In this document: positions 1-16,666 of the stretch, piece after piece
How positions within the stretch are numbered: position 1 is the first letter of the stretch
How the letters are laid out: every line of letters starts with the position of its first letter
IMG/VR virus record: IMGVR_UViG_2585427766_000008
Coordinates: 1-16,666 of that record
Source: a virus
Lineage: Duplodnaviria > Heunggongvirae > Uroviricota > Caudoviricetes
Reading direction: 5' to 3' (one strand)
Length of the DNA stretch: 16,666 nucleotides
Translations under genes and position numbers: made by a program
The notes under the pieces: generated by a model
Databases searched by the model: none
What the model was told of the DNA's origin: nothing
The model's input: the letters and a program-made list of their open reading frames with translations, nothing else

Positions 1-185
1 GTGGTGCACTGTTGTACGGGCTGATCGGCACCTGCCGGTTGAATGGTATCGATCCGGAAGCGTATCTGCGCCATATCCTGAGCGTACTGCCGGAATGGCC
101 TTCCAACCGAGTTGACGAACTCCTGCCATGGAACGTAGTACTCACTAATAAATAAGCGTCAATACGGTGCTCCGTTGACGCTTAC
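1..185 (+). mobile_element. IS66-family insertion sequence, 3' terminal portion (element continues upstream of the window)
   Basis: Transposase C-terminal ORF ends at 155. Read on the minus strand the sequence at 185 downward begins GTAAGCGTC, matching the GTAA-type termini I recall for IS66-family elements. A 10-bp inverted repeat (153-162 / 175-184) sits in the terminal 30 bp. Exact boundary is inferred, not verified. Confidence 0.65.
3..155 (+). CDS. IS66-family transposase (TnpC-like), C-terminal fragment; 5' end outside window
   Basis: Frame 3 translates without stops to GALLYGLIGTCRLNGIDPEAYLRHILSVLPEWPSNRVDELLPWNVVLTNK followed by TAA at 153-155. The LNG-DPEAYL...LLPWN C-terminal motif is characteristic of IS66-family transposases (from memory). 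Not in the ORF track because it has no start codon in the window. Confidence 0.75.
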   Translation, partial: GALLYGLIGTCRLNGIDPEAYLRHILSVLPEWPSNRVDELLPWNVVLTNK

Positions 186-982
186 TTTCCACTGGCAATA
201 CCCGCCATCATTGGGGCCAGGGACTGCATCCACTTGACCTGATCCGGGATTTCAAATGACCCCTGGTCACCGGCATAAGCCATAATATTCTGAACGGCAC
301 CAAAATCTCTGGCCGCACCTTTCAGGGAGTTTTGCCAGACTGCGGCCACTTTTGCCCAGTCCTGAGCAGACGTGCGTGTTGCCGTTGCCGCGCGGGCAAT
401 ATCCGGCATCAGAAAACCGATATCTGACACATTATCAATATTGTCGCTGATGAGTGAACCCACCGCCTCCTGCAGCTCATCCTGATACTGATTGTATTTA
501 AGCGCCCAGCCTTTTATCTGTCCGGCAAGTCCATCCCGCGTTTTATTGTCATATTTTGCGGTGATCGACATATCAATCATTTTGTCCTGAAAAGACATGG
601 ACTGCTGAACGGCAGGGGAAACCGTATGATAAACAGTCTGTGCCATGCCATACGCTTCAATCCCCTGACCATACAGCGCCATGCGGTTAGCTTTCAGCGC
701 ATCACTGGTAGCGGATGCCGCTGACAGACGGCGCTGCTGGCGCTCAATTTGCTCCATGGTGCGGCTTACCCGCAGCAGCTCGCTGTTGAGATGCTGCATC
801 CGGGAAGAACCCAGTTGACCATAACGTTCTGTTGCACGGGTTAAAGCGTTCTGACGTTCCTGCAGGCGGCGTGAGGTATCGCTCAGGGAATCAAGCGCAC
901 GGCGGGTACCGCTCATTGCAGAACGGAATGTGCTACCAATCATCCCGCCGATAACAACGCCGACTGAAAACTGTCCCGACAT
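182..982 (-). pseudogene. Tail tape measure protein, N-terminal fragment, apparently truncated by the IS66-family insertion
   Basis: 266-aa ORF with a Q/R/A/L-rich coiled-coil-like N-terminal region typical of tape measure proteins, in the expected position after the chaperone pair. RBS GGAGG 8 nt upstream of the ATG at 982. The last sense codon (AAG, 185-187) spans the proposed IS junction and the stop TAA (182-184) lies in the IS end. 266 aa is far shorter than a myovirus tape measure. Confidence 0.65.
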
Positions 983-1031
983 AGTGGTTAACCTCCGGGG
1001 AAGGTGAAAAGACGTGAGGGGATAACGCAGA

Positions 1032-1052
1032 ACAGCCGCTACTGGCGGCTGT
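1032..1052 (-). terminator. Hairpin (8-bp stem ACAGCCGC/GCGGCTGT, 5-nt loop) just after the chaperone-extension stop; possible attenuator or RNA-stability element
   Basis: Perfect inverted repeat 1032-1039 / 1045-1052 read directly from the sequence. The downstream minus-strand tract is only moderately U-rich, so terminator function is uncertain. Confidence 0.25.
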
Positions 1053-1057
1053 CTGTA

Positions 1058-1315
1058 CTATGATTTGTCGCCGTACTCGCTTTTTATTTGCTCTTCAGCC
1101 TGCTCCAGCCACATCTCCAGATCGTCAGTATCGAGGGCATCAATCTCCCCCGGCTGAAACCGGAACCATCTCGCCAGCAGCCCCTGCGCCTGCGTCAGCG
1201 CCCTAGTTGCTCTCACCCATCCCCGTGATGAGCTGAAATCGTTTCTGTAACTGCAGGTAATCAGCCAGATCCATATTGTCGAGATCTTCCGGGAGAAGAC
1301 CAGTACTGCGGGCAA
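1058..1315 (-). CDS. Candidate frameshift extension of the tail assembly chaperone (E'/GT-like), in the +1 frame relative to the upstream chaperone ORF
   Basis: Overlaps the 3' end of the 1203-1475 ORF by 113 nt in a different frame and ends 75 nt before the tape measure start. Its acidic C-terminal tail (DALDTDDLEMWLEQAEEQ) resembles chaperone extensions. It is unlikely to be expressed from its own ATG. Confidence 0.45.
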   Translation of the reverse strand: MPAVLVFSRKISTIWIWLITCSYRNDFSSSRGWVRATRALTQAQGLLARWFRFQPGEIDALDTDDLEMWLEQAEEQIKSEYGDKS

Positions 1316-1475
1316 TCAGCGGTTCGTCCCAGTCTGCCGGGTTTTTGCTGATTTTGCGCACCTGCTTCAGGTCTTTTACCGTCAGGCGTTTCAGTTCAAC
1401 CTGCTCAATTCTGGTGCCTGCAGCAGTGGTGAAGGGATAAGACAATTTAAAAGTATCGGATGGGGTCTGTGACAT
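1203..1475 (-). CDS. Tail assembly chaperone (P2 gpE-like / lambda G-like)
   Basis: 90-aa ORF between tail tube and tape measure, with RBS AGGAG 7 nt upstream of the ATG at 1475. Acidic C-terminal half (PEDLDNMDLADYLQ). Its 3' end overlaps a second ORF in another frame, the usual arrangement for tail chaperone frameshift pairs. Confidence 0.55.
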   Translation of the reverse strand: MSQTPSDTFKLSYPFTTAAGTRIEQVELKRLTVKDLKQVRKISKNPADWDEPLIARSTGLLPEDLDNMDLADYLQLQKRFQLITGMGESN

Positions 1476-1550
1476 GATTGTGCTCCTGTGTAAGTTCAGG
1501 GCAGTATGTCGGGAGAAGCGCGTGACGGATATTAAAGGAGATTAAGAAGA

Positions 1551-1566
1551 AGGGGCCGGAGCCCCT
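1551..1566 (-). terminator. Candidate rho-independent terminator after the 93-aa ORF (minus-strand sense)
   Basis: GC-rich stem AGGGGC/GCCCCT with 4-nt loop at 1551-1566, followed on the minus strand by UUCUUCUUAAUCUCCUUUAAU. It starts 7 nt after the stop codon at 1573-1575. Confidence 0.4.
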
Positions 1567-1572
1567 GTGATG

Positions 1573-1854
1573 TCAGCAAGTGCGAAACCCCTTGCAGTTA
1601 CGCAGGAAAGCGATGAGAAGCGTCTTTCCCTCAGATTTGCCGGTGCCGGAGAACCAGTGGTCGGGAGGCTCCCATGCTTCAATCAAATCCGCCAGTTTGC
1701 GGGCCTTTGAACGTGTGCAGTCAATCGGGTCATTGGTTTTACGGGTATTAAAAAGGGTTTCCACCCCCGGAATATCAAGGAGGGTAAACCACGTACCATT
1801 TGACATGCCCAGTGCCGCACATCGTCTTCCTTTATCCGTCAGTTCAACACTCAT
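1573..1854 (-). CDS. Hypothetical protein between tail tube and chaperone (positional analogue of Mu Y; function unknown)
   Basis: 93-aa ORF starting 2 nt after the tail tube stop, with a G-rich RBS-like tract upstream. I recognise no motif. An antisense ORF of similar length also covers this span. Confidence 0.35.
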   Translation of the reverse strand: MSVELTDKGRRCAALGMSNGTWFTLLDIPGVETLFNTRKTNDPIDCTRSKARKLADLIEAWEPPDHWFSGTGKSEGKTLLIAFLRNCKGFRTC

Positions 1855-1856
1855 CG

Positions 1857-2378
1857 TCAGCCCCCGATATTGATACGGTAGTCAGTCAGTTGATCAACAC
1901 CGCCGACCCGGAAGATGTTGGCCAGATAGTCCAGTTGCAGCAGCTCTTCACCATCCAGTACCTGTCTGATATACGTGCAGGTGAAGCTACTGGAGAACTC
2001 GGCGTTCTCGTGCTGTTTGAACGTCCCCAGAGGGTTCTTCTTGAACATAATCGTCAGGAAGGTGACCAGCGGGATTTCGTCAATCAGCCCCTGCGAGCTG
2101 TAGCGCTGGACGCTGGAACGACACTGCAGTGCCAGCGACCTGTACGGGTTAGCGGCAGACAGCATCGCATCGCGGTAAAAGCTGTTCCATTTGATTTCGC
2201 CTTCCAGTTTGTCAAAACCAGCCGGGAGTTCCACCTTACCCACCATCCCCAGCGCCTTGTGTTCCTGCATAATCATGGAGACATCGGGGAGTTTAACTTC
2301 CTCAGCCCGTCCCAGCAGGTTAGTACCATCCAGATAGATGTTGGCATTCGTGATGCGGTTTATCTCAATCTTTGACAT
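1857..2378 (-). CDS. Tail tube protein (Mu gpM / P2 FII-like)
   Basis: 173-aa ORF immediately after the sheath gene (stop/start overlap TGATG at 2376-2380). Size and position are typical of contractile-tail tube proteins. Confidence 0.75.
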   Translation of the reverse strand: MSKIEINRITNANIYLDGTNLLGRAEEVKLPDVSMIMQEHKALGMVGKVELPAGFDKLEGEIKWNSFYRDAMLSAANPYRSLALQCRSSVQRYSSQGLIDEIPLVTFLTIMFKKNPLGTFKQHENAEFSSSFTCTYIRQVLDGEELLQLDYLANIFRVGGVDQLTDYRINIGG

Positions 2379-3805
2379 CAGTTGCCCCCTTTCAGGGTTA
2401 ACAGGTATTCCGAGGTGATCTCAGTCTCAAACGTCAGTCGCTCCAGCGGCGGTGGTGGCGTATATTTGTAGCTCAGCAACAGGTGCCCGGCGGCCAGCTC
2501 CGTCTCCGGATTGCGGGCCGGATCAAACCAGCAACGGAAGCCCAGTACCGCACCATCACCAGTCATTTTGCGACCGTAGGCGTTGACCGACTCCGTCAGT
2601 GCATCAATCAGCGCCTGAGTAATCGGCATGTCGATGTACTGCTGGCTGAAATAACGAATGGACTCGTTGATCACATCACCGGTGCGGCGAACGTTCTCAA
2701 AGTTACGCATATGGGTGACCGTTGGCCATGCTGCCGTCCGGTTACCCCACAGACGAAGGCCGCTGCCGTAACTGCTGAATACCGTGGTGATCCCCTGTTC
2801 GTTAAGCAGGTTTACCTCACTCTGCGGGTCATCAATCATCGCGGACAGCTGGCGCTCCACGCCGGTGATCCCCAGAATCTCCTGATTGGAGGATGACCAC
2901 CAGTAGCCCTTGTCCAGATCGACTCTGGCACGCAGACCTGCTGCACGCTGGCTGAGCGGCTCCAGACGCTCTGTGTTTGTCACCGGGTCATATACCTTCA
3001 CATGCGGATAGCACAGACGGACGCGGTCGGAGCTGGTATTGAAGTTGATGGTGCCTTCCGGGCCACGACCTGCCAGAGCCTGTGCAAAGGTGGTACCGAC
3101 AGGCGCATCAATGTAGGTTACCGCGCCCAGCTTCTCTGCCATGGCGATAAGCTCAACTGCGACACTCTTCTGGGTGCAGAACACCGGCGCAATCAGAATT
3201 TTGGCGAAATAGCCGTACAGGTTGAAGCTGTCGTTAAGCAGCTTCATGCCGGTTCGGTTTCCGGCGCTGTTCACCCCGCCGATGATGTCCGCCGCAGTCA
3301 CCTTCGACGGGTCCGCGTACTCATAGCTCACCTTCACGCTGCCACCGGCCTCAATAGCCTTGCCCAGGTTCGTGAGCACACCCGCCTGCGCATCAACACG
3401 GTAGTCCGTGTTCGCCGTGTGGGTGGTGCTGCCTTCACTGTTTTTCACCACCACATTAGCGACAACCGGATGCGCCAGTCTGGCCTGCCCTGTCGATTTG
3501 TCAAAGGTAACCACCTCATCCTCGATCGCCGTTTTATGTTTCGCCGGGTCGAGGACGTTAATGACCAGAACGGTGCCTGCACCATGGTCATAAATCGCAT
3601 CCAGCGCCTGCGGAATGGTAAAGCCGGTGAACTGGCTGCCAAATGCCGCTGCGTCTTTCTCAGACAGGCACTGTACCAGCGTATTGACATCCCCCATCGG
3701 GGCGGTACCAATCAGGCCAATAACGGCAGATTTCACCGTTTTAACCGGGCGGGCTCCGTTTTCCACCTCAATGGTTTCGGGACCATGCAGATAGTTAGCT
3801 GCCAT
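2378..3805 (-). CDS. Contractile tail sheath protein (Mu gpL-like)
   Basis: 475-aa ORF. Its N-terminal region (VKTVKSAVIGLIGTAP...) and its size and position ahead of the tube gene are typical of myovirus sheath proteins. Confidence 0.85.
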   Translation of the reverse strand: MAANYLHGPETIEVENGARPVKTVKSAVIGLIGTAPMGDVNTLVQCLSEKDAAAFGSQFTGFTIPQALDAIYDHGAGTVLVINVLDPAKHKTAIEDEVVTFDKSTGQARLAHPVVANVVVKNSEGSTTHTANTDYRVDAQAGVLTNLGKAIEAGGSVKVSYEYADPSKVTAADIIGGVNSAGNRTGMKLLNDSFNLYGYFAKILIAPVFCTQKSVAVELIAMAEKLGAVTYIDAPVGTTFAQALAGRGPEGTINFNTSSDRVRLCYPHVKVYDPVTNTERLEPLSQRAAGLRARVDLDKGYWWSSSNQEILGITGVERQLSAMIDDPQSEVNLLNEQGITTVFSSYGSGLRLWGNRTAAWPTVTHMRNFENVRRTGDVINESIRYFSQQYIDMPITQALIDALTESVNAYGRKMTGDGAVLGFRCWFDPARNPETELAAGHLLLSYKYTPPPPLERLTFETEITSEYLLTLKGGN

Positions 3806-4049
3806 GGGCGTCCTCCGTTTTCACTTCGCTGTCACTGCTGCTTCTGCGCTTTGGTGACTGCACAGCCGGTGTGACGGCGGGGTTAGTATCTTCTGGTACC
3901 GGCGGCAGATGCTTCAGCGCCACCAGTACCTTCACGTAGTCATGCTCCTCCGGCAGGGAAACCGCCTTCCCCGGCCAGAGCAGGATTTCGGTTCCGTCCG
4001 ACAGCGTGACGCCGCTGGCCGGGCCGGAATAGCGGTATGCTTTCATCAC
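3795..4049 (-). CDS. Hypothetical small protein (head-tail region) with low-complexity Pro/Ser-rich C-terminus
   Basis: 84-aa ORF overlapping the neighbouring genes by a few nt on both sides; conserved position ahead of the sheath gene in Mu-like gene order. Confidence 0.4.
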   Translation of the reverse strand: MMKAYRYSGPASGVTLSDGTEILLWPGKAVSLPEEHDYVKVLVALKHLPPVPEDTNPAVTPAVQSPKRRSSSDSEVKTEDAHGS

Positions 4050-4510
4050 TCGCTTTCCTCATAGTTCACTTCGGTTAACAGCGGGCCGGACGGTAAATCG
4101 CTGTCTTCGATAAAGATGCTTTCAGTCGCGAAGTCGAGGGCGTATTGCCACAGCCCCCTGACTTCACCGATAAACACCTCGCGGGTCAGCCAGATACGGC
4201 GGCGGCAGCCGGGCGGGGTGTAGCCACCGAGAATGCGGCGGACAGCATCCAGGACATTAATCGCCCCTTTTTTACCGTTGAGCTGGCGGAAGACCACCGT
4301 GACGCAGAGCTGGATAGTCTGAGACTGGATCACCGCACCGGTATCATCCGGCCTGTCAAAGCGCGAACCGGCATAGCTCAGCAGCAACGCGCCAACCGGA
4401 TGGTTCAGGCGATATTCAGCCGGTTTCTCCGGGAAGTACTCCACCTGCAGTTGCGGCAGCTTCTCGCGTAACCGGGCCAGTACCGCATCAAGGACGGGCA
4501 GAACGTTCAT
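4046..4510 (-). CDS. Mu gp37-like protein (DUF1834-like; head completion / tail attachment, function unknown)
   Basis: 154-aa ORF in the conserved slot between the gp36-like gene and the sheath. Family assignment is from memory of Mu-like gene order, not verified. Confidence 0.5.
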   Translation of the reverse strand: MNVLPVLDAVLARLREKLPQLQVEYFPEKPAEYRLNHPVGALLLSYAGSRFDRPDDTGAVIQSQTIQLCVTVVFRQLNGKKGAINVLDAVRRILGGYTPPGCRRRIWLTREVFIGEVRGLWQYALDFATESIFIEDSDLPSGPLLTEVNYEESE

Positions 4511-4956
4511 CAGTATTTCTCCAGTAAACCGTCACGACCGCCGAAAGTGGCCGGGCGACTGCGTACACGAAACTCGCCAGGCTCAGGCACATCTTTCTGA
4601 GTGGACGGCAGCCCCAGCGTGAGCCTGTTATCACGTAACTCCCTGAGTTGCCGCAGCGCTTCTTTGTGGTCATCCTTCACCGTATCCGGGAGGTCACCTT
4701 CCGGGCGGCGGGCGTAGAGCCGGTAACGGACCAGCGTGATGGCAATGTCCCGCAGAACAGTCGGTATCTCTGCCAGTGGCAGGATATAGCGTCCGCGCAG
4801 ATGGGCATCAATCAGCTCGTCGGCATAGCGGATACAGCTGTCCACCACACGGGTATTCACTGTTGCAGGCGAGTCGAAGTCCATCTCTTCACTGGTGAGC
4901 TCGATAAGCGTCCGCTCCGGCACCTGCGCAAGCAAATCCTCCAGGGTGCAGTACAT
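4510..4956 (-). CDS. Mu gp36-like protein (DUF1320-like; putative head-tail connector component)
   Basis: The track ORF (4510-5118) overlaps the upstream gene by 160 nt. The internal ATG at 4954-4956 lies 1 nt after the upstream stop (TGAcATG) and gives a 148-aa protein starting MYCTLEDLL, which resembles DUF1320-family N-termini as I recall them. Confidence 0.55.
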   Translation of the reverse strand: MYCTLEDLLAQVPERTLIELTSEEMDFDSPATVNTRVVDSCIRYADELIDAHLRGRYILPLAEIPTVLRDIAITLVRYRLYARRPEGDLPDTVKDDHKEALRQLRELRDNRLTLGLPSTQKDVPEPGEFRVRSRPATFGGRDGLLEKY

Positions 4957-4957
4957 G

Positions 4958-5296
4958 TCACACCCCGCGCAGGATACGAATGACGTCGCCTTCACCCCCG
5001 GCTTCATCAAGTGCAATACCACAGGATTTACCGTCGCCGGACTGCGGCACGGCTCTGGCCTGAGCATCTGACTGAACAGCCACACCACGGCTGACAGCGG
5101 CCCCGGCCTCGACAGCAATAATGCCCAGAACGCTCACCGGCGTGCTGTCGCCGGTAACAGCATCCACTTCGGCAACCCCGAGCGCTGCGGCACCGGCTTT
5201 ACAGGGGGTATTATCTGCCCCGACAAAACGCTGCTGTGCCAGTGCTGCCCCTGCCGTTACGGTTGTGATCAGAATGACCTGCTGAGTGGTTCCCAT
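4958..5296 (-). CDS. Small Ala/Gly/Val-rich head-associated protein (possible decoration or cement-type protein)
   Basis: 112-aa ORF directly after the major head gene, in the position of Mu J-like or decoration proteins. Identity is uncertain. Confidence 0.45.
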   Translation of the reverse strand: MGTTQQVILITTVTAGAALAQQRFVGADNTPCKAGAAALGVAEVDAVTGDSTPVSVLGIIAVEAGAAVSRGVAVQSDAQARAVPQSGDGKSCGIALDEAGGEGDVIRILRGV

Positions 5297-5305
5297 AACG
5301 CCTCC

Positions 5306-6259
5306 TTATTTACTGATACCGGTAATGAGATACCCGGCATCGCCACCAACCACGGCGACTTTGTAGATATCGGTATAACGGCAGTACTTCACCTTGCCAC
5401 CGGCTCCGTCGTATTTGTCGGCAACAGGCATCCCCTTACGACGCAGGGTGTAGCCGAAGGACGGCTCGTTCTCGTCCGCGCTGTCCGCCCCCGGCTGCGG
5501 TTTGCCGACATAGTGCAGCATCAGATTGTCTCCCCAGATATCCGCCGGCACGCTGTTCTTATCCATTGCCGCTTTCATGGACGGCAGGGAGACTGGGGCA
5601 CCGATGACGATCTCTTCGATCTGAAAGAGGTCCTGCAGGATTTCTGTGGTGATGCGCTTGCGTTCGTTGGCTCCGATGGCGGCCTGAATCGCCGGGTGGA
5701 ACTTCAGCAGCGCCATCACGCCGGCCCCCATGGTCATCAGGTTAGGACGCAGCCCCGTGGCCGTACGGACCGCTTCCATACCGGCTTCAATCACCCCGAT
5801 GGGGTCCCCCTTACCACCGGCCCAGCGATCACTGGCTGTCAGTTTTTTGACGTGCCCGGTACGGTAGACCTTTTCATCCTGAGCCAGACGGGCAGCGATA
5901 AGTTCACGGCGCAGGTTCACGCCATTCGTGGCGCGACGGATGGCCTTGCTCTCTTCGTTAAACATGGACTCCGCCTGCTCGCGATAGTCCACCGGCGCAG
6001 CCAGATCGTGTTCACCCAGCACCAGGTCCAGCGTGCCTGTTTTTTCACGAACCAGAACATTGCTGTCCGCCCCGACGGCACGCTCGGTGTCATATTCCAC
6101 AAAGGCGGTTTTCCCGAAGGTCGGTACACGCACGCCTTCCTTGTCCGTCAGCACGACGGGGAAAATACGTTCGCCGATGAATGCGGCATTTTTATAGCCA
6201 CGGGCGATACTGGTCAGTACCGGATCAACGACACGTTTACCTTTTAAGTAATCAGACAT
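5306..6259 (-). CDS. Major head (capsid) subunit (Mu gpT-like)
   Basis: 317-aa ORF immediately after the I protease/scaffold gene; size and position match the Mu-type major head protein. Confidence 0.75.
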   Translation of the reverse strand: MSDYLKGKRVVDPVLTSIARGYKNAAFIGERIFPVVLTDKEGVRVPTFGKTAFVEYDTERAVGADSNVLVREKTGTLDLVLGEHDLAAPVDYREQAESMFNEESKAIRRATNGVNLRRELIAARLAQDEKVYRTGHVKKLTASDRWAGGKGDPIGVIEAGMEAVRTATGLRPNLMTMGAGVMALLKFHPAIQAAIGANERKRITTEILQDLFQIEEIVIGAPVSLPSMKAAMDKNSVPADIWGDNLMLHYVGKPQPGADSADENEPSFGYTLRRKGMPVADKYDGAGGKVKYCRYTDIYKVAVVGGDAGYLITGISK

Positions 6260-6273
6260 GCTCTCTCCTTAAA

Positions 6274-6741
6274 TTACAGGCAGCGTGCGACAGCAGCCTC
6301 ATAGCTGATGCCTTCTTTTTTGGACAGGGCCACTGCTTTCTGATGCAGGGCCAGACGCTCAGGATCGGCTTCCGCAAACTCTGCCACATCCACCTTCACC
6401 GTGTCGCCGACACGCTCTTTTGTGGCCTGTTCGGCGAAATTCATCACCGGCTCCCCGTCGGAGAGCAATGAACGAAAGGCGGTGGCCAGCGGTGTGCGGC
6501 TTTCCCCCTCAGCAAACTCCACCGGCTTGTCGCCACCGGCGACGGCATCCAGCAGGGCAACCACCACGGAGGAGGCGCGGGGAGCCAGACGGCCCTCTGC
6601 GACCAGTTTTTCTGCAAAGGCCACATTGTCCTTATGCAGTTGCTCCTGTCTGACCTGTGCATCACGCGCATCGCGATCAGCAGCCTGCTGCTTCAGGCGG
6701 CGGTTCTCCTCCTGAAGGGCTTCAATCTCTTCTTTTGTCAT
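6274..6741 (-). CDS. Candidate nested scaffold protein (Mu gpZ-like) from an in-frame internal start within the I gene
   Basis: In-frame ATG at 6739-6741 (residue 217 of the I ORF) preceded by GAGGA with a 7-nt spacer. It would give a 155-aa coiled-coil-rich product (MTKEEIEALQEENRRLKQ...). Confidence 0.4.
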   Translation of the reverse strand: MTKEEIEALQEENRRLKQQAADRDARDAQVRQEQLHKDNVAFAEKLVAEGRLAPRASSVVVALLDAVAGGDKPVEFAEGESRTPLATAFRSLLSDGEPVMNFAEQATKERVGDTVKVDVAEFAEADPERLALHQKAVALSKKEGISYEAAVARCL

Positions 6742-7389
6742 CGATGATTCCTCGTTACTTGCGGAAGACGGCACCTGGCCTGTCTCACTGAATTGCGCAC
6801 CTGCTGCATCCTGCGACGGTGTGTCGCGGTACGCCTCTTCGCGCAGATTGTTGAGCTGCCATTCCGGCAGGACTTTTTCTGCTTCGTCCAGACTGAAGCG
6901 GGCGATCAGAAAATCGCGCAGCTTTCCCCACAGGGAGGCATTCGTGATGGCCTGCCAGTCGGCGAACTCCACCACACCTTCTTCCTGCTCACTGAAGGAC
7001 ACCTGTTTCAGCCCCTTGACGGAAGGTGGCTGTGCCCCGAGAAAGCCCACATGGCGCAGGTAGAGCACGCCGGGCTTCGGATTGGACGGTGAATCCGGGA
7101 GGTAGAAAGAGGCGGACACTTTTTTGAATCGTCCGTCGGTGACCATCTCAGCAAACTGCGGGTCCAGCTGGGCAGGCTCTGCCATCAGATCGACGCCGCT
7201 GAGCGACAGGGCTTTCACCCAGCCCCACGCCGGGTCTTCCGTTCTGGGATGACCAATCACGAGTGGTGCTTCATGGACGGACGGGTCATAGGCTTTCACG
7301 CAGGCGGCAAGATCGTCTGGCGTGAACGGCAGTTTTTTGCCGTGCATATCGGTATGAGTACCGGCTTTAAAAATGTGAATGGCTGACAT
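6274..7389 (-). CDS. Head maturation protease / scaffold protein (Mu gpI-like)
   Basis: 371-aa ORF with a protease-like N-terminal region and an Ala/Glu/Arg-rich coiled-coil C-terminal third; it sits between G and the major head gene as in Mu. Confidence 0.8.
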   Translation of the reverse strand: MSAIHIFKAGTHTDMHGKKLPFTPDDLAACVKAYDPSVHEAPLVIGHPRTEDPAWGWVKALSLSGVDLMAEPAQLDPQFAEMVTDGRFKKVSASFYLPDSPSNPKPGVLYLRHVGFLGAQPPSVKGLKQVSFSEQEEGVVEFADWQAITNASLWGKLRDFLIARFSLDEAEKVLPEWQLNNLREEAYRDTPSQDAAGAQFSETGQVPSSASNEESSMTKEEIEALQEENRRLKQQAADRDARDAQVRQEQLHKDNVAFAEKLVAEGRLAPRASSVVVALLDAVAGGDKPVEFAEGESRTPLATAFRSLLSDGEPVMNFAEQATKERVGDTVKVDVAEFAEADPERLALHQKAVALSKKEGISYEAAVARCL

Positions 7390-7525
7390 TTTGCTGTCCC
7401 GCGTTATGTTGTCGGAGACAGTTTGTGAGAAATGCAGGCCCGGCGATTTTAATCTGCTTTAGAAAACATCAGGGGAGAAGGACAGGGAAAGCAATACGGT
7501 GAACCGGAGGCGGTTATAAAACAGA
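7390..7525 (-). promoter_or_regulatory. Candidate late promoter region upstream of the I gene (PI-like)
   Basis: 136 bp of non-coding sequence between a terminator-like hairpin and the I start. It contains a -10-like TAAAAT on the minus strand. Mu has a C-dependent promoter in front of I. No activator site could be identified by eye. Confidence 0.3.
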
Positions 7526-7557
7526 GGCTGTAAAGCCTTTATAAAGGTAATACAGCC
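7526..7557 (-). terminator. Candidate rho-independent terminator after gene G (end of the lys-to-G transcription unit)
   Basis: Stem GGCTGTA/TACAGCC (7526-7532 / 7551-7557) enclosing the perfect 12-bp palindrome CCTTTATAAAGG. On the minus strand it is followed directly by UCUGUUUUAUAA. Confidence 0.45.
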
Positions 7558-7603
7558 CCTCATTCGCTGGCAATGATAAATCACCCGCCTGAAGAGAGAA
7601 AAC

Positions 7604-8062
7604 TCAGCGACGGGCCGCTGATTCAAGATGGCGGACAATGGTATCGAGGATGGGGATTACCACTTCAGGCTGTAGTTCTCCATCCCCCGTCACCGGCAGG
7701 AACGGGCGGGCCGGAAGTTCAACAGACTCATTACGCCCCGTTTTACCCCCGAACTGGTGAATGGCACCGTAAACAACGTTGGTCCCCACAACAGCCTGCC
7801 GGTCGTCATGGTCGGTTGATACTGACCCCATCAGACGCCCGGTATCCTGCAGTGTCTGCCCGTCACGCTCTTCCGCTGCCAGCGAGGGCATCCACCCCGG
7901 ACGCCCCTCATCAAGAAAGTTAAACTGTGTTTCCGCCAGCAGGGTTCCGGCAATTTTGCGCATCGCGGGCTCCAGGTCTGTGGCAGCAAGATCCAGCGCA
8001 CGGAGGCTCCGGCGCAGGGATTTATCGTTAATGGTGATACTGACCAGGTTATCGGAAGCCAT
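7604..8062 (-). CDS. Virion morphogenesis protein (Mu gpG-like)
   Basis: 152-aa ORF starting 3 nt after the F gene stop; it contains an FNFLDEGRPGW-type segment and has the size and position of Mu G. Confidence 0.7.
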   Translation of the reverse strand: MASDNLVSITINDKSLRRSLRALDLAATDLEPAMRKIAGTLLAETQFNFLDEGRPGWMPSLAAEERDGQTLQDTGRLMGSVSTDHDDRQAVVGTNVVYGAIHQFGGKTGRNESVELPARPFLPVTGDGELQPEVVIPILDTIVRHLESAARR

Positions 8063-8064
8063 TG

Positions 8065-8886
8065 TTATCCTCTCAGTTCCTGTTGTGCCAGTGGCTGAAG
8101 CGTACCCTGATAGCGGGCCAGGTCGGGACGGTATGCTGCCCCCGGTGCATAAGACCAGCCGACGTCGGTGGTCACCTTCGTGGTGCCGGTATTAAAGGTG
8201 GCCACGTTCCGCATTTCGCCGGTTTTCTCTGAGACCAGTTTCAGTTCCTGGCCCATGGCAGAGCCGGAGCTGATAACCTTCAGGCCACGGGCACGTACAT
8301 CCGCCGCACTCAGGGCAATCACACTACAGCGGCAGCGCCAGCCGTTCGGCGGGTAAAATGCCTGCCAGAACGGGTCATCCCAGCGCAGCACCAGACCATG
8401 CAGCGCCAGATGGCTCCTGCGGGTATGGCTGTCGTTGATGCCGGTATACATCCAGTACGGCCTGTCGTCGACGTTTTCCATCTGTTCCGCCCAACGACCG
8501 GCGCTGTAGAGTACGGACATATTGGTGCGAAAGATGGTATCGAGCCGCCACGGACTGCCCTGCTGAATGGTGACTGGCTCACCCGTTACCGGGTCAGTCG
8601 TGTCACGTGGTCCCCACCATCCCTTACGCTTCAGCACCGGCTCCAGCTCCTGCCGGAACCAGCGATCGGTTTTTCCTTCATCGACAGCCTGCTGCAGTGC
8701 CCCGCGAATATCTTCCAGGATATCCAGGCGGGTCACTTTAGCAACGGTAAAGGCGCGGGCATGGGCCTCCTGCCACATTTCTTCCCAGTCCCAGGTAATC
8801 TGATACCCTTTGGACTTCAGGTAGTTGATTGCCCGCTTCGGGGGAAGCGTCATGCAGTACGCCAGTTCAGCCGTTGTCACGCTCAT
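8065..8886 (-). CDS. Head morphogenesis protein (Mu F-like)
   Basis: 273-aa ORF after the portal gene (20-nt overlap) carrying the HTRRSHLALHG...PPNGWRCRC motif characteristic of the Mu F / SPP1 gp7 family. Confidence 0.85.
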   Translation of the reverse strand: MSVTTAELAYCMTLPPKRAINYLKSKGYQITWDWEEMWQEAHARAFTVAKVTRLDILEDIRGALQQAVDEGKTDRWFRQELEPVLKRKGWWGPRDTTDPVTGEPVTIQQGSPWRLDTIFRTNMSVLYSAGRWAEQMENVDDRPYWMYTGINDSHTRRSHLALHGLVLRWDDPFWQAFYPPNGWRCRCSVIALSAADVRARGLKVISSGSAMGQELKLVSEKTGEMRNVATFNTGTTKVTTDVGWSYAPGAAYRPDLARYQGTLQPLAQQELRG

Positions 8887-10363
8887 GCAGACGCCCCCAG
8901 ATATTTGTCACAAAGAGAATGCGGGCCAGCCGCTCCTGCAGATCGTCCGTGTTCATCTGAGGGTAGAGCTCCGCCAGTTCGCCCAGCAGCTCAGACGGGT
9001 TAACCCCATTTTCGACCCGCCTGAACAGAGGTGCCAGGACGGGTTCCAGCGTGCCATTTAACGCGCCTCCGTTCATCAGAATGTCCAGCGCGTCGTCAAG
9101 CTGCTGCTGAGCCTGAATATCAGCATCAATCGCCTCGGCAAATGACAGCGGCAGCATGTTATTCTGTCGTTCCGACGGTGGTGTCTCGTCAATATCGCCG
9201 TCCTGCAGTTGGTACTCACGCTTGAAGTACTGCGGGGTCAGACGCAGACCCGCCCGGGTGAGTTTTTCGTCGCGGGTGGCACGGGTGTCATCAATGGCCT
9301 CCTGTTCCCACATGGCCCAGACCGGACACGGCACATCGCCGAAGTTCAGGGTGACCACCGTTCTGATGACCTGATTCACTGCCGCCTGAATGATGTCCGC
9401 ATCCGCATCGCGGATATCAGCCGTTACCTCCAGCCCGGCCTGTGCAGAGGCCTTGTTACTGTTCGCTTCCGTGGTCTGATTCTGACCGAGTAATGCAATG
9501 GAGATCTCACTGCGTGACAGTGTGATCAGCTCGCGGAATACCTCGCTGCTGTCCGCCTTACCATCCGCGGCTTTGAGTTCGATGCTGCTGTCATCGGGGA
9601 TGGCGGCCACCGCGTCCTCCACCATCTGCTCCATGGAGTCCAGCAGTTTTTCAATCTCTGCATCATTTGCACCCCTCGGGTGCTTACCGATCACCCACGG
9701 GGAGCCAAACTTTTCGGCAAAGCGGAGCCAGAATTTCATCCCGCCTTTCTTGAAGGCGACCGGCCAGAAGCACATGGACAGGTCCGGGAAACCGTAAGGA
9801 TTGTCATACGAGGCATCCTGTGCCGGCACCACGAATTTTGACGGTGACAGCAGCTCACCCTCCACACCCGCATCACGCGCCCGGAAGCGCAGGCAGTTGT
9901 CCGTATCAAACTGAAACCACTCAGGCGGTTTGCCGACAATATCCGTCACCGCCCACGACCTGACCGAACGGCCCCACATGATTTCACAGGGCTGATACCC
10001 GTAGAGCACGGCATCGCTCATTTCACCGATGATGCGGGACAGATCCAGATCGTCGAGCATGTCGCGGATGAAACGGAAGACCCGGGCAGAGGCGTGACCA
10101 CGCTCCAGTCCACGCTCCAGCGATTTAAGCGCTGCTTTACGTCTGCGGATACAGCCCCCGACCAGCGGGTCGGTGCGCAGTTCGCGGTAGATACGGATAT
10201 CCCGTCCCTGAGCCTTGAGAATGGGATCAGGATTGGGCAGATACATGCCCAGTCCGTAAAAGTCGATCGCGCGGCTGCGGGAGGCAATCTGCGCGGTCAG
10301 TGATTTCTGAGGCTCAGAAAAAGCAACAAATTCATCGGGTGAAACCCAGATACCCCTCGCCAT
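8867..10363 (-). CDS. Portal protein (Mu gp29-like, DUF935-type)
   Basis: 498-aa ORF directly after the large terminase (TGATG overlap at 10361-10365); size and gene order fit. Confidence 0.8.
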   Translation of the reverse strand: MARGIWVSPDEFVAFSEPQKSLTAQIASRSRAIDFYGLGMYLPNPDPILKAQGRDIRIYRELRTDPLVGGCIRRRKAALKSLERGLERGHASARVFRFIRDMLDDLDLSRIIGEMSDAVLYGYQPCEIMWGRSVRSWAVTDIVGKPPEWFQFDTDNCLRFRARDAGVEGELLSPSKFVVPAQDASYDNPYGFPDLSMCFWPVAFKKGGMKFWLRFAEKFGSPWVIGKHPRGANDAEIEKLLDSMEQMVEDAVAAIPDDSSIELKAADGKADSSEVFRELITLSRSEISIALLGQNQTTEANSNKASAQAGLEVTADIRDADADIIQAAVNQVIRTVVTLNFGDVPCPVWAMWEQEAIDDTRATRDEKLTRAGLRLTPQYFKREYQLQDGDIDETPPSERQNNMLPLSFAEAIDADIQAQQQLDDALDILMNGGALNGTLEPVLAPLFRRVENGVNPSELLGELAELYPQMNTDDLQERLARILFVTNIWGRLHERDNG

Positions 10364-11958
10364 CAGAATCCCTCCAGCATACGGGCCGCCTGACGACGAC
10401 GGCGTGAGCTTGCCTTCACCGGCCCTTTGTTAATTTCACGGCTGGCGAAATACGCCAGCGCCAGTGCGATGGCTGAATCCCCGTGGCGTTTACCACCGTC
10501 AGCCTTTGCTTTTGAGCGTTGCTCCGGTACGCGGGGGACACCGTTCACCACCTGAACGGCCCGCAGGTCATCCAGTGTGTCTTCATCCTTTGGTAAGTCC
10601 ACCAGGTTACCGTCTTCCAGTGCAGCTTTGACCGGAGGCATATGCTCCCGGTACCAGCCTTCGGTTGGCATCACCTGCTGAACCCGGCTGGAGCCGTAGC
10701 GCTGCATGGCGTATTCAGCCAGATAGGCACCATTACCACGGGCATCAAACGCTGCACCCAGCAGACCGGGCAGGCCATCCATCAGATACCAGGTGATTTG
10801 CTCCTGCTGTCTGAACGGCACGTTACGCAGCTCCAGTACGAATGGCACGCGTCGTACCAGGTTCTTCTCCTGCAGCAGGGGATAGTCCACCGACAAATCA
10901 CCGCTACGGCCAAAGTCGCGCCCCAGGAAAGAGCGGGCATCAGTGGGGAGTGCCTCCAGCAAGGGTTTCAGATACTCATCAAGCCAGTCCTGCGTCTCGC
11001 GGAAGCGAACCTCATCAGACAGCAGTTCATAACCTTCCTTGCAGGTCAGACGCAATACCGGCGTATCAGCGGACATGCGGGACTCTATCAGGGCACGGGA
11101 CAGCCAGGCACCGCCACCGTTGGCCGGAATACAGTCAAGCTCTTCGGATGCGCCGGCACCGTAGAATTTGTACACCGATGCCATCCAGGCCTGCTCGGAT
11201 GCCTCCGACCATTCCTTCCCGGTGCGCAGACAGACGCGCCGGAACAGCCCCTCAGATACGGCTTCCCGGAAAGTGATGCGATGTATGCTGCCTCCCTGAC
11301 GTCCGGCACGGATATCCCCGATAAGCGTATTGAACGGATTGTCGTCACCGTTATGGGTGGAGATAACGCGTACCTTTCCCCCCCAGATAAGCATCGCCAG
11401 CGCCGCTTTCAGCAGTTCGTCCAGTTGCTCATGGAACGCCGCTTCGTCGATAACAATAATACCCTGACGGCCACGCAGGTTAGACGGGCGGCTGGAGAGC
11501 GCAACAATACGAAAGCCGGAGTCAGGAAATTTGATGGTGTAAGTCCTGATGTGTTTGTCGTCGTCGTCCTCTTCCCAGAATCCTTCTTCAATTTCACTGG
11601 CCGCATAGTTGAATGCCCGTGCCCACATCGCACACGCCTGAATGTATTCGACGGTCATGTCCTGGTTATAAGCGATGTAATACACATTCATCCCGCCTGC
11701 TGGCGCAGAAGAGGCGGCGGTCAGTACGTTATCGGATGCCTCAGCCCATGTAATACCGGTACGACGGCTCTTTTCTATCACCTTAAGCGGAGAGGTGTCT
11801 GCCACCCAGCGCTGCTGGTAAGGCAACAGAACGGGAGGGGCATCCAGCGCCGAGGTATCAGGCAAAACGGGAGCAAGGTTATTCCTCCCGTCCATGGGAC
11901 TCATCCCTTCGGGGCCGCCGCCAGCGGCGTTTAAAATCACTCCGGATGATTTTGTCAT
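10363..11958 (-). CDS. Terminase large subunit (Mu gp28-like)
   Basis: 531-aa ORF with a Walker B-like GIIVIDEAAF segment. Its start overlaps the upstream gp27-like gene (ATGA at 11955-11958). Confidence 0.85.
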   Translation of the reverse strand: MTKSSGVILNAAGGGPEGMSPMDGRNNLAPVLPDTSALDAPPVLLPYQQRWVADTSPLKVIEKSRRTGITWAEASDNVLTAASSAPAGGMNVYYIAYNQDMTVEYIQACAMWARAFNYAASEIEEGFWEEDDDDKHIRTYTIKFPDSGFRIVALSSRPSNLRGRQGIIVIDEAAFHEQLDELLKAALAMLIWGGKVRVISTHNGDDNPFNTLIGDIRAGRQGGSIHRITFREAVSEGLFRRVCLRTGKEWSEASEQAWMASVYKFYGAGASEELDCIPANGGGAWLSRALIESRMSADTPVLRLTCKEGYELLSDEVRFRETQDWLDEYLKPLLEALPTDARSFLGRDFGRSGDLSVDYPLLQEKNLVRRVPFVLELRNVPFRQQEQITWYLMDGLPGLLGAAFDARGNGAYLAEYAMQRYGSSRVQQVMPTEGWYREHMPPVKAALEDGNLVDLPKDEDTLDDLRAVQVVNGVPRVPEQRSKAKADGGKRHGDSAIALALAYFASREINKGPVKASSRRRRQAARMLEGF

Positions 11959-12500
11959 GTGGCAATCCCCAGAATCTCGCGACGAAGCGCCTGTACTGCG
12001 TCGCTTGACAGTCCCCCCTTACGGGCAATTTTCTCGGCGTTGCTGGCTGCCTGCTGCGCTCTGGCCCGTACTTCAGACTGGAACTTTTTGAGGTTGACGG
12101 ACGCGCGGGACAGCGTAGCCACATTCTTCGCCACCTTCGACAGCAGGGCCACGCGTTCTTTAGGATCGACTTCACCTTCTTCCGCCTCCTGCAACTGGAC
12201 AATACTCTCGAACAGCTCGGTCTGAATAAGGGCTATCACAGCCTCCGAACGCGCATCCTGATCGTCTGCTGCGCCTTCGGTCAGCATGCGGGCCGCTTCT
12301 GTTGCCGCACGGATAGCACCATAGCGGCGCTCAATCTTCTGTCCATAGCGATGGATAGCGGATTTGCTGATGACGTACCCCCGCTCACGCAGCAGGGACT
12401 CCAGCTCGTTATACCCGCTGAAGCCGGATTCAGTCAGCGCCCGTTCAAGCCAGCGGCGCACGTCTTCCGGCAGCTTTTCTATTGTGCTGCGTCTGGCCAT
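11955..12500 (-). CDS. Mu gp27-like protein (DUF3486-type; putative small terminase / DNA-binding subunit)
   Basis: 181-aa ORF immediately upstream of the large terminase, with a basic N-terminus and a coiled-coil C-terminal half. Confidence 0.6.
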   Translation of the reverse strand: MARRSTIEKLPEDVRRWLERALTESGFSGYNELESLLRERGYVISKSAIHRYGQKIERRYGAIRAATEAARMLTEGAADDQDARSEAVIALIQTELFESIVQLQEAEEGEVDPKERVALLSKVAKNVATLSRASVNLKKFQSEVRARAQQAASNAEKIARKGGLSSDAVQALRREILGIAT

Positions 12501-12811
12501 TATTCACTCCAGTACTTTTCCGGGCGGGCAATACCCGGACCACATTCCACGGTGTATTCCACCAGGTCTACGCCGAGGCGGGTCAGGTCAGCAAACCAGT
12601 CGCCAGAAGGTTTTTTCTCCAGCTCAACCATTTTACGGTCAGCCAGATAATCCAGTTCGCGGCGCAGTTCCAGCGGTGTGGTGTCCGGGTAGATGGCGCG
12701 GGACACGTCCAGCAGCAACGTTTCACTGGCGGTGTAAGGGCGGGTTTTGTTCAGGGCAACCAGCAAACTCCAGCGCAGGGATTCGCGGCGTACCCGGGTA
12801 ATATCGACCAT
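12500..12811 (-). CDS. Hypothetical protein (Mu gp26 position)
   Basis: 103-aa ORF whose ends abut both neighbours; no recognisable motif. Confidence 0.4.
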   Translation of the reverse strand: MVDITRVRRESLRWSLLVALNKTRPYTASETLLLDVSRAIYPDTTPLELRRELDYLADRKMVELEKKPSGDWFADLTRLGVDLVEYTVECGPGIARPEKYWSE

Positions 12812-13137
12812 TATTGACCTCCGGTATTGCGGTACTGCTGTACCACTTCCAGTTTGTTATAAAGCGCGTCCAGTTTGGCCTCGATGACTGTCTGGCCACG
12901 GATATAATCCTCGCGACGGACATAATTCAGCGGTAAATCCGCTTTAAATCGCATAAATTCTTTTTCCAGCTCGCCCCAGTTGGAGGCGGACTGTTGCAGG
13001 GCCTGTTCAAGGGAGGCGAATCGTGCCGCCTGGCGTTCTTCTGTTTTACTGAACAACCATTTGGCGAGCCCTCCCACAAACCCCATGAAGGTGAGCAGAA
13101 AACTCACCACCGTCCAGAATTCAACCTGCAGTGTCAT
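12811..13137 (-). CDS. Small membrane protein with N-terminal TM helix and coiled-coil region (Mu gp25-like)
   Basis: 108-aa ORF with the hydrophobic N-terminal segment WTVVSFLLTFMGFVGGLAKWLF followed by charged coiled-coil-like sequence; it lies between the spanin pair and the packaging genes. Confidence 0.45.
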   Translation of the reverse strand: MTLQVEFWTVVSFLLTFMGFVGGLAKWLFSKTEERQAARFASLEQALQQSASNWGELEKEFMRFKADLPLNYVRREDYIRGQTVIEAKLDALYNKLEVVQQYRNTGGQ

Positions 13138-13784
13138 TTCTGTAATCCTTCCCGTTCATCCAGTAACGCGTTTATCTGGTTCCGCCAGCGACGACATTGT
13201 CCTGCGTTGTCGATGATGTTGGCGAGAACGTCACGCTGGGAGACACCCGAATCGCGTAACCGGGTGTCAGTGGTTTCAGGTTGCCCGGTCGCTGTGCCAG
13301 AGCGGGTGCCAGCGGCGGCAACTGAGTCTGAATGACCGGTGTCGACGGATGCGTTGTCATATCCGAGTGCGGCGTTGTACTGGCGCACGAAACCGCGAGT
13401 AAACACGCACTCAATGGGATGGCTCTTACCTTTTTCATCAATCCAGCGCTGTGTGACATCGTTAATTTGCCCCTGTAGTTGTTTGTTCCGGCTCTCCAGT
13501 TGAGCAATCTGCTCAAGATAACCGGCTTCAGCCCGCTGCCCGGCGGCCACCTGCTCCTGATACCGTCTGGCCCAGGCCCGCAGCGCAGCATTCTCAAGCG
13601 TTGCCTGCTCCGTTTTGTACGCGTCAAATGCTGACTGCAACTGACTGAGCGCGGTATCACCGTCACGCTTTGCAGAGTCATGACCACTTCTGTATCCCAT
13701 GGCATACAGGCCGACCAGAAAGGCATTGATAAGAATGGCCAGCAGAATGCCGCGCCACGGCAGCTTTTTAACCAGATGCCGCAC
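13134..13784 (-). CDS. i-spanin (Rz-like inner-membrane spanin component)
   Basis: N-terminal TM segment (ILLAILINAFLVGLYAMGY) followed by a long periplasmic coiled-coil region (Q/A/L/E-rich). The track ORF starts at 13886 and would overlap the endolysin by 119 nt; a GTG at 13782-13784 preceded by GGGGAGG is the more likely start. The start position was worked out by codon arithmetic from the track translation. Confidence 0.6.
   Translation of the reverse strand: MRHLVKKLPWRGILLAILINAFLVGLYAMGYRSGHDSAKRDGDTALSQLQSAFDAYKTEQATLENAALRAWARRYQEQVAAGQRAEAGYLEQIAQLESRNKQLQGQINDVTQRWIDEKGKSHPIECVFTRGFVRQYNAALGYDNASVDTGHSDSVAAAGTRSGTATGQPETTDTRLRDSGVSQRDVLANIIDNAGQCRRWRNQINALLDEREGLQK
13172..13438 (-). 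CDS. o-spanin (Rz1-like outer-membrane lipoprotein) embedded in the +1 frame of the i-spanin gene
   Basis: Internal ATG at residue 122 of the 13172-13801 track ORF gives an 88-aa product, MKKVRAIPLSACLLAVSC..., with a lipoprotein signal, a lipobox-like LAVSC and a Pro-rich mature region (PVIQTQLPPLAPALAQRPGNLKPLTPG). It lies entirely inside the i-spanin ORF. Confidence 0.65.
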   Translation of the reverse strand: MKKVRAIPLSACLLAVSCASTTPHSDMTTHPSTPVIQTQLPPLAPALAQRPGNLKPLTPGYAIRVSPSVTFSPTSSTTQDNVVAGGTR

Positions 13785-14502
13785 AACTGCTGCCTCCCCA
13801 TGTGAGATATCGCGGTGCCAGTTCGCGCAGGATGCGCTGCGGATAATGGCGGTTCTCCCGCCAGCTGGCCGCATTGCGTCCGGCATTCACCGTGGCGACA
13901 TGTCCGAACCAGCGGGTGCTGTCCAGACCTTTCTGTGATGCAAGCCGCCTGTCCCGTTGTACCCAGCCCAGACCACCGTTATAGCCCGACAGTGTCATGG
14001 CCATACGCTCGCAGTCACTGGCGGCGCTGACACGCTGCCACAGCCAGCGGTCATAGCTGACCAGCGCCCGGATAGCCCATGCCGGATTAAACGGCTCACG
14101 ACTGCTCAGCATCGGTATCAACTGGCTTATCCAGTCGGCAGTGGCAGGCATGAACTGCGCCAGTCCCTGAGCGCCAGCCGGCGAGATCGCATCAGGTCGC
14201 CAGCCGCTTTCCTGATGCAGTTGCGCGGCGAAATCGGCCACCGGCGCAGACAGTCCCCATTCAAGCCGGGCATTACGGATCACATCATCGCGATACTGCA
14301 GCGCAGCCTGCGGGGGCTGCGCTGCGCATGCCTGGCTGAAAAAGCCGCCACACCAGAGCAGCCAGACAATCACCAGGTTGCCAGCAAGCTGCCACCAGAA
14401 GCTGTATTTATCGTTACGTGGTTCTCCGTGTCTGATGGCGGTTACGCCCAGACCAAAGGCGAACAGAATAATGAGGGTGATTTGAGGCCAGTTCATGGTC
14501 AC
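13768..14502 (-). CDS. Endolysin, lytic transglycosylase type (SLT domain) with N-terminal membrane-anchor / SAR-like region
   Basis: 244-aa ORF containing the SLT catalytic-region motif (LHQESGWRPDAISPAGAQGLAQFMPATA). Two hydrophobic segments in the first ~60 residues. Overlaps the upstream membrane-protein gene by 4 nt. Confidence 0.8.
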   Translation of the reverse strand: MTMNWPQITLIILFAFGLGVTAIRHGEPRNDKYSFWWQLAGNLVIVWLLWCGGFFSQACAAQPPQAALQYRDDVIRNARLEWGLSAPVADFAAQLHQESGWRPDAISPAGAQGLAQFMPATADWISQLIPMLSSREPFNPAWAIRALVSYDRWLWQRVSAASDCERMAMTLSGYNGGLGWVQRDRRLASQKGLDSTRWFGHVATVNAGRNAASWRENRHYPQRILRELAPRYLTWGGSSCAASG

Positions 14503-14849
14503 AGTCCTGTTGCCACAGCCAGGCAGACCGCTGCAACAATCAGTGCACGGCGGATTAACGCAGCAGAAAACACCAGGTGAAGGCCGGTCTGTACCGGGAA
14601 ACGCCCTTCAGCCATCAGCCTGTCGTCATGTTTCAGGTACTGACCGGGACGGGCTTTGGGGAAGAGCGAACGGTCAAGCCAGTAACCCAGCACTGCTGCC
14701 AGCGTGATAAGTGCCAGCTTGTAGATCACAACAGGCAACTGCTGTGGCGAGACCAGAGCGATGATGCCCAGCAACAGCACTGAGGTCAGCAGCCAGCCGC
14801 TGAGGCGAGGTTTTTTAACAGGGGGAATGAATTTTTTCAGGTTTTTCAT
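14499..14849 (-). CDS. Putative holin / small membrane protein with three predicted TM helices
   Basis: The ATG at 14847-14849 is preceded by GAGGAG with a 6-nt spacer; the track's longer ORF starts at a GTG at 14882 with no RBS. The 116-aa product has three hydrophobic segments and sits first in the lysis cassette. Holin assignment is positional. Confidence 0.45.
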   Translation of the reverse strand: MKNLKKFIPPVKKPRLSGWLLTSVLLLGIIALVSPQQLPVVIYKLALITLAAVLGYWLDRSLFPKARPGQYLKHDDRLMAEGRFPVQTGLHLVFSAALIRRALIVAAVCLAVATGL

Positions 14850-14963
14850 GTGTGTCTCCTCGTTTGGTGGAGACAGCATCACAAATGTGGCGGGATACGG
14901 ATTTTAAACAGCGTTAATAGTGAAGATGTAAACGTGCACTGCATGATGACTTTGAAAGAACGA

Positions 14964-14991
14964 CCAGCCCGGTACCCGAACACCGGGCTGG
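14964..14991 (-). terminator. Inverted repeat hairpin (10-bp stem, 8-nt loop) in the lysis / methyltransferase intergenic region; candidate minus-strand terminator or regulator site
   Basis: CCAGCCCGGT (14964-14973) pairs perfectly with ACCGGGCTGG (14982-14991). On the minus strand it is followed by UCGUUCUUUCAAAG. Confidence 0.35.
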
Positions 14992-15037
14992 CCATCGCCC
15001 CACAGGAATGCGCTGTGAGCCGACCGAGGTTCAGTCA

Positions 15038-15096
15038 GTCTCGCGAGACCAGACTAGCCTGCCATATTTTTTATAATTGTAAAAGGCTTACAGATT
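15038..15096 (+). promoter_or_regulatory. Candidate promoter of the methyltransferase gene with an operator-like palindrome
   Basis: Perfect -10 hexamer TATAAT at 15072-15077, about 20 nt upstream of the ATG at 15097; AAAGG RBS-like element 10 nt before the start. A perfect 12-bp palindrome GTCTCGCGAGAC (15038-15049) sits where a -35 would be; no good -35 hexamer. Confidence 0.4.
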
Positions 15097-15867
15097 ATGA
15101 AAATGCAGACATTACCCATCGTTCCATGGATTGGTGGCAAACGCCGCCTTGCAAAACACATCCTGCCGCTGTTTCCGGCGCATGAATGTTATGTGGAGCC
15201 GTTTTGTGGGGCAGCAGCGCTCTATTTTCTTAAGGTACCCGGCAAGATCGAAGTCATTAATGATATCAACGGTGAACTGGTGAACCTGTATCGGGTGGTA
15301 AAACATCATCTGGAAGAATTTGTACGCCAGTTCAAATGGGCGCTGGTCAGCCGGCAGATCTACAAATGGCTGCAGATCACCCCGGAAGAAACACTGACGG
15401 ATATCCAGCGTGCAGCACGGTTCTACTACCTTCAGAAGCAGGCGTTTGGAGGCAAGGTGGCGGAGCACAGCTTTGGTACCTCCACCATATCCCCGCCACG
15501 CTTCAACCTGCTGCGTATTGAAGAAGAACTGTCAGCGGCACACCTGCGGCTTTCCAGAACGGTCATAGAACACATGGACTGGCAACAGTGCATAGAACGA
15601 TATGATCGCCCGCATACGTTGTTCTACTGTGACCCTCCATACTGGGGAACGGAAGGTTATGGTGTGGAGTTCGGACTAGAAAATTATGATCATATGGCAG
15701 ATTTAGCACGCAGGATCAAAGGGAAGATGATTATATCGGTGAACGATATCCCGGAAATGCGGCAGGCATTCAACGGTCTAAATATTCAGTCGGTTGATAT
15801 CAGCTACAACCTCAAGATCACTGGCAAATCCAGTCGCAAGAAGGAACTCATTATCCTCAACTTTTGA
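15097..15867 (+). CDS. DNA N6-adenine methyltransferase, D12 class (Dam-like), orphan
   Basis: 256-aa ORF with the N-terminal AdoMet-binding motif (PWIGGKRRLAKHILPLFP...YVEPFCGAAALYF) and the catalytic DPPY motif (FYCDPPYWGTEGYG). No restriction-endonuclease partner is visible in the window. Confidence 0.85.
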   Translation: MKMQTLPIVPWIGGKRRLAKHILPLFPAHECYVEPFCGAAALYFLKVPGKIEVINDINGELVNLYRVVKHHLEEFVRQFKWALVSRQIYKWLQITPEETLTDIQRAARFYYLQKQAFGGKVAEHSFGTSTISPPRFNLLRIEEELSAAHLRLSRTVIEHMDWQQCIERYDRPHTLFYCDPPYWGTEGYGVEFGLENYDHMADLARRIKGKMIISVNDIPEMRQAFNGLNIQSVDISYNLKITGKSSRKKELIILNF

Positions 15868-16231
15868 CCGAATAGTAAGACTTCATGCAGTGAATCAAGT
15901 ACTGCATGAAGTCAAGGGCTGGTTTTGTGTACCAAAAATAAACAGTGATAGCGGTAATAATTCCCATAACTAGAACACCACGTATAATCCAGAACGTACG
16001 TTTCTGCGTGTCTAGTCGCGCAGAAATACTGCTAAATACACCAGCCACGTCATCTTTAATGAAGGAATATTCCTTATTAATCTGTTTTTCTTTGTATTCA
16101 ATTTCTTCGCCTAAGGCCTTTATAGATTGCATCTGGTTCGAAAGTGCCAGCCAGATTAACGTTGCAGCAAAAATGCATCCCAGAAGAATTATTGTGTTTG
16201 TTATCCCTTGGCCTGACCATTTCGTAGCCAC
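15857..16231 (-). CDS. Hypothetical small membrane protein (two predicted TM helices) in AT-rich DNA
   Basis: 124-aa ORF with hydrophobic segments ITNTIILLGCIFAATLIWLAL and FWIIRGVLVMGIITAITVYFWY flanking a charged K/E-rich segment. It starts at a GTG with no convincing RBS, and its 3' end passes through the 13-bp hairpin and overlaps the methyltransferase stop. An alternative plus-strand ORF covers part of the same DNA. Confidence 0.35.
   Translation of the reverse strand: MATKWSGQGITNTIILLGCIFAATLIWLALSNQMQSIKALGEEIEYKEKQINKEYSFIKDDVAGVFSSISARLDTQKRTFWIIRGVLVMGIITAITVYFWYTKPALDFMQYLIHCMKSYYSVKS
15879..15913. terminator. Perfect 13-bp-stem hairpin downstream of the methyltransferase gene; candidate bidirectional terminator
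   Basis: GACTTCATGCAGT (15879-15891) pairs with ACTGCATGAAGTC (15901-15913) around a 9-nt loop. It starts 12 nt after the methyltransferase stop. There is a U-rich tract a few nt downstream on the plus strand and a partly U-rich tract on the minus strand. Confidence 0.4.
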
Positions 16232-16303
16232 TTTGAATTGGGTAGCTACGATAACAGAGGCAACAGGAATGCCAAGTATATGGTTCTGGATATCTGAAAA
16301 CGC

Positions 16304-16666
16304 GGTAATGACTCCAACTTATTGATAGTGTTTTATGTTCAGATAATGCCCGATGACTTTGTCATGCAGCTCCACCGATTTTGAGAACGACAGCGACTTC
16401 CGTCCCAGCCGTGCCAGGTGCTGCCTCAGATTCAGGTTATGCCGCTCAATTCGCTGCGTATATCGCTTGCTGATTACGTGCAGCTTTCCCTTCAGGCGGG
16501 ATTCATACAGCGGCCAGCCATCCGTCATCCATATCACCACGTCAAAGGGTGACAGCAGGCTCATAAGACGCCCCAGCGTCGCCATAGTGCGTTCACCGAA
16601 TACGTGCGCAACAACCGTCTTCCGGAGACTGTCATACGCGTAAAACAGCCAGCGCTGGCGCGATTT
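16304..16666 (-). mobile_element. IS1, partial (terminal inverted repeat plus 3' part of insB; element continues beyond the window end)
   Basis: The plus strand from 16304 reads GGTAATGACTCCAACTTATTGATAGTGTTTTATGTTCAG..., the reverse complement of the canonical IS1 end, followed by sequence encoding the canonical InsB C-terminus. Confidence 0.9.
16319..16666 (-). CDS. insB: IS1 transposase InsB (InsAB' C-terminal portion); 5' end outside window
   Basis: The translation ends ...[88 protein letters not shown], matching IS1 InsB as I recall it. The frame stays open upstream to the window edge (116 codons, 16319-16666). Confidence 0.9.

What the first reader, a model, noticed from the sequence alone, without database searches (positions are those of the whole stretch)
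150..990. IS66-family element inserted into the tape measure gene; distal tail genes missing
The tape measure reading frame runs straight into the IS terminus: its last codon spans the 185/186 junction and its stop codon lies in the IS end. Only 266 aa of a protein that is normally several hundred residues longer remain. The baseplate and tail-fibre genes and the invertible host-range segment that follow the tape measure in Mu-type phages are not present on this side. The prophage therefore cannot build a tail.
Basis: partly seen in the sequence, partly recalled or inferred. Interest (0 to 1): 0.5.

Follow-up and report, generated by a model that had tools for sequence, protein, structure and literature searches.

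The report
IS-split tape measure gene, contig-end artefact
An ordinary jumping gene (ISEc43, IS66 family) has landed in the tail tape measure gene of a Mu-like E. coli prophage. The "missing" tail genes are not missing: they sit on a neighbouring contig, because the draft assembly broke at the repeated element.

Summary
Window 1-185 is the last 185 bp of an ISEc43 (IS66-family) copy, ending ...GCTTAC at 185. The tape measure ORF (182..982, minus strand) matches residues 1-266 of an 896-aa protein at 266/266. Its last codon, AAG, spans 185/186, and its TAA stop lies in the IS terminal repeat.

"IS inserted into the tape measure gene" is supported. "Distal tail genes missing" is not. The window is a whole draft contig (JOQO01000066.1) that ends in ISEc43 on the left and in IS1 on the right, so both ends are assembly breaks at repeats.

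I found both complementary junctions in two contigs of one IMG genome. L011 carries the rest of the tape measure gene, the baseplate genes and the tail-fibre genes. It ends ...TTTCCACT|GTAAGCG, which gives the 8-bp target duplication TTTCCACT. L012 carries the other IS1 end, the 9-bp duplication TGAAAACGC and the whole early region.

So this is a simple insertion with no deletion. The prophage is a Bcepmuvirus-type transposable phage. It differs at 3 of 16,118 bases from an uninterrupted copy in E. coli DLI.5a. Tail assembly is probably abolished by the split gene, but that is inferred. This is routine prophage decay and of low interest.

The parts
1..185 (+). Last 185 bp of an ISEc43 copy (IS66 family). 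The contig begins inside the IS. The right terminal repeat ends ...GACGCTTAC at 185.
   Evidence: 100% identical to L009 3501-3685, the end of a 2,541-bp ISEc43 copy that PGAP annotates 'IS66-like element ISEc43 family transposase'.
3..155 (+). C-terminal 50 codons and stop of the IS66-family transposase TnpC (...LLPWNVVLTNK*).
   Evidence: Pfam PF13817 DDE_Tnp_IS66_C, E=7e-18, 64.9 bits against a cut-off of 30. The same domain is on record for the called gene.
150..187 (.). Hairpin formed by the IS terminal repeat (13-nt arms, 12-nt loop). Read on the minus strand it is followed by UUUAUU.
   Evidence: the repeat finder I1. RNA fold -24.9 kcal/mol, z = -4.5. The simple terminator scan did not call it.
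186..193 (.). Right copy of the 8-bp target-site duplication TTTCCACT made by the ISEc43 insertion.
   Evidence: The same octamer directly precedes the left IS end (GTAAGCGTAAAGCC...) at L011 9101-9108. The uninterrupted sequence has one copy.
182..982 (-). N-terminal fragment of the tail tape measure gene: 266 codons, then TAA at 182-184 supplied by the IS.
   Evidence: 266/266 identity to residues 1-266 of the 896-aa protein WP_000016542.1. Pfam PF10145 PhageMin_Tail cut off at profile position 108 of 201, whereas the full protein reaches position 183.
1058..1475 (-). Tail assembly chaperone pair just upstream of the tape measure gene: an E-like ORF at 1203..1475 and a GpE-like ORF at 1058..1198. 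This is the expected gene-order context.
   Evidence: PF10109 Phage_TAC_7, E=2e-22. PF06528 Phage_P2_GpE is weak (E=0.006, 16.4 bits, below the cut-off of 23). PGAP annotation.
16295..16303 (.). Left copy of the 9-bp IS1 target-site duplication TGAAAACGC.
   Evidence: The same nonamer follows the other IS1 end at L012 329-337.
16304..16666 (.). 363 bp of an IS1 end (GGTAATGACTCCAACTTATTGATAG...). The contig stops inside it. It splits a 401-aa accessory gene of the prophage.
   Evidence: 100% identical to IS1A-type copies. Identity to the uninterrupted prophage stops at 16303.

Best explanation
A copy of ISEc43 transposed into the tape measure gene of a Bcepmuvirus-type (Mu-like, transposable) prophage of E. 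coli. ISEc43 is a 2.5-kb IS66-family element with tnpA, tnpB and tnpC. It entered between the second and third base of codon 266 and duplicated the 8-bp target TTTCCACT. In this orientation and frame the IS terminal repeat, which reads GTAAGCG, completes the Lys codon as AAG and supplies an immediate TAA stop. The gene is thereby split into a 266-aa N-terminal ORF and a 630-codon remainder with no start of its own. Nothing was deleted: the remainder and the baseplate, tail-fibre and invertible-segment genes lie on the far side of the IS. They seem absent only because the window is a short-read contig that ends inside the repeated IS. The other end of the contig stops in the same way, in an IS1 that has split an accessory gene. 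Shown: the junction, the IS identity, both target duplications, and the presence of the distal genes. Inferred: a split tape measure protein cannot template a tail, so the prophage, now hit twice by IS elements, cannot make infectious particles. Transcription of the downstream tail genes may also be reduced by the 2.5-kb antisense insert and its terminal hairpin.
For: The window is the whole contig JOQO01000066.1 of GCA_000714135.1. Window 186-16303 differs at 3 bases from the uninterrupted prophage in E. coli DLI.5a, where the tape measure protein is 896 aa and is followed by tail, X, D, V, W, J, I, fibre, fibre-assembly and recombinase genes. Window 1-185 equals the ISEc43 end. The predicted left junction was found once in IMG/VR (L011, 11,370 bp). 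It reads ...CCTCTTTTCCACT|GTAAGCGTAAAGCC, then 2,262 bp of ISEc43 with tnpA (HTH_Tnp_1) and tnpB (TnpB_IS66). Outside the invertible-segment crossover, L011 differs from DLI.5a at 1 base, and its ORFs of 294, 384, 198, 115, 367, 192 and 386 aa match the annotated distal tail genes. The complementary IS1 junction with the 9-bp duplication is in a second contig of the same IMG genome, 2585427766 (L012). That contig is 100% identical over 10,529 bp to the DLI.5a early region. The predicted 581-aa C-terminal fragment exists exactly as KEL37986.1 (E. coli 5-172-05_S3_C3), and the 266-aa fragment is KEL38982.1. The junction recurs in five other independent assemblies.
Against: I could not read the source assembly itself. 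That L011 and L012 come from the same genome as the window rests on three things: two independent, exactly complementary junctions in one IMG genome, near-identity to the same reference prophage, and neighbouring KEL accessions. About 93 bp of the IS, between the end of L011 and the start of the window, was not recovered. The contig carrying the invertase end of the prophage was not found either. Loss of tail assembly and polarity on downstream genes are inferred, not measured. A second related prophage in the genome could in principle supply a tape measure protein in trans.
Confidence: 0.93

Rival explanations
1. One reading: the IS marks the edge of a deletion or rearrangement, for example recombination between two ISEc43 copies, that removed or displaced the rest of the tape measure gene, the baseplate genes, the fibre genes and the invertible segment.
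For: Nothing to the left of the IS end is visible in the window. E. coli genomes hold several IS66-family copies that could recombine: a median of 3 and up to 42 places per genome match this query.
Against: The complementary junction with a perfect 8-bp duplication, followed by the full set of distal tail genes, exists on L011. L011 is from the same IMG genome that also holds the complementary IS1 junction for the other end of the window. The exact predicted 581-aa C-terminal fragment is deposited from an isolate with a neighbouring accession. A target duplication on both sides of one IS is the signature of simple insertion, not of inter-IS recombination.
Confidence: 0.04
2. The junction is an assembly chimera: the short-read assembler wrongly joined an IS end to an intact tape measure gene.
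For: The junction lies 185 bp from a contig end in a draft assembly. No complete RefSeq E. coli genome, of 5,426, contains it.
Against: The identical junction occurs in five other independently assembled samples. The reciprocal junction exists with the correct 8-bp duplication. The break falls exactly at the canonical IS terminus.
Confidence: 0.02
3. The 266-aa ORF is a native short protein and the stop codon is its own.
For: None beyond the ORF being intact and carrying a Pfam hit.
Against: Uninterrupted copies, identical in DNA up to base 186, read on for 630 more codons. The Pfam domain is cut in mid-profile. The stop lies in sequence that is 100% ISEc43.
Confidence: 0.01

Closest known systems
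ISEc43 and other IS66-family insertion sequences (IS66, IS679, ISEc8, ISEc23)
   Same: The window end is 100% identical to ISEc43 copies on E. coli plasmids and chromosomes. The reference copy has tnpA-tnpB-tnpC, is 2,541 bp long and has imperfect terminal repeats that start with GTAAGCG. The insertion made an 8-bp target duplication. The family traits are as described by Han et al. 2001 (J Bacteriol 183:4296) and Gourbeyre et al. 2010. I recall these from memory; the Han paper was not held.
   Different: Nothing about the element itself differs. Only this insertion site is particular. It was not found in 5,426 complete RefSeq E. coli genomes.
Bcepmuvirus-type transposable phages: Escherichia phage PhiKM (PQ738613.1), Klebsiella phage KP12, and the uninterrupted prophages in E. 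coli DLI.5a, E30 and EcPF7
   Same: 99.4% DNA identity to PhiKM over 12.3 kb and 85.6% to KP12. Three mismatches in 16.1 kb against DLI.5a. Same gene order: Mu-type portal, Mu F, gp36/gp37, sheath, tube, chaperone, tape measure. DDE transposase, Gam and Mor lie in the early arm.
   Different: Here the tape measure gene is split by ISEc43 and an accessory gene is split by IS1. The relatives have both uninterrupted.
IS-inactivated (cryptic or decaying) prophages in enterobacterial genomes
   Same: Insertion sequences accumulate in prophage structural genes and leave a defective prophage. This is a well-documented route of prophage decay (general knowledge).
   Different: No difference of kind.

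Membership tests
IS66 family (ISEc43) | Terminal inverted repeats beginning 5'-GTAAGCG | tested here: met
   The right end reads ...CGCTTAC at window 179-185. The left end reads GTAAGCGTAAAGCC at L011 9109 and L009 1145.
IS66 family (ISEc43) | 8-bp target-site duplication | tested here: met
   TTTCCACT occurs at window 186-193 and at L011 9101-9108, and once only in the uninterrupted sequence.
IS66 family (ISEc43) | Three-gene organisation tnpA-tnpB-tnpC, about 2.5 kb | tested here: met
   L011 has ORFs at 9190-9627 (HTH_Tnp_1) and 9624-9974 (TnpB_IS66, E=3e-36). The window holds the TnpC C-terminus (DDE_Tnp_IS66_C). The reference copy is 2,541 bp. About 93 bp of this particular copy was not recovered.
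IS66 family (ISEc43) | DDE catalytic core in TnpC | not tested
   Only the last 50 residues lie in the window. I relied on the PGAP name of the identical reference copy.
Phage tail tape measure protein | Tape-measure domain (PF10145), with the gene placed directly after the tail assembly chaperone pair | tested here: met
   PF10145 E=7e-15. The chaperone (PF10109) lies directly upstream. Gene order as.
Phage tail tape measure protein | Full-length reading frame, as in uninterrupted homologues | tested here: not met
   266 of 896 codons are present. The domain match stops at profile position 108 of 201.
Bcepmuvirus / Mu-like transposable phage | Mu-type head module plus DDE transposase, MuB-like ATPase, Gam and Mor | tested here: met
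   Portal_Mu, Phage_Mu_F, Mu_Gp36 and Gp37 are on the window's genes. The early genes are annotated in DLI.5a, on DNA 100% identical to L012. PhiKM is classified in Bcepmuvirus.
Bcepmuvirus / Mu-like transposable phage | Integration by transposition at varied chromosomal sites | tested here: met
   The prophage lies beside otsB in EcPF7 and inside a symporter gene between yidJ and yidL in DLI.5a. Its flank differs again in L012.
IS1 | IS1 terminal repeat and 9-bp target-site duplication | tested here: met
   100% identity to IS1A-type copies. TGAAAACGC occurs at window 16295-16303 and at L012 329-337.

The most novel reading that the evidence does not exclude
The twice-hit prophage may be a stably inherited, domesticated remnant of one gut E. 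coli lineage. The same junction appears in several unrelated human-gut metagenome assemblies but in none of 5,426 complete genomes. Disruption of the tape measure gene could have been selected because it blocks virion production while immunity, Dam methylase and other accessory genes are kept. The 266-aa fragment might also have acquired a role of its own.
Probability: 0.05. Interest if true: 0.25.

Novelty: already known. Interest (0 to 1): 0.08.

Why it matters
It matters mainly as a caution. IS fragments at both ends of a draft contig mean that the assembly broke at a repeat. They do not mean that the genes beyond are gone. Biologically this is one more prophage being inactivated by insertion sequences. 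The junction could serve as a lineage marker for the E. coli clone that carries it. It opens no new question.

Tried and rejected
- **Right junction scans.** An exact scan for the right junction found nothing in the GTDB species-representative genomes, the JGI metagenomes or IMG/VR.
- **Left junction scan.** The JGI metagenomes also lacked the left junction. That absence is uninformative, because the lineage is not in that collection at all.
- **Homology search.** A search with the C-terminal 630 aa listed only longer tape measure variants with higher scores, so it did not surface the fragment I wanted.
- **Exact look-up.** I enumerated the possible start codons of the remainder and looked each sequence up exactly. 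The 581-aa version was found.
- **Fetching the contig.** The contig was then reached through a DNA pattern scan of IMG/VR.
- **Contig L006.** It had been returned as carrying the 266-aa protein. In fact it is a native contig that happens to end at codon 266 (AAA, no IS), so I do not count it as support.
- **Terminator scan.** The consensus scan did not call the IS-end hairpin. I therefore give the polarity argument little weight.
- **Literature.** A search for the WGS accession found nothing, and the founding IS66-family paper was not held.

Full report
**What is in the window.** The minus-strand ORF 182..982 encodes 266 residues. It carries the N-terminal half of the tape-measure domain PF10145: profile positions 3-108 of 201, E=7e-15. 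Just upstream of it on the minus strand are a tail assembly chaperone (PF10109), the tube and sheath genes and a Mu-type head module. On the plus strand, bases 3-155 encode the last 50 residues of an IS66-family TnpC (PF13817, E=7e-18).

**The junction.** A megablast of window 1-1100 against 5,426 complete E. coli genomes splits the query cleanly.
- Bases 186-1100 match "phage tail tape measure protein" genes at 100% in many genomes.
- Bases 1-185 match copies of "IS66-like element ISEc43" at 100%.
- No genome covers both parts.

The native sequence reads ...AGT GGA AAA GAG GCT.... The window reads ...AGT GGA AAG TAA GCG TCA ACG.... The IS terminus (...GCTTAC on the plus strand) therefore ends at base 185. 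Codon 266 is completed by one IS base and stays Lys. The TAA at 182-184 is IS sequence.

**The uninterrupted form.** In E. coli EcPF7 (L001) and DLI.5a (L010) the same gene is 2,691 nt, or 896 aa. The window fragment is 266/266 identical to its N-terminus. Window 186-16303 differs from DLI.5a at only three positions.

In these relatives the tape measure gene is followed by a tail protein, X, D, V, W, J, I, the tail fibre, fibre assembly genes in both orientations and a small serine recombinase.

The early arm carries a repressor, a DDE transposase, an ExeA-type ATPase, Gam and Mor. The prophage sits at a different chromosomal site in each genome. The closest deposited phage is Escherichia phage PhiKM, at 99.4% over 12.3 kb, classified in Bcepmuvirus. 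So this is a transposable Mu-like phage of the BcepMu type.

**Why the distal genes seem absent.** An exact look-up of the 266-aa protein returned a contig of exactly 16,666 bp, JOQO01000066.1 of GCA_000714135.1. The window is therefore a whole draft contig. Its right end, 16304-16666, is an IS1 end, 100% identical to IS1A-type copies. Identity to the DLI.5a prophage stops at 16303. A contig bounded by two multicopy IS elements is the normal product of short-read assembly. It carries no information about what lies beyond them.

**Finding the other side.** I modelled a simple insertion using a full 2,541-bp ISEc43 copy (L009 1145-3685, left end GTAAGCGTAAAGCC).
- The predicted C-terminal ORF from the first in-frame start (TTG, 581 aa) exists exactly in GenBank as KEL37986.1 from E. 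coli 5-172-05_S3_C3, on a longest contig of 11,370 bp. The 266-aa fragment is KEL38982.1.
- A pattern scan for native sequence, a gap of 0-16 bases and then the left IS end found one IMG/VR contig of 11,370 bp (L011).
- L011 reads ...AGCCTCTTTTCCACT|GTAAGCGTAAAGCC.... TTTCCACT therefore flanks the IS on both sides, which is the 8-bp duplication typical of the IS66 family.
- L011 then runs 2,262 bp into ISEc43, with tnpA, tnpB and most of tnpC.
- On the phage side L011 carries the rest of the tape measure gene and ORFs of the annotated lengths for the downstream tail, baseplate and fibre genes. It shows a single mismatch to DLI.5a outside the crossover of the invertible segment.

**The IS1 end.** The same approach found L012, from the same IMG genome (2585427766). 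It reads IS1 end, then TGAAAACGC, then 10,529 bp that are 100% identical to the DLI.5a early arm through to the prophage end, then a different host flank. The nonamer equals window 16295-16303, which is the 9-bp duplication typical of IS1.

Two independent and exactly complementary junctions in one genome tie L011 and L012 to the window's strain or clone. The reconstructed order is:

fibres and baseplate, tape measure C-part (L011) | ISEc43 | tape measure N-part ... Dam ... (window) | IS1 | repressor, transposase ... Mor, host DNA (L012).

**Is the junction real?** Five further assemblies from other samples carry the same junction with 27-273 nt of IS and no mismatch. A sixth contig, L006, merely ends at codon 266 with the native AAA and is not counted.

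**Mechanism and consequence.** The following is shown:
- a simple ISEc43 transposition with an 8-bp duplication
- a truncated ORF ending at an IS-borne stop
- a promoterless 630-codon remainder
- all distal tail genes present.

The rest is inferred from established knowledge that tape measure proteins are required to start tail-tube polymerisation and to set tail length in long-tailed phages. On that basis the split gene should abolish tail formation. The IS is transcribed against the direction of the late genes, and its end forms a stable hairpin followed by UUUAUU on the late-transcript strand. Downstream tail genes may therefore also be under-expressed. The consensus terminator scan did not call this hairpin, so this point is weak.

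**Verdict.** This is a known kind of event, IS-mediated prophage decay, seen through a contig-edge artefact. It is of low interest.

Noticed in passing
window 16295-16666; L012 1-337: A second insertion: IS1 with the 9-bp duplication TGAAAACGC splits a 401-aa accessory ORF lying between the Dam methylase gene and a nucleoid-associated-protein gene. The ORF has no Pfam hit and only a weak KwaA-like (Kiwa defence) match, E=8e-5.
   Followed up: partly
window 1058-1475 (minus strand), codon 91 at 1203-1205: The tail assembly chaperone ORF ends at TAG after 90 codons in the window, DLI.5a and EcPF7; PGAP calls this an 'internal stop'. Phage PhiKM and metagenome contig L006 have CAG there and a 111-aa ORF. 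The GpE-like ORF (1058-1198) lies in the +1 frame. It is unclear whether the TAG is a tolerated polymorphism, a recoding site or a second tail defect.
   Followed up: partly
L011 1-1662 versus L010 4481-6142: The tail-fibre C-terminal and fibre-assembly segment is inverted in the source genome relative to DLI.5a, with a repeat of about 210 bp at the crossover. This fits a Gin-type invertible host-range segment. L011 ends inside it, probably another assembly break.
   Followed up: partly
window 14360-16303 versus L001: The region between the lysis genes and the early arm (membrane ORFs, Dam, accessory ORF) diverges from the EcPF7 prophage at 90-94% or is unalignable, while the structural genes are 99.75% identical. 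It looks like a variable cargo region.
   Followed up: no
window 150-187: The ISEc43 right terminal repeat is itself one arm of a 13-bp hairpin that overlaps the tnpC stop codon (-24.9 kcal/mol, z=-4.5). It could be a terminator or a transposase-binding structure.
   Followed up: partly
L006 3003-3800: A metagenome contig ends exactly at codon 266 with the native AAA, so its partial protein is identical to the IS-truncated one. This may be an assembly-graph branch point in a sample that holds both alleles. It shows that exact-protein look-ups can return false junction carriers.
   Followed up: yes
L012 10857-11053; L010 40637: A prophage 100% identical over 10.5 kb sits at a different chromosomal site in the source genome than in DLI.5a, which implies recent independent transposition or infection events.
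   Followed up: no

Follow-up and report, generated by a model that had tools for sequence, protein, structure and literature searches.

In the prophage DNA analyzed here, the long form of the tail assembly chaperone is probably made by a +1 ribosomal frameshift at CGA_UUU_C (positions 1241-1235, minus strand) and not at the chaperone's stop codon. Judging from sequence comparisons across the family, we put the probability of this reading at about 0.7. The window, by which we mean the whole 16,666-nucleotide stretch that was analyzed, holds a tail-assembly chaperone module of the P2 E/E+E' type that belongs to a BcepMu-like Escherichia coli prophage, which combines Mu-like head genes with a P2-like tail. 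In the proposed mechanism, the majority of ribosomes would stay in the zero frame and produce the 90-amino-acid (aa) chaperone, and a minority would move +1 at CGA_UUU_C. Either the peptidyl-tRNA-Phe (anticodon GAA) would slip off UUU onto the UUC that overlaps it, or Phe-tRNA would bind UUC directly following CGA. The shifted ribosomes would then continue through AGC UCA UCA until they reach the stop codon at 1060-1058. This would give a predicted fusion protein of 138 aa, join(1475..1236, 1234..1061), reading ...LQLQKRF-SSSRGWVRATRALTQAQGLLARWFRFQPGEIDALDTDDLEMWLEQAEEQIKSEYGDKS, with ...KRF|SSSR as its junction peptide, and it would be the equivalent of P2 E+E'. The zero-frame stop, located 30 nt downstream of UUU_C, would have no role in the shift. 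We infer both that the shift is ribosomal and that it takes place on the codon for Phe80.

The chaperone module and its frame relation

All genes of the chaperone region lie on the minus strand. The zero-frame ORF of the tail assembly chaperone, equivalent to P2 gpE and BcepMu gp41, occupies 1203..1475 (ATG to TAG, 90 aa, stop codon included) and matches Pfam Phage_TAC_7 (PF10109) over residues 8-82 with E=1.9e-22. This was the sole Pfam family reported for the window chaperone at E<=0.01, and Gp41_Mu was not reported at that threshold. The second ORF, in the extension frame, runs from 1315 to 1058 (minus strand, 85 aa), and the portion of it that would be read after the shift, equivalent to P2 E', spans 1058..1234 (58 codons plus stop). 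The pair is placed between the tail tube gene, equivalent to P2 FII (1857..2378, minus strand; Pfam Phage_tube, E=2.9e-53), which is its upstream neighbor, and the tape-measure gene (182..982, minus strand; start at 982, Pfam PhageMin_Tail), of which the first 266 codons are present. This is the usual place for such pairs.

The two ORFs share 113 nt (1203-1315), as the first-pass annotation of this DNA had stated and as the ORF list bears out for the minus strand. On this strand, chaperone codons start at positions that are 2 mod 3 and extension codons at positions that are 1 mod 3. The extension codons thus lie one base downstream, which places the extension in the +1 frame (equivalently -2), again in agreement with the annotation. 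The +1 frame is uninterrupted over the zero-frame stop (..A ACU AGG GCG CUG..), and the -1 frame is closed, being open solely from -7 to +8 nt around that stop. A classic -1 heptamer of the form X_XXY_YYZ is absent from the window. The annotation was also correct that the +1 frame continues past the stop and that -1 slippage is not the route here.

This frame relation is widely conserved. Distant relatives among viral contigs were gathered by five single-protein scans, and according to HMM-based frame calls, 162 of the 174 related loci have a +1-frame extension. The +1 offset is common to the isolated phages PhiKM, KP12, BcepMu, and Komp_PAO1_1. Nine of the 174 loci, all of them from Pasteurella phages, carry the extension in the -1 frame together with a classic heptamer, A_AAG_GGA. 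The annotation had named homologs of this kind, with a heptamer overlooked in the window, as the finding that would overturn its reading; such homologs do exist in the Pasteurella clade, but the window has no counterpart of their heptamer.

The extension is a genuine coding sequence. By tblastn, its peptide has conserved homologs in Salmonella, Ralstonia, Pseudomonas, and Pasteurella phages, with E values down to 1e-10, and it is also conserved in Burkholderia (BcepMu) relatives. The peptide matches phrog_8286 with E=2.7e-34. Against Pfam Phage_P2_GpE (PF06528) it scores 18.3 bits (E=0.0016, 33 of 37 profile positions), where the cut-off is 23, and NCBIfam searches with the predicted fusion and with the extension gave no match. 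The product name assigned to the extension by PGAP is "GpE family phage tail protein." Among solved structures, no relative was found by sequence.

The candidate shift site

The proposed shift site, CGA_UUU_C, occupies 1235..1241 on the minus strand, with CGA at 1241-1239, UUU (Phe80) at 1238-1236, and C at 1235. A zero-frame TTT followed by C is present at the same alignment position in 92/92 unique junctions from five clades, and it is the only feature conserved family-wide. The surrounding codons differ between clades: the junctions read CGA_TTT_CAG/CAA/CAT in Enterobacterales and Salmonella-like sequences, CGA_TTT_CTG in Ralstonia, GTG_TTT_CGG in Pseudomonas, and TCC/GCC/TCT_TTT_CGC/CGT in the Burkholderia BcepMu clade. 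Entropy per column was 0 at all three TTT positions, compared with about 1 bit at neighboring third positions. The residue following Phe can be Q, H, L, or R, yet the first base of its codon is always C, a pattern indicating that the nucleotide itself or the +1 frame is constrained. In the high-GC clades, TTT is also the less used of the two Phe codons, at rough fractions of 0.22-0.33; these codon-usage baselines took in all ORFs of 120 codons or more on a single strand and are only rough because spurious frames are included in high-GC loci. At the shift codon, Phe is encoded by the zero frame and the +1 frame alike, as expected if one tRNA re-pairs. Dual coding alone could in principle explain the invariance of UUU_C, if Phe is required by both proteins.

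The position of the shift is bounded on both sides. Upstream, a +1-frame TGA is found 8 nt before TTT in the Ralstonia and Pseudomonas clades, and no intervening codon is able to re-pair. Downstream, the earliest zero-frame stops lie 9 codons (loci L152 and L156) or 11 codons (the window) past the Phe codon. The pattern of variability across codon positions changes over the same region, zero-frame periodicity giving way to +1-frame periodicity within about 30 nt past TTT. Upstream of TTT, mean entropy peaks at zero-frame position 3 (1.03 versus 0.40 and 0.26), and from 60 nt or more past TTT it peaks at zero-frame position 1, which is position 3 of the +1 frame (0.70 versus 0.20 and 0.16). The first 30 nt past TTT show the mixed pattern expected for dual coding. 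Conservation in the +1 frame starts exactly at TTC.

The codon 5' of UUU varies by clade (CGA, GUG, UCC, or GCC). Among the 86 unique enterobacterial and Salmonella-like sequences it is a near-fixed CGA, with 0.09 bit at the third position, in a group where CGA makes up roughly 9% of Arg codons on the same rough baseline. We looked for a stimulator at UUU_C in the form of a rare next codon, an upstream Shine-Dalgarno sequence, or a downstream RNA fold and found none. The zero-frame codon after UUU (CAG, CUG, CGG, or CGC) is not rare, no Shine-Dalgarno-like sequence is present upstream near UUU_C, and the 131-nt downstream fold did not exceed shuffled sequence in stability (z=-0.53).

Sites of the UUU_Y type are known from other systems. 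UUU_Ynn is a +1-prone site in E. coli (Atkins et al. 2016, PMC5009743), influenza A PA-X arises by a +1 shift within UCC_UUU_CGU (PMC5009743), and UUU_UGG has been proposed as the site for the YopN-TyeA hybrid of Yersinia. The window shares with them the core tetranucleotide, a zero-frame UUU followed by a pyrimidine (UUU_C at 1238-1235, and family-wide), on which tRNA-Phe would move from UUU to UUC, although the genes and hosts are unrelated. The resemblance is closest in the BcepMu clade, whose UCC_UUU_CGC is one base off the influenza cassette. In influenza, however, the rare CGU is thought to help, whereas the codon that follows in the window is not rare. The Yersinia site differs in having failed a mutational test: UUU_UGG in yopN could be mutated without loss of the YopN-TyeA hybrid (PMC3789692), which shows that the assignment of a shift site from sequence alone can err.

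Natural fusions were uninformative as a guide to the shift site. When the predicted 138-aa fusion was searched against a large protein database, several 138-aa proteins were returned, but their junctions were scattered (ESNQ|ALTQ, KSDK|TLMQ, VSAG|EIDALD, ITG|WVRAT, and others far upstream). As most of these are single sequences, they resemble the outcome of indel errors or sporadic mutation. Two genomic fusions, at loci L016 and L097, also differ in their junctions.

Alternative explanations for the frame offset

Downstream of UUU_C, at 1212..1226 on the minus strand, lies the G-rich, Shine-Dalgarno-like tract ACGGGGAUGGGUGAG to which the first-pass annotation had drawn attention. A shift could be imagined on the glycine run within it, at ACG_GGG_AUG (1226-1218), either by a +1 move of tRNA-Gly from GGG to GGA or by a Mu-like -2 move (CGG_GGG_CGA); a shift at GGG_A would yield the junction FQLITGWVR. 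The site is within the permitted interval of the window, and the Mu chaperone, which belongs marginally to the Pfam family of the window chaperone, undergoes a -2 frameshift on a stretch of Gs with similar surroundings (ACGGGGGCGAGUGG versus ACGGGGAUGGGUGAG), reportedly verified for Mu gp41/gp41-extended by Xu, Hendrix and Duda in 2004. We nevertheless consider a shift on the glycine run improbable, as the window has four Gs only, in a phase that would put the -2 move on CGG. Most relatives read ACU_GGG_CUG at this point, where a +1 move lands on GGC without pairing, and Brenneria L017 (ACA GGC CUG) and the Salmonella-like clade (GCC AUG CUU) have the same +1 arrangement with no G run at all. 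The tract is probably a by-product of dual coding, which specifies TGMGE in the zero frame and RGWVR in the +1 frame.

It is also possible to read the extension as a separately translated small "GpE family" protein of about 46 aa, with no frameshift, as PGAP does in EcPF7 by calling a distinct CDS. The window allele does offer a GUG, the Val codon of GWVR, after the G-rich tract. This GUG is GCA in most relatives, though, and the CDS called by PGAP would need a CUG start. Neither a start codon nor a Shine-Dalgarno sequence is conserved in the +1 frame among relatives, where conservation begins right at TTC, and the +1 ORF of the Ralstonia and Pseudomonas clades begins just 3 codons before the shift codon, without a start codon. 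The homologous product of P2 is, moreover, annotated as an E+E' fusion. Separate translation therefore seems very unlikely.

We give no more credence to the suggestion that a dead prophage, from which nothing is expressed, has acquired the TAG and the frame offset as pseudogene lesions. The chaperone is marked as a pseudogene by PGAP, and an IS66-family insertion truncates the tape-measure gene at about position 185: an IS66 C-terminal element is found at 12-155 on the plus strand, and homology to intact prophages stops at position 186 of the window. Because of this insertion, the chaperone module in this particular genome is probably a relic, and decay is a true account of the genome's tail-building ability. 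It is refuted by conservation as an account of the frame relation. The +1 offset is ancestral, shared by the isolated phages and the 162 loci described above, and so is not a lesion. The TAG allele coexists with an intact tape-measure gene in EcPF7, the identical 90-aa chaperone (P0012) is present on 914 contigs, and an independent clade carries an even earlier zero-frame stop.

The stop codon was central to the first-pass annotation, whose reading would have the ribosome pause on AAC_UAG_G (1208-1202) and move +1 in a way reminiscent of prfB, with the upstream G-rich tract as stimulator; such a shift would yield the junction peptide FQLITGMGESNR. The open +1 frame across the stop accords with this proposal, and the tract is present at 1226-1212, but its GGGGAUGGGUGAG portion ends 6 nt upstream of the UAG and not 9. 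Other observations make the proposal hardly credible. The TAG (1203..1205, minus strand) is specific to this lineage: it results from a private C>T change at 1205 that is silent in the +1 frame (ACC>ACU), and both phage PhiKM, which is 99% identical, and nearly every other close relative have CAG there. Zero-frame stops occupy five different positions across the family, so that no conserved in-frame stop follows the shift codon directly, and PGAP labels the TAG of the identical EcPF7 copy an "internal stop," treating it as disabling. Shift codons of the prfB type re-pair in the +1 frame (CUU_U, CCC_U, UUU_U), whereas the anticodon of tRNA-Asn on AAC_U has no pairing to ACU. Nor is a Shine-Dalgarno-like stimulator conserved a few nucleotides 5', as the tract is replaced by ACU GGG CUG GGC AAG in most relatives and Brenneria L017 and the Salmonella-like clade show no G run. 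Selection is already two-frame mixed in the 30 nt from TTT to the stop. An alignment of related pairs, which the annotation had itself proposed as a check, thus upholds the frame relation but not the stop-codon context, and on this comparison the TAG and the G-rich tract appear irrelevant to the shift.

Transcriptional slippage was ruled out, three consecutive Ts being far too few, and a +1 shift on AAA with CGA as the slow next codon was rejected because the codon preceding CGA varies (AAA, ACC, CGU, GAC, GCC, GAG, and others).

Known systems, annotation, and distribution

Programmed frameshifts in tail chaperone genes are textbook examples of recoding. Since both +1 and -2 versions have already been documented, the direction of the shift alone is not news, and the window is a tidy new example of known forward shifts and not a new mechanism. 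What is new here is a specific, testable +1 site, CGA_UUU_C, for widespread BcepMu-like prophages.

Comparison with P2 gpE/gpE+E' reveals extensive likeness. P2 gpE is also a Phage_TAC_7 protein (E=1.5e-12, compared with 1.9e-22 for the window), the gene order of sheath, tube, chaperone, and tape measure is the same, the two phages agree in protein length (about 90 aa for the short form, about 140 aa for the long one), and the window extension bears a weak resemblance to Pfam Phage_P2_GpE. The P2 shift point and the one proposed here each fall on a Phe codon where the chaperone domain reaches its C-terminal end, within 3 alignment columns of each other. The difference lies in the shift itself, which in P2 is -1 on the U-rich heptamer G_UUU_UUU_G (annotated at 19685); in the window the -1 frame is closed and the shift would be +1 at UUU_C. 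Mu gp41 (Mu_41/Mu_56) is likewise a myovirus tail chaperone with a +1/-2-frame extension ahead of the tape-measure gene, and the head genes of the prophage are Mu-like. In Mu, however, the ribosome moves 2 nt backward on CGG_GGG_CGA, where a rare CGA comes after five Gs, and the chaperone is a Gp41_Mu protein by Pfam (PF23746, 9e-35) with no more than a marginal match to TAC_7 (24.7 bits). No run in the window permits -2 re-pairing, as the four Gs present are out of phase and relatives have three or none.

The true homolog is BcepMu gp41/gp42/gp43, from the same genus-level phage type, in which gp41 and gp42 show the +1 offset and UUU_C is present. It differs in that the linker from the shift site to the conserved extension motif is about 18 residues longer, and in its GenBank record the G/T equivalents are gp42 and gp43, and gp41 is not joined to gp42. 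The lambda gpG/gpGT system follows the same logic at the same genome position, with a short chaperone and a rare frameshift-extended form. In common with that class, the window has overlapping ORFs between tube and tape-measure genes, a conserved downstream ORF without a start codon, and a conserved slippery sequence (UUU_C). Lambda differs in shifting -1 on a heptamer, and its proteins have no detectable sequence similarity to those of the window. Neither gpG nor gpGT is found in the virion, and both are needed in a set ratio (PMC5009743). By analogy, the short and long forms encoded here may coat the tape-measure protein and recruit tube subunits.

Tail chaperone genes of various phages are known to use -1, -2, or +1 shifts (PMC5009743). 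Our analysis adds the suggestion that one chaperone family does all three at nearly the same point in the protein. We think it reasonably likely that Phage_TAC_7 proteins arrive at the same long product by a -1 route in P2 and Pasteurella phages, a -2 route in Mu, and a +1 route in the BcepMu-like clade at a bare UUU_C with no detected stimulator, the Burkholderia cassette being near-identical to that of PA-X. The +1 route would then be fixed across beta- and gammaproteobacterial hosts of very different codon usage, and current annotation would overlook it in about 12% of complete E. coli genomes. In that case, these prophages may offer a natural, easily manipulated bacterial model for UUU_C +1 frameshifting, as well as a model for evolutionary switching of shift direction. 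The engineering of PhiKM-like phages or tailocins would also require the correct long-form product.

A search of the open-access literature returned no description of a +1 shift in BcepMu-like chaperone genes. None of the annotated records examined joins the chaperone and extension ORFs: PGAP either keeps the two apart or labels the chaperone a pseudogene, and the extension is annotated as a separate small gene. The element itself was found in 637 of the 5,426 complete E. coli genomes.

Frame relation of the chaperone gene and its extension

The tail genes of the window lie on the minus strand and encode the tail sheath (3805-2378; Pfam Phage_sheath_1), the tail tube (2378-1857; Phage_tube, E=2.9e-53), the 90-aa tail assembly chaperone (1475-1203; Phage_TAC_7, E=1.9e-22), an overlapping extension taken from the ORF list (ending at 1058), and the tape measure (starting at 982; PhageMin_Tail). 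Between the tube and chaperone genes is a small ORF of 93 aa (1854-1573, minus strand) with a weak match to DUF7739 (24.9 bits; cut-off, 27), which is termed "frameshifted" in the EcPF7 annotation but is intact here. The window also carries Mu-type head genes (Portal_Mu, Mu F, Mu Gp27, Gp36, and Gp37), which together with the tail genes identify the element as a prophage of the BcepMu-like type, combining a Mu-like head with a P2-like tail. Among isolated phages, it is closest to Escherichia phage PhiKM (genus Bcepmuvirus), with 99.2% identity over the region, and the region was found in 637 of 5,426 complete E. coli genomes. A gene for a D12-class N6-adenine DNA methyltransferase (15097-15867; MethyltransfD12, E=7e-28) lies on the plus strand, opposite the structural genes.

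The first-pass annotation held that the extension is in the +1 (or -2) frame relative to the chaperone. Codon starts on the minus strand fall at 1 mod 3 for the extension and 2 mod 3 for the chaperone, the two ORFs overlap by 113 nt, the +1 frame is open across the chaperone stop, and the G-rich tract that had been described is present at 1226-1212, so the observation itself is confirmed. The -1 frame is closed in the window. The last 47 residues of the extension have conserved matches in Klebsiella, Salmonella, Ralstonia, Pseudomonas, and Pasteurella phages, the ORF matches phrog_8286 (E=2.7e-34) and, weakly, Pfam Phage_P2_GpE (18.3 bits; cut-off, 23), and in the PGAP annotation it is a "GpE family phage tail protein." The extension is therefore a genuine coding sequence.

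A comparison of the frame relation in related phages had also been suggested. Annotated phage records, species-representative genomes, and viral contigs supplied 174 related loci, whose frames were called with a pair of small HMMs built for the chaperone domain and the extension motif, respectively. The +1 relation was kept in 162 loci, spanning Enterobacterales, Salmonella-like, Ralstonia, Pseudomonas, and Burkholderia BcepMu elements, a distribution across clades which indicates that the +1 requirement is real and old. Production of the long form very likely involves a net +1 recoding event of some kind. Nine loci, all from a single clade comprising Pasteurella phage AFS-2018a and its relatives (L021 and L167 to L174), have the extension in the -1 frame and carry a canonical A_AAG_GGA heptamer directly 5' of the zero-frame stop. 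Their chaperone and extension are homologous to those of the other loci, with a Leu aligned to a Phe conserved elsewhere; shift direction has switched within one chaperone family. Of the remaining loci, two had the extension in frame owing to genomic indels, and one could not be called, as the contig stops before the extension.

Fused in-frame versions were seen in these two loci (L016, Apirhabdus apintestini CP138906.1, and L097) and in 11 database proteins (P0001 to P0011). Junction positions differ widely among them, and most are represented by a single sequence; these fusions probably reflect indels in assemblies or sporadic mutants rather than a fused lineage that is stably maintained. 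Another unusual locus (L003/L024) is an 8,241-bp contig assigned to the actinobacterium "Arthrobacter sp. GMC3" (NZ_PJIO01000028.1). The first 90 residues of its chaperone are identical to those of the window, and without the TAG it reaches 111 aa; this contig is probably E. coli DNA contaminating the assembly.

A candidate shift site at a conserved Phe codon

We consider a +1 ribosomal shift at CGA_UUU_C the best model, with a probability of about 0.72. On the minus strand of the window, the proposed site comprises CGA (1241-1239), TTT (1238-1236; Phe80), and C (1235). The interval available for the shift is bounded upstream by a +1-frame TGA 8 nt 5' of the conserved TTT in the Ralstonia and Pseudomonas clades, and downstream by the earliest zero-frame stops, 9 to 11 codons 3' of the TTT. 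Inside it, a single feature is shared by the whole family: a zero-frame TTT with a C directly after it, found at one alignment position in 92/92 unique junction sequences. The site reads CGA_TTT_CAG, CAA, or CAT in the Enterobacterales and Salmonella-like loci (CGG_TTT_CAG in one sequence), CGA_TTT_CTG in Ralstonia (CAG in a few), GTG_TTT_CGG or ACG_TTT_CAA in Pseudomonas, GCA_TTT_CAA in Pseudomonas phage Bise, and TCC, GCC, or TCT followed by TTT_CGC or CGT in Burkholderia BcepMu.

The residue after the Phe varies (Q, H, L, or R), but its codon invariably begins with C. TTC never takes the place of TTT, although third positions of the adjacent Asp and Tyr codons are free to vary (~1 bit), and in the high-GC clades TTT is the less used Phe codon (rough fractions, 0.22 to 0.33). 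Moreover, Phe is encoded at this codon by the zero and +1 frames alike, as expected if tRNA-Phe re-pairs from UUU to UUC. The fixed C, the absence of TTC, and the shared Phe all suggest that the invariance of TTT_C exceeds ordinary amino acid conservation. Entropies at zero-frame positions 1, 2, and 3 were 0.40, 0.26, and 1.03 over the 90 nt upstream of the TTT (zero frame under selection), 0.89, 0.62, and 0.90 from +3 to +30 nt (mixed, dual coding), and 0.70, 0.20, and 0.16 from +60 to +93 nt (+1 frame under selection). In the enterobacterial, Salmonella-like, and Ralstonia clades, the 5' CGA is nearly invariant (0.09 bit at the third position) while making up roughly 9% of Arg codons in these loci, which points to a contribution of the 5' codon to the signal.

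A shift at this site would yield a predicted fusion of 138 aa, join(1475..1236, 1234..1061), with its junction between ...QKRF and SSSRGW.... CGA is among the few codons able to replace GCG at the Ty3 site of yeast, where out-of-frame binding of the incoming tRNA is a possibility (PMC5009743). For CGA_UUU_C, this leaves two possible routes: peptidyl-tRNA-Phe may slip, or Phe-tRNA may enter directly on UUC after CGA has been decoded via I:A wobble. Both routes would give the same protein. We found no stimulatory RNA structure at the site (fold versus shuffled sequence, z=-0.53) and no Shine-Dalgarno-like sequence upstream of UUU_C; shifting at the low, few-percent level of lambda may be sufficient. 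A point of caution for the assignment is that the hybrid protein persisted when the UUU_UGG site proposed for Yersinia YopN-TyeA was mutated (PMC3789692).

The first-pass annotation was right about the +1 direction but had placed the shift at the chaperone stop (AAC_UAG_G), by a prfB-like mechanism stimulated by the G-rich tract, and both site and mechanism proved wrong. The window TAG (1205-1203) is CAG in PhiKM and nearly all close relatives, extending their zero frame to 111 aa, and the C>T change that creates it is synonymous in the +1 frame (ACC>ACU). In other relatives the zero frame stops at 104 or 102 aa, and in two Salmonella-like viral contigs (L152 and L156) an independent stop lies 9 codons past the conserved Phe (..FQAMLSMAA*), which also narrows the interval for the shift. 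The position of the zero-frame stop thus wanders, and the zero-frame tail past the chaperone domain is dispensable. Most relatives have ACU GGG CUG GGC AAG in place of the tract, and no G run is left in Brenneria (L017) or the Salmonella-like clade. With neither TAG nor tract conserved, a wandering stop, and a tRNA-Asn unable to re-pair from AAC to ACU, the prfB-like model fails.

Relation to known recoding systems

In tailed phages, the balance between the two forms of the chaperone is determined by -1, -2, or +1 shifts, with that of Mu being -2, and UUU_Ynn has been described as prone to +1 shifting (PMC5009743). The positives used to train PRFect included 350 forward slippery-site cases from SEA-PHAGES genomes, in which almost all joined genes are tail chaperones (PMC10274946). 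The forward direction in tail chaperone genes is therefore already known. P2 gpE is also a Phage_TAC_7 protein, with its shift codon within 3 alignment columns of the window Phe; in the P2 record, the annotated shift is -1, at 19685 within GGU UUU UUG. TAC_7 membership of Mu gp41 is only marginal (24.7 bits), and the Mu record annotates a verified -2 shift at CGG GGG CGA. In influenza PA-X, a +1 shift occurs within UCC_UUU_CGU, with an efficiency that depends on the 5' UCC codon (PMC5009743), and TCC_TTT_CGC of the Burkholderia BcepMu clade is one base off this influenza A site. In this clade (L103 to L115), the cassette also occurs as GCC_TTT_CGC and TCT_TTT_CGT and is located ~12 nt short of where the match to the chaperone HMM ends.

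The conserved +1 site of the BcepMu-like group appears to be undescribed in the literature accessible to our search. Its main value lies in offering a clean testable site, an annotation correction, and an example of direction switching within one chaperone family.

State of the window copy and existing annotations

The 3' end of an IS66-family element, with the transposase C terminus at 12-155 on the plus strand (DDE_Tnp_IS66_C, E=6e-18), occupies positions 1-185 and abuts the tape-measure gene (182-982, minus strand), which is cut to 266 codons versus roughly 900 in intact copies. Homology to intact prophages ends at position 186, and among the complete E. coli genomes of the collection, none spans the junction. 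Because its tape-measure gene is cut, the window copy is tail-defective and cannot build tails; its frameshift cassette, though intact, is probably idle.

The 90-aa chaperone allele is present on 914 contigs, and in EcPF7 (L175, NZ_CP054232.1, 1546-1963) it adjoins an intact tape-measure gene. There, PGAP leaves the proposed frameshift unannotated, calls the allele a pseudogene with an "internal stop," and lists the extension as a separate 46-aa "GpE family phage tail protein" whose start would be CUG. For EC958 (L176, 1546-1881), only the 111-aa zero-frame ORF is annotated by PGAP. The two ORFs are not joined in any of the annotated records that we examined. In the BcepMu record (L022, AY539836, 4603-5364), gp42 and gp43 are labeled as the equivalents of lambda G and T. 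By homology, gp41 is the chaperone and gp42 its +1 extension, and the G/T labels look like a long-standing misannotation.

What the first reader, a model, noticed from the sequence alone, without database searches (positions are those of the whole stretch)
6274..6741. In-frame internal start with a strong RBS inside the protease/scaffold gene (nested scaffold candidate)
At residue 217 of the I-like ORF an ATG is preceded by GAGGA with a 7-nt spacer. The downstream 155 aa are the coiled-coil, charge-rich part expected for a scaffold. Mu is reported to make its scaffold protein Z from the 3' part of gene I in the same frame (from memory). A nested gene like this is easy to miss in annotation.
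Basis: partly seen in the sequence, partly recalled or inferred. Interest (0 to 1): 0.35.

Follow-up and report, generated by a model that had tools for sequence, protein, structure and literature searches.

The report
Nested scaffold gene inside phage protease gene
A BcepMu-type (Mu-like) prophage of E. coli carries, inside its head-protease gene, a conserved second in-frame start that should yield a separate 155-residue scaffolding protein, an arrangement already annotated in related phages but missing from E. coli records.

Summary
On the minus strand, ORF 6274-7389 (371 aa) has an in-frame ATG at 6741 (Met217), preceded by GAGGA and a 7-nt spacer. This leaves a 155-aa, 16.9-kDa C-terminal product.

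Within this one sequence the site is not statistically special. Comparison with relatives is what decides it. Among 57 homologues below 85% identity, 53 have ATG or GTG at the aligned codon, and the other four have ATG plus a Shine-Dalgarno (SD) motif nearby. Val at that column is GTG in 34 of 35 cases, against 39% GTG elsewhere. An SD core precedes the start in 50 of 55 cases, against 8.6% background, although the upstream peptide varies.

The start lies at the end of a predicted disordered linker and the beginning of a 46-residue helix. The local mRNA is unusually unstructured.

The orthologous nested gene is already annotated in BcepMu (gp33, "Mu Z equivalent"), B3 (36Z), RcapMu (40), RcWaterboi (38) and KS10 (gp29).

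The protein is not a sequence homologue of Mu gpI (no PF10123 hit). It belongs to the BcepMu gp32 family (PHROG 976), whose protease domain has a weakly supported assemblin/gpO-like fold.

No experimental proof is available here.

The parts
6274..7389 (-). Full-length protease-scaffold ORF, 371 aa and 40.6 kDa. It is the orthologue of BcepMu gp32 (PHROG 976, 'head maturation protease').
   Evidence: Searches give the ORF. PHROG 976, E = 7e-163; about 49-50% identity to BcepMu gp32 and the phiE255 orthologue. One search gives the masses.
7397..7400 (-). Weak SD-like GGGA, 7 nt upstream of the full-length start ATG at 7389.
   Evidence: anti-SD duplex of -4.0 kcal/mol, against -5.9 for the internal site. 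Across 54 homologues the median is -2.65 for the best 5' start and -7.4 for the internal start.
7036..7389 (-). N-terminal beta-rich domain, residues 1-118, the predicted prohead serine protease. H47, S92 and H113 are invariant.
   Evidence: pLDDT is mostly 75-90; the top PDB fold hits are herpesvirus assemblins (KSHV, EBV, PRV; prob 0.9-0.99, E = 6e-3 to 0.1). BFVD hits are prohead proteases. Searches give the invariant residues. H47 aligns with the catalytic H48 of P2 gpO.
6742..6828 (-). Predicted disordered, poorly conserved linker, residues 188-216, that ends at the internal start.
   Evidence: pLDDT below 50 for residues 188-216; length and sequence vary among homologues.
6749..6753 (-). 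Internal Shine-Dalgarno GAGGA, within codons E213-E214, with a 7-nt spacer at 6742-6748.
   Evidence: an SD core (AGGA, GGAG or GAGG) lies 6-12 nt upstream of the start in 50 of 55 homologues, against 8.6% of background codon positions, with 53 different upstream pentapeptides.
6739..6741 (-). Internal in-frame start codon ATG (Met217).
   Evidence: ATG or GTG at this alignment column in 53 of 57 homologues, and Val there is GTG in 34 of 35 cases against 39% elsewhere; the four exceptions have SD + ATG 1, 1 or 5 codons upstream, or 26 codons downstream in B3, which carries an insertion there.
6274..6741 (-). Nested ORF of 155 aa, 16.9 kDa, pI 5.0. It is the predicted scaffolding protein and the orthologue of BcepMu gp33, B3 ORF36Z and RcapMu40.
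6598..6735 (-). Long predicted helix, residues 219-264, 42% charged. It holds a conserved I222/L225/N229/L232 zipper-like stretch, so it may form a coiled coil.
   Evidence: helix 219-264; composition; N229 and L232 invariant.
6280..6363 (-). C-terminal helix-turn-helix, residues 343-370, predicted with confidence. It is a candidate capsid-binding end of the scaffold, which is an inference.
   Evidence: H343-359 and H363-370, pLDDT about 81-88. D342, Y363 and A366 are invariant.
5306..6259 (-). Major head protein gene immediately downstream. Listed for context, as the presumed partner of the scaffold.
   Evidence: PHROG 1005, E = 9e-130; weak Phage_cap_E match.

Best explanation
The window is the head-morphogenesis module of a BcepMu-type (Bcepmuvirus) transposable prophage of E. 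coli. Gene 6274-7389 (minus strand) is read from two in-frame starts on one late mRNA.

Initiation at ATG 7389, which has a weak SD, gives the 371-aa full-length protein. This consists of an N-terminal prohead serine protease, a disordered linker and a C-terminal helical scaffold domain.

Initiation at ATG 6741 (Met217) has the stronger GAGGA SD and lies in unstructured mRNA. It gives the 155-aa scaffold domain alone, probably in molar excess.

The free scaffold is expected to co-assemble with the major head protein (gene 5306-6259). Its shared C-terminus would carry a few copies of the protease into the procapsid. The protease would then digest the scaffold and trim the capsid proteins at maturation.

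Shown here: the anatomy, the conservation of the start and SD at nucleotide level, the domain boundary, and orthology to annotated nested genes.

Inferred: that the short protein is made, that it exceeds the long one, that it acts as scaffold, and that the N-domain is an active protease.
For: (1) Sequence. GAGGA-7 nt-ATG lies in frame at residue 217.

(2) Start-codon conservation. In 57 homologues below 85% identity, drawn from phage records, bacterial genomes and IMG/VR contigs, the aligned column is ATG or GTG in 53. The next best column reaches 22 for start codons and 8 for start plus SD. The four exceptions have SD + ATG 1, 1 or 5 codons upstream, or 26 codons downstream in B3.

(3) Codon choice. 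Val at that column is GTG in 34 of 35 cases, against 542 of 1393 elsewhere, which is about 1e-14 if the sequences were independent. The single GTC is the misaligned B3.

(4) SD conservation. An SD core at 6-12 nt spacing occurs in 50 of 55 homologues, against 8.6% background, while the upstream pentapeptide has 53 different sequences.

(5) Relative SD strength. The internal SD is stronger than the best available 5' SD in 43 of 54 homologues, with medians of -7.4 and -2.65 kcal/mol.

(6) mRNA structure. The -30..+33 region around Met217 folds at -6.9 kcal/mol, against a gene mean of -17.7 +/- 4.7 (99th percentile). The median z across 55 homologues is +1.5.

(7) Structure model. AlphaFold2 gives a beta domain at 1-118, a disordered linker at 188-216 and a helix at 219-264 that starts right after Met217.

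(8) Annotated orthologues. An in-frame nested CDS is annotated at the aligned position in BcepMu gp33 'nested ... Mu Z equivalent', RcapMu40 and RcWaterboi gp38 'putative scaffolding protein'. B3 ORF36Z starts at the same linker-helix boundary. [quoted passage not shown] The annotated starts are tabulated.

(9) Precedents. Mu I/Z is annotated in NC_000929 and cited as a Mu feature in PMC4378225. Nested protease-scaffold genes in lambda, HSV-1 and HFTV1 are described in a bioRxiv preprint (doi 10.64898/2026.09.13.751334). Ribosome profiling and proteomics there found the C-terminal domain 7.8-fold more abundant than the N-terminal domain in infected cells.

(10) Protease identity. PHROG 976 'head maturation protease' at E = 7e-163, and Foldseek top PDB hits to herpesvirus assemblins.

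(11) Motif use in this phage. The other four GAGGA-N5-9-ATG sites on the coding strand of the window all mark ORF starts.
Against: - No experimental data were available for this phage or its close relatives: no N-terminal sequence, proteomics or ribosome profiling. The primary BcepMu, B3 and RcapMu papers are not in the held library.
- Within this gene the SD pairing energy of Met217 is matched or beaten by other in-frame start codons.
- The sister clade at about 74% identity keeps the ATG but has only a weak SD-like AAGAG at -2.9 kcal/mol.
- The open mRNA structure is partly confounded by the A/G-rich codons of a charged segment.
- The homologues are phylogenetically related, so the binomial P values overstate significance.
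- The AF2 model has low overall confidence (mean pLDDT 66.5, pTM 0.33), and the PDB fold matches are weak (E >= 6e-3).
- P2 gpO, a possible distant relative, works as a single protease-scaffold fusion that is synthesised as one full-length protein.
Confidence: 0.82

Rival explanations
1. There is no internal initiation. Any free C-terminal fragment arises only by autoproteolysis of the full-length protein, as in P2 gpO. The SD + ATG is a by-product of coding for a Glu-rich linker followed by a hydrophobic residue.
For: P2 gpO is made as one full-length protease-scaffold fusion and cleaves itself. A weak profile match links the family to gpO, with hhalign E = 1.5e-3 and the catalytic His aligned. 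Other in-frame start codons in the gene have similar SD energies.
Against: Only M or V occupies the column, apart from the 4 of 57 homologues whose start codon lies at a neighbouring position, and Val there is GTG in 34 of 35 cases against 39% elsewhere. The SD core is kept in 50 of 55 homologues although the encoded pentapeptide differs in 53 ways. No other column comes close, at 8 of 57. Amino-acid selection alone does not predict this.
Confidence: 0.05
2. Internal initiation occurs, but the 155-aa product is not the assembly scaffold. It could instead regulate or inhibit the protease by pairing with its C-terminal domain, or act as a portal-incorporation factor.
For: The scaffold role rests only on analogy and on helical, charged composition. 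No Pfam or PDB sequence match exists for the C-terminal part.
Against: No other scaffold candidate lies in the head module between the portal and major head genes. The position directly upstream of the major head gene, the size, the helicity and the conserved C-terminal helix-turn-helix fit known scaffolds. Orthologues are annotated as Mu Z equivalents.
Confidence: 0.08
3. The separately encoded 112-aa protein (4958-5296, PHROG 673, labelled 'head scaffolding protein') is the real scaffold, and the nested product is dispensable.
For: PHROG 673 carries the label 'head scaffolding protein' at E = 2.6e-41. RefSeq gives B3 ORF37 the same label.
Against: The same protein matches Pfam PF09956 Phage_cement_2 (DUF2190) at E = 2e-13, which is a decoration/cement family. 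RcapMu41 is annotated as a DUF2190 protein. PMC4378225 argues that the syntenic small protein of Pseudomonas Mu-like phages is a virion decoration protein found by mass spectrometry. This reading does not explain the conserved internal start.
Confidence: 0.03
4. The short protein is made from its own transcript, driven by a promoter inside the protease coding region as for HSV-1 UL26.5, rather than by internal initiation on the full-length mRNA.
For: The herpesvirus precedent, which is established knowledge. Phage late promoters are activator-dependent and would be missed by a sigma-70 scan.
Against: No sigma-70-like promoter was found on the minus strand within 6742-7389. A canonical SD at the right spacing is sufficient for internal initiation in bacteria. 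This rival does not exclude the main explanation, because the same start codon would be used.
Confidence: 0.04

Closest known systems
Burkholderia phage BcepMu gp32 / gp33 (also phiE255 gp6, B3 ORF36/36Z, RcapMu39/40, RcWaterboi 37/38, KS10 gp28/gp29)
   Same: These are orthologous proteins, at 49-50% identity to BcepMu and phiE255 and 35-37% to B3 and RcapMu over the full length. The gene sits in the same position between the G-like gene and the major head gene. The nested in-frame start falls at the same alignment column in BcepMu, RcapMu and RcWaterboi, and the nested products are 151-156 aa with an SD upstream.
   Different: This copy uses ATG rather than GTG and GAGGA rather than GGAG/AGGAG. 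The nested CDS is not annotated in the E. coli records. Phage PhiKM calls the gene 'hypothetical protein'. The listed RefSeq E. coli rows, out of 637 matching genomes, are also 'hypothetical protein'. Here, as in BcepMu, the DUF2190 gene follows the major head gene, whereas in B3 and RcapMu it precedes it.
Phage Mu gene I (protease) / Z (scaffold, p20)
   Same: Both share the same genome context (F, G, an intergenic gap, the protease-scaffold gene, then the major head gene). Both have an in-frame internal start giving a C-terminal scaffold (and PMC4378225).
   Different: No sequence homology is detectable: BLASTP E = 1.1, no PF10123 hit, hhalign probability 0.15%. Mu Z starts at residue 179 of 361 and is 183 aa. 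The only link is a fold-level hit to a COG4388 'Mu-like prophage I protein' in BFVD at E = 6e-5.
Phage lambda C / Nu3 and herpesvirus UL26 / UL26.5
   Same: They share the nested in-frame protease-scaffold logic, in which a common C-terminus targets the protease into the procapsid and the scaffold is in excess. This is summarised in the bioRxiv preprint doi 10.64898/2026.09.13.751334. The predicted N-domain has herpesvirus assemblins as its best PDB fold hits.
   Different: Lambda C is an unrelated protease type (ClpP/S49 superfamily, from my own knowledge). The herpesvirus short form comes from its own promoter and transcript (from my own knowledge). No sequence similarity was found.
Phage P2 gpO (PF05929, protease-scaffold fusion)
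   Same: Both have an N-terminal serine protease, a middle region and a C-terminal scaffold in one polypeptide. A weak profile match aligns invariant H47 with the catalytic H48 of gpO. Some relatives are named 'GPO family capsid scaffolding protein'.
   Different: gpO is described as made only as the full-length protein and then self-cleaved. The window protein does not reach Pfam significance. A relative at 53% identity scores 27.5 bits against a gathering cut-off of 33.6.

Membership tests
Nested in-frame protease/scaffold gene pairs of tailed phages (Mu I/Z, lambda C/Nu3, BcepMu gp32/gp33) | The long ORF has an N-terminal prohead protease domain. | tested here: met
   PHROG 976 'head maturation protease' at E = 7e-163. 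The top Foldseek PDB hits are herpesvirus assemblins, weak but consistent. BFVD hits are prohead proteases. H47, S92 and H113 are invariant. Catalytic activity itself was not tested.
Nested in-frame protease/scaffold gene pairs of tailed phages (Mu I/Z, lambda C/Nu3, BcepMu gp32/gp33) | An in-frame internal start codon with a ribosome-binding site lies at the boundary between the protease part and the scaffold part. | tested here: met
   GAGGA-7 nt-ATG at Met217. The site sits at the end of the disordered linker 188-216 and the start of helix 219-264.
Nested in-frame protease/scaffold gene pairs of tailed phages (Mu I/Z, lambda C/Nu3, BcepMu gp32/gp33) | The internal start and RBS are conserved among relatives beyond what the protein sequence requires. 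| tested here: met
   ATG or GTG at the column in 53 of 57 homologues, and all 57 when neighbouring codons are counted. GTG in 34 of 35 Val. An SD core in 50 of 55 against 8.6% background.
Nested in-frame protease/scaffold gene pairs of tailed phages (Mu I/Z, lambda C/Nu3, BcepMu gp32/gp33) | The C-terminal product is a helical, elongated scaffold-type protein encoded next to the major capsid gene. | tested here: inconclusive
   It is predicted to be largely helical with a 46-residue helix and a C-terminal helix-turn-helix. It is 33% charged. The major head gene starts 14 nt downstream. Scaffold activity cannot be read from sequence.
Nested in-frame protease/scaffold gene pairs of tailed phages (Mu I/Z, lambda C/Nu3, BcepMu gp32/gp33) | The short protein is actually synthesised from the internal start. 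| not testable with these tools
   This needs initiation profiling, N-terminal sequencing or mass spectrometry. No such data were found for this family in the held literature.
BcepMu gp32/gp33 orthologous group (PHROG 976) | Full-length sequence homology to BcepMu gp32, with the nested start at the aligned position. | tested here: met
   tblastn gives 48.8% identity over residues 4-366 at E = 2e-101. The gp33 GTG start aligns with Met217.
Mu gpI family (Pfam PF10123 Mu-like_Pro) | A significant match to PF10123, or to Mu gpI itself. | tested here: not met
   There is no Pfam hit even at E <= 10, while Mu gpI itself scores 330 bits. BLASTP E = 1.1. hhalign probability is 0.15%. The window protein works like Mu I/Z but is not a member of this family.
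P2 gpO family (Pfam PF05929 Phage_GPO) | A match to the GPO serine peptidase domain, with the Asp-His-Ser catalytic residues. | tested here: inconclusive
   The window protein has no Pfam hit. Relative P0062 scores 27.5 bits, below the 33.6 cut-off. hhalign against gpO gives E = 1.5e-3 and probability 17%, with H47 aligned to H48 and the gpO Ser107 two residues from invariant S92. No clear Asp equivalent was found.

The most novel reading that the evidence does not exclude
The most novel reading not excluded concerns how the protease:scaffold ratio is set. The BcepMu gp32 lineage is a Pfam-less prohead protease-scaffold family found in about 12% of complete E. coli genomes. In this lineage the ratio may be hard-wired purely at translation initiation. 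The components would be a deliberately weak 5' SD, a strong internal SD and locally unstructured mRNA. Lineage-specific tuning through ATG versus GTG and through SD strength would then act as an evolvable stoichiometry dial. For example, the sister clade at about 74% identity keeps the ATG but has almost lost the SD. This would make the prophage a convenient E. coli model for how nested genes fix assembly stoichiometry.
Probability: 0.35. Interest if true: 0.3.

Novelty: new member of a known kind. Interest (0 to 1): 0.15.

Why it matters
The practical value lies mainly in annotation. This prophage gene is present in 637 of 5,426 complete E. coli genomes. Every record row listed there, and the phage PhiKM record, calls it a single 'hypothetical protein' with no nested scaffold CDS. 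Adding the nested gene would complete the head-assembly gene set of a very common E. coli, Salmonella and Enterobacterales prophage type.

Conceptually it adds no new principle. Nested protease-scaffold genes are established for Mu and lambda and are already annotated in BcepMu, B3, RcapMu and KS10.

The comparative numbers obtained here are a clean, reusable signature for finding such nested starts automatically. They are the exclusive use of GTG, the SD kept over a variable peptide, and the weak 5' SD against the strong internal SD.

Tried and rejected
- Pfam and NCBIfam scans of the full protein and both halves gave nothing significant. The only entry was a ZapB coiled-coil match at E = 0.05 for the C-terminal part.
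- A sequence search of the PDB gave no hit at E <= 1.
- Direct and profile comparisons with Mu gpI showed no homology, so 'Mu I homologue' was rejected.
- The profile comparison with P2 gpO was only suggestive and is left as inconclusive.
- The sigma-70 promoter scan of 6200-7700 found no minus-strand promoter inside the gene. The single hit is on the plus strand. This gives no support for a separate scaffold transcript, although activator-dependent late promoters are not covered by the scan.
- An Rfam scan of the whole window found no RNA family.
- The primary papers on B3 (PMC516594 and its DOI) were not held. The primary BcepMu and RcapMu papers did not turn up in full-text searches, and no proteomic or N-terminal data for this family were found.
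- The exact 155-aa sequence is present in public protein collections, on 577 contigs. In the places examined it is called as a separate gene only where the upstream protease part is broken into truncated ORFs. That pattern is likely frameshifts or assembly errors. It was therefore rejected as independent evidence that the nested gene is expressed.
- L012 (Enterobacter asburiae) first looked like a free-standing scaffold gene. It is a deletion that fuses the N-terminus of the G-like gene to the scaffold part.

Full report
**What is in the sequence.**
The feature lies on the minus strand. ORF 6274-7389 encodes 371 aa. Codon 217 is ATG (6741-6739), and the preceding sequence reads aacGAGGAatcatcgATG. 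That places GAGGA at 6753-6749 with a 7-nt spacer. The in-frame remainder is 155 aa, 16.9 kDa, pI 5.0.

**Is it more than chance?**
- Within this window alone, no. GAGGA-N5-9-ATG occurs 6 times against 2.7 +/- 1.65 expected, and 11 of 200 shuffles reach 6.
- Several other in-frame ATG or GTG codons in the gene pair with the anti-SD at least as well: V130 at -6.8 and M316 at -7.3 kcal/mol, against -5.9 for M217.
- Two observations from this sequence alone do favour the site. The other four minus-strand matches to the motif all sit at ORF starts (3805, 4046, 8062, 14849). The -30..+33 mRNA segment around Met217 is among the least structured in the gene, at -6.9 kcal/mol against a mean of -17.7 +/- 4.7 (99th percentile).

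**Context.**
The window is the late, head-and-tail region of a Bcepmuvirus-type transposable prophage. The gene is 99.4% identical to Escherichia phage PhiKM. Reading along the minus strand, the genes are:
- small and large terminase;
- Mu-type portal (PF06074);
- Mu F-like protein (PF04233);
- G-like virion morphogenesis protein (PF05069);
- a 214-bp gap;
- the 371-aa gene;
- the major head protein (PHROG 1005);
- a DUF2190/cement protein;
- Mu gp36-like protein.

The gene is present in 637 of 5,426 complete E. coli genomes. The record rows listed there call it 'hypothetical protein'.

**Comparative test, the decisive evidence.**
I collected homologous loci with their DNA from phage records, GTDB genomes and IMG/VR contigs. 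I extracted the ORFs and aligned 86 distinct proteins, reduced to 57 representatives below 85% identity.
- At the column of Met217, 53 of 57 have ATG or GTG, and 51 of 57 also have an anti-SD duplex of -5 kcal/mol or stronger. The next best column reaches only 8 of 57.
- The four exceptions each carry an SD + ATG nearby. It lies one codon upstream in L081 and L086, five codons upstream in L084, and 26 codons downstream in B3, where an insertion displaces the alignment and where ORF36Z is annotated.
- Valine at this column is encoded by GTG in 34 of 35 cases, and the one GTC is the misaligned B3. GTG accounts for only 39% of 1,393 other Val codons in the same genes.
- A 4-nt SD core lies 6-12 nt upstream in 50 of 55, against 8.6% of 20,137 background codon positions. 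The five residues encoded there have 53 different sequences. Selection therefore acts on the nucleotides and not on the peptide.
- The sequences are related, so the nominal P values (1e-14 to 1e-47) overstate independence. The pattern is nevertheless unambiguous.
- The internal SD is stronger than the best candidate 5' SD in 43 of 54 homologues, with medians of -7.4 and -2.65 kcal/mol. This fits a need for more scaffold than protease.
- Local mRNA structure is reduced around the internal start in most homologues, with a median z of +1.5. This is partly a composition effect.

**Protein anatomy.**
AlphaFold2 was run with a 39-sequence alignment and gave mean pLDDT 66.5 and pTM 0.33. The model shows:
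- a confident beta-rich domain at 1-118;
- a low-confidence loop at 119-145;
- helices at 145-187;
- a disordered linker at 188-216;
- a 46-residue helix at 219-264 that starts directly after Met217;
- further helices ending in a confident helix-turn-helix at 343-370.

The whole model's best PDB fold matches are herpesvirus assemblins, with probability 0.9-0.99 but E of only 6e-3 to 0.1 and alignments of about 115-142 columns. BFVD matches are phage 'prohead scaffold and peptidase' and prohead protease proteins, including a COG4388 Mu-I-like protein. H47, S92 and H113 are invariant. The internal start therefore falls on a domain boundary between a protease module and a helical module. The tblastn hits show the N-terminal module attached to unrelated C-termini in cyanophages and Stenotrophomonas phages, which fits a modular design.

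**Comparison with what is known.**
- The nested gene is already annotated in relatives: BcepMu gp33 ('nested conserved protein ... Mu Z equivalent'), B3 ORF36Z, RcapMu40 and RcWaterboi gp38 ('putative scaffolding protein'). The RcapMu40 note reads 'start site internal to RcapMu39; annotated based on ribosome binding site and similarity'.
- The annotated starts of BcepMu, RcapMu and RcWaterboi align with Met217. The nested products in all four annotated records are 151-156 aa.
- Mu itself is annotated with Z (p20) starting inside I. PMC4378225 lists this as a hallmark of Mu.
- The window protein is not a sequence homologue of Mu gpI. It has no PF10123 hit, BLASTP gives E = 1.1 and hhalign gives a probability of 0.15%.
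- It belongs to the BcepMu gp32 family (PHROG 976), which has no Pfam model. A weak profile match to P2 gpO aligns H47 with the catalytic H48 of gpO. gpO is described as made only as a full-length fusion.

**Mechanism proposed.**
One late mRNA is read from two in-frame initiation sites. The weak 5' site yields a small amount of protease-linker-scaffold fusion, and the strong internal site yields free scaffold. Through the shared C-terminal domain, the fusion co-assembles with the scaffold and the major head protein, which places the protease inside the procapsid. The protease then removes the scaffold. This is the logic of lambda C/Nu3 and of Mu I/Z. Ribosome profiling has recently demonstrated the same logic for an archaeal tailed virus (bioRxiv doi 10.64898/2026.09.13.751334). 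The anatomy, conservation and orthology are shown here. Synthesis of the short protein, the ratio of the two products and both functions are inferred.

**Rivals.**
- Autoproteolysis alone, in the gpO style, does not explain the exclusive use of GTG or the conserved SD.
- A separate internal promoter finds no support in a sigma-70 scan, and it would use the same start codon anyway.
- The 112-aa neighbour labelled 'head scaffolding protein' by PHROG 673 matches the Pfam cement/DUF2190 family instead.
- The 155-aa sequence does occur as a called gene on 577 public contigs. In the places inspected, this happens only where the protease part is interrupted.

**Verdict.**
The kind is already known and is annotated in orthologues, but not in the E. 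coli records. Interest is low, and the main value is correcting the annotation of a very common prophage.

Noticed in passing
window 7390-7603 (minus strand), especially 7528-7555 and 7447-7463: The 214-bp gap between the G-like gene and the protease gene is mostly diverged among relatives but keeps two conserved blocks as far out as BcepMu. One is a 28-bp imperfect palindrome, CTGTATTACCTTTATAAAGGCTTTACAG. The other is TCTAAAGCAGATTAAAA. Both are unique in the window. In Mu the equivalent G-I gap carries an annotated gyrase cut site and, from my own knowledge, the late promoter P_I. The blocks could be a late-activator site, a late promoter or a gyrase-site analogue.
   Followed up: partly
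window 7604-7621 (minus strand): A terminator-like hairpin, TCAGCGGCCCGTCGCTGA followed by a T-rich tail, overlaps the end of the G-like gene. It is conserved in the closest relatives. It may separate two late transcription units.
   Followed up: no
window 4044-4060 and 14847-14861 (minus strand): GAGGA-N-ATG motifs suggest the true starts of two ORFs are ATG 4046 and ATG 14849. The mechanical ORF list starts them at the upstream GTGs 4049 and 14882.
   Followed up: no
window 4958-5296 (minus strand): The 112-aa protein has conflicting labels. PHROG 673 calls it 'head scaffolding protein', Pfam PF09956 calls it a 'Phage cement protein', and the PhiKM record calls it 'putative membrane protein'. 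A decoration/cement role seems most likely. Its gene follows the major head gene here and in BcepMu but precedes it in B3 and RcapMu.
   Followed up: partly
L012 2171-2980 (Enterobacter asburiae TN152): A prophage variant carries a deletion that fuses the first roughly 110 residues of the G-like protein in frame to the scaffold part. The junction lies just upstream of the QQENDA-MTKEE start region, so the intergenic gap and the whole protease domain are removed. This is probably a defective prophage.
   Followed up: partly
L010, L033, L036: The homologous genes carry in-frame stop codons within the region that still aligns, which suggests decaying prophages. L010 is from Candidatus Symbiopectobacterium endolongispinus. 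L033 and L036 are IMG/VR viral contigs.
   Followed up: no
L096-L101 (Logan and ENA assemblies of the same prophage): In many public assemblies the protease part is split into truncated ORFs of 126-216 aa, and gene callers then start a separate gene exactly at Met217. Some neighbouring genes are also split, which points to indel errors in those assemblies.
   Followed up: partly
L007, L020-L026, L032, L042 (sister clade at about 74% identity): This clade keeps the internal ATG, but its SD is degraded to AAGAG at -2.9 kcal/mol, while the local mRNA stays very unstructured, with z of 2.2-2.6 in the two clade representatives tested, L007 and L008. Initiation there may rely on accessibility rather than on SD pairing.
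   Followed up: no

What the first reader, a model, noticed from the sequence alone, without database searches (positions are those of the whole stretch)
7390..7603. 214-bp non-coding gap between G and I with a terminator-like nested palindrome and promoter-like sequence
This is the only large non-coding gap inside the otherwise tightly packed module. It holds a hairpin (7526-7557) built around the perfect palindrome CCTTTATAAAGG, followed on the sense strand by a U-rich tract, then ~135 bp before the I start. In Mu, gene I heads its own late transcription unit with an activator-dependent promoter, and the lys operon ends after G, so a terminator plus promoter here matches that arrangement. 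The palindrome could alternatively be a protein-binding site.
Basis: partly seen in the sequence, partly recalled or inferred. Interest (0 to 1): 0.4.

Follow-up and report, generated by a model that had tools for sequence, protein, structure and literature searches.

The report
Late promoter, terminator and conserved palindrome
The 214-base gap is the boundary between two late operons of a Mu-like (BcepMu-type) prophage: it holds a terminator-like hairpin, an activator-dependent promoter for the head-protease gene, and a single-copy palindrome of unknown function that is conserved from E. coli to Burkholderia and Pseudomonas phages.

Summary
Genes run on the minus strand. G (7604-8062) and the protease "I" (6274-7389) are separated by 214 non-coding bases. 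The palindrome CCTTTATAAAGG (7547-7536) sits inside a -19 kcal/mol hairpin followed by GUUUUAU.

The Mu-like reading is largely right, but the parts need reassigning.

The promoter is real by comparison. A 16-bp Mor-type activator box (TCTAA-AGCAGA-TTAAA, 7463-7448) lies exactly 20 nt upstream of a weak -10 (CAAACT, 7425-7420). The same box plus hexamer heads the holin and tail operons in this window, and 3-4 late operons in related phages. Each of those phages encodes one Mor-family protein.

The hairpin can act as an intrinsic terminator in this lineage. However, its core, TTTATAAA, is conserved as sequence rather than as structure. It occurs once per genome, always just downstream of G, in relatives whose proteins are only 35-50% identical, including phage B3. 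That pattern indicates a protein-binding DNA site. Its position matches that of Mu's strong gyrase site, which is unproven here.

An inverted repeat also spans the -10/+1 region and the Shine-Dalgarno sequence at every late promoter. It can fold only in read-through RNA.

Overall this is an ordinary operon boundary, plus one unexplained conserved element.

The parts
7604..7621 (-). Hairpin TCAGCGGCCCGTCGCTGA overlapping the G stop codon, followed by the T-tract GTTTTCTCTCTT (7603-7592). Weak terminator-like site.
   Evidence: Found by the terminator scan (7 pairs, 4 GC). Fold dG -8.8, z -1.5. Lies in coding sequence conserved at the protein level.
7566..7589 (-). Conserved block GGCGGGTGATTTATCATTGCCAGC containing the small palindrome TGAT-TT-ATCA. 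Function unknown.
   Evidence: Conserved in Enterobacterales and Photorhabdus relatives only. Not a conserved stem.
7523..7560 (-). Nested palindrome / RNA hairpin AGGGGCUGUA-uua-CCUUUAUAAAGG-cuu-UACAGCCUCU.
   Evidence: dG -19.1 kcal/mol, z -4.15, 0 of 200 shuffles as stable. Outer arms pair in this lineage, BcepMu, L037 and L081, but not in the L011-14 or Pseudomonas lineages.
7537..7546 (.). Motif A core CTTTATAAAG (invariant part TTTATAAA). Single-copy element conserved across the family, flanked by GTAAAG / CTTTAC copies.
   Evidence: One copy in the window and one per complete genome. Present 47-92 nt after the G stop in most relatives, down to 26-50% G/I protein identity, and in phage B3. 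A 17-mer scan of IMG/VR finds it essentially only in G-I gaps.
7514..7525 (-). U-rich tract TCTGTTTTATAA after the hairpin.
   Evidence: Not conserved in the 85%-identical relatives (CCCGCTTTGCAC).
7464..7513 (-). Variable pyrimidine-rich spacer between motif A and the activator box. In relatives this is where extra genes (morons) are inserted.
   Evidence: Identity to relatives falls to 0.35-0.5 here. The A-to-B distance is 65-106 nt, or 0.4-2 kb where morons are present.
7448..7463 (-). Mor-type activator box TCTAA-AGCAGA-TTAAA: two 5-bp inverted repeats with a G/C-rich 6-bp spacer. Called motif B as the 16-mer 7461-7446. Centred about -43.
   Evidence: Near-invariant in relatives. PWM z 7.0, the top hit in the window. 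Same architecture as the Mu Pm Mor site AGTAA-AGCCGG-TTAAT (PMC4390567).
7420..7425 (-). Weak -10 hexamer CAAACT, identical to the hexamer in Mu PI. Predicted start point G7413/A7412.
   Evidence: 92% of 49 distinct relatives have xAxxxT exactly 20 nt after motif B, against at most 22% at most other offsets and 41% at offset 35, where the ATG sits in the short-leader lineages. Mu PI also has CAAACT.
7393..7422 (-). Inverted repeat ACTGTCTCCG ... CGGGACAGC. The 5' arm covers the -10 end to position -1. The 3' arm covers the Shine-Dalgarno sequence GGGAC (7400-7396). The ATG is at 7389-7387.
   Evidence: dG -10.7, z -4.3. The arms differ but stay complementary across lineages. The same layout occurs at the holin and tail promoters of the window and at Mu PI.

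Best explanation
The gap is the junction between two late transcription units of a BcepMu-type transposable prophage.

(1) Shown by comparison: the downstream half is a Mor/C-family activator-dependent promoter, P_I. A dimer (or tetramer) of the phage's Mor-family protein would bind the 16-bp box at 7463-7448, centred near -43 in place of a -35. It would recruit sigma-70 RNA polymerase to the weak -10 CAAACT (7425-7420). Transcription would start near 7413, giving a leader of about 23 nt with the Shine-Dalgarno sequence GGGAC.

(2) Inferred: the inverted repeat 7422-7393 can pair only in RNA that arrives from upstream, because its 5' arm lies between the -10 and +1. It would therefore hide the ribosome-binding site of I in read-through transcripts and leave it free in P_I transcripts.

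(3) Inferred: in this lineage the nested palindrome folds into a -19 kcal/mol hairpin followed by GUUUUAU. It probably terminates, or 3'-stabilises, the lysis-packaging-G transcript.

(4) Inferred, least certain: the palindrome core TTTATAAA with its GTAAAG/CTTTAC flanks is also a double-stranded DNA site for a protein. It resembles a promoter-less Mor box (11 of 16 matches to the Mu Pm and BcepMu boxes). The phage activator is therefore my first guess. Which protein binds, and what binding achieves, remain open.
For: Identity of the element. The window is 99.7% identical to Escherichia phage PhiKM (Bcepmuvirus) and occurs in 637 of 5426 complete E. coli genomes.

Gap conservation. A G-I gap of about 185-240 bp is kept in relatives from Enterobacterales, Burkholderia, Pseudomonas and Pasteurellaceae, at 26-94% G and 44-74% I protein identity.

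Promoter. Motif B is conserved and is followed at exactly 20 nt by xAxxxT in 92% of distinct sequences. I trained a PWM on relatives' P_I sites, excluding this lineage. It ranks three coding-strand sites top in the window: 7420-7466 (before I), 14875-14921 (before the holin gene) and 1503-1549 (before a tail gene). In Komp_PAO1_1 and Pasteurella AFS-2018a it ranks exactly four sites top, all heading late operons. PhiKM, BcepMu, Komp_PAO1_1 and AFS-2018a each encode one PF08765 Mor-family protein (E 1e-30 to 1e-43), with a conserved helix-turn-helix. Published Mor-site architecture matches: two 5-bp inverted repeats, a G/C-rich 6-bp spacer, centred at -43.5, no -35 (PMC4390567). The Mu Pm box GTAAAGCCGGTTAA nearly equals the BcepMu box GTAAAGCCGATTAA. 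No sigma-70 -35/-10 promoter is found on the coding strand.

Terminator. The Mu record annotates a terminator at the same relative place. BcepMu's palindrome is a 13-bp stem followed by TTTGGTT.

Palindrome as a DNA site. The core is invariant while the flanks rearrange. It is single-copy. It is retained whichever side morons insert. It lacks a -10 at the promoter spacing in either orientation.

Inverted repeat..
Against: There are no transcript-end or binding data, so everything rests on comparative sequence analysis. The Mor-family gene is not inside this window; it is seen in the 99.7%-identical PhiKM record. The window ends in an IS1 fragment, so this particular prophage copy may be defective.

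The predicted start point (+1) is inferred from the hexamer only.

Against the terminator role: the U-tract and outer stem are not conserved.

Against 'Mor binds motif A': the GTAAA flanks of motif A stay constant while the left half-site of motif B varies (TCTAA / CGTAA / TTTAA). Phage B3 keeps the A core and shows no recognisable motif B by eye in its gap (not scanned). The spacer of A is not G/C-rich.
Confidence: 0.65

Rival explanations
1. The palindrome (motif A) is the BcepMu/B3-family counterpart of the central cis-acting site of transposable phages. In Mu this is the strong gyrase site, which lies 20 nt after G and organises the prophage as a supercoiled loop so that the two ends synapse. 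Here the flexible TA-rich palindrome would be the gyrase G-segment, or the site of another architectural protein. The terminator-like fold would be incidental.
For: Same position as in Mu: the Mu gyrase cut is at 17879/80, between G (ends 17859) and I (starts 18056).

The gap lies at 48.7-51.4% of the genome in Mu, BcepMu, B3, Pasteurella AFS-2018a and Ab30. Motif A is single-copy and is kept despite moron insertions on either side.

In the D3112-like phage Ab30, the 37-bp stretch right after the G homologue is free of transposon insertions in vivo. It was proposed as an SGS (PMC5977238) and holds palindromes.

Gyrase can prefer deformable palindromic G-segments with TA steps (PMC13284261).

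I built a crude G/C-versus-A/T pattern match to the published 133-bp gyrase consensus. It ranks the Mu SGS 5th in Mu. It places rank-2 and rank-4 sites within 40 nt of the G stop in this window (centre 7640) and in Komp_PAO1_1.
Against: The crude score does not centre on motif A, and it finds nothing special in BcepMu, phiE255 or AFS-2018a. Gyrase sites are degenerate, whereas motif A is strictly conserved in sequence. There is no sequence similarity to the Mu SGS core. The central position may simply follow from conserved gene order. In PhiKM the gap is at roughly 55% of a permuted, gapped record.
Confidence: 0.2
2. The palindrome is only an intrinsic terminator (or 3'-end stabiliser) for the G operon and has no DNA-level role. 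Its conservation reflects common descent.
For: Stable hairpin plus U-tract in this window and in BcepMu. Outer arms differ yet pair in several lineages: GGCTG/CAGCC, CCCG/CGGG, GCGGC/GCCGC, AGCCA/TGGCT. The location at the end of an operon fits.
Against: The loop-proximal core is invariant across hosts whose flanking proteins are 35-50% identical, while the surrounding gap has diverged beyond alignment. Many lineages lack any extended stem or U-tract at motif A and carry a separate GC-rich hairpin upstream. In the Pseudomonas lineages the flanking CTTTAC copy lies on the other side, in direct orientation, which cannot pair.
Confidence: 0.12
3. The gap encodes a small protein (a 41-codon ORF, GTG 7584 to TAA 7459, annotated as KP12_270 in Klebsiella phage KP12) or a small RNA.
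For: An open frame of the same length exists in this window and in the 85%-identical relatives.
Against: The frame is absent, or differs in position and sequence, in all other lineages; L011 has none and Photorhabdus has a stop after 7 codons. There is no Pfam or PHROG hit. A-to-B spacing varies by non-multiples of three. No Rfam match. No promoter of either kind lies upstream of it.
Confidence: 0.03

Closest known systems
Phage Mu middle promoter Pm (Mor-dependent) and late promoter PI (C-dependent)
   Same: A 16-bp dyad box with 5-bp inverted repeats and a G/C-rich hexamer spacer centred near -43, replacing the -35. A weak -10; CAAACT is identical to Mu PI. The activator belongs to the Mor/C family (PF08765). 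One such promoter sits between G and I, and others head the lysis and tail operons. An inverted repeat follows the -10 and reaches the ribosome-binding site in Mu PI too.
   Different: The box sequence is Mor-like (TAAAG-N4-ATTAAA), not the C box (CCATAACCCC) used at Mu PI. These phages appear to have one Mor-family gene rather than the Mor-then-C cascade. In the Burkholderiales relatives the ATG lies 7-8 nt after the -10, so the mRNA would be leaderless.
Phage Mu strong gyrase site (SGS)
   Same: A single cis element just downstream of G, upstream of the I promoter, near the middle of the genome. It lies beside a terminator-like hairpin with T/A-rich phased patches.
   Different: No sequence similarity. 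Motif A is a strictly conserved palindrome, whereas gyrase sites are degenerate. Gyrase binding was not tested and the crude motif score is inconclusive.
Fold-back inhibition of IS10/IS50 transposase translation in read-through transcripts
   Same: A sequence upstream of the element's own start point pairs with the ribosome-binding site. Only externally initiated RNA is silenced.
   Different: Here it is inferred from sequence only. It occurs at three late promoters of a phage, not at a transposase gene.
Insertion-free central segment of Pseudomonas phage Ab30 (proposed SGS; PMC5977238)
   Same: It lies immediately after the G homologue (Phage_tail_S) at 50% of the genome. It contains palindromes and is inferred to be protein-bound.
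   Different: The palindrome sequence differs (GGCACAWTGTGCC, two copies). The phage genus differs, and the next gene is not the protease.

Membership tests
Mor/C-activated promoter (Mu Pm / late promoter type) | The phage encodes a Mor/C-family activator | tested here: met
   PF08765 in PhiKM (99.7% identical phage), BcepMu, Komp_PAO1_1 and AFS-2018a, E 1e-30 to 1e-43. The gene itself lies outside this window.
Mor/C-activated promoter (Mu Pm / late promoter type) | 16-bp element with two 5-bp inverted repeats and a G/C-rich 6-bp spacer, centred near -43.5 and replacing the -35 (PMC4390567) | tested here: met
   TCTAA-AGCAGA-TTAAA at 7463-7448 (4 of 5 positions inverted; perfect in the Pseudomonas and Pasteurella relatives). 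Centre at -42.5/-43.5 relative to the start point inferred from the hexamer.
Mor/C-activated promoter (Mu Pm / late promoter type) | Recognisable -10 and no -35 | tested here: met
   CAAACT lies 20 nt after the box. xAxxxT is at that offset in 92% of relatives. The sigma-70 scan finds no -35/-10 pair on the coding strand.
Mor/C-activated promoter (Mu Pm / late promoter type) | The same box heads the other late operons | tested here: met
   The top three PWM hits in the window lie before I, the holin gene and a tail gene. There are four hits in Komp_PAO1_1 and four in AFS-2018a.
Mor/C-activated promoter (Mu Pm / late promoter type) | Transcription starts there and requires the activator | not testable with these tools
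   Needs 5' end mapping and reporter assays.
Intrinsic (Rho-independent) terminator | Stable G/C-based stem-loop immediately followed by a U-tract | tested here: met
   Hairpin 7560-7523, dG -19.1, z -4.15, then GUUUUAUAA.
Intrinsic (Rho-independent) terminator | Structure, not sequence, maintained in relatives | tested here: not met
   The core sequence is invariant. The extended stem is present in only some lineages (mean 6.1 of 12 flank pairs against 4.3 in the null). The U-tract is not conserved.
Intrinsic (Rho-independent) terminator | RNA 3' ends at the U-tract | not testable with these tools
   Needs term-seq or 3' RACE.
Mu-type strong gyrase site | Located between G and I near the genome centre | tested here: met
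   BcepMu gap at 50.7-51.3% of the genome. Mu cut site at 48.7%.
Mu-type strong gyrase site | Match to the gyrase binding motif (centre plus 10.5-bp phased arms) | tested here: inconclusive
   Crude G/C-versus-A/T pattern match to the published consensus. The Mu SGS ranks 5th in Mu. The window's best site is at 7640 (rank 2), not at motif A. BcepMu shows nothing. The real position-weight matrix was not available.
Mu-type strong gyrase site | Preferential gyrase cleavage, and a requirement for fast replication | not testable with these tools
   Needs Topo-seq or in-vitro cleavage assays and deletion mutants.
Small protein gene | ORF conserved in frame and sequence among relatives | tested here: not met
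Known RNA family (Rfam 15) | Covariance-model match | tested here: not met
   No match at E <= 1 in 7000-8000.

The most novel reading that the evidence does not exclude
Motif A (TTTATAAA with GTAAAG/CTTTAC flanks) is a previously undescribed central cis-acting site of BcepMu- and B3-type transposable phages. It would be functionally equivalent to the Mu strong gyrase site: it would bind gyrase or another architectural protein just downstream of G to fold the prophage so that its ends can synapse. If so, 'one central site after G' would be a general rule of transposable phages, with Mu, D3112/Ab30 and BcepMu/B3 each using a different sequence.
Probability: 0.2. Interest if true: 0.8.

Novelty: new member of a known kind. 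Interest (0 to 1): 0.5.

Why it matters
The analysis gives a concrete, testable late-promoter model for a prophage present in about 12% of complete E. coli genomes and for the wider BcepMu family. The model specifies the box, the spacing, the -10 and the start point. It also corrects gene starts: the holin gene starts at the ATG at 14849, not 14882, and the BcepMu gp32 start probably also needs correcting.

Two leads are not explained by the Mu paradigm. The first is a single-copy palindrome that has survived from Pasteurellaceae to Burkholderia, at the place where Mu keeps its gyrase site. The second is a fold-back repeat at every late promoter that would blind ribosomes to read-through RNA. 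That would be useful for a phage that transposes into active host operons. Both leads can be tested with standard experiments.

Tried and rejected
1. Small ORF in the gap: rejected, not conserved.

2. Known RNA family: none found.

3. Canonical sigma-70 promoter: none on the coding strand. By hand, TATAAA inside the palindrome has no usable -35 in either orientation in the lineages checked (window, KP12 and three Pseudomonas lineages).

4. Motif A as a Mor-type promoter in either orientation: no xAxxxT at the +21 offset (0.04 and 0.00).

5. IHF, Fis, Fur and UP-element consensus compared by eye with motif A and with block 7589-7566: no convincing match. Block 7589-7566 resembles a Fur box with one extra base.

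6. RNAalifold on the leader repeat: MAFFT mis-registered the arms and no consensus emerged. I replaced it with per-sequence folds.

7. Gyrase position-weight matrix from Sutormin et al.: the supplement sheet was truncated. I used only the consensus string as a crude G/C-versus-A/T template, and the result was inconclusive.

8. Helical phasing of the A-to-B distance (65/66, 71-77, 83-87, 91, 96, 106 nt): suggestive of 10-11 bp steps, but it spans half the helical circle. Morons break the spacing entirely, so I made no claim.

9. Oram & Pato 2004 and 2006 on SGSs of Mu-like prophages were not available.

10. Literature on BcepMu late promoters: nothing relevant found.

Full report
What is there

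The genes of this window run on the minus strand. G (7604-8062; Phage_tail_S, E 5e-23) is followed, after 214 non-coding bases (7603-7390), by a 371-aa head maturation protease (6274-7389; phrog_976, E 7e-163). This protease is the equivalent of Mu I and BcepMu gp32. Between 1573 and 14882 it is the only gap longer than 14 bp.

The window is 99.7% identical to Escherichia phage PhiKM, genus Bcepmuvirus. The same stretch is present in 637 of 5426 complete E. coli genomes.

The palindrome CCTTTATAAAGG is at 7547-7536. With its outer arms it folds as RNA into a hairpin spanning 7560-7523. The hairpin has dG -19.1 kcal/mol and z -4.15, and none of 200 shuffles folds as well. It is followed by GUUUUAUAA.

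How relatives were gathered

I aligned 20 diverse homologues of the protease. With that alignment I fetched 80 loci from species-representative genomes. I also fetched the complete genomes of BcepMu, phiE255, PhiKM, Pasteurella phage AFS-2018a, Pseudomonas phage Komp_PAO1_1 and Mu.

A G-I gap of about 185-240 bp persists in most relatives. These include Photorhabdus, Pectobacterium, Serratia, Burkholderia, Pseudomonas and Pasteurella, where G and I are only 26-50% identical to the window proteins. Nine lineages have 0.4-2.3 kb instead; where examined, the extra DNA contains additional ORFs (morons).

Conserved islands in the gap

Against a diverged background, four islands stand out:
- a lineage-specific G/C-rich hairpin just after G;
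- motif A, the palindrome core;
- motif B, about 65-106 nt further on;
- a block running from about 35 nt before the ATG up to it.

No ORF in the gap is conserved. No Rfam family matches.

The promoter

Motif B (TAAAGCAGATTAAAAT, 7461-7446) is nearly invariant. In 92% of 49 distinct sequences it is followed, exactly 20 nt later, by a hexamer of the form xAxxxT. At most other offsets that pattern occurs in at most 22%; the exception is offset 35 (41%), where the ATG sits in the short-leader lineages. In the window the hexamer is CAAACT (7425-7420).

I trained a weight matrix on relatives' P_I sites only, excluding this lineage. In the window it puts three coding-strand sites at the top:
- 7420-7466, before I, z 7.0;
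- 14875-14921, before the holin gene, z 5.5;
- 1503-1549, before the tail gene 1203-1475, z 5.3.

In Komp_PAO1_1 and AFS-2018a it finds exactly four sites each. They head the lysis, protease, tail-chaperone and baseplate operons. This is the Mu pattern of Plys, PI and PP.

Each of these phages encodes one Mor-family protein (PF08765) with a well conserved helix-turn-helix. These proteins are 28-30% identical to Mu Mor and C.

Ma and Howe describe the Mor site of Mu Pm as follows. It has two 5-bp inverted repeats in a 16-bp element, with a G/C-rich hexanucleotide spacer. It is centred at -43.5 and replaces the -35 (PMC4390567). Read two bases further upstream, motif B has exactly that architecture:
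- TCTAA-AGCAGA-TTAAA in the window (7463-7448);
- TTTAA-ACCCGA-TTAAA in Pseudomonas;
- TTTAA-AGCGCT-TTAAA in Pasteurella;
- CGTAA-AGCCGA-TTAAA in BcepMu;
- AGTAA-AGCCGG-TTAAT in Mu Pm.

With the hexamer at -12 to -7, the box is centred at about -43. The consensus sigma-70 scan finds nothing on this strand, as expected. I conclude that 7463-7412 is an activator-dependent late promoter.

The repeat at the start site

From the last bases of the hexamer to just before the ATG runs an inverted repeat: 7422-7413 pairs with 7401-7393 (dG -10.7, z -4.3). Its arms have different sequences in different lineages but stay complementary:
- CTGTCTCC/GGGACAG;
- CTGCCTCTAT/ATAGAGGCAG;
- GCTGTGCGC/GCGCACAGC.

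Across distinct sequences the median z is -2.2.

The 5' arm fills the 6-8 nt between the -10 and the predicted +1. The 3' arm contains the Shine-Dalgarno sequence. The holin promoter (GATGCT-GTCTCC...GGAGAC-ACAC-ATG) and the tail promoter of the window are built the same way. So is Mu PI (CAAACTGACTGCTCA...TGAGCAG).

The hairpin can therefore form only in RNA made from upstream. I infer that it blocks translation from read-through transcripts, in the manner of IS10 fold-back inhibition; I recall that mechanism from my own knowledge.

In Burkholderiales relatives the repeat brackets the hexamer and the ATG lies 7-8 nt after it. This implies a leaderless mRNA.

The palindrome

The core CTTTATAAAG occurs once in the window and once in each complete genome. 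It is always 47-92 nt after G, or after a moron that follows G. It is also present as GTTTATAAAC in the G-I gap of the siphovirus B3, in which I saw no motif B by eye (not scanned).

A 17-mer scan of IMG/VR returned 80 loci. About 57 of them are G-I gaps, in either orientation. Those of the remainder that I examined fall in low-GC phages or inside ORFs, and the number is about what chance predicts.

The invariant part is TTTATAAA. The flanking GTAAAG and CTTTAC copies sit about one helical turn away, in arrangements that differ between lineages. They are palindromic in E. coli and Burkholderia and direct in one Pseudomonas group.

Extended stem pairing is above chance on average (6.1 against 4.3 of 12 positions). 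It is absent in several lineages, and the U-tract is not conserved.

This is the signature of a duplex DNA site. In some lineages, including this one, the site also makes a good terminator hairpin.

Motif A resembles a Mor box (TGTAA-AGCCTT-TATAA on the antisense strand, 11 of 16 matches to the Mu Pm and BcepMu boxes). It has no -10 at the promoter spacing in either orientation. Its flanks do not co-vary with motif B. The identity of the binding protein is therefore open.

The Mu strong gyrase site

In Mu the G-I gap holds, in order, the gyrase cut site (20 nt after G), a predicted terminator and PI. The SGS must be central to work (PMC10052514, PMC3820752). The gap lies at 48.7-51.4% of the genome in Mu, BcepMu, B3, AFS-2018a and Ab30.

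In Ab30 the 37 bp immediately after the G homologue are free of transposition events. That stretch was proposed as an SGS (PMC5977238), and it carries palindromes.

I could obtain only the consensus string of the gyrase motif. A crude G/C-versus-A/T template built from it recovers the Mu SGS at rank 5. It places high-ranking sites within 40 nt of the G stop in this window (centre 7640) and in Komp_PAO1_1. It finds nothing in BcepMu, phiE255 or AFS-2018a, and it never centres on motif A.

I therefore keep 'central architectural site' as the most novel reading not excluded, at about 20%.

Verdict

The gap is an operon boundary of a known kind. It has a terminator-like hairpin and a Mor-family-dependent late promoter, now located to the base.

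The promoter idea and the Mu parallel hold. The palindrome's conservation is explained better by protein binding than by termination.

The finding is ordinary in its main function. It carries one element of unknown role that is conserved well beyond what termination would explain, and one unreported design feature, the fold-back repeat at the late promoters.

Noticed in passing
window 14849-14921 (- strand): A second Mor-type late promoter lies before the lysis genes. Box ATTAACGCTGTTTAAA is at 14918-14903, hexamer GATGCT at 14880-14875, and repeat GTCTCC...GGAGAC at 14874-14854. The GTG/ATG at 14882/14879 listed as the holin start lies inside the promoter. The likely true start is the ATG at 14849, giving a 116-aa protein.
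   Followed up: partly
window 1475-1549 (- strand): A third Mor-type late promoter lies in the 97-bp gap before the tail gene 1203-1475. Box TAATCTCCTTTAATAT is at 1544-1529, hexamer CATACT at 1508-1503, and the fold-back repeat at 1504-1481 covers the Shine-Dalgarno sequence AGGAG.
   Followed up: partly
L033-L036, L042-L049, L052, L074, L081 (Burkholderiales relatives); BcepMu L085 18808-18865: The protease ATG lies only 7-8 nt after the -10-like hexamer, and the inverted repeat brackets the hexamer (for example GCCGCC-GATCAT-GGCGGC-ATG). This implies a leaderless mRNA. It also implies that the annotated BcepMu gp32 start (18850, inside the hexamer) is probably wrong.
   Followed up: partly
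L024, L029, L037, L050, L052, L058, L067, L071, L074 (G-I gaps of 0.4-2.3 kb): The G-I gap is a hot spot for inserted extra genes (morons), on either strand. They lie either between G and motif A or between motif A and motif B. Motif A and motif B are both retained in every case where they were detectable.
   Followed up: partly
window 7566-7589: Block GGCGGGTGATTTATCATTGCCAGC is conserved in Enterobacterales and Photorhabdus relatives. Its centre, TGATTTATCATT, looks like a Fur-box core with one extra base. No function assigned.
   Followed up: no
window about 7520 (alignment with KP12 / L002): A mosaic junction sits here. Identity to the KP12-type relatives is 90-95% through G and the hairpin, then drops to 45-50% immediately after the hairpin. 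G is 94% identical to the KP12-type protein and I only 73%. This suggests recombination at the operon boundary.
   Followed up: partly
window centre about 7640 (inside the 3' end of G): This is the second-best match in the window (z 3.76) to my crude G/C-versus-A/T template of the published gyrase consensus. In Komp_PAO1_1 the equivalent site is 18 nt after the G stop. It may be noise.
   Followed up: partly
PhiKM L086 30817-30863 (- strand); window 15097-15867 (+): In PhiKM a high-scoring Mor-type box plus hexamer (z 6.0) lies about 55 nt upstream of the DNA adenine methylase gene on the same strand, overlapping the end of the preceding small ORF. This recalls Mu Pmom. In the window the methylase gene lies back-to-back with the holin gene, and about 1.4 kb present in PhiKM is missing.
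   Followed up: no
window 16319-16585: An IS1 transposase fragment (PF03400, E 6e-48) lies at the early-region end of the window, so this prophage copy may be interrupted.
   Followed up: no
L213 (phage Ab30) 737-800: Two copies of the palindrome GGCACAWTGTGCC lie directly after the G homologue, within and beside the insertion-free segment that the Ab30 paper proposed as a gyrase site.
   Followed up: no
L088 (Pasteurella phage AFS-2018a) 16700-16760: Five TTTAAAG-type repeats at 10-11 bp spacing fill the first part of its G-I gap, where other relatives have motif A. They could be phased bending signals or multiple activator half-sites.
   Followed up: no

What the first reader, a model, noticed from the sequence alone, without database searches (positions are those of the whole stretch)
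13134..13784. Lambda-style embedded spanin pair: Rz1-like lipoprotein encoded inside the Rz-like gene in the +1 frame
Within the i-spanin gene, a second frame encodes an 88-aa product with a lipoprotein signal, a lipobox-like LAVSC and a Pro-rich body, which are the hallmarks of an o-spanin. It is fully embedded rather than overlapping or separate. This makes the lysis cassette complete (holin candidate, endolysin, two-component spanin), and it is a gene that automated annotation often misses.
Basis: partly seen in the sequence, partly recalled or inferred. Interest (0 to 1): 0.4.

Follow-up and report, generated by a model that had tools for sequence, protein, structure and literature searches.

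The report
Hidden spanin gene inside Rz gene
A small lipoprotein gene really is hidden in a second reading frame inside a phage lysis gene of this E. coli prophage, but it is the expected partner gene, already described in the related phage BcepMu, that gene finders routinely miss.

Summary
Confirmed, and ordinary. The window is a BcepMu-like (Mu-type) prophage of E. coli. All its lysis genes lie on the minus strand: holin 14499-14849, SLT endolysin 13768-14496, Rz-like i-spanin 13134-13784.

Inside the Rz gene, in the +1 frame, lies an open frame at 13172-13438 (88 aa; 95 aa from an upstream ATG at 13459). Its product has a basic N-terminus, a 12-residue hydrophobic core, an AVSC lipobox (Cys18) and a Pro/Ser/Thr-rich body.

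An open +1 frame alone means little: 29% of synonymous reshuffles of Rz keep it open. The comparative evidence is strong:
- 14 of 14 intact relatives from other Enterobacterales keep the start, lipobox, length and stop.
- Synonymous divergence of Rz falls from 0.45-0.67 to 0.03-0.2 across the overlap.
- Where Rz varies, the +1 frame is conserved, and vice versa.

The product is 39-40% identical to BcepMu gp24 ("Rz1, out of frame, embedded") and to the equivalent frame of phage B3.

No annotated record examined calls the gene, and no clean call exists among about 15 billion database proteins. It is a new member of a known kind. Spanin function is inferred, not tested.

The parts
13134..13784 (-). 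i-spanin (Rz-like) gene, 216 aa, GTG start. It has an N-terminal transmembrane segment and a helical periplasmic domain, with Cys126 and Cys197.
   Evidence: phrog_1403 'Rz-like spanin' E=1e-91. The same CDS is called by PGAP as 'lysis system spanin subunit'. BLASTP against BcepMu gp23 gives E=1e-10. AF2 single-sequence model: helix 10-118, low-confidence linker 121-179, helix 183-215.
13689..13763 (-). Single transmembrane segment of the i-spanin (residues about 8-32), preceded by R2, K6, K7 and R11.
   Evidence: This is the only stretch where a 19-residue Kyte-Doolittle window reaches 1.6 or more (peak 2.15).
13172..13438 (-). Embedded o-spanin (Rz1-like) gene in the +1 frame of Rz. Precursor of 88 aa from this ATG.
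   Evidence: ORF. Start, lipobox, length and stop are kept in 14 of 14 relatives. Dual-coding signature. 39% identity to BcepMu gp24 and 40% to the B3 embedded frame.
13439..13459 (-). Possible 7-codon N-terminal extension (MSHSAGL) from an upstream in-frame ATG at 13459, giving a 95-aa precursor with the same mature product.
   Evidence: The ATG is conserved in 14 of 14 relatives. It aligns with the annotated start of BcepMu gp24 (MSRANT...). Synonymous suppression in Rz already begins near codon 100.
13470..13474 (-). Candidate Shine-Dalgarno sequence (AGGGG), 10 nt upstream of ATG 13459.
   Evidence: Predicted duplex with the 16S rRNA 3' end is -5.7 kcal/mol. That is similar to the TerS, TerL and gp25-like starts, and better than the -3.1 kcal/mol at ATG 13438. 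CAGGGG is kept in 12 of 14 relatives.
13385..13399 (-). Lipobox L-A-V-S-C (o-spanin residues 14-18). Cys18 is the predicted lipidated first residue of the mature protein. The +2 residue is Ala.
   Evidence: The PS51257 pattern matches only at Cys18. AVSC is identical in 14 of 14 relatives. The +2 residue is Ala in 13 and Val in 1.
13259..13348 (-). Conserved core of the mature o-spanin (residues 31-60, PSTPVIQTQLPPLAPALAQRPGNLKPLTPG). It is encoded over the variable, low-confidence linker of Rz (codons 146-175).
   Evidence: Rz varies in 25 of 30 columns here and the +1 frame in 13 of 30. The Rz frame has pN 0.15-0.18 with pS 0.03-0.05. The motif PPxLxxRPxxxxxL[TI]PxY is shared with BcepMu, B3, Tom33 and Komp_PAO1_1. 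AF2 pLDDT is below 50 over Rz residues 121-179.
13768..14496 (-). Endolysin: SLT lytic transglycosylase domain preceded by two N-terminal hydrophobic segments.
   Evidence: PF01464 E=1.7e-14. phrog_669 endolysin E=1e-70. PGAP start taken. Hydropathy.
14499..14849 (-). Holin, 116 aa.
   Evidence: PF13272 Holin_2-3 E=6e-41. phrog_1528 holin E=4e-54. GAGGAG Shine-Dalgarno at -8.9 kcal/mol.
12811..13137 (-). Gene for a 108-aa membrane protein immediately downstream, with its start overlapping the Rz stop (ATGA). It is the BcepMu gp25 homologue. Whether it acts in lysis is unknown.
   Evidence: 53% identity to BcepMu gp25, E=3e-35. phrog_462. No BLASTP similarity to the Mu gp25 releasin.

Best explanation
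The region encodes a two-component spanin of the embedded type, the enterobacterial counterpart of BcepMu gp23/gp24.

Shown here:
- The Rz-like protein has one N-terminal membrane anchor.
- A single-sequence structure model predicts a mostly helical periplasmic domain with a flexible linker.
- A second frame inside the gene is under purifying selection as a protein.
- That frame encodes a precursor with a lipoprotein signal.

Inferred from what is established for lambda Rz/Rz1 and other spanins:
- The precursor is exported. Cys18 is lipidated and signal peptidase II cuts just before it. Because Ala, not Asp, follows the Cys, the 71-residue mature lipoprotein is sorted to the outer membrane.
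- Its C-terminal part binds the C-terminal part of the inner-membrane Rz protein, forming a complex that spans the periplasm through the peptidoglycan mesh.
- After the holin and the SLT endolysin have destroyed the wall, the complex is free to collapse. It fuses the inner and outer membranes, which is the last step of lysis.
- Covalent homodimerisation would come from the two periplasmic Cys of the i-spanin (C126, C197), because the mature o-spanin has no Cys other than the lipidated one.
For: 1. Outer gene. It matches phrog_1403 'Rz-like spanin' at E=1e-91. It has a single N-terminal TMD. The model shows a long helix, a linker and a C-terminal helix.

2. Gene order. Holin, SLT endolysin, Rz(+Rz1), gp25-like, gp26-like, Mu-gp27-type TerS, TerL. 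This is the order in BcepMu and B3.

3. Lipoprotein signal. MKKVR, then a 12-residue hydrophobic core, then AVSC. PS51257 is met only at Cys18. The +2 residue is Ala.

4. Conservation. In 14 of 14 intact relatives, the ORF keeps both ATGs, the lipobox, 88 codons and the same stop. These relatives come from E. coli prophages and phages, Klebsiella phage KP12, Pantoea, Buttiauxella, Pseudocitrobacter, Erwinia, Mixta, Trabulsiella, Limnobaculum, Symbiopectobacterium and Apirhabdus, with Rz 71-99% identical. The +1 frame upstream of the ORF and the +2 frame carry stops at varying places.

5. Dual-coding signature.
- Rz-frame pS is 0.45-0.67 over codons 1-100 and 0.03-0.2 over codons 101-185. The five neighbouring genes have pS 0.30-0.38.
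- Among Rz codons with an invariant amino acid, 29 of 37 vary synonymously upstream against 19 of 55 in the overlap (Fisher p=4e-5). Against the neighbouring genes (338 of 496), p=2e-6.
- +1-frame dN/dS is 0.45 in the overlap against 1.03 upstream. The +2 frame gives 2.25.
- Constraint alternates between frames. Over Rz codons 146-175, Rz varies in 25 of 30 columns and the +1 frame in 13 of 30. Over codons 176-204 it is Rz 9 of 29 and the +1 frame 16 of 29.

6. Homology. The product is 39% identical to BcepMu gp24, annotated 'Rz1, out of frame, embedded proline-rich protein', and 40% to the B3 frame. A +1 lipobox ORF sits at the same relative position (0.50-0.54 L) in BcepMu, B3, Tom33 and Komp_PAO1_1.

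7. Literature. Kongari et al. 2018 (PMC6139136) list BcepMu/phiE255 and the B3 group as embedded two-component spanins. They report that about 70% of embedded o-spanins start at 0.4-0.5 L and end at 0.9-1 L. Here the values are 0.50/0.54 L and 0.94 L.
Against: - There is no experimental evidence for expression, lipidation or lysis function, here or (as far as I found) for BcepMu gp24.
- SignalP and LipoP were not available. The -3 residue of the lipobox is Ala. That lies outside the narrow consensus [LVI][ASTVI][GAS]C, though inside PS51257 and similar to the AAGC box of B3 and Tom33.
- ATG 13438 has a poor Shine-Dalgarno match.
- The open frame alone is expected in 29% of synonymous recodings.
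- The 88-aa product has no Pfam, PHROG or NCBIfam hit.
- Part of the similarity to gp24 is forced by homology of the outer frames.
- Pro content (15%) is lower than in lambda Rz1 or BcepMu gp24.
- The Rz structure model comes from a single sequence and has low overall confidence (mean pLDDT 64.9).
Confidence: 0.9

Rival explanations
1. The +1 open frame is an accident of the Rz amino-acid sequence and base composition. It is not translated into a functional protein.
For: 29% of synonymous recodings of Rz leave the stretch open. The product has no family hit. The Shine-Dalgarno match at ATG 13438 is weak. No gene caller reports the gene.
Against: Start, lipobox, length and stop are identical in 14 of 14 relatives. 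Synonymous change in Rz is suppressed three- to tenfold, specifically over the ORF. Over Rz codons 151-175 the Rz frame has pN well above pS while the +1 frame is conserved. A lipobox ORF sits at the same place in relatives whose Rz is only about 30% identical.
Confidence: 0.03
2. The embedded frame does encode a real lipoprotein, but its job is something other than outer-membrane disruption. An example would be superinfection exclusion or receptor blocking, as with the Llp/Cor-type prophage lipoproteins.
For: Function was not tested. The mature part has no periplasmic Cys and is less Pro-rich than classic Rz1 proteins. There is no match to any o-spanin profile.
Against: It is embedded in an Rz homologue, inside a lysis cassette, at the canonical 0.5-0.94 L position. 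It is homologous to the Rz1 equivalents of BcepMu and B3. 124 of 526 catalogued o-spanins lack periplasmic Cys. No other o-spanin candidate is seen in the cassette.
Confidence: 0.05
3. The low synonymous divergence over the 3' half of Rz reflects recent recombination, or an RNA- or DNA-level element, rather than a second coding frame.
For: Prophages of this type are mosaic. Synonymous suppression begins about 15 codons before ATG 13438.
Against: Recombination would lower pN and pS together, but pN in Rz rises to 0.15-0.18 exactly where pS is lowest. The constraint is frame-specific: dN/dS is 0.45 in +1 against 2.25 in +2. The early onset fits the upstream ATG 13459 and its Shine-Dalgarno sequence. 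The flanking genes show normal pS.
Confidence: 0.02

Closest known systems
Burkholderia phage BcepMu gp23 (Rz) / gp24 (Rz1), embedded two-component spanin (NC_005882; embedded class in Kongari et al. 2018, PMC6139136)
   Same: - Same gene order: holin, SLT endolysin, Rz with embedded Rz1, gp25, gp26, TerS, TerL.
- Rz1 is in the +1 frame, starts at about 0.5 L and stops exactly 38 nt before the Rz stop.
- Detectable sequence homology of both proteins: Rz E=1e-10, Rz1 39% identity.
- Shared PPxLxxRPxxxxLxPGY core.
- Two in-frame start candidates 7-10 codons apart.

   Different: - Only about 32-39% identical.
- Lipobox is AVSC rather than LSAC.
- The mature o-spanin is longer (71 against 56 aa), with a 7-residue insertion after CASTTP.
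- It is less Pro-rich (15% against 25%) and lacks the periplasmic Cys of gp24.
- The i-spanin has a second Cys (C197) that gp23 lacks.
- The host is Enterobacterales.
Pseudomonas phage B3 ORF27 (Rz-like spanin) and its unannotated +1 lipoprotein frame (B3/JBD18/JBD25/JBD67 group of Kongari et al. 2018)
   Same: Rz is homologous (about 31-33% identity over 92% of its length by tblastn). The +1-frame lipoprotein is 40% identical and starts at 0.51 L. The flanking genes are the same.
   Different: In B3 and Komp_PAO1_1 the +1 frame runs 7 and 19 nt past the Rz stop, so it is strictly overlapped rather than embedded. The o-spanin has a periplasmic Cys. The lipobox is AAGC or VVGC.
Phage lambda Rz/Rz1 (prototype embedded spanin)
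   Same: The architecture matches: an o-spanin lipoprotein wholly embedded in the +1 frame of a type II inner-membrane protein, as the last function of the lysis cassette. The i-spanin layout is TMD, helix, linker, helix. The i-spanin has two periplasmic Cys, as in Rz (C99, C152).
   Different: No sequence similarity was detected: the Pfam scan of both proteins returned no Rz or Rz1 family and no hit above a curated cut-off. The mature o-spanin is 71 aa against 40 aa, 15% Pro against 25%, with no counterpart of Rz1 C29. The endolysin is an SLT transglycosylase with N-terminal hydrophobic segments.
Phage Mu gp23/gp23.1 two-component spanin (Chamblee et al. 2022, PMC9239132)
   Same: Also a transposable phage whose spanin pair lies between the endolysin and the gp25-gp28 block. 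There too the o-spanin was absent from the original annotation and was identified later.
   Different: Mu gp23 did not appear among the 60 phage records matched by this Rz at E<=1e-3. Mu has no holin and uses the gp25 releasin. The gp25-position protein here shows no BLASTP similarity to Mu gp25, and this cassette does have a holin.

Membership tests
Two-component spanin, embedded architecture (Summer et al. 2007; Kongari et al. 2018) | The i-spanin is a type II inner-membrane protein with a single N-terminal TMD and a periplasmic, largely helical C-terminal domain. | tested here: met
   There is one hydrophobic window, residues 8-32, preceded by R/K residues. The AF2 model has helix 10-118, a linker, and helix 183-215, but is low-confidence and single-sequence. 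phrog_1403 Rz-like spanin E=1e-91.
Two-component spanin, embedded architecture (Summer et al. 2007; Kongari et al. 2018) | The o-spanin has a signal peptidase II signal: a basic n-region, a hydrophobic h-region and a lipobox ending in Cys. | tested here: met
   The PS51257 pattern and rules are met at Cys18 only. K2, K3 and R5 are present. The h-region AIPLSACLLAVS has mean KD 2.07. AVSC is invariant in 14 relatives. The -3 residue Ala is outside the narrow [LVI][ASTVI][GAS]C consensus. LipoP and SignalP were not available.
Two-component spanin, embedded architecture (Summer et al. 2007; Kongari et al. 2018) | Outer-membrane sorting: no Asp at position +2 after the lipidated Cys. | tested here: met
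   The +2 residue is Ala in 13 relatives and Val in 1. The sorting rule itself is established knowledge of the Lol pathway and was not tested here.
Two-component spanin, embedded architecture (Summer et al. 2007; Kongari et al. 2018) | The o-spanin gene lies wholly inside the i-spanin gene in another frame. | tested here: met
   13172-13438 (or -13459) lies inside 13134-13784 in the +1 frame, spanning 0.50/0.54 L to 0.94 L.
Two-component spanin, embedded architecture (Summer et al. 2007; Kongari et al. 2018) | Located in a lysis cassette next to the endolysin and holin. | tested here: met
   The holin (PF13272) and the SLT endolysin lie immediately upstream. The endolysin stop overlaps the Rz start.
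Two-component spanin, embedded architecture (Summer et al. 2007; Kongari et al. 2018) | At least one periplasmic Cys in either subunit, for intermolecular disulfide bonding (507 of 528 systems). | tested here: met
   The i-spanin has C126 and C197, conserved in all 14 relatives. The mature o-spanin has none. Disulfide formation itself was not tested.
Two-component spanin, embedded architecture (Summer et al. 2007; Kongari et al. 2018) | The embedded frame is a real gene, i.e. under purifying selection. | tested here: met
   Synonymous suppression in Rz, a +1-frame dN/dS of 0.45 against 1.03 upstream, and reciprocal constraint between the frames.
Two-component spanin, embedded architecture (Summer et al. 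2007; Kongari et al. 2018) | Both subunits are required for outer-membrane disruption, and the pair complements lambda Rzam Rz1am. | not testable with these tools
   This needs a lysis assay in Mg2+-supplemented cultures.
BcepMu gp23/gp24 spanin sequence family | Significant sequence similarity of the i-spanin to gp23. | tested here: met
   Pairwise BLASTP E=1e-10, 32% identity over the C-terminal 118 residues. However, BcepMu was not among the tblastn hits at database scale. The relationship is therefore distant, and the pair would probably not fall in the same BLASTCLUST family as defined by Kongari et al.
BcepMu gp23/gp24 spanin sequence family | Significant sequence similarity of the o-spanin to gp24. 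| tested here: inconclusive
   Pairwise BLASTP E=1e-5, 39% identity over 56 residues, with a shared PPxLxxRPxxxxLxPGY core. The comparison is short and low-complexity, and is partly forced by homology of the overlapping frame.

The most novel reading that the evidence does not exclude
Within one homologous spanin family, the stabilising disulfide appears to have moved between subunits. BcepMu and B3-type pairs have one central i-spanin Cys plus an o-spanin Cys (APxCP). The enterobacterial lineage has lost the o-spanin Cys and carries a second, C-terminal i-spanin Cys (C197). This would be a natural replay of the lambda rule that either Rz C152 or Rz1 C29 suffices. The same family also mixes embedded members (window, BcepMu, Tom33) with barely overlapped ones (B3, Komp_PAO1_1), whereas the 2018 survey found no family mixing embedded with other architectures. 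Separately, this never-annotated gene sits in about 12% of complete E. coli genomes.
Probability: 0.4. Interest if true: 0.3.

Novelty: new member of a known kind. Interest (0 to 1): 0.15.

Why it matters
The practical value is for annotation. The prophage segment is present in 637 of 5426 complete E. coli genomes. The embedded o-spanin is not called in any of the five annotated records examined, nor as a clean product anywhere in a collection of about 15 billion proteins. The outer gene is variously labelled 'lipoprotein', 'hypothetical protein' or 'lysis system spanin subunit'. Adding the gene completes the lysis cassette of this prophage family. It also gives a clean example of alternating constraint in overlapping genes. 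It does not change the understanding of lysis: the architecture and the family were described for BcepMu in 2004 and catalogued in 2007 and 2018.

Tried and rejected
- Pfam, PHROGs and NCBIfam scans of the 88-aa product found nothing meaningful. BcepMu gp24 and the B3 frame also have no NCBIfam family.
- Synonymous-recoding test of ORF length. The open frame over the ORF is expected 29% of the time, so I dropped 'an ORF exists' as evidence. The full 203-codon open +1 run in this particular sequence is rarer (0.55%) but is not conserved in relatives.
- Cys12 (LSAC) as the lipidation site. Rejected: the h-region would be only about 6 residues, and PS51257 fails there.
- First exact look-up of the longer precursor used a wrong start (13462). 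It was repeated correctly with 13459 and was still absent.
- vB_EcoM_ECO1230-10, an E. coli phage listed as an embedded-spanin singleton, was checked as a possible closer relative. It is a Jilinvirus unrelated to this prophage and was not among the Rz tblastn hits.
- Mu gp25 releasin compared with the downstream 108-aa membrane protein: no similarity.
- One row of alignment A1 (L014) was given in the wrong frame and should be ignored.
- The structure prediction used a single sequence and has low confidence. It was used only for secondary-structure layout, and no fold search was attempted.
Full report
**What is at the coordinates.**
All genes in this part of the window are on the minus strand.
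- In its +1 frame there is an ATG at 13438 and a stop ending at 13172.
- It starts in Rz codon 116 and ends 38 nt before the Rz stop, so it is fully embedded.
- A second in-frame ATG lies 21 nt upstream at 13459 and would give a 95-aa precursor starting MSHSAGLMKK.

**Context.**
- The window is 100% identical over the tested 701 bp to a prophage in E. coli DLI.5a. Matching sequence occurs in 637 of 5426 complete E. coli genomes.
- The nearest phage records are Escherichia phage PhiKM (classified under Bcepmuvirus), Klebsiella phage KP12 and Phi06_2974 B.
- The gene order is:
  - holin (PF13272, E=6e-41; 14499-14849)
  - SLT endolysin (PF01464; 13768-14496)
  - Rz-like spanin (phrog_1403, E=1e-91)
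  - a 108-aa membrane protein
  - a 103-aa protein
  - Mu-gp27-type small terminase
  - large terminase

- This is the order in Burkholderia phage BcepMu and Pseudomonas phage B3.

**Is the embedded frame more than chance?**
By itself, no. I re-coded the Rz protein 20,000 times with synonymous codons drawn from the local codon usage. The 88-codon stretch stayed free of +1 stops in 29% of trials. I therefore looked for conservation.

A scan of one genome per species returned 12 loci. With the E. coli and phage records this gave 14 intact comparators, with Rz 71-99% identical. They come from E. coli, Klebsiella phage KP12, Pantoea, Buttiauxella, Pseudocitrobacter, Erwinia, Mixta, Trabulsiella, Limnobaculum, Symbiopectobacterium and Apirhabdus.
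- In all 14 the +1 frame keeps both ATGs, MKK[V/A]R, the AVSC lipobox with Cys18, 88 codons and the same stop.
- The +1 frame upstream of the ORF, and the +2 frame, contain stops at varying positions.

**Dual-coding signature.**
- In the Rz frame, the proportion of synonymous differences (pS) is 0.45-0.67 over codons 1-100. It falls to 0.03-0.2 over codons 101-185 and recovers to 0.30-0.38 near the end.
- The five neighbouring genes have pS 0.30-0.38.
- Counting alignment columns rather than sequence pairs: of Rz codons with an invariant amino acid, 29 of 37 vary synonymously upstream against 19 of 55 in the overlap (Fisher p=4e-5). Against the neighbouring genes (338 of 496), p=2e-6.
- The constraint is frame-specific. 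dN/dS in the +1 frame is 0.45 in the overlap and 1.03 upstream. The +2 frame gives 2.25.
- The two frames take turns.
  - Over Rz codons 146-175, Rz varies in 25 of 30 columns (pN 0.15-0.18, pS 0.03-0.05). The +1 frame there (PSTPVIQTQLPPLAPALAQRPGNLKPLTPG) varies in 13 of 30.
  - Over codons 176-204, Rz is conserved (9 of 29 variable) and the o-spanin tail is free (16 of 29).
- This pattern rules out recombination or a nucleic-acid element as the cause, because pN rises where pS is lowest.
- A single-sequence AlphaFold model of Rz has low overall confidence (mean pLDDT 64.9). It shows helix 10-118, a low-confidence stretch 121-179 and helix 183-215. The conserved o-spanin core is thus encoded over the Rz linker.

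**Lipoprotein signal.**
- SignalP and LipoP were not available.
- The PROSITE PS51257 pattern, {DERK}(6)-[LIVMFWSTAG](2)-[LIVMFYSTAGCQ]-[AGS]-C, is met at Cys18 and nowhere else. The Cys falls within positions 15-35 and there is a K/R in the first seven residues.
- The h-region AIPLSACLLAVS has mean hydropathy 2.07.
- The residue after the Cys is Ala, not Asp. By the established Lol sorting rule, this predicts outer-membrane localisation.
- The -3 residue, Ala, lies outside the narrow consensus [LVI][ASTVI][GAS]C. Kongari et al. document deviating o-spanin lipoboxes, and the B3 and Tom33 relatives use AAGC.
- Cys12 (LSAC) is not a credible site, because the hydrophobic core before it would be about 6 residues.

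**Start codon.**
- ATG 13438 has a weak ribosome-binding match (-3.1 kcal/mol, short spacing).
- ATG 13459 has AGGGG 10 nt upstream (-5.7 kcal/mol), comparable with the terminase and gp25-like starts.
- Both ATGs are conserved in 14 of 14 relatives and CAGGGG in 12 of 14.
- Synonymous suppression begins near codon 100, upstream of either ATG.
- The MS... start aligns with the annotated start of BcepMu gp24 (MSRANTARRRMRLF) and with the first of two starts in B3, Tom33 and Komp_PAO1_1.
- I consider 13459 at least as likely as 13438. Signal peptidase II cleavage would give the same 71-residue mature protein from either.

**Relation to known systems.**
- BcepMu carries gp23 (Rz) with gp24 inside it, annotated 'Rz1, out of frame, embedded proline-rich protein'.
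- The window's Rz matches gp23 (E=1e-10). Its embedded product matches gp24 (39% identity, E=1e-5) and the unannotated +1 frame of B3 ORF27 (40%).
- All four distant relatives examined have a +1-frame lipobox ORF starting at 0.50-0.54 of the Rz length.
- In BcepMu and Tom33, as here, that ORF stops exactly 38 nt before the Rz stop.
- Kongari et al. 2018 (PMC6139136) list BcepMu/phiE255 and B3/JBD18/JBD25/JBD67 among embedded two-component spanins. They report that about 70% of embedded o-spanins run from 0.4-0.5 L to 0.9-1 L.
- The finding is therefore a new, enterobacterial member of a described kind. Lambda Rz/Rz1 shares the architecture, but no sequence similarity to it was detected.

**Mechanism (inferred).**
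No function was tested here. By analogy with lambda Rz/Rz1:
- The i-spanin is anchored in the inner membrane by residues 8-32.
- The o-spanin is lipidated at Cys18 and sorted to the outer membrane.
- Their C-terminal regions associate across the periplasm.
- After the holin and the SLT endolysin act, the complex fuses the two membranes.
- The general requirement for at least one periplasmic Cys (507 of 528 systems) is met by the i-spanin (C126, C197). The mature o-spanin has none, as in 124 of 526 catalogued o-spanins.

**Annotation status.**
- The embedded gene is absent from the annotation of KP12, PhiKM and three PGAP-annotated E. coli chromosomes. In those records the outer gene is called 'putative lipoprotein', 'hypothetical protein' or 'lysis system spanin subunit'.
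- The exact 88-aa and 95-aa sequences are not among about 15 billion database proteins. The exact Rz sequence was seen on 537 contigs.
- A homology search returned only six proteins, all chimeras or fragments created by frameshifts or deletions.

**Verdict.**
This is an expected component of a known lysis cassette, so interest is low (0.15). Two side observations may interest spanin specialists:
- The stabilising Cys appears to have relocated from the o-spanin to the C-terminal helix of the i-spanin in this lineage.
- The same homologous family contains both embedded and slightly overlapped members.

Noticed in passing
window 13134-13784 (Rz C126, C197; o-spanin 13172-13438); L021, L018, L019, L020: The Cys pattern differs between lineages. 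All 14 enterobacterial pairs have two periplasmic Cys in the i-spanin and none in the mature o-spanin. BcepMu, B3 and Komp_PAO1_1 have one i-spanin Cys plus an o-spanin Cys in a conserved APxCP motif. This resembles the lambda rule that either Rz C152 or Rz1 C29 is sufficient.
   Followed up: partly
L018 1766-2074 against Rz 1456-2067 (B3); L020 1706-2032 against Rz 1402-2013 (Komp_PAO1_1): In B3 and Komp_PAO1_1 the homologous +1 lipoprotein frame runs 7 and 19 nt past the Rz stop, which is strictly 'overlapped'. In BcepMu, Tom33 and this window it stops 38 nt before the Rz stop ('embedded'). The 2018 spanin survey reported no family mixing embedded with other architectures.
   Followed up: partly
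L015 3125-4938 (Mixta mediterraneensis): An IS21-like element (342-aa IstA-like and 262-aa IstB-like ORFs) is inserted into the Rz/Rz1 pair near Rz codon 191. In that copy the lipobox Cys is replaced by Tyr (LLAVSYAST). This looks like a decaying prophage copy.
   Followed up: partly
L011 (Candidatus Erwinia dacicola), Rz match 2501-3139: Rz is truncated by a premature stop at codon 196, while the +1 lipoprotein frame is still intact, with an AASC lipobox.
   Followed up: no
window 13768-14496 (-): The SLT endolysin has two N-terminal hydrophobic segments (residues about 3-24 and 41-59) ahead of the catalytic domain. Residues 3-56 match a separate PHROG of unknown function (phrog_5479, E=9e-14). 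This suggests a membrane-tethered or SAR-type endolysin.
   Followed up: no
window 12811-13137 (-): A 108-aa protein with an N-terminal TMD has its ATG overlapping the Rz stop. It is 53% identical to BcepMu gp25 and matches phrog_462 ('lipoprotein'). It sits where Mu has its gp25 releasin but shows no BLASTP similarity to it. Whether it acts in lysis is unknown.
   Followed up: partly
proteins P0016-P0021 (database hits to the o-spanin): The only database proteins resembling the o-spanin are fusion or frameshift products. Examples are one that starts in the o-spanin frame and ends in the Rz frame, and a TerS-o-spanin fusion. No clean call of the gene exists.
   Followed up: yes
window 13134-13784 and equivalents in public records: The outer i-spanin gene is inconsistently named 'lipoprotein', 'putative lipoprotein', 'hypothetical protein' or 'lysis system spanin subunit' across RefSeq and GenBank records. 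Nothing in the i-spanin's own sequence suggests a lipoprotein, so the 'lipoprotein' label looks misplaced.
   Followed up: no

What the first reader, a model, noticed from the sequence alone, without database searches (positions are those of the whole stretch)
13768..14849. Unusual lysis-gene architecture: three-helix membrane protein followed by a transglycosylase with two N-terminal hydrophobic segments
The endolysin is an SLT-type transglycosylase whose first ~60 residues contain two separate hydrophobic stretches before the catalytic domain; a classic SAR endolysin has a single weakly hydrophobic segment. The upstream gene encodes a 3-TM protein rather than the 2-TM pinholin usually paired with SAR endolysins. 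The export and activation mechanism may differ from the textbook models.
Basis: partly seen in the sequence, partly recalled or inferred. Interest (0 to 1): 0.35.

Follow-up and report, generated by a model that had tools for sequence, protein, structure and literature searches.

The report
Endolysin fused to captured two-helix membrane gene
The cell-wall-cutting enzyme of this Mu-like E. coli prophage carries, at its front end, a small two-helix membrane protein that is a separate gene in related phages; the second helix most likely serves as a cleavable export signal, so this is a modest new variant of a known "self-exported" phage lysis enzyme rather than a new lysis mechanism.

Summary
On the minus strand lie a 116-aa Holin_2-3 protein (14849..14499) and a 242-aa SLT lytic transglycosylase (14496..13768). 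In the transglycosylase, two hydrophobic helices (residues 6-21 and 33-53) precede a globular domain that starts near residue 61.

The window is a BcepMu-like prophage found in 637 of 5426 complete E. coli genomes.

Residues 1-58 are a discrete gene module (phrog_5479):
- It stands alone, ending 1-5 residues after an invariant GGFF, in Xanthomonas, Burkholderia and Rhizobium phages.
- It is a separate gene just upstream of the endolysin in 48 Pseudomonas B3-like phages.
- It is fused in frame in phage B3 and in enterobacterial prophages.

Helix 2 is followed by A-x-A. Ala is kept at -3 (95/98) and at -1 (96/98), while -2 takes ten different residues, as at a signal peptidase I site. Helix 2 is not Gly/Ala-rich like SAR domains. 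Most family members (111/129) have a single signal-like segment.

Best reading: a Sec-exported endolysin whose export signal is helix 2 of a captured membrane gene. It is probably cleaved into a 58-aa membrane peptide and a 184-aa periplasmic enzyme, which is unleashed when the holin depolarises the membrane. Cleavage and timing are inferred, not shown.

Verdict: new variant of a known kind, moderate interest.

The parts
14499..14849 (-). Putative holin, 116 aa, with three hydrophobic segments (the third contains an internal Arg-Arg) and a basic N-terminus
   Evidence: Pfam Holin_2-3 PF13272, E 4.7e-41. phrog_1528 'holin', E 2.9e-54. Hydropathy peaks. Ribosome-binding site GAGGAGA upstream of the ATG.
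13768..14496 (-). Endolysin precursor, 242 aa (27.1 kDa): a two-helix membrane module fused to an SLT lytic transglycosylase
   Evidence: RefSeq annotates the same 242-aa product, WP_001104429.1.
14323..14496 (-). Residues 1-58: captured two-helix module (phrog_5479 family), collinear with free-standing 52-58-aa phage proteins
   Evidence: phrog_5479, E 8.6e-14 over residues 1-54. Alignment with JBD25 gp25, FoX5 gp66, Mica gp63 and a Rhizobium phage protein: P4, Q5 and GGFF are invariant. In IMG/VR, 64 loci are fused and 13 free-standing.
14434..14481 (-). Hydrophobic segment 1 (residues 6-21, ITLIILFAFGLGVTAI), predicted to run from periplasm to cytoplasm
   Evidence: Hydropathy. AF2 helix 3-21. 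The N-terminal tail carries 0.10 Lys+Arg on average, against 3.15 in the loop, over 92 sequences.
14338..14400 (-). Hydrophobic segment 2 (residues 33-53, FWWQLAGNLVIVWLLWCGGFF), predicted to act as the hydrophobic core of the export signal. GGFF is invariant.
   Evidence: GGFF in 98/98. AF2 helix 33-49 with a break at G50-G51. Gly/Ala/Ser/Thr fraction 0.19.
14323..14331 (-). A56-C57-A58: predicted signal peptidase I site, with cleavage before A59
   Evidence: At -3, Ala in 95/98. At -2, ten different residues plus gaps. At -1, Ala in 96/98. At +1, Ala in 95/98.
13771..14322 (-). Predicted mature periplasmic lytic transglycosylase, residues 59-242 (184 aa, 20.5 kDa, pI 9.8). Catalytic Glu96 (codon 14209-14211). 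Cys162/Cys238 pair.
   Evidence: Pfam SLT. E96 and S97 invariant in 115/115. Aligns to the catalytic region of Slt70. AF2 pLDDT 98-99. Foldseek best matches are MltF, MltE, MltC and Slt70. Cys162 and Cys238 co-occur in 96/115.
13134..13784 (-). i-spanin (Rz-like), 216 aa from GTG 13784, with an N-terminal membrane helix. It overlaps the endolysin 3' end by 17 nt.
   Evidence: phrog_1403 'Rz-like spanin', E 1.3e-91. Ribosome-binding site GGAGG 8 nt upstream. RefSeq 'lysis system spanin subunit'.
13172..13438 (-). o-spanin (Rz1-like), 88 aa, embedded in the +1 frame inside the i-spanin gene. Lipobox LAVSC (Cys18); the mature part is Pro/Thr/Ser-rich.
   Evidence: Read directly from the sequence. 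No HMM hit. Not annotated in RefSeq.
12811..13137 (-). 108-aa protein with an N-terminal membrane helix and a helical cytoplasmic part. It sits at the genome position of Mu gp25 (releasin), but sequence membership is not shown.
   Evidence: phrog_462. 52% identical to phiE255 gp54. No Pfam DUF2730 hit. No similarity to Mu gp25 or JBD25 gp29.

Best explanation
This is the lysis cassette of a BcepMu-like E. coli prophage: putative holin, endolysin, embedded two-component spanin, then a small membrane protein.

The endolysin is a family-1 lytic transglycosylase that does not wait for a holin hole. It is exported by the host Sec system.

Its unusual N-terminus arose when an independent 52-58-aa two-helix membrane-protein gene (phrog_5479) was fused in frame to the enzyme. 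That gene lies between holin and endolysin in Pseudomonas B3-like phages. The fusion removed the enzyme's own signal peptide.

Predicted topology:
- the short uncharged N-tail is in the periplasm;
- helix 1 runs inward;
- the basic loop is in the cytoplasm;
- helix 2 runs outward and acts as an internal signal sequence that carries the SLT domain across the membrane.

Signal peptidase I then most likely cuts after Ala56-x-Ala58. This would give a 58-aa membrane peptide of the same extent as the free-standing proteins, and a 184-aa soluble periplasmic enzyme of the same extent as the predicted mature enzymes of BcepMu-type and JBD25-type phages.

The enzyme would accumulate in the periplasm, held in check while the membrane is energised. 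Lysis would follow when the holin collapses the membrane potential, and the spanins would then break the outer membrane.

Shown here by computation:
- gene structure;
- family memberships;
- the modular origin of residues 1-58;
- conservation of the A-x-A motif;
- the charge distribution;
- the domain boundary.

Inferred:
- Sec export;
- the topology;
- cleavage;
- restraint by membrane potential;
- the holin function of the upstream gene.

The function of the two-helix peptide itself is unknown.
For: Module:
- Residues 1-54 hit phrog_5479, a 53-position family, at E 8.6e-14.
- Free-standing homologues end 1-5 residues after GGFF: FoX5 gp66, Mica gp63, a Rhizobium phage and 13 IMG/VR loci.
- P4, Q5 and GGFF are invariant across ten diverse modules, which also share a recurring KHG..P loop motif.

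Three states of the same cassette:
- phiE255: holin, then an endolysin with a single signal.
- JBD25 and 47 other Pseudomonas phages: holin, a 52-aa two-helix gene, an ATGA overlap, then an endolysin with its own signal.
- B3 and this prophage: the fused form.
- B3 differs from JBD25 at the junction by a 53-nt gap. The missing stretch holds the stop/start overlap and the endolysin's own signal peptide.

Signal:
- The -3/-1 Ala conservation with a free -2 position.
- In the wider family 111/129 representatives have one hydrophobic segment, 85 have a strict A-x-A after it and 24 have a lipobox-like motif.
- The motif tracks the end of the hydrophobic segment. It does not sit at a fixed distance from the catalytic domain.
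- There is no alternative start between the two segments.

Topology: Lys+Arg average 0.10 in the N-tail, 3.15 in the loop and 0.77 in the first 14 residues after GGFF.

Not SAR-like: Gly/Ala/Ser/Thr fraction is 0.19, against 0.56 for Mu gp22 (an experimentally shown SAR, PMC9239132) and 0.53 for Mica.

Domain:
- The globular part begins near residue 61.
- The fold matches MltF, MltE and Slt70.
- The conserved Cys162/Cys238 pair fits a periplasmic protein.

Precedent: secreted, signal-peptidase-processed endolysins restrained by membrane potential are established for Lys44 of phage fOg44 (review PMC6116005).

Functionality: the fused form occurs in plaque-forming phage B3, in the phage isolates PhiKM and KP12, and in 630 E. 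coli genomes.
Against: - No experiment or dedicated predictor (SignalP, DeepTMHMM) was available. Cleavage rests on a motif.
- The hydrophobic stretch of helix 2 is 21 residues, long for a cleaved signal, and the motif lies 5 residues beyond it. Long hydrophobic cores favour uncleaved signal anchors (principle in PMC2120157, shown for the ER). The invariant Gly50-Gly51 break may shorten the effective core to about 17 residues, but this is an inference.
- Chamblee et al. 2022 (PMC9239132) classified the closely related Pseudomonas SLT endolysins as SAR endolysins. That classification was bioinformatic.
- A free, active transglycosylase in the periplasm of a Gram-negative cell long before lysis needs a restraint that has not been shown for this family.
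- Invariance of GGFF and conservation of helix 1 suggest the module does more than export, which this model does not explain.
- The holin function of Holin_2-3 proteins is an annotation only. No experimental paper was found.
Confidence: 0.6

Rival explanations
1. Uncleaved double anchor or SAR-like tether. The two helices stay attached and hold the transglycosylase at the inner membrane, inactive or out of reach. Holin-driven depolarisation, perhaps helped by the downstream 108-aa membrane protein acting like the Mu releasin, lets helix 2 or the whole hairpin leave the bilayer and frees the enzyme.
For: - The hydrophobic core of 21 residues is more typical of anchors than of cleaved signals (principle in PMC2120157).
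- Related Pseudomonas SLT endolysins were called SAR endolysins, and in Mu-like phages they are paired with DUF2730 proteins (PMC9239132).
- A membrane protein with the same architecture as gp25 sits at the same position here.
- Cys49 in helix 2 is kept in 82/98 sequences. This recalls the thiol switch of P1 Lyz (from my own knowledge).
Against: - Helix 2 has 19% Gly/Ala/Ser/Thr, against 53-56% in SAR domains.
- Strict conservation of Ala at -3 and -1 with a free -2 has no role in an uncleaved anchor.
- Releasing a two-helix hairpin from the bilayer is energetically much harder than releasing one weak helix.
- The 108-aa protein has no detectable DUF2730 or gp25 similarity.
- Cys49 is replaced by Ser, Trp or Ala in 16/98 sequences, and the phiE255 signal has no Cys.
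Confidence: 0.25
2. Holin-endolysin chimera. The two-helix module is itself a pinholin-like or antiholin-like lysis regulator, and the fusion couples a membrane-lesion function to the enzyme.
For: - In 48 Pseudomonas phages the module lies inside the lysis cassette, translationally coupled to the endolysin. Some depositors label it 'holin' or 'phage lysis protein'.
- Its size (52-58 aa) and two helices resemble pinholins.
Against: - Free-standing copies lie among early or replication genes (primase/helicase, DUF669, AAA ATPase, DNA polymerase III beta, methylase). They are not in lysis cassettes.
- Phage Mica carries one in addition to its own class II holin, SAR endolysin and spanins.
- The predicted topology is N-out/C-out, and there is no charged C-terminal tail.
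- A separate holin-family gene is already present.
Confidence: 0.1
3. Accidental, non-functional fusion in a decaying prophage.
For: - The window carries an IS1 fragment next to a truncated gene.
- Prophages often decay.
Against: - The fused reading frame is intact in 98 distinct sequences from Escherichia, Salmonella, Pectobacterium, Serratia, Dickeya, Pantoea and others, with hydrophobicity preserved.
- It is present in the phage isolates B3, PhiKM and KP12.
- The catalytic Glu-Ser is intact.
Confidence: 0.03

Closest known systems
Endolysins of BcepMu-type phages (phiE255 gp52, BcepMu gp22, KS10 gp9)
   Same: Same syntenic cassette: Holin_2-3 holin, SLT endolysin, Rz/Rz1, small membrane protein, gp26-like and gp27-like genes. 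The catalytic domain is about 60% identical. An N-terminal export signal followed by small-x-small precedes the conserved PP/IP..AA..YR motif. The KS10 paper already noted a SignalP site at residues 44/45 and an N-terminus unlike that of BcepMu (PMC2628397).
   Different: phiE255 has one short signal (MRVLIAFLVVLLGAAAPAAA|Q), with no helix 1 and no GGFF module.
Pseudomonas B3-like phages: B3 ORF25 (fused), JBD25 gp25 + gp26 (split)
   Same: B3 ORF25 has the same fused architecture (two helices, GGFF, AKA|DE, SLT). JBD25 has the same parts as two genes. Catalytic domains are 59-60% identical to this one.
   Different: In the split form the endolysin keeps its own signal, which contains a possible lipobox (LLSAC). 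Those phages carry a Pfam DUF2730 protein downstream, whereas this prophage has an unrelated-looking 108-aa protein.
Secreted, signal-peptide endolysins (Lys44 of Oenococcus phage fOg44)
   Same: Holin-independent Sec export, removal of the signal by signal peptidase, accumulation of mature enzyme outside the membrane, and activation when the membrane potential collapses (PMC6116005). This is the working model proposed here.
   Different: Lys44 has an ordinary N-terminal signal and a Gram-positive host. Here the signal is internal, preceded by another membrane helix, and the leftover 'signal' would be a 58-aa two-helix protein homologous to independent phage genes.
SAR endolysins (P1 Lyz, phage 21 R21, Mu gp22)
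   Same: Export without a holin hole, and dependence on membrane energisation for restraint. They occur in Mu-like phages (PMC9239132, PMC6116005).
   Different: SAR domains are single, Gly/Ala-rich and uncleaved. Here there are two segments, helix 2 is rich in Trp, Leu, Val and Ile, and a conserved A-x-A follows it.
Host family-1 lytic transglycosylases (MltF catalytic module, MltE, MltC, Slt70)
   Same: Fold and the catalytic Glu-Ser motif. They are exported by the Sec system as periplasmic proteins or lipoproteins.
   Different: None of them has a two-helix inner-membrane pre-region. Sequence identity is only about 20%.
E. coli leader peptidase (LepB) topology
   Same: N-terminus out, helix 1, cytoplasmic basic loop, helix 2, periplasmic catalytic domain. 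This is from my own knowledge of the classic topology model. Related Lep-derived constructs are used in PMC2120157 to show that internal signals can be cleaved when their hydrophobic core is short.
   Different: It is only a topological analogy, with no homology. Native LepB is not cleaved after helix 2.

Membership tests
SLT / family-1 lytic transglycosylase (PF01464) | Profile match above the curated threshold | tested here: met
   53.8 bits against a cut-off of 21.3, residues 93-189. phrog_669 endolysin, E 2.3e-70.
SLT / family-1 lytic transglycosylase (PF01464) | Catalytic Glu followed by Ser in the E-S motif | tested here: met
   E96-S97 aligns to the QES motif of Slt70 and is invariant in 115/115 homologues.
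SLT / family-1 lytic transglycosylase (PF01464) | Goose-lysozyme-like all-helical fold | tested here: met
   AF2 pLDDT 92.7. Foldseek probability 1.00 to MltF, MltE, MltC and Slt70 over 185-199 columns.
SLT / family-1 lytic transglycosylase (PF01464) | Formation of 1,6-anhydro-muropeptides | not testable with these tools
   This is an enzymatic assay.
SAR endolysin | Single N-terminal membrane helix rich in weakly hydrophobic residues (Gly, Ala, Ser, Thr) | tested here: not met
   There are two segments. Helix 2 has a Gly/Ala/Ser/Thr fraction of 0.19, against 0.56 (Mu gp22) and 0.53 (Mica).
SAR endolysin | Signal not removed by signal peptidase | tested here: inconclusive
   By sequence, a conserved A-x-A site follows helix 2, which argues for cleavage. 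No processing data exist.
SAR endolysin | Release from the membrane and activation on depolarisation | not testable with these tools
   Needs fractionation and energy-poison experiments.
Sec/SPase I signal-peptide (secreted) endolysin | Basic n-region, hydrophobic core, and c-region with small residues at -3 and -1 | tested here: met
   The loop carries 3 Lys/Arg. The core is residues 33-53. A56 is kept in 95/98 and A58 in 96/98, with a variable -2.
Sec/SPase I signal-peptide (secreted) endolysin | Signal located at the extreme N-terminus | tested here: not met
   It is preceded by helix 1 (residues 6-21), and no internal start codon is available.
Sec/SPase I signal-peptide (secreted) endolysin | Processing to a mature soluble form in vivo | not testable with these tools
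   Needs a western blot, N-terminal sequencing or mass spectrometry.
phrog_5479 two-helix membrane proteins | Profile match over the whole 53-position model, with the PQ...GGFF signature | tested here: met
   E 8.6e-14, model positions 1-53. P4, Q5, G50, G51, F52 and F53 are invariant.
phrog_5479 two-helix membrane proteins | Free-standing protein of about 52-58 aa | tested here: not met
   Here it is fused in frame to the SLT domain. Free-standing members end 1-5 residues after GGFF.
Holin_2-3 (PF13272), upstream gene | Profile match above threshold | tested here: met
   139.8 bits against a cut-off of 27.
Holin_2-3 (PF13272), upstream gene | Timed lethal membrane permeabilisation (holin function) | not testable with these tools
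   No experimental paper on this family was found in the library.
Pinholin (S21 type), considered for residues 1-58 | Separate gene, N-in/C-in start topology, charged cytoplasmic C-terminus | tested here: not met
   It is fused. The charge distribution predicts N-out/C-out. Free-standing members end at GGFF with no charged tail.
Two-component spanin (Rz/Rz1) | Inner-membrane subunit with an N-terminal helix, plus an embedded outer-membrane lipoprotein subunit | tested here: met
   phrog_1403, E 1.3e-91. The embedded +1-frame ORF has the lipobox LAVSC.
Releasin / DUF2730 (PF10805), considered for the 108-aa protein | Profile match to DUF2730 | tested here: not met
   No hit at E <= 0.1. No BLASTP similarity to Mu gp25 or JBD25 gp29 (E 0.64). 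Only the position and the N-terminal-helix architecture are shared.

The most novel reading that the evidence does not exclude
The precursor is a small 'polyprotein' processed by host signal peptidase. One translation product would yield, in fixed 1:1 ratio, a secreted lytic transglycosylase and a 58-aa two-helix membrane peptide that is itself a lysis regulator. The peptide might tether or inhibit the mature enzyme at the energised membrane, or modulate the Holin_2-3 holin.

Alternatively, the uncleaved hairpin could be a new, two-helix kind of signal-anchor-release domain.

Either would be an endolysin control mode not among those found in the papers searched here (canonical, SAR, plain signal peptide, releasin).
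Probability: 0.15. Interest if true: 0.6.

Novelty: new variant of a known kind. Interest (0 to 1): 0.38.

Why it matters
Exported endolysins are currently sorted into two kinds: those with a cleaved signal peptide and those with a SAR anchor. This family shows a third way of acquiring an export signal: fusing a pre-existing small membrane-protein gene onto the enzyme.

Split and fused states coexist in closely related phages, which makes a natural experiment.

The cassette is common. It occurs in about 12% of complete E. coli genomes and in Salmonella, Pectobacterium, Serratia and Pseudomonas phages. Annotation pipelines call the product only 'SLT domain-containing protein'.

Practical consequences:
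- It cautions against labelling every N-terminal hydrophobic segment of a Gram-negative endolysin as SAR.
- It gives a precise boundary (Ala59) for producing the soluble enzyme.
- It links an uncharacterised small phage membrane-protein family (phrog_5479) to a testable phenotype.

It does not by itself open a long-standing question.

Tried and rejected
- A word-indexed protein search with residues 1-63 alone returned only 10 short fragments and no new architectures.
- The first AlphaFold run, with 40 close homologues, gave pLDDT 65 and was not used for fold comparison. A 115-sequence alignment fixed this.
- I tested whether the 108-aa downstream protein is a Mu gp25-type releasin. It has no Pfam DUF2730 hit and no BLASTP similarity to Mu gp25 or JBD25 gp29. 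Only the position and architecture match, so it was not filed as a member.
- I tested whether the E. coli allele P0034 (1104 member sequences), with an odd helix-1 region, is a frameshifted derivative. The DNA alignment shows a divergent mosaic patch, not a clean frameshift.
- I looked for lysis genes next to free-standing modules in FoX5, Mica, a Rhizobium phage and IMG/VR loci. The neighbours are early or replication genes or unknowns.
- NCBIfam gave no family for the module, the holin or the spanins.
- The promoter/terminator scan of 12700-15200 was at background level: 1 promoter-like site against 1.2 expected, and 4 terminator-like sites against 2.1.
- Literature searches found no description of a two-segment SLT endolysin and no experimental work on Holin_2-3.
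- A lipoprotein reading of LLWC was rejected, because Trp at -1 does not fit a lipobox.
- An internal start giving a one-segment signal was rejected. The only candidate, GTG at Val42, lies inside helix 2 and has no ribosome-binding site.
Full report
**1. What is at the coordinates**

All genes of the region are on the minus strand.

- The upstream gene runs from ATG 14849 to the stop at 14499 (116 aa) and has a GAGGAGA ribosome-binding site.
- The endolysin starts at ATG 14496 (an alternative GTG at 14502 overlaps the holin stop) and ends at 13768 (242 aa).
- The endolysin has two hydrophobic stretches with 19-residue Kyte-Doolittle means of 1.82 and 1.76. They are separated by the charged loop RHGEPRNDK and lie ahead of a Pfam SLT domain at residues 93-189.
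- The upstream protein has three hydrophobic peaks. The third contains Arg-Arg.

**2. Context**

- The left part of the window encodes Mu-type late genes: a gp27-like small terminase, the Mu portal, Mu F, tail sheath and tail tube.
- The lysis region is 100% identical to the E. coli DLI.5a chromosome. It is found in 637 of 5426 complete E. coli genomes, and 630 of them hold at least 80% of the query.
- It is 97.5% identical to Escherichia phage PhiKM, classified in Bcepmuvirus.
- Cassette order: Holin_2-3 protein; SLT endolysin; Rz-like i-spanin (phrog_1403, E 1e-91); an embedded +1-frame lipoprotein o-spanin (lipobox LAVSC); a 108-aa protein with an N-terminal membrane helix; then gp26-like and gp27-like genes.
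- Adjacent genes overlap by 4-17 nt, so they are probably translationally coupled.

**3. The N-terminus is a gene in its own right**

- Residues 1-54 match phrog_5479, a 53-position family of unknown function, at E 8.6e-14.
- Members of that family are free-standing proteins. Examples:
  - Xanthomonas FoX5 gp66 (56 aa, ending LLWWGGFFSQP*);
  - Burkholderia Mica gp63 and BcepB1A gp72;
  - a Rhizobium phage protein.
- An alignment of ten diverse modules has invariant Pro4, Gln5 and Gly-Gly-Phe-Phe, and a recurring KHG..P loop motif.
- In 48 Pseudomonas B3-like phages the module is a separate 52-aa gene. It lies between the Holin_2-3 gene and the SLT endolysin, with an ATGA stop/start overlap, and that endolysin has its own signal, MKRLLTLGLLGLLSACQPAFA|TD.
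- In phage B3 itself the module is fused in frame, as here.
- At the junction B3 differs from JBD25 by a 53-nt gap. The missing stretch holds exactly the stop/start overlap and the endolysin's own signal peptide. Because 53 is 2 mod 3, losing it joins the two reading frames.
- phiE255, a BcepMu relative, lacks the module. Its endolysin has one short signal, MRVLIAFLVVLLGAAAPAAA|QVPPEAL.
- Among the 80 best IMG/VR loci, 64 are fused with a Holin_2-3 gene upstream. Thirteen are free-standing, end 1-5 residues after GGFF, and have no SLT or holin homologue within 1.5 kb.
- The free-standing copies lie among early or replication genes, and Mica has a full separate lysis cassette. The module is therefore not intrinsically a lysis gene.

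**4. Helix 2 looks like a cleavable signal**

Across 98 distinct fused sequences:

| Position | Relative to the predicted cut | Residues seen |
|---|---|---|
| 56 | -3 | Ala in 95, Val in 3 |
| 57 | -2 | N, R, H, C, S, D, Q, A, Y or K |
| 58 | -1 | Ala in 96, Ser in 2 |
| 59 | +1 | Ala in 95 |

- This is the (-3,-1) pattern of signal peptidase I sites.
- The window's Cys57 is simply the free -2 position.
- An exhaustive search found 4429 relatives. Of 129 N-terminally complete representatives:
  - 111 have one hydrophobic segment, 14 have two or more, and 4 have none;
  - 85 have a strict A-x-A after the last segment;
  - 24 have a lipobox-like motif.
- The motif follows the hydrophobic segment at varying distances from the conserved domain. 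It belongs to the signal, not to the enzyme.
- Helix 2 contains 19% Gly/Ala/Ser/Thr. The experimentally proven SAR domain of Mu gp22 has 56% and the annotated Mica SAR endolysin 53%.
- No start codon with a ribosome-binding site lies between the two helices, so helix 2 is the only export signal the SLT domain has.

**5. Topology**

- Over 92 sequences, the N-tail (mean 7 residues) carries 0.10 Lys+Arg.
- The loop carries 3.15 Lys+Arg against 1.59 Asp+Glu.
- The first 14 residues after GGFF carry 0.77 Lys+Arg, mostly the variable -2 Arg.
- The positive-inside rule therefore predicts N-terminus out, loop in, SLT domain out. This is the topology of E. coli leader peptidase (from my own knowledge).

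**6. Structure**

- With a 115-sequence alignment, AlphaFold gives pLDDT 92.7.
- Helices lie at 3-21, 33-49 and 52-58 (pLDDT 65-87), with a break at Gly50-Gly51.
- The globular domain runs from about residue 61 at pLDDT 98-99.
- Its best solved-structure matches are the catalytic module of MltF, then MltE, MltC and Slt70.
- Glu96-Ser97 aligns to the catalytic motif of Slt70 and is invariant in 115/115.
- Cys162 and Cys238 co-occur in 96/115, which fits a disulfide in a periplasmic protein (inference).

**7. Most likely mechanism**

1. The precursor inserts as a hairpin, and helix 2 drives Sec translocation of the enzyme.
2. Signal peptidase I cuts between Ala58 and Ala59. This would give:
   - a 6.7-kDa peptide of the same extent as the free-standing proteins;
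   - a 20.5-kDa enzyme of the same extent as the predicted mature enzymes of phiE255 and JBD25.
3. The enzyme is held in check until the Holin_2-3 protein collapses the membrane potential. This is the scheme established for secreted endolysins such as Lys44 (PMC6116005).
4. The spanins then disrupt the outer membrane.

Gene structure, homologies, motif conservation, charge bias and domain boundary are computed results. Export, cleavage, restraint by membrane potential and holin function are inferences.

I give the full model 0.6. The narrower statement, a holin-independent exported endolysin whose signal is helix 2 of a captured gene, I would put near 0.85.

**8. Rivals**

- An uncleaved anchor or a SAR-like hairpin (0.25) is favoured by the long 21-residue hydrophobic core and by the SAR label that Chamblee et al. 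gave the Pseudomonas relatives (PMC9239132). It does not explain the A-x-A conservation or the composition.
- A holin-like role for the module (0.1) is weakened by its location outside lysis cassettes elsewhere and by its predicted topology.
- A decayed pseudogene (0.03) is excluded in practice by conservation and by its presence in the phage isolates B3, PhiKM and KP12.

**9. Comparison and novelty**

- The closest things are the BcepMu/phiE255, KS10 and B3/JBD25 endolysins.
- The KS10 paper noted a different N-terminus and a SignalP site at 44/45 (PMC2628397).
- The Mu releasin paper listed the Pseudomonas enzymes as SAR transglycosylases.
- I found no paper that describes the two-segment form, the independent origin of its first 58 residues, or the split/fused alternation.
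- It is a new variant of the exported-endolysin theme, not a new kind of system.
- The holin having more than two helices is not remarkable.

**10. Limits**

- No topology or signal predictor and no experiment were available.
- The function of the two-helix peptide is unknown, as is the reason GGFF is invariant.
- The 108-aa downstream protein shares position and architecture with the Mu releasin but shows no sequence signal.

Noticed in passing
window 15857-16585: An IS1 transposase C-terminal fragment lies at 16319-16585 on the minus strand (PF03400, E 6e-48). Next to it is a 124-aa ORF (15857-16231, minus strand) that matches only positions 304-411 of the 412-position family phrog_5023. In E. 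coli DLI.5a a 401-aa gene sits next to the Dam methylase. The prophage gene here looks truncated by an IS1 insertion.
   Followed up: partly
window 13172-13438 (minus strand): The embedded o-spanin (88 aa, lipobox LAVSC, Pro/Thr-rich) lies in the +1 frame inside the i-spanin gene. It is not annotated in the RefSeq record and hits no HMM library.
   Followed up: partly
window 12811-13137 (minus strand): A 108-aa protein with an N-terminal membrane helix occupies the position that Mu gp25 (releasin) and JBD25 gp29 (DUF2730) occupy in their genomes. It is 52% identical to phiE255 gp54 but shows no detectable DUF2730 similarity. It may be an analogue or a very distant relative.
   Followed up: partly
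window 14350-14470; L011 900-1020; L012 1520-1660: The middle of the two-helix module (end of helix 1, the loop, start of helix 2) is a hypervariable mosaic patch among E. coli prophage alleles. The flanks (MxWPQI and LLWCGGFFSQAxAAQPP) and the neighbouring holin gene are nearly identical at DNA level.
   Followed up: partly
L008 2075-2140 (JBD25 gp26); family representatives: The JBD25 endolysin signal contains a lipobox (LLSAC). About 24 of 129 family representatives look like lipoproteins, so this endolysin family uses soluble, lipoprotein and two-helix export forms.
   Followed up: no
protein P0247 (303 aa): One representative appears to have the Holin_2-3 protein fused in frame to the signal-bearing SLT endolysin. 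It could be a real fusion or a sequencing or gene-calling artefact.
   Followed up: no
window 15097-15867 (plus strand): A D12-class N6-adenine DNA methyltransferase (Dam-like) is transcribed divergently from the lysis cassette, with a 247-nt intergenic region between them. That region presumably holds the late lysis promoter. Only one weak sigma-70-like match was found, at background level.
   Followed up: partly
L079, L088, L010 (free-standing modules): Several free-standing phrog_5479 genes sit directly beside a DUF669-like gene, and beside an AAA ATPase or helicase gene of a replication module in L079 and L010. This recurring neighbourhood might hint at the peptide's original role.
   Followed up: no

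Follow-up and report, generated by a model that had tools for sequence, protein, structure and literature searches.

The question raised by this locus is why a DNA methyltransferase gene and a small open reading frame with two membrane helices lie together between the lysis genes of a phage and an IS1 element. The window, i.e., the whole stretch of 16,666 nucleotides that was analysed, had been interpreted from its letters alone (the sequence-only reading) as carrying the two as one acquired accessory cassette. The analysis leads to another answer. The interval very probably belongs to a BcepMu-type prophage, in which a core orphan Dam methyltransferase stands beside a putative abortive-infection cargo made of a nucleoid-associated protein (NAP) gene and a gene named X here, the latter being broken by IS1. 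X designates the 401-codon gene that encodes WP_001007985.1 in intact prophages. The features are collected in Table 1.

Table 1. Features of the holin-IS1 interval, with window coordinates
Feature	Position	Strand	Evidence
Holin, first gene of the lysis/late block	14499..14882	-	PF13272 Holin_2-3, E 6e-41; "putative holin" annotation in relatives
Conserved structured non-coding element, holin-dam interval	14945..15070	-	RNA folding and six-phage alignment
Orphan Dam-family N6-adenine DNA methyltransferase, 256 aa	15097..15867	+	PF02086, TIGR00571
3' remnant of X, codons 254-401 and stop	15857..16303	-	100% identical to WP_001007985.1 up to 16303
Mechanical 124-aa ORF inside the X remnant, X codons 278-401	15857..16231	-	ORF list
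Predicted membrane helix 2 of the remnant, X codons 356-378	15929..15997	-	Kyte-Doolittle maximum 1.95; within AF2 helix 333-378
Predicted membrane helix 1 of the remnant, X codons 285-311	16130..16210	-	Kyte-Doolittle maximum 2.33; within AF2 helix 284-331
Weakly hydrophobic helix ILGIPVASVIVATQFKVAT, X codons 262-280	16223..16279	-	Hydropathy
One copy of the 9-bp IS1 target-site duplication, GCGTTTTCA on the minus strand	16295..16303	.	Window flank and P0095
Right end of IS1, with the IRR and the insB 3' portion, running off the window	16304..16666	-	PF03400 DDE_Tnp_IS1, E 8.5e-66; breakpoint versus intact locus

It is clear that the 124-aa open reading frame is not a gene, but the tail end of a 401-codon gene cut by IS1. 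Its frame is open as far as the IS1 boundary at 16303, and the corresponding DNA of 19 complete E. coli genomes runs on into the 401-aa gene, which at full length matches phrog_5023 (E 6e-143). Only codons 254-401 are present in the window because IS1 has inserted after codon 256 with a 9-bp target duplication. No member of the X family of about 124 aa was found except for fragment calls at contig ends, and the GTG at 16231 is not accompanied by a Shine-Dalgarno sequence. The next ATG is codon 311 of X, inside the first membrane helix, and the remnant has neither a promoter nor a ribosome-binding site of its own. From the sequence-only reading, the open reading frame and its two strongly hydrophobic helices are therefore retained and its standing as a separate gene is not, since it is the 3' third of X. 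That reading had also allowed for a non-functional remnant, which is most likely what the window contains.

The IRR of IS1 starts at 16304, reading GGTAATGACTCC..., in agreement with the IS1 boundary first proposed, and the window flank after IS1 begins GCGTTTTCAGAT. The duplication GCGTTTTCA was deduced from the window together with P0095 (WP_249402568.1), a 264-aa N-terminal fragment of X that ends ...KAFS then GDAANLLI*. This tail corresponds to GCGTTTTCA followed by the left inverted repeat (IRL), which was confirmed as that of IS1. Partial X proteins were also found, N-terminal ones of 255 aa and C-terminal ones of 146/147 aa, with locus tags that have a common prefix (e.g., ACX6WK). Draft assemblies that share this breakpoint make it likely that the NAP gene and codons 1-256 of X persist on the far side of IS1, outside the window. 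The junction of IS1 and X, on the C-side as well as the N-side, occurs in 0 of 5,426 complete E. coli genomes and has no exact match among the GTDB species representatives; the IS1 part of the query has matches in approximately 9,500 E. coli records. Transcription of the IS1 transposase runs toward the X remnant, with which the transposase stop codon (TAA, 16319-16321) is in frame. Given that X is split, its function has probably been lost and the system would therefore be non-functional in the window. Insertion of IS1 between the domains of X is seen in many draft assemblies.

The phage itself is of the BcepMu type. Positions 2400-16303 of the window show 99.5% identity with intact BcepMu-type E. 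coli prophages, rising to 100% for positions 14400-16303 in complete E. coli genomes that lack this IS1, and a Mu Gp27 domain is present. The gene map of the intact relative L001 shows the full layout of the type, with a DDE (rve) transposase, an ExeA-type ATPase, Gam, Mor and Mu-like late genes, and PhiKM, a close relative, is assigned to Bcepmuvirus. The early operon of the relatives (transposase ... Gam ... Mor) points away from the repressor, its transcription heading for the other end of the prophage. The late-activator and middle genes that seemed to be missing upstream of the lysis operon are thus only apparently absent, and their absence reflects the BcepMu-type genome plan. In this group a conserved orphan Dam lies between the lysis genes and the repressor, with a slot for accessory cargo on each side. 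The holin, included for context, forms the left edge of this variable interval.

The GC content falls to 0.38-0.39 over approximately 15900-16350, versus 0.55-0.63 in the phage late genes, which confirms the drop described for an AT-rich segment of about 430 bp. This segment is not an island, but the end of a low-GC block of approximately 2.7 kb that comprises X (0.405), the NAP gene (0.427) and the repressor (0.414).

The methyltransferase was correctly recognized as a D12-class adenine enzyme. It matches PF02086 with E 7e-28 (98.4 bits versus a cut-off of 22) and TIGR00571 with 116.9 bits versus a cut-off of 114.85, and it carries the DPPY catalytic motif at 15631-15642. Its closest solved relatives are DpnM and E. 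coli Dam, both GATC enzymes, at E 5e-17 to 1e-14. Homologues are found in 744 phage records, with identities of 88-92% in Escherichia phage PhiKM and Klebsiella phage KP12, 66% to Pseudomonas phage B3, and 65-66% to B3 and to gp27 of Burkholderia phage phiE125. The gene occupies the same position in L001, L002, PhiKM and KP12, and none of these four has a nuclease gene beside it, the neighbours being the holin, small hypothetical genes, NAP/X and the repressor; this bears out the earlier remark on the lack of a cognate nuclease. The interval from holin to repressor also holds Dam in PhiKM, KP12 and strain M114, all of which are devoid of NAP and X. The enzyme is thus an ordinary orphan phage Dam and a core gene of this phage group. 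It is most likely a phage self-methylase, which may serve in anti-restriction or in epigenetic marking of the phage DNA. Of the acquired accessory cassette, what stands is the AT-rich segment, which is acquired cargo; Dam is no moron, as it occupies the same interval in cargo-free relatives, at the position where an ordinary phage Dam is found.

Between the holin and dam lies a conserved structured non-coding element. The RNA of its minus strand folds with -57 kcal/mol (z = -4.35), a value reached by 0 of 200 shuffles, and the alignment of six phages gives -53.8 kcal/mol and 9 compensated pairs for the minus strand, versus -42.2 and 5 for the plus strand. One pair is kept solely as G-U on the minus strand in two relatives. 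The element ends in the hairpin at 14964-14991, then UCGUUCUUU, an arrangement that resembles an intrinsic terminator on the minus strand. The perfect inverted repeat of 10 bp that had been taken for an operator (14964-14973 / 14982-14991, 100% complementary) is indeed there, but it looks like a conserved minus-strand terminator hairpin, which explains it better than an operator. Rfam returned no family at the gathering score for the whole window. A Com-like or other small open reading frame upstream of dam was considered and rejected, given that Brenneria has a 1-nt indel and the substitutions compensate RNA pairs and do not conserve codons. Likewise, the TATAAT described as the promoter of dam is present at 15072-15077, but it has no usable -35, is not conserved in the relatives and lies only 20 nt from the dam ATG, and was therefore not retained as a promoter.

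The true partner of X is the YejK-like NAP gene beyond IS1, and not Dam. In intact relatives, a gene for a nucleoid-associated protein of the YejK/NA37 type ends 2 nt upstream of X, beside the phage repressor; the protein, WP_000003711.1, matches PF04245 (NA37) with E 1e-80 and the YejK structure 9be2 with E 7e-30. In 56 of the 59 genome loci and in all 3 phage loci, a set that covers alpha-, beta- and gamma-proteobacteria, this gene directly precedes X in the same orientation, and the same arrangement is present in lambdoid prophages. The two genes sit in moron slots of unrelated phages, namely the Q-holin slot of lambdoid prophages and phages of Sinorhizobium and Acinetobacter. They are missing from the sibling phages PhiKM and KP12 and from strain M114, and are therefore dispensable cargo. 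Dam adjoins X in only 3 of the 62 X loci, which, together with the sibling phages that have Dam and no X, led to the rejection of Dam as part of the module and of its proposed pairing with a membrane effector.

According to the AF2 model (mean pLDDT 81.8), in which the predicted membrane segments fall in long helices, X is predicted to begin with an acidic cytoplasmic alpha/beta N-domain (residues 1 to approximately 210), to continue as a long stalk helix and to end in a membrane hairpin. The N-domain has a pI of 5.0 and a net charge of -11, in a family where the median is -8 (range -16 to -2), so that its acidity is moderate, and the C-domain combines a pI of 9.1 with hydrophobic helices. Most of the invariant columns of the family lie in residues ~231-310, a region that includes the helix of codons 262-280 with L263, I265, P266, A268, Q275 and K277, which are invariant in 34 homologues. 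The invariant residues are grouped at the junction of the stalk helix and the membrane domain. No solved structure specifically like X was retrieved by the PDB profile search or by the fold searches.

From the comparison with the systems discussed below, the intact pair probably acts in abortive infection as a NAP sensor and a membrane effector of the type II PANGU/DS-1 kind. In the sequence of events suggested by the PANGU preprint (bioRxiv 10.64898/2026.04.06.716658), the NAP would reside on the nucleoid and would be released when an infecting phage degrades the host DNA. The freed NAP would then bind the DNA-mimicking N-domain of X, and the membrane domain would kill or arrest the cell. The insertion of IS1 after codon 256 would sever the predicted NAP-binding N-domain from the membrane domain.

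Other explanations have to be weighed against a prophage cargo broken by IS1. A stand-alone two-helix protein of 124 aa, acquired with Dam as one cassette and working as a superinfection-exclusion, abortive-infection or toxin-like effector, would account for the mechanical open reading frame with its two hydrophobic helices. It would also account for the convergent arrangement of dam and X, which overlap by 11 nt at the dam stop and are neighbours in the 19 E. coli genomes, in Mixta, in Brenneria and in one Sinorhizobium phage. This explanation is extremely improbable and already largely refuted, given that the frame continues to the edge of IS1 and forms the 3' end of the 401-aa gene in every intact relative, that family members of this size are confined to contig-end fragment calls, that its GTG has no Shine-Dalgarno sequence, that Dam is found without X in PhiKM, KP12 and strain M114, and that 59 of 62 loci have X with no adjacent Dam. 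It is also very unlikely that the remnant itself is active, with read-through from the IS1 transposase promoter and internal initiation giving a free membrane domain that behaves as a low-level toxin, an exclusion factor or a dominant-negative. The direction of insAB transcription and the in-frame stop codon would be compatible with such expression, and both membrane helices are still encoded in the remnant, as is the best-conserved stretch of the family. Transcription of the IS1 transposase is weak, however, and translation beyond the insB stop could restart in frame first at the GTG devoid of a ribosome-binding site and next at an ATG that falls within membrane helix 1. The 100% identity of the remnant with the intact gene, which might be taken as a sign of activity, fits a recent insertion equally well.

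The function of the intact pair can also be questioned. NdpA-like NAPs on mobile elements, such as Pnd of pCAR1, have regulatory roles, and the NAP gene and X follow immediately after the repressor, from which no terminator separates them. The pair could then serve the phage rather than defence, through tethering of DNA to the membrane, modulation of lysogeny or of transposition targets, or silencing of AT-rich genes as done by plasmid NAPs. The remoteness of the homology of both proteins to the validated DS-1 leaves some room for this explanation. It is nonetheless unlikely, considering the presence of the pair in moron slots of unrelated phages, its absence from sibling phages of the same type, which marks it as dispensable, and the defence provided by NAP and TM-protein pairs of E. 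coli in two independent studies. A further idea, which we regard as quite unlikely, is that a sensor of host-genome damage conflicts with a transposable carrier, whose own induction, through replicative transposition and a late breakdown of host DNA, would free the NAP and fire the effector, so that IS1 knock-outs would be selected and not accidental; a weaker variant holds that the freed membrane domain is partly active. If this were true, the NAP gene and X would be tolerable only as a guard of the lysogenic phase, transcribed with the repressor.

With the prophage cargo broken by IS1 as the preferred explanation, the locus is explained and not new, because the 124-aa open reading frame is the IS1-cut tail of a putative anti-phage effector gene and Dam is standard for the phage group. 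A false lead is thereby removed, as there is neither an uncharacterised small membrane protein nor a cassette of Dam plus effector. What is gained is the placement of a PANGU type II/DS-1-like family as cargo in the dam-repressor slot of BcepMu-type phages and in the Q-holin slot of lambdoid prophages, together with an allele knocked out naturally by IS1, in which the two domains of the effector X are separated. The family alignment and the confident model of X point to invariant residues that could guide mutagenesis on the activation of the membrane effector by the NAP.

When compared with known cases of gene inactivation by IS1, the locus shows the same terminal inverted repeat at the junction, the same 9-bp duplication and draft contigs that break at the insertion site, and nothing about it is unusual. 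Dam resembles the orphan phage Dams (B3, phiE125 gp27, with the fold of E. coli Dam and DpnM) in its D12 class, its DPPY motif and the lack of a cognate nuclease. It differs from B3 in that the B3 annotation includes a Com-like translational regulator, whereas none was seen upstream of Dam here and the conserved structured non-coding element takes the place of that open reading frame.

The resemblance to Kiwa is a loose analogy, in that a membrane protein (the sensor KwaA) is paired with a DNA-binding protein (the effector KwaB), but here the two genes come in the opposite order, their products have exchanged roles, and X does not belong to this system. PADLOC gave one weak KwaA match (E 8e-5, X residues 262-394), which was rejected because it is an effect of TM-helix composition: only 3 of the 34 family members match, and the family profile and the PDB profile and fold searches do not return KwaA.

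The DS-1 system (working ID D390; WP_000355468.1 and WP_000150292.1) is an experimentally validated defence pair of E. coli (DefensePredictor, Science 2026, PMC13092281). As here, it consists of a NAP followed by a partner of about 400 aa with C-terminal TM helices, and the motifs FS(Y/V)xK and IP(V/G)A are common to both. The NAP scores 63.7 bits (E 1.4e-17) with NCBIfam NF053868 (DS1_1), below the equivalog cut-off of 330 bits, and has 23% identity to DS-1A by BLASTP (E 8e-9). For X, the score with NF053869 (DS1_2_antiphage) is 75.9 bits (E 3e-21), below the cut-off of 315 bits, and the X family aligns with DS-1B by hhalign with 96% probability (E 4e-9, 291 columns, 22% identity). The likeness is thus remote, at 22-23% identity and with scores far under the equivalog cut-offs, and DS-1A (391 aa) has an N-terminal zinc-ribbon extension that the 335-aa NAP lacks. 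For this reason X is a relative of DS-1B and not an equivalog, and its function may have diverged, given the identity of only 22% and the hits far below the cut-offs.

The closest parallel in organization is type II PANGU, in which the NAP Pag2A acts with Pag2B, whose acidic N-terminal domain mimics DNA and whose C-terminus forms a TM domain (Li et al., bioRxiv 10.64898/2026.04.06.716658, preprint). Both genes are needed, and T4 escapes via denA mutations (bioRxiv 10.64898/2026.04.06.716658). In both cases a YejK/NA37-type NAP comes first in a two-gene operon with the effector directly downstream (<40 bp; 2 nt here), and both occur in E. coli and show horizontal transfer across phyla. With its acidic N-terminal domain and its membrane helices at the C-terminus, X appears to match the described architecture of the type II PANGU abortive-infection effector, and the first suggestion of a membrane effector of the abortive-infection type was right in spirit through this likeness and that to DS-1. 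The differences are that the pair is here a prophage cargo by a BcepMu-type repressor, with no mention of prophages in the preprint (bioRxiv 10.64898/2026.04.06.716658), and that the effector gene is split by IS1 in the window. NAP and TM-protein pairs from E. coli have thus been found defensive in two independent studies (bioRxiv 10.64898/2026.04.06.716658; PMC13092281), and the locus is probably an IS1-inactivated member of this recently described defence family.

The right end of the window holds the Dam gene, the 124-aa ORF, the IS1 element and the drop in GC content described in the sequence-only reading, as confirmed by ORF listing and profile searches, with a GC of 0.38-0.39 at ~15900-16350 versus 0.55-0.63 in the late genes. 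Nonetheless, the gene model did not survive, and the interpretation held only in part. Judging from sequence comparison, this segment combines a standard phage orphan Dam with the 3' third, presumably dead, of an abortive-infection-type effector gene cut by IS1.

Features at the right end of the window
Feature	Position	Strand	Basis
Holin	14499..14882	-	PF13272
D12-class adenine methyltransferase (Dam), 256 aa	15097..15867	+	PF02086, E 7e-28; barely over the TIGR00571 cut-off
Mechanical ORF, 124 aa	15857..16231	-	ORF listing
IS1	from 16304		insB 3' end, PF03400, E 8.5e-66

By megablast, 19 complete E. coli chromosomes contain positions 14400-16303, 18 of them with 99-100% identity and the other with 87%, and all 19 matches end precisely at the IS1 start. 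In the intact prophage of E. coli strain RIVM_C036569, the frame of the 124-aa ORF, previously taken for a stand-alone gene, runs on into a hypothetical protein of 401 aa (WP_001007985.1, here X), of which it is a fragment. The pairwise alignment with this locus breaks at 16303/16304, at the start of the IS1 right inverted repeat (GGTAATGACTCC...), and therefore codons 254-401 of X are left in the window. The complementary part is seen in a 264-aa E. coli protein found on 49 contigs (P0095, WP_249402568.1), in which X residues 1-256 are followed by GDAANLLI*, the translated IS1 left inverted repeat; the sequence of this repeat is that of annotated IS1 copies in ~9,300 records. Partial X proteins in the protein database (N-terminal 255 aa and C-terminal 146/147 aa) have locus tags with a common prefix, and their contigs stop at the same IS1 site. 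GCGTTTTCA is present at both flanks, closing the N-side flank and opening the C-side flank of the window, which makes this a simple insertion with the canonical 9-bp duplication. Beyond the break, those draft assemblies contain the gene of a YejK/NA37-type nucleoid-associated protein (NAP), the repressor and the early operon, and the window presumably derives from a strain like them, with the same breakpoint. The IS1-X junction has no match among 5,426 complete E. coli genomes or in GTDB representatives. In the intact prophage, repressor, NAP and X form a single low-GC block (0.41-0.43), with 0.58 for late genes, 0.54 for early genes and 0.49 for dam.

The first in-frame start in the remnant is a GTG at 16231, which has no Shine-Dalgarno sequence, and the next ATG is codon 311; no start signal was found in the sequence of residues 254-401. 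The fallback of the sequence-only reading, a non-functional remnant, is thus the version that this cut gene favors. The insB TAA (16319-16321) is in frame with the X remnant (15857-16303), with five inverted-repeat sense codons between them; read-through or suppression would join the transposase to the membrane domain of X, which is probably meaningless.

Dam homologues occur in 744 phage records. The Dam proteins of Escherichia phage PhiKM (a Bcepmuvirus by classification), Escherichia phage Phi06_2974 B and Klebsiella phage KP12 share 88-92% identity with the one in the window; transposable phage B3 has a Dam with 66% identity, and phiE125 gp27 shows 65%. PhiKM, KP12 and a prophage in strain M114 have Dam in the same holin-repressor interval; they lack NAP and X, and other small genes stand on one or both sides of Dam, which directly adjoins X at only 3 of 62 X loci. 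These observations contradict the proposal that Dam and the membrane ORF are one acquired cassette, as the pair is not conserved as a unit in related prophages. Given that Dam is kept with different neighbors, it belongs to the core, with two variable cargo slots around it, and is an ordinary gene of this phage group. No nuclease gene was found near Dam, as had been noted before, and the enzyme is an orphan. The holin-dam slot is occupied by three small genes in M114, by two or more annotated ones in PhiKM and by one 188-aa gene in KP12, while the dam-repressor slot holds NAP and X in RIVM_C036569 and a 177-aa gene in KP12 (slot coordinates: RIVM_C036569 locus L001, 13458-15673; sibling prophage L002, 8450-10093; PhiKM L068, 2359-3913; KP12 L069, 3815-6388). 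Sinorhizobium phage phi2LM21, an unrelated alpha-proteobacterial phage, carries NAP and X with an adenine methyltransferase gene converging on them (its product shares 44% identity with the window Dam), arranged as in E. coli (L003, 628-3718), which may be a coincidence or an old three-gene block.

The early operon of the RIVM_C036569 prophage (HTH, DUF3102, rve transposase, ExeA ATPase, Gam ... Mor) is directed away from the repressor, toward the far prophage end. The layout in which no activator or middle genes precede lysis is the BcepMu-type plan and no anomaly. The prophage end past Mor adjoins a 63-bp fragment of a hycH pseudogene, with hyfR beyond it (L001, 24262-24520), and the phage seems to have inserted in or beside the formate hydrogenlyase genes of this strain.

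The TATAAT at 15072-15077 was rejected as Dam's own promoter because it has no -35 element, varies in relatives (TAATAAT, CATTGAT, CGATAAA) and is, at 20 nt, too near the ATG. The 10-bp palindrome at 14964-14991 does exist, and is part of a ~125-nt non-coding block that accompanies dam in all relatives (window 14945-15103 including a promoter-like site) and has no Rfam match. The minus-strand RNA of this block is unusually stable (-57 kcal/mol, z = -4.35), and the consensus fold of six phages reaches -53.8 kcal/mol with 9 compensated pairs on the minus strand versus -42.2 with 5 pairs on the plus strand. The fact that the minus-strand 3' end carries a 13-bp hairpin followed by UCGUUCUUU, together with this fold, means that the palindrome, formerly considered operator-like, instead resembles an intrinsic terminator directed toward the lysis genes. 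It might halt repressor-operon read-through antisense across dam, insulating the lysis genes, or it might end a short RNA begun at the promoter-like site ahead of the block (TTTTCA-16-TACAAT, 15103..15076, minus strand). The block, whose hairpins have covariation support, may correspond to a short terminated transcript or to a leader lying ahead of the late/lysis operon, comparable to lambda PR'-tR'.

In RIVM_C036569, the 335-aa NAP is encoded 2 nt before X (PF04245, E 1e-80; YejK structure 9be2, E 7e-30) and downstream of a CI-type repressor, with no terminator-like site found between repressor and NAP. X has 93 homologues of ~400 aa in the database search, spread over proteobacteria. With one genome per species, an NA37 gene stands directly upstream on the same strand at 56 of 59 loci encoding an X relative, the other three being Cupriavidus variants with the C-terminal half only. 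Each of the three phage records examined (Sinorhizobium phi2LM21, an Acinetobacter prophage and Klebsiella Kp4865-4) also has the pair, and lambdoid E. coli prophages (L070-L072, 3600-5804) carry a 40%-identical X with its NAP in the moron slot between Q antiterminator and holin. NAP followed by X thus makes up an obligate two-gene module and moves as phage cargo. Its prevalence in E. coli is low: it is intact in 19 of 5,426 complete genomes, never broken and never outside this prophage. Its chromosomal position differs widely among the 19 carriers, which is what random transposition would give. The lambdoid homologue P0075 is annotated with 267 aa and tblastn similarity reaches ~60 codons further upstream; probably its annotated start is wrong or the gene is damaged. 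The Cupriavidus loci (L052-L054, 6001-6606; one on a plasmid contig) match X residues 191-392 only, at 44% identity, have no NA37 gene nearby, and may encode stand-alone membrane-domain relatives.

The AF2 model of X (mean pLDDT 81.8) has an alpha/beta domain from residue 1 to ~210, a long helix at 213-273 and then two long C-terminal helices, each with one hydrophobic stretch (285-311 and 356-378). The N-part is acidic (pI 5.0, net charge -11; family median -8), the C-part has a pI of 9.1, and the invariant residues of the family concentrate at 231-310, the stalk-membrane junction. A weak match to KwaA was not sustained on checking. The earlier remark that the membrane ORF could not be assigned to a known family stands insofar as no Pfam domain was found in X, nor any specifically similar solved structure by profile and fold searches; it fails given that X matches phrog_5023 along its full length and is remotely homologous to DS-1B.

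In PANGU, YejK-like NAP sensors quit the nucleoid once phage nucleases break down host DNA, and then switch on an effector; an E. coli operon protects against T4, requires both genes, and is escaped by denA mutants (bioRxiv 10.64898/2026.04.06.716658, preprint). DS-1, which comes from the E. coli isolate with assembly GCF_003886375.1 and was validated by DefensePredictor, pairs a YejK-domain protein with a partner of 404 aa that has two TM helices (Science 2026, PMC13092281). The NCBIfam DS-1 models match NAP (E 1e-17) and X (E 3e-21), both far under the equivalog cut-offs. The X family profile aligns with DS-1B along 291 columns (96% probability, 22% identity), and NAP is 23% identical to DS-1A; the likeness lies in a YejK-type protein with a ~400-aa partner with TM helices, although it is remote. 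Given this homology and the type of pair, intact NAP-X is filed as a putative diverged member of the NAP-sensor and membrane-effector defence family, and its mechanism, taken over from the PANGU preprint, would be the same by analogy. The published Pag2 pair is similar by description, and may be identical. X and NAP are thus of a kind already recently described, and what is new is a diverged member of that kind.

What the first reader, a model, noticed from the sequence alone, without database searches (positions are those of the whole stretch)
14850..15000. Lysis operon has a terminator-like hairpin upstream but no activator gene in the window
Upstream of the first lysis gene is a 10-bp-stem hairpin (14964-14991) followed by a U-rich tract in the minus-strand sense, then about 115 bp with only weak promoter-like hexamers. 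That fits an activator-dependent late promoter insulated from upstream transcription, as in Mu. But the expected activator gene (C/Mor family) is not upstream; the methyltransferase gene is there instead, on the opposite strand. Late genes may be transcriptionally orphaned unless an activator is supplied in trans.
Basis: inference. Interest (0 to 1): 0.4.

Follow-up and report, generated by a model that had tools for sequence, protein, structure and literature searches.

The report
Terminator plus Mor-type lysis promoter
The hairpin is a real, evolutionarily conserved transcription terminator in front of an activator-dependent lysis promoter of a BcepMu-like prophage, and the "missing" activator gene is only missing because this draft contig stops inside an IS1 copy, since sister assemblies show the Mor gene about 10 kb beyond it.

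Summary
The hairpin exists (10-bp perfect repeat at 14964-14991, extending to 12 bp at 14962-14993). On the minus strand it folds at -28.8 kcal/mol. Across 56 distinct relatives, 8 of its 12 pairs show compensatory changes. G-U pairs outnumber A-C pairs 60 to 9, so it folds as minus-strand RNA.

It ends a conserved ~110-nt three-hairpin module that always abuts the start of the dam methylase gene. In many relatives 1-2.6 kb separate it from the lysis genes.

The lysis promoter is a separate block at 14874-14917. It has a TTAA-N6-TTAA dyad about 42 bp upstream of the predicted start, no -35, and a weak -10 (GATGCT). The same block, at identical spacing, precedes the head and tail operons in the window and a baseplate operon in an intact relative. 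This is the Mu Mor/C promoter layout.

No Mor gene is in the window. But the window is a whole draft contig ending in IS1. Other assemblies hold the other flank of the same insertion (same 9-bp duplication), with the early operon and an intact Mor gene.

So the promoter and insulator reading is supported, and the "orphaned late genes" reading is not. This is an ordinary phage design. The dam-linked RNA module and an anti-Shine-Dalgarno fold-back in the leaders deserve follow-up.

The parts
14962..14993 (-). Terminator stem-loop (HP3): 12-bp stem GGCCAGCCCGGU / ACCGGGCUGGUC around a 6-8 nt loop.
   Evidence: 8 of 12 pairs show compensatory changes; 98.1% of cells are paired; 60 G-U cells versus 9 A-C cells.
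14950..14961 (-). Tail after the stem, GUUCUUUCAAAG. A moderately U-rich tract whose first 4 nt can also pair with GAAC at 15028-15031.
   Evidence: 4-6 T in the first 9 nt in all 56 relatives. In many relatives homology to the window ends right after this tract. Helix 78-81/154-157.
14993..15025 (-). HP2 of the dam-linked module: invariant CACAG/CUGUG stem with a variable 6-7 nt loop, extended by G-U-rich pairs.
15028..15059 (-). HP1 of the dam-linked module: a long imperfect hairpin around the palindrome GTCTCGCGAGAC (15038-15049). It overlaps the -35 region of the dam promoter on the other strand.
   Evidence: The palindrome differs between clades but stays a palindrome (GTCATCGATGAC, GTTCTCGAGAAC).
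14904..14917 (-). TTAA-N6-TTAA dyad (TTAACGCTGTTTAA), the proposed Mor-binding site of the lysis promoter. Its centre is at 14910.5, about -42.5 from the predicted start.
   Evidence: Mu Pm has its dyad at -51 to -36, centred at -43.5 (PMC4287176).
14875..14880 (-). Proposed -10 hexamer GATGCT, preceded by TGT. No -35 match 16-18 bp upstream (AATCCG, 1 of 6). Predicted start near 14868.
   Evidence: Read from the sequence. The same nAnnCT hexamer sits 20 nt after TTAAWAT in all four late promoters.
14850..14875 (-). Leader with inverted repeat UGUCUCC (14875-14869) / GGAGACA (14859-14853). The 3' arm is the Shine-Dalgarno sequence. The 5' arm overlaps the -10 and the predicted start.
14499..14849 (-). 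Holin gene, first gene of the lysis operon. It is followed by SLT endolysin 13768-14496 and spanin 13134-13784.
15097..15867 (+). D12-class DNA adenine methylase (dam), divergent from the lysis operon. The three-hairpin module always starts at its start codon.
7419..7462 (-). Second copy of the late-promoter block, upstream of the head (protease/scaffold) operon gene that starts at 7389.
1502..1545 (-). Third copy of the late-promoter block, upstream of the tail gene that starts at 1475.
16304..16666 (.). End of IS1, inserted in a 401-aa hypothetical gene of the repressor operon. The contig ends inside it. The target duplication GCGTTTTCA (minus strand) lies at 16295-16303.

Best explanation
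The interval holds two independent elements of a BcepMu-like transposable prophage.

(1) Terminator. The hairpin at 14962-14993 plus its U-rich tail is a Rho-independent terminator acting on minus-strand RNA. It is the 3' end of a conserved ~110-nt, three-hairpin RNA module (14950-15059) that is physically tied to the start of the dam gene. It stops leftward transcription before that transcription reaches the lysis genes. The source may be divergent firing at the dam promoter region, or residual read-through of the repressor operon running antisense across dam.

(2) Lysis promoter. About 30 bp further on lies the lysis promoter. It has a TTAA-N6-TTAA dyad centred about 42 bp upstream of the predicted start, no -35, and a weak -10 (GATGCT). 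It is switched on by the phage's single Mor-family activator, made from the last gene of the divergent early operon. The head, tail and baseplate operons carry the same block.

The activator gene is absent from the window only because the contig ends in an IS1 copy. In the same IS1-bearing prophage lineage it lies about 10 kb beyond IS1.

Shown here: the structure and its strand, the linkage to dam, the recurrence of the promoter block, and the Mor gene beyond IS1 in sister assemblies.

Inferred: termination activity, the start site, Mor binding to the dyad, and the origin of the terminated RNA.
For: Hairpin:
- -28.8 kcal/mol, z = -6.75.
- In 56 distinct relatives 98.5% of cells are paired, against 93.0% in shuffles and 29-54% in slid controls. 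14 pairs have changes on both sides, against 8.3 in shuffles. In the terminator helix 8 of 12 pairs are compensatory.
- G-U versus A-C cells in that helix are 60 versus 9, so it is selected as minus-strand RNA.
- The tail G(U/C)UCUUU is conserved.

Linkage to dam:
- All 83 nhmmer hits that reach the 5' end of the module, and all 67 hits from an independent pattern scan, start at the dam start codon.
- Homology to the window often ends right after the T tract.
- The holin lies 0.1-2.6 kb further on.

Promoter:
- The block is conserved upstream of the holin in 59 of 82 distinct sequences, whatever lies upstream of it.
- The same pattern, at identical spacing, occurs at 7419-7462 and 1502-1545.
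- An independent fourth hit precedes the baseplate genes in L001; 0.01 hits are expected by chance.
- It recurs before the head operon in distant relatives from Xenorhabdus, Dickeya, Serratia and Brenneria.
- The geometry is close to Mu Pm, whose dyad spans -51 to -36 with no -35. The Mu Plys -10 region TAGACTGCC resembles CATACTGCC and GATGCTGTC here.

Activator:
- The intact relative has PF08765 Mor, E = 1e-43. It is 31% identical to Mu Mor and 37% to Mu C.
- The IS1-truncated product P0053 lies on contigs that carry Mor through to the repressor, with the matching 9-bp duplication.
Against: - No transcript ends are available, so termination is not demonstrated.
- The U tract is short and interrupted, and the simple scan did not call a terminator.
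- The first tail bases can pair with an upstream GAAC, which could weaken termination.
- Most relatives have another strong hairpin at the convergent junction between dam and the repressor operon; here it is at 15879-15913. Little read-through may therefore reach this terminator.
- No well-conserved sigma-70 promoter for an RNA of its own was found: 9 of 12 matches in the window's clade, 6-7 of 12 elsewhere.
- The dyad-to--10 distance is 2-3 bp shorter than in Mu.
- The window's -10 is preceded by TGn, like an extended -10, so some activator-independent activity is possible.
- The Mor-bearing flank was seen in other assemblies (GCA_003604455.1, GCA_012619285.1), not in the source assembly GCA_000714135.1.
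Confidence: 0.72

Rival explanations
1. The three-hairpin module is a stand-alone regulatory small RNA of about 110 nt. It would be transcribed divergently from the dam promoter region, with the hairpin as its own terminator. Insulation of the lysis genes would then be a by-product. This overlaps with the main explanation and differs only in the purpose of the RNA.
For: - Three helices are supported by covariation and by G-U bias on one strand.
- The HP2 stem is invariant while its loop varies freely.
- The module is always retained next to dam, even when it is far from the lysis genes.
- Junction hairpins probably stop repressor-operon read-through earlier.
- The window's clade has TTTTCA-16-TACAAT, which would start the RNA near 15069.
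- (G/A)AAAAT and an A just before HP1 are invariant.
Against: - The candidate promoter is not conserved outside the window's clade.
- The invariant AAAAT could equally be the dam -10 (TATTTT) read on the other strand.
- No target, no conserved single-stranded seed and no Rfam family were found.
- The U tail is short for an Hfq-type small RNA.
Confidence: 0.3
2. The hairpin is the activator's binding dyad. In Mu Pm the Mor dyad is itself the terminator hairpin of the preceding operon, so it would be part of the promoter rather than a separate insulator.
For: The Mu Pm dyad AAAGCCGG-TTAAT-CCGGCTTTTTTT is annotated both as promoter and as terminator. A CATCAT -10-like hexamer lies about 30 bp after the hairpin centre.
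Against: - The stem sequence changes freely between relatives while pairing is kept, including G-U pairs. That pattern fits RNA, not a protein-binding site.
- The hairpin centre is about 110 bp from the predicted lysis start.
- The conserved promoter block is present in relatives that lack the hairpin.
- In many relatives the hairpin is 1-2.6 kb from the holin.
Confidence: 0.04
3. One reading: the prophage has lost its activator, so the late genes are transcriptionally orphaned.
For: No Mor homologue is in the window. The prophage is damaged: IS1 sits in a repressor-operon gene and an IS66-family element truncates the tape-measure gene. The source assembly beyond IS1 could not be read.
Against: - The window is a whole contig ending in a repeat.
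- The matching IS1 flank with the same 9-bp duplication carries the full early operon and Mor in 24 contigs read, out of 87 index blocks that list the truncated protein.
- In this phage family Mor is never next to the lysis genes in intact prophages.
Confidence: 0.06
4. HP1, HP2 and the hairpin are DNA-level operators, that is, palindromes bound by regulators of the dam promoter, and are not RNA structures.
For: HP1 overlaps the -35 region of the dam promoter. The HP2 arms CACAG/CTGTG are invariant, like a protein-binding site.
Against: - The strand-asymmetric G-U versus A-C counts (HP3 60:9, HP2 109:1, HP1 29:11) are not expected for duplex DNA sites.
- The HP2 spacer is 6 or 7 nt.
- The HP3 arms differ in sequence between clades.
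Confidence: 0.1

Closest known systems
Phage Mu middle and late promoters (Pm, Plys, PI, PP, Pmom), activated by Mor or C, with terminators closing the preceding operon
   Same: - A -10 without a -35.
- A dyad-symmetry activator site centred near -43.
- Several late operons sharing one site type; four were found here, as in Mu.
- A Mor/C-family activator encoded as the last gene of an earlier operon, after gemA.
- A terminator hairpin just upstream of the lysis promoter.
   Different: - There is one Mor/C-family gene instead of two, so no separate middle step is evident.
- The early operon is inverted relative to the late genes, so the activator gene is 11 kb from the lysis genes instead of adjacent.
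- The dyad is TTAA-N6-TTAA, AT-rich and 2-3 bp closer to the -10. In Mu the dyads are GC-rich and double as the terminator hairpin.
- The terminator here is separate, 30 bp upstream, and belongs to a dam cassette.
BcepMu-like transposable phages (genus Bcepmuvirus; Escherichia phage PhiKM, PQ738613)
   Same: Gene order and content match: holin, SLT endolysin and spanin, then Mu-type head and P2-type tail genes, with a divergent early operon that includes the transposase, Gam, GemA and Mor. Identity to PhiKM over the lysis and dam region is 95%.
   Different: This copy is a damaged prophage carrying IS1 and IS66-family insertions. PhiKM has two extra genes between the terminator and the holin.
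IS10 'fold-back inhibition' of read-through transcripts (recalled from my own knowledge; not tested here)
   Same: The leader inverted repeat would hide the Shine-Dalgarno sequence only in RNA that enters from upstream, because the 5' arm lies at or before the promoter's own start. This gives a translational second layer of insulation.
   Different: It applies to phage late operons, not to a transposase gene. The start sites are predicted, not mapped.
Short terminated transcripts upstream of phage late genes (lambda 6S RNA ending at tR')
   Same: A short structured RNA ends at a terminator just before the lysis genes.
   Different: There is no sign of antitermination control. The module is linked to dam, is often separated from the lysis genes by genes on the opposite strand, and the late promoter lies downstream of the terminator.

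Membership tests
Mor/C-dependent promoter (phage Mu type) | A recognisable -10 hexamer but no -35 hexamer | tested here: met
   GATGCT at 14880-14875. The best -35 candidate at 16-18 bp spacing matches 1 of 6. No sigma-70 site was called on the minus strand in 14850-15000. Caveat: a TGn precedes the -10 in this clade.
Mor/C-dependent promoter (phage Mu type) | Dyad-symmetry element just upstream of, or overlapping, the -35 region (Mu Pm: -51 to -36, centre -43.5) | tested here: met
   TTAA-N6-TTAA at 14917-14904, centred about -42.5 from the predicted start. The spacing is identical in four late promoters. The position depends on a predicted, unmapped start site (one search gives the Mu values).
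Mor/C-dependent promoter (phage Mu type) | The same site type is shared by several late operons of the phage | tested here: met
   Lysis, head and tail operons in the window, the baseplate operon in L001, and head operons of distant relatives.
Mor/C-dependent promoter (phage Mu type) | A Mor/C-family activator is encoded by the same phage | tested here: inconclusive
   Absent from the window. Present in the 99.98%-identical intact prophage and on the other flank of the same IS1 insertion in other assemblies. The source assembly itself could not be checked.
Mor/C-dependent promoter (phage Mu type) | Transcription requires the activator, and the activator binds the dyad | not testable with these tools
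   Needs reporter, footprint or in vitro transcription assays.
Rho-independent (intrinsic) terminator | A stable GC-rich stem-loop | tested here: met
   A 12-bp stem at -28.8 kcal/mol. The median across 56 relatives is -26.7 kcal/mol. Pairing is kept by compensatory changes.
Rho-independent (intrinsic) terminator | A U tract immediately after the stem | tested here: inconclusive
   GUUCUUUCA has 4-6 U in 9 nt and is conserved, but it is interrupted. The consensus scan did not call it.
Rho-independent (intrinsic) terminator | RNA 3' ends map to the U tract | not testable with these tools
   No transcriptome data were available. Indirect support: homology between relatives breaks right after the T tract.
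Known RNA families (Rfam 15) | A match to a curated covariance model | tested here: not met
   For 14700-15300 on both strands at E up to 10, the only hit was a chance snoRNA match inside the holin gene.
BcepMu-like transposable phage | Mu-type transposition and head genes, with the early operon divergent from the lysis and late genes and Mor at the end of the early operon | tested here: met
   Annotations of L001 and PhiKM, Pfam families of called genes, and the record's taxonomy, Bcepmuvirus.

The most novel reading that the evidence does not exclude
The ~110-nt three-hairpin element between dam and the lysis genes may be an undescribed phage regulatory RNA, made in the lysogen from the dam promoter region. 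Together with the anti-Shine-Dalgarno fold-back in every late-operon leader, it would form a two-layer safeguard: transcriptional stop plus translational masking of read-through RNA. This safeguard would keep holin and endolysin silent until Mor fires the promoters. Beyond termination, the RNA could act on dam expression or on the lysis-lysogeny decision.
Probability: 0.25. Interest if true: 0.55.

Novelty: new member of a known kind. Interest (0 to 1): 0.33.

Why it matters
For the scan, an apparent anomaly ("late genes without their activator") turns out to be a contig-end artefact combined with a comparison to the wrong model phage (Mu instead of BcepMu).

For phage biology, the work gives a concrete, testable late-promoter consensus for enterobacterial BcepMu-like prophages: YTAA-N6-TTAAWATC-N19-nAnnCT. 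These prophages are common in E. coli, Klebsiella, Serratia, Xenorhabdus and plant pathogens.

It also shows that the lysis cassette is shielded by a conserved terminator.

Two inexpensive leads follow: a conserved structured RNA tied to a prophage dam gene, and a possible fold-back that blocks translation of read-through transcripts. Neither changes current understanding unless confirmed experimentally.

Tried and rejected
(1) Hairpin as the Mor-binding dyad. This was my first idea, and Mu Pm is a precedent. I rejected it because the stem covaries as RNA, and because the true conserved promoter block lies elsewhere and survives without the hairpin.

(2) The module as a 5' leader of the dam mRNA on the plus strand. 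Rejected because of the G-U versus A-C asymmetry, and because homology ends at the T tract, which leaves no conserved promoter to its left.

(3) The module as a leader or attenuator for the downstream genes. Rejected because, where genes are inserted between it and the holin, they lie on the opposite strand.

(4) Rfam search: nothing found.

(5) A conserved sigma-70 promoter for a small RNA of its own: not found outside the window's clade.

(6) A Mor box upstream of dam or of the module: none found.

(7) Finding the window's IS1 or IS66 junctions in 5,426 complete E. coli genomes: no genome holds either junction.

(8) Reading beyond IS1 in the source assembly itself was not possible. Every contig carrying this lineage's truncated tape-measure gene is under 20 kb. 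I used the IS1-truncated gene product to find the other flank in sister assemblies instead.

(9) L028 (Brenneria), where Mor lies 1.3 kb from the holin, proved to be a deletion remnant and is uninformative.

(10) A 21-codon ORF starting at 14945 on the minus strand overlaps the promoter. It has no Shine-Dalgarno sequence and is not conserved in frame in other relatives (read).

(11) Literature searches found no described small RNA or promoter study for these phages.

Full report
**What the window is**

The window equals a complete 16,666-bp draft contig, NCBI GCA_000714135.1 JOQO01000066.1.

- Positions 186-16303 are 99.98% identical to a prophage of E. coli DLI.5a (locus L001; window coordinate = L001 coordinate - 7001).
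- Positions 1-185 are the end of an IS66-family transposase gene, which truncates the tape-measure gene.
- Positions 16304-16666 are an end of IS1, inserted in a 401-aa hypothetical gene.

The prophage is BcepMu-like. The closest deposited phage, PhiKM, is classified in Bcepmuvirus.

In the intact relative the order, in window orientation, is as follows:

1. Tail, head and lysis genes on the minus strand.
2. dam on the plus strand.
3. A minus-strand operon: HTH repressor, nucleoid-associated protein and the hypothetical gene.
4. A plus-strand early operon: transposase, Gam, GemA and others. It ends with a single Mor-family gene (PF08765, E = 1e-43) at the prophage end, 11.4 kb from the holin start.

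**The observation**

The 10-bp perfect inverted repeat at 14964-14973 / 14982-14991 is real. With one G-U pair it extends to a 12-bp stem at 14962-14993.

As minus-strand RNA it folds at -28.8 kcal/mol, z = -6.75. The plus strand gives -21.3 kcal/mol. The window holds only seven comparable inverted repeats.

The tail, GUUCUUUCA, is only moderately U-rich, and the simple scan did not call a terminator. No sigma-70-like promoter is called on the minus strand between the hairpin and the holin start at 14849. No Mor/C homologue is encoded in the window.

**The hairpin is conserved as RNA and belongs to dam**

I collected 118 relatives through the holin protein. I then searched them with the minus-strand sequence 15100 to 14930.

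- The hits that reach the 5' end of the query begin at the dam start codon.
- In many loci, similarity to the window stops right after the T tract, and 1-1.7 kb of other DNA lies between the hairpin and the holin.
- An independent scan of viral contigs with a pattern from the middle hairpin found 77 stretches. Of these, 67 hold the module, and in every one it abuts dam. The holin lies 0.1-2.6 kb further on.

An alignment of 56 distinct sequences (A1) gives a consensus of three hairpins.

| Measure | Observed | Control |
|---|---|---|
| Cells forming standard pairs | 98.5% | 93.0% in shuffles; 29-54% in slid controls |
| Pairs with changes on both sides | 14 | 8.3 in shuffles |
| Terminator helix pairs that are compensatory | 8 of 12 | n/a |

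Within that helix, G-U cells outnumber A-C cells 60 to 9. This asymmetry makes sense only if the window's minus strand is the strand that folds, that is, as RNA. The stem is strong in almost all relatives (median -26.7 kcal/mol), and the tail G(U/C)UCUUU is conserved.

Rfam has no matching family.

**Where the terminated RNA starts is open**

In all relatives examined, dam is convergent with the repressor operon, which runs in the lysis direction. Read-through antisense across dam would therefore meet this terminator just before the lysis genes.

However, most relatives have another strong hairpin at the convergent junction. Here it is the 13-bp perfect repeat at 15879-15913. Much of that transcription probably stops earlier.

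The alternative is a start next to the dam promoter. The window's clade has TTTTCA-16-TACAAT, which would start RNA near 15069. Other clades have only 6-7 of 12 matches.

Either way, the element stops minus-strand RNA before the lysis cassette. Where other genes separate it from the holin, they lie on the opposite strand, so it is not a leader for downstream genes.

**The real lysis promoter**

Immediately upstream of the holin, relatives share a block that does not depend on the upstream context. On the minus strand it reads CACTATTAACGCTGTTTAAAATCC, then 18 nt, then GATGCT, then GTCTCC.

The same arrangement occurs three times in the window, all on the late strand in intergenic gaps: 14874-14917 (lysis), 7419-7462 (head) and 1502-1545 (tail). 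Its form is YTAA-N6-TTAAWATCS-N18-SAWRCTG. The pattern was derived from these three sites, so they do not test it.

Two independent tests do:

- A fourth hit at L001 2413-2456, before the baseplate gene, with 2 mismatches and 0.01 hits expected by chance.
- Recurrence before the head operon in distant relatives from Xenorhabdus, Dickeya, Serratia, Brenneria and others.

Taking GATGCT (14880-14875) as the -10, the start is predicted near 14868 and the dyad TTAA-N6-TTAA is centred near -42.5. There is no -35.

This is the layout of Mu Pm, where a Mor dimer binds a dyad at -51 to -36 (centre -43.5) on a promoter without a -35. It is also the layout of the four C-dependent late promoters (PMC4287176; PMC4461284; bioRxiv 10.1101/2025.05.02.651988). 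The Mu Plys -10 region, TAGACTGCC, resembles the ones here.

The Mor protein of the intact relative is 31% identical to Mu Mor and 37% identical to Mu C.

Differences from Mu:

- The dyad sequence is different.
- The dyad is 2-3 bp closer to the -10.
- There is one activator gene instead of two.
- The terminator is separate, whereas in Mu the hairpin doubles as the binding dyad.

**The missing activator**

The half of the IS1-disrupted gene that is absent from the window was used as a query.

Its cluster contains a 255-aa partial product cut at contig ends, and a 264-aa product that runs into IS1. The latter is KEL41317.1 from E. coli 5-172-05_S3_C3, listed in 87 index blocks.

Contigs carrying them, for example GCA_003604455.1 QZLQ01000292.1, read in this order: Mor, GemA, further early genes, Gam, transposase, repressor, nucleoid-associated protein, the truncated gene, then IS1 InsA.

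The flank ends in GCGTTTTCA followed by the IS1 left end. The window's flank, read on the minus strand, starts with the IS1 right end followed by GCGTTTTCA. This is the 9-bp target duplication of a simple IS1 insertion.

So in this prophage lineage the Mor gene lies about 10 kb beyond IS1, at its normal place. I could not read the source assembly itself beyond IS1.

The prophage is nevertheless defective for other reasons, because the tape-measure gene is cut by the IS66-family element.

**A second possible layer of insulation**

In the late-operon leaders, the bases right after the -10 (UGUCUCC, 14875-14869) are complementary to the Shine-Dalgarno region (GGAGACA, 14859-14853).

| 76 distinct late-promoter leaders | Shine-Dalgarno paired | Mean energy |
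|---|---|---|
| RNA includes the upstream arm | 67 of 76 | -15.0 kcal/mol |
| RNA starts at the predicted +1 | 3 of 76 | -0.8 kcal/mol |

In the Burkholderiales relatives the 5' arm lies between the dyad and the -10, so it cannot be part of promoter-initiated RNA. Covariation support is modest: a 6-bp core, with 2 pairs changed on both sides.

If the predicted starts are right, only read-through RNA would be translationally masked. This is like IS10 fold-back inhibition, which I recall from my own knowledge and did not test.

**Verdict**

The promoter and insulator reading is essentially right and is now anchored to precise elements. The 'orphaned late genes' reading is an artefact of a contig end and of using Mu's gene order for a BcepMu-type phage.

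The design is a new instance of a known kind. The dam-linked structured RNA and the leader fold-back are the only parts that might be new.

Noticed in passing
window 14993-15059 (minus strand): Two further conserved hairpins lie upstream of the terminator. HP1 surrounds the palindrome GTCTCGCGAGAC. HP2 has an invariant CACAG/CUGUG stem and a free loop. Together with the terminator they form a ~110-nt module that always abuts the dam start codon. It has no Rfam family and no known function.
   Followed up: partly
window 14850-14875, 7390-7420 and 1476-1503 (minus strand): Each late-operon leader has an inverted repeat that pairs the bases just after the -10 with the Shine-Dalgarno sequence. It would form only in RNA that enters from upstream, which suggests translational masking of read-through transcripts.
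   Followed up: partly
window 15879-15913: A 13-bp perfect inverted repeat with a 9-nt loop (about -20 kcal/mol) lies at the convergent junction, 12 nt after the dam stop and inside the last codons of the 401-aa gene. It is probably a terminator for the convergent genes. Most relatives have a different strong hairpin at the same junction.
   Followed up: partly
window 1-185 and ORF 182-982 (minus strand): An IS66-family element end truncates the tail tape-measure gene to 266 aa. The identical truncated product occurs in 25 index blocks, including human gut metagenomes, so this is a lineage marker. The prophage is probably unable to build tails.
   Followed up: partly
window 16295-16666; L130 10760-11066: IS1 is inserted in the 401-aa hypothetical gene of the repressor operon, with the 9-bp duplication GCGTTTTCA. 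None of 5,426 complete E. coli genomes carries this junction or the IS66 junction.
   Followed up: yes
L010 9842-9909, L016 5883-5949, L100 2853-2909: Some relatives keep a decayed partial copy of the hairpin's 3' half and tail next to the lysis promoter, while the intact module stays next to dam about 1 kb away. This suggests that extra genes were inserted at or within the hairpin.
   Followed up: no
L001 2413-2456 (outside the window): A fourth late-promoter block precedes the baseplate gp25-like gene, giving four late promoters in all, as in Mu.
   Followed up: partly
window 15038-15077 (plus strand): The dam promoter also seems to lack a -35. A conserved TATTTT lies at 15065-15070, with the HP1 palindrome where a -35 would be. 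In this clade a TATAAT at 15072-15077 overlaps, back to back, a TACAAT on the other strand. How dam is regulated is unknown.
   Followed up: no
L028 8319-9819: A Brenneria salicis relative has a truncated dam fused next to gemA and Mor. This is a deletion that removed the whole early region while keeping the module and the lysis promoter.
   Followed up: partly
window about 1140-1475 (L001 8141-8476): The tail assembly chaperone gene is annotated in the relative as a pseudogene with an internal stop, next to a GpE-family gene. This is more likely the usual programmed frameshift of P2-type tail chaperones than a defect.
   Followed up: no
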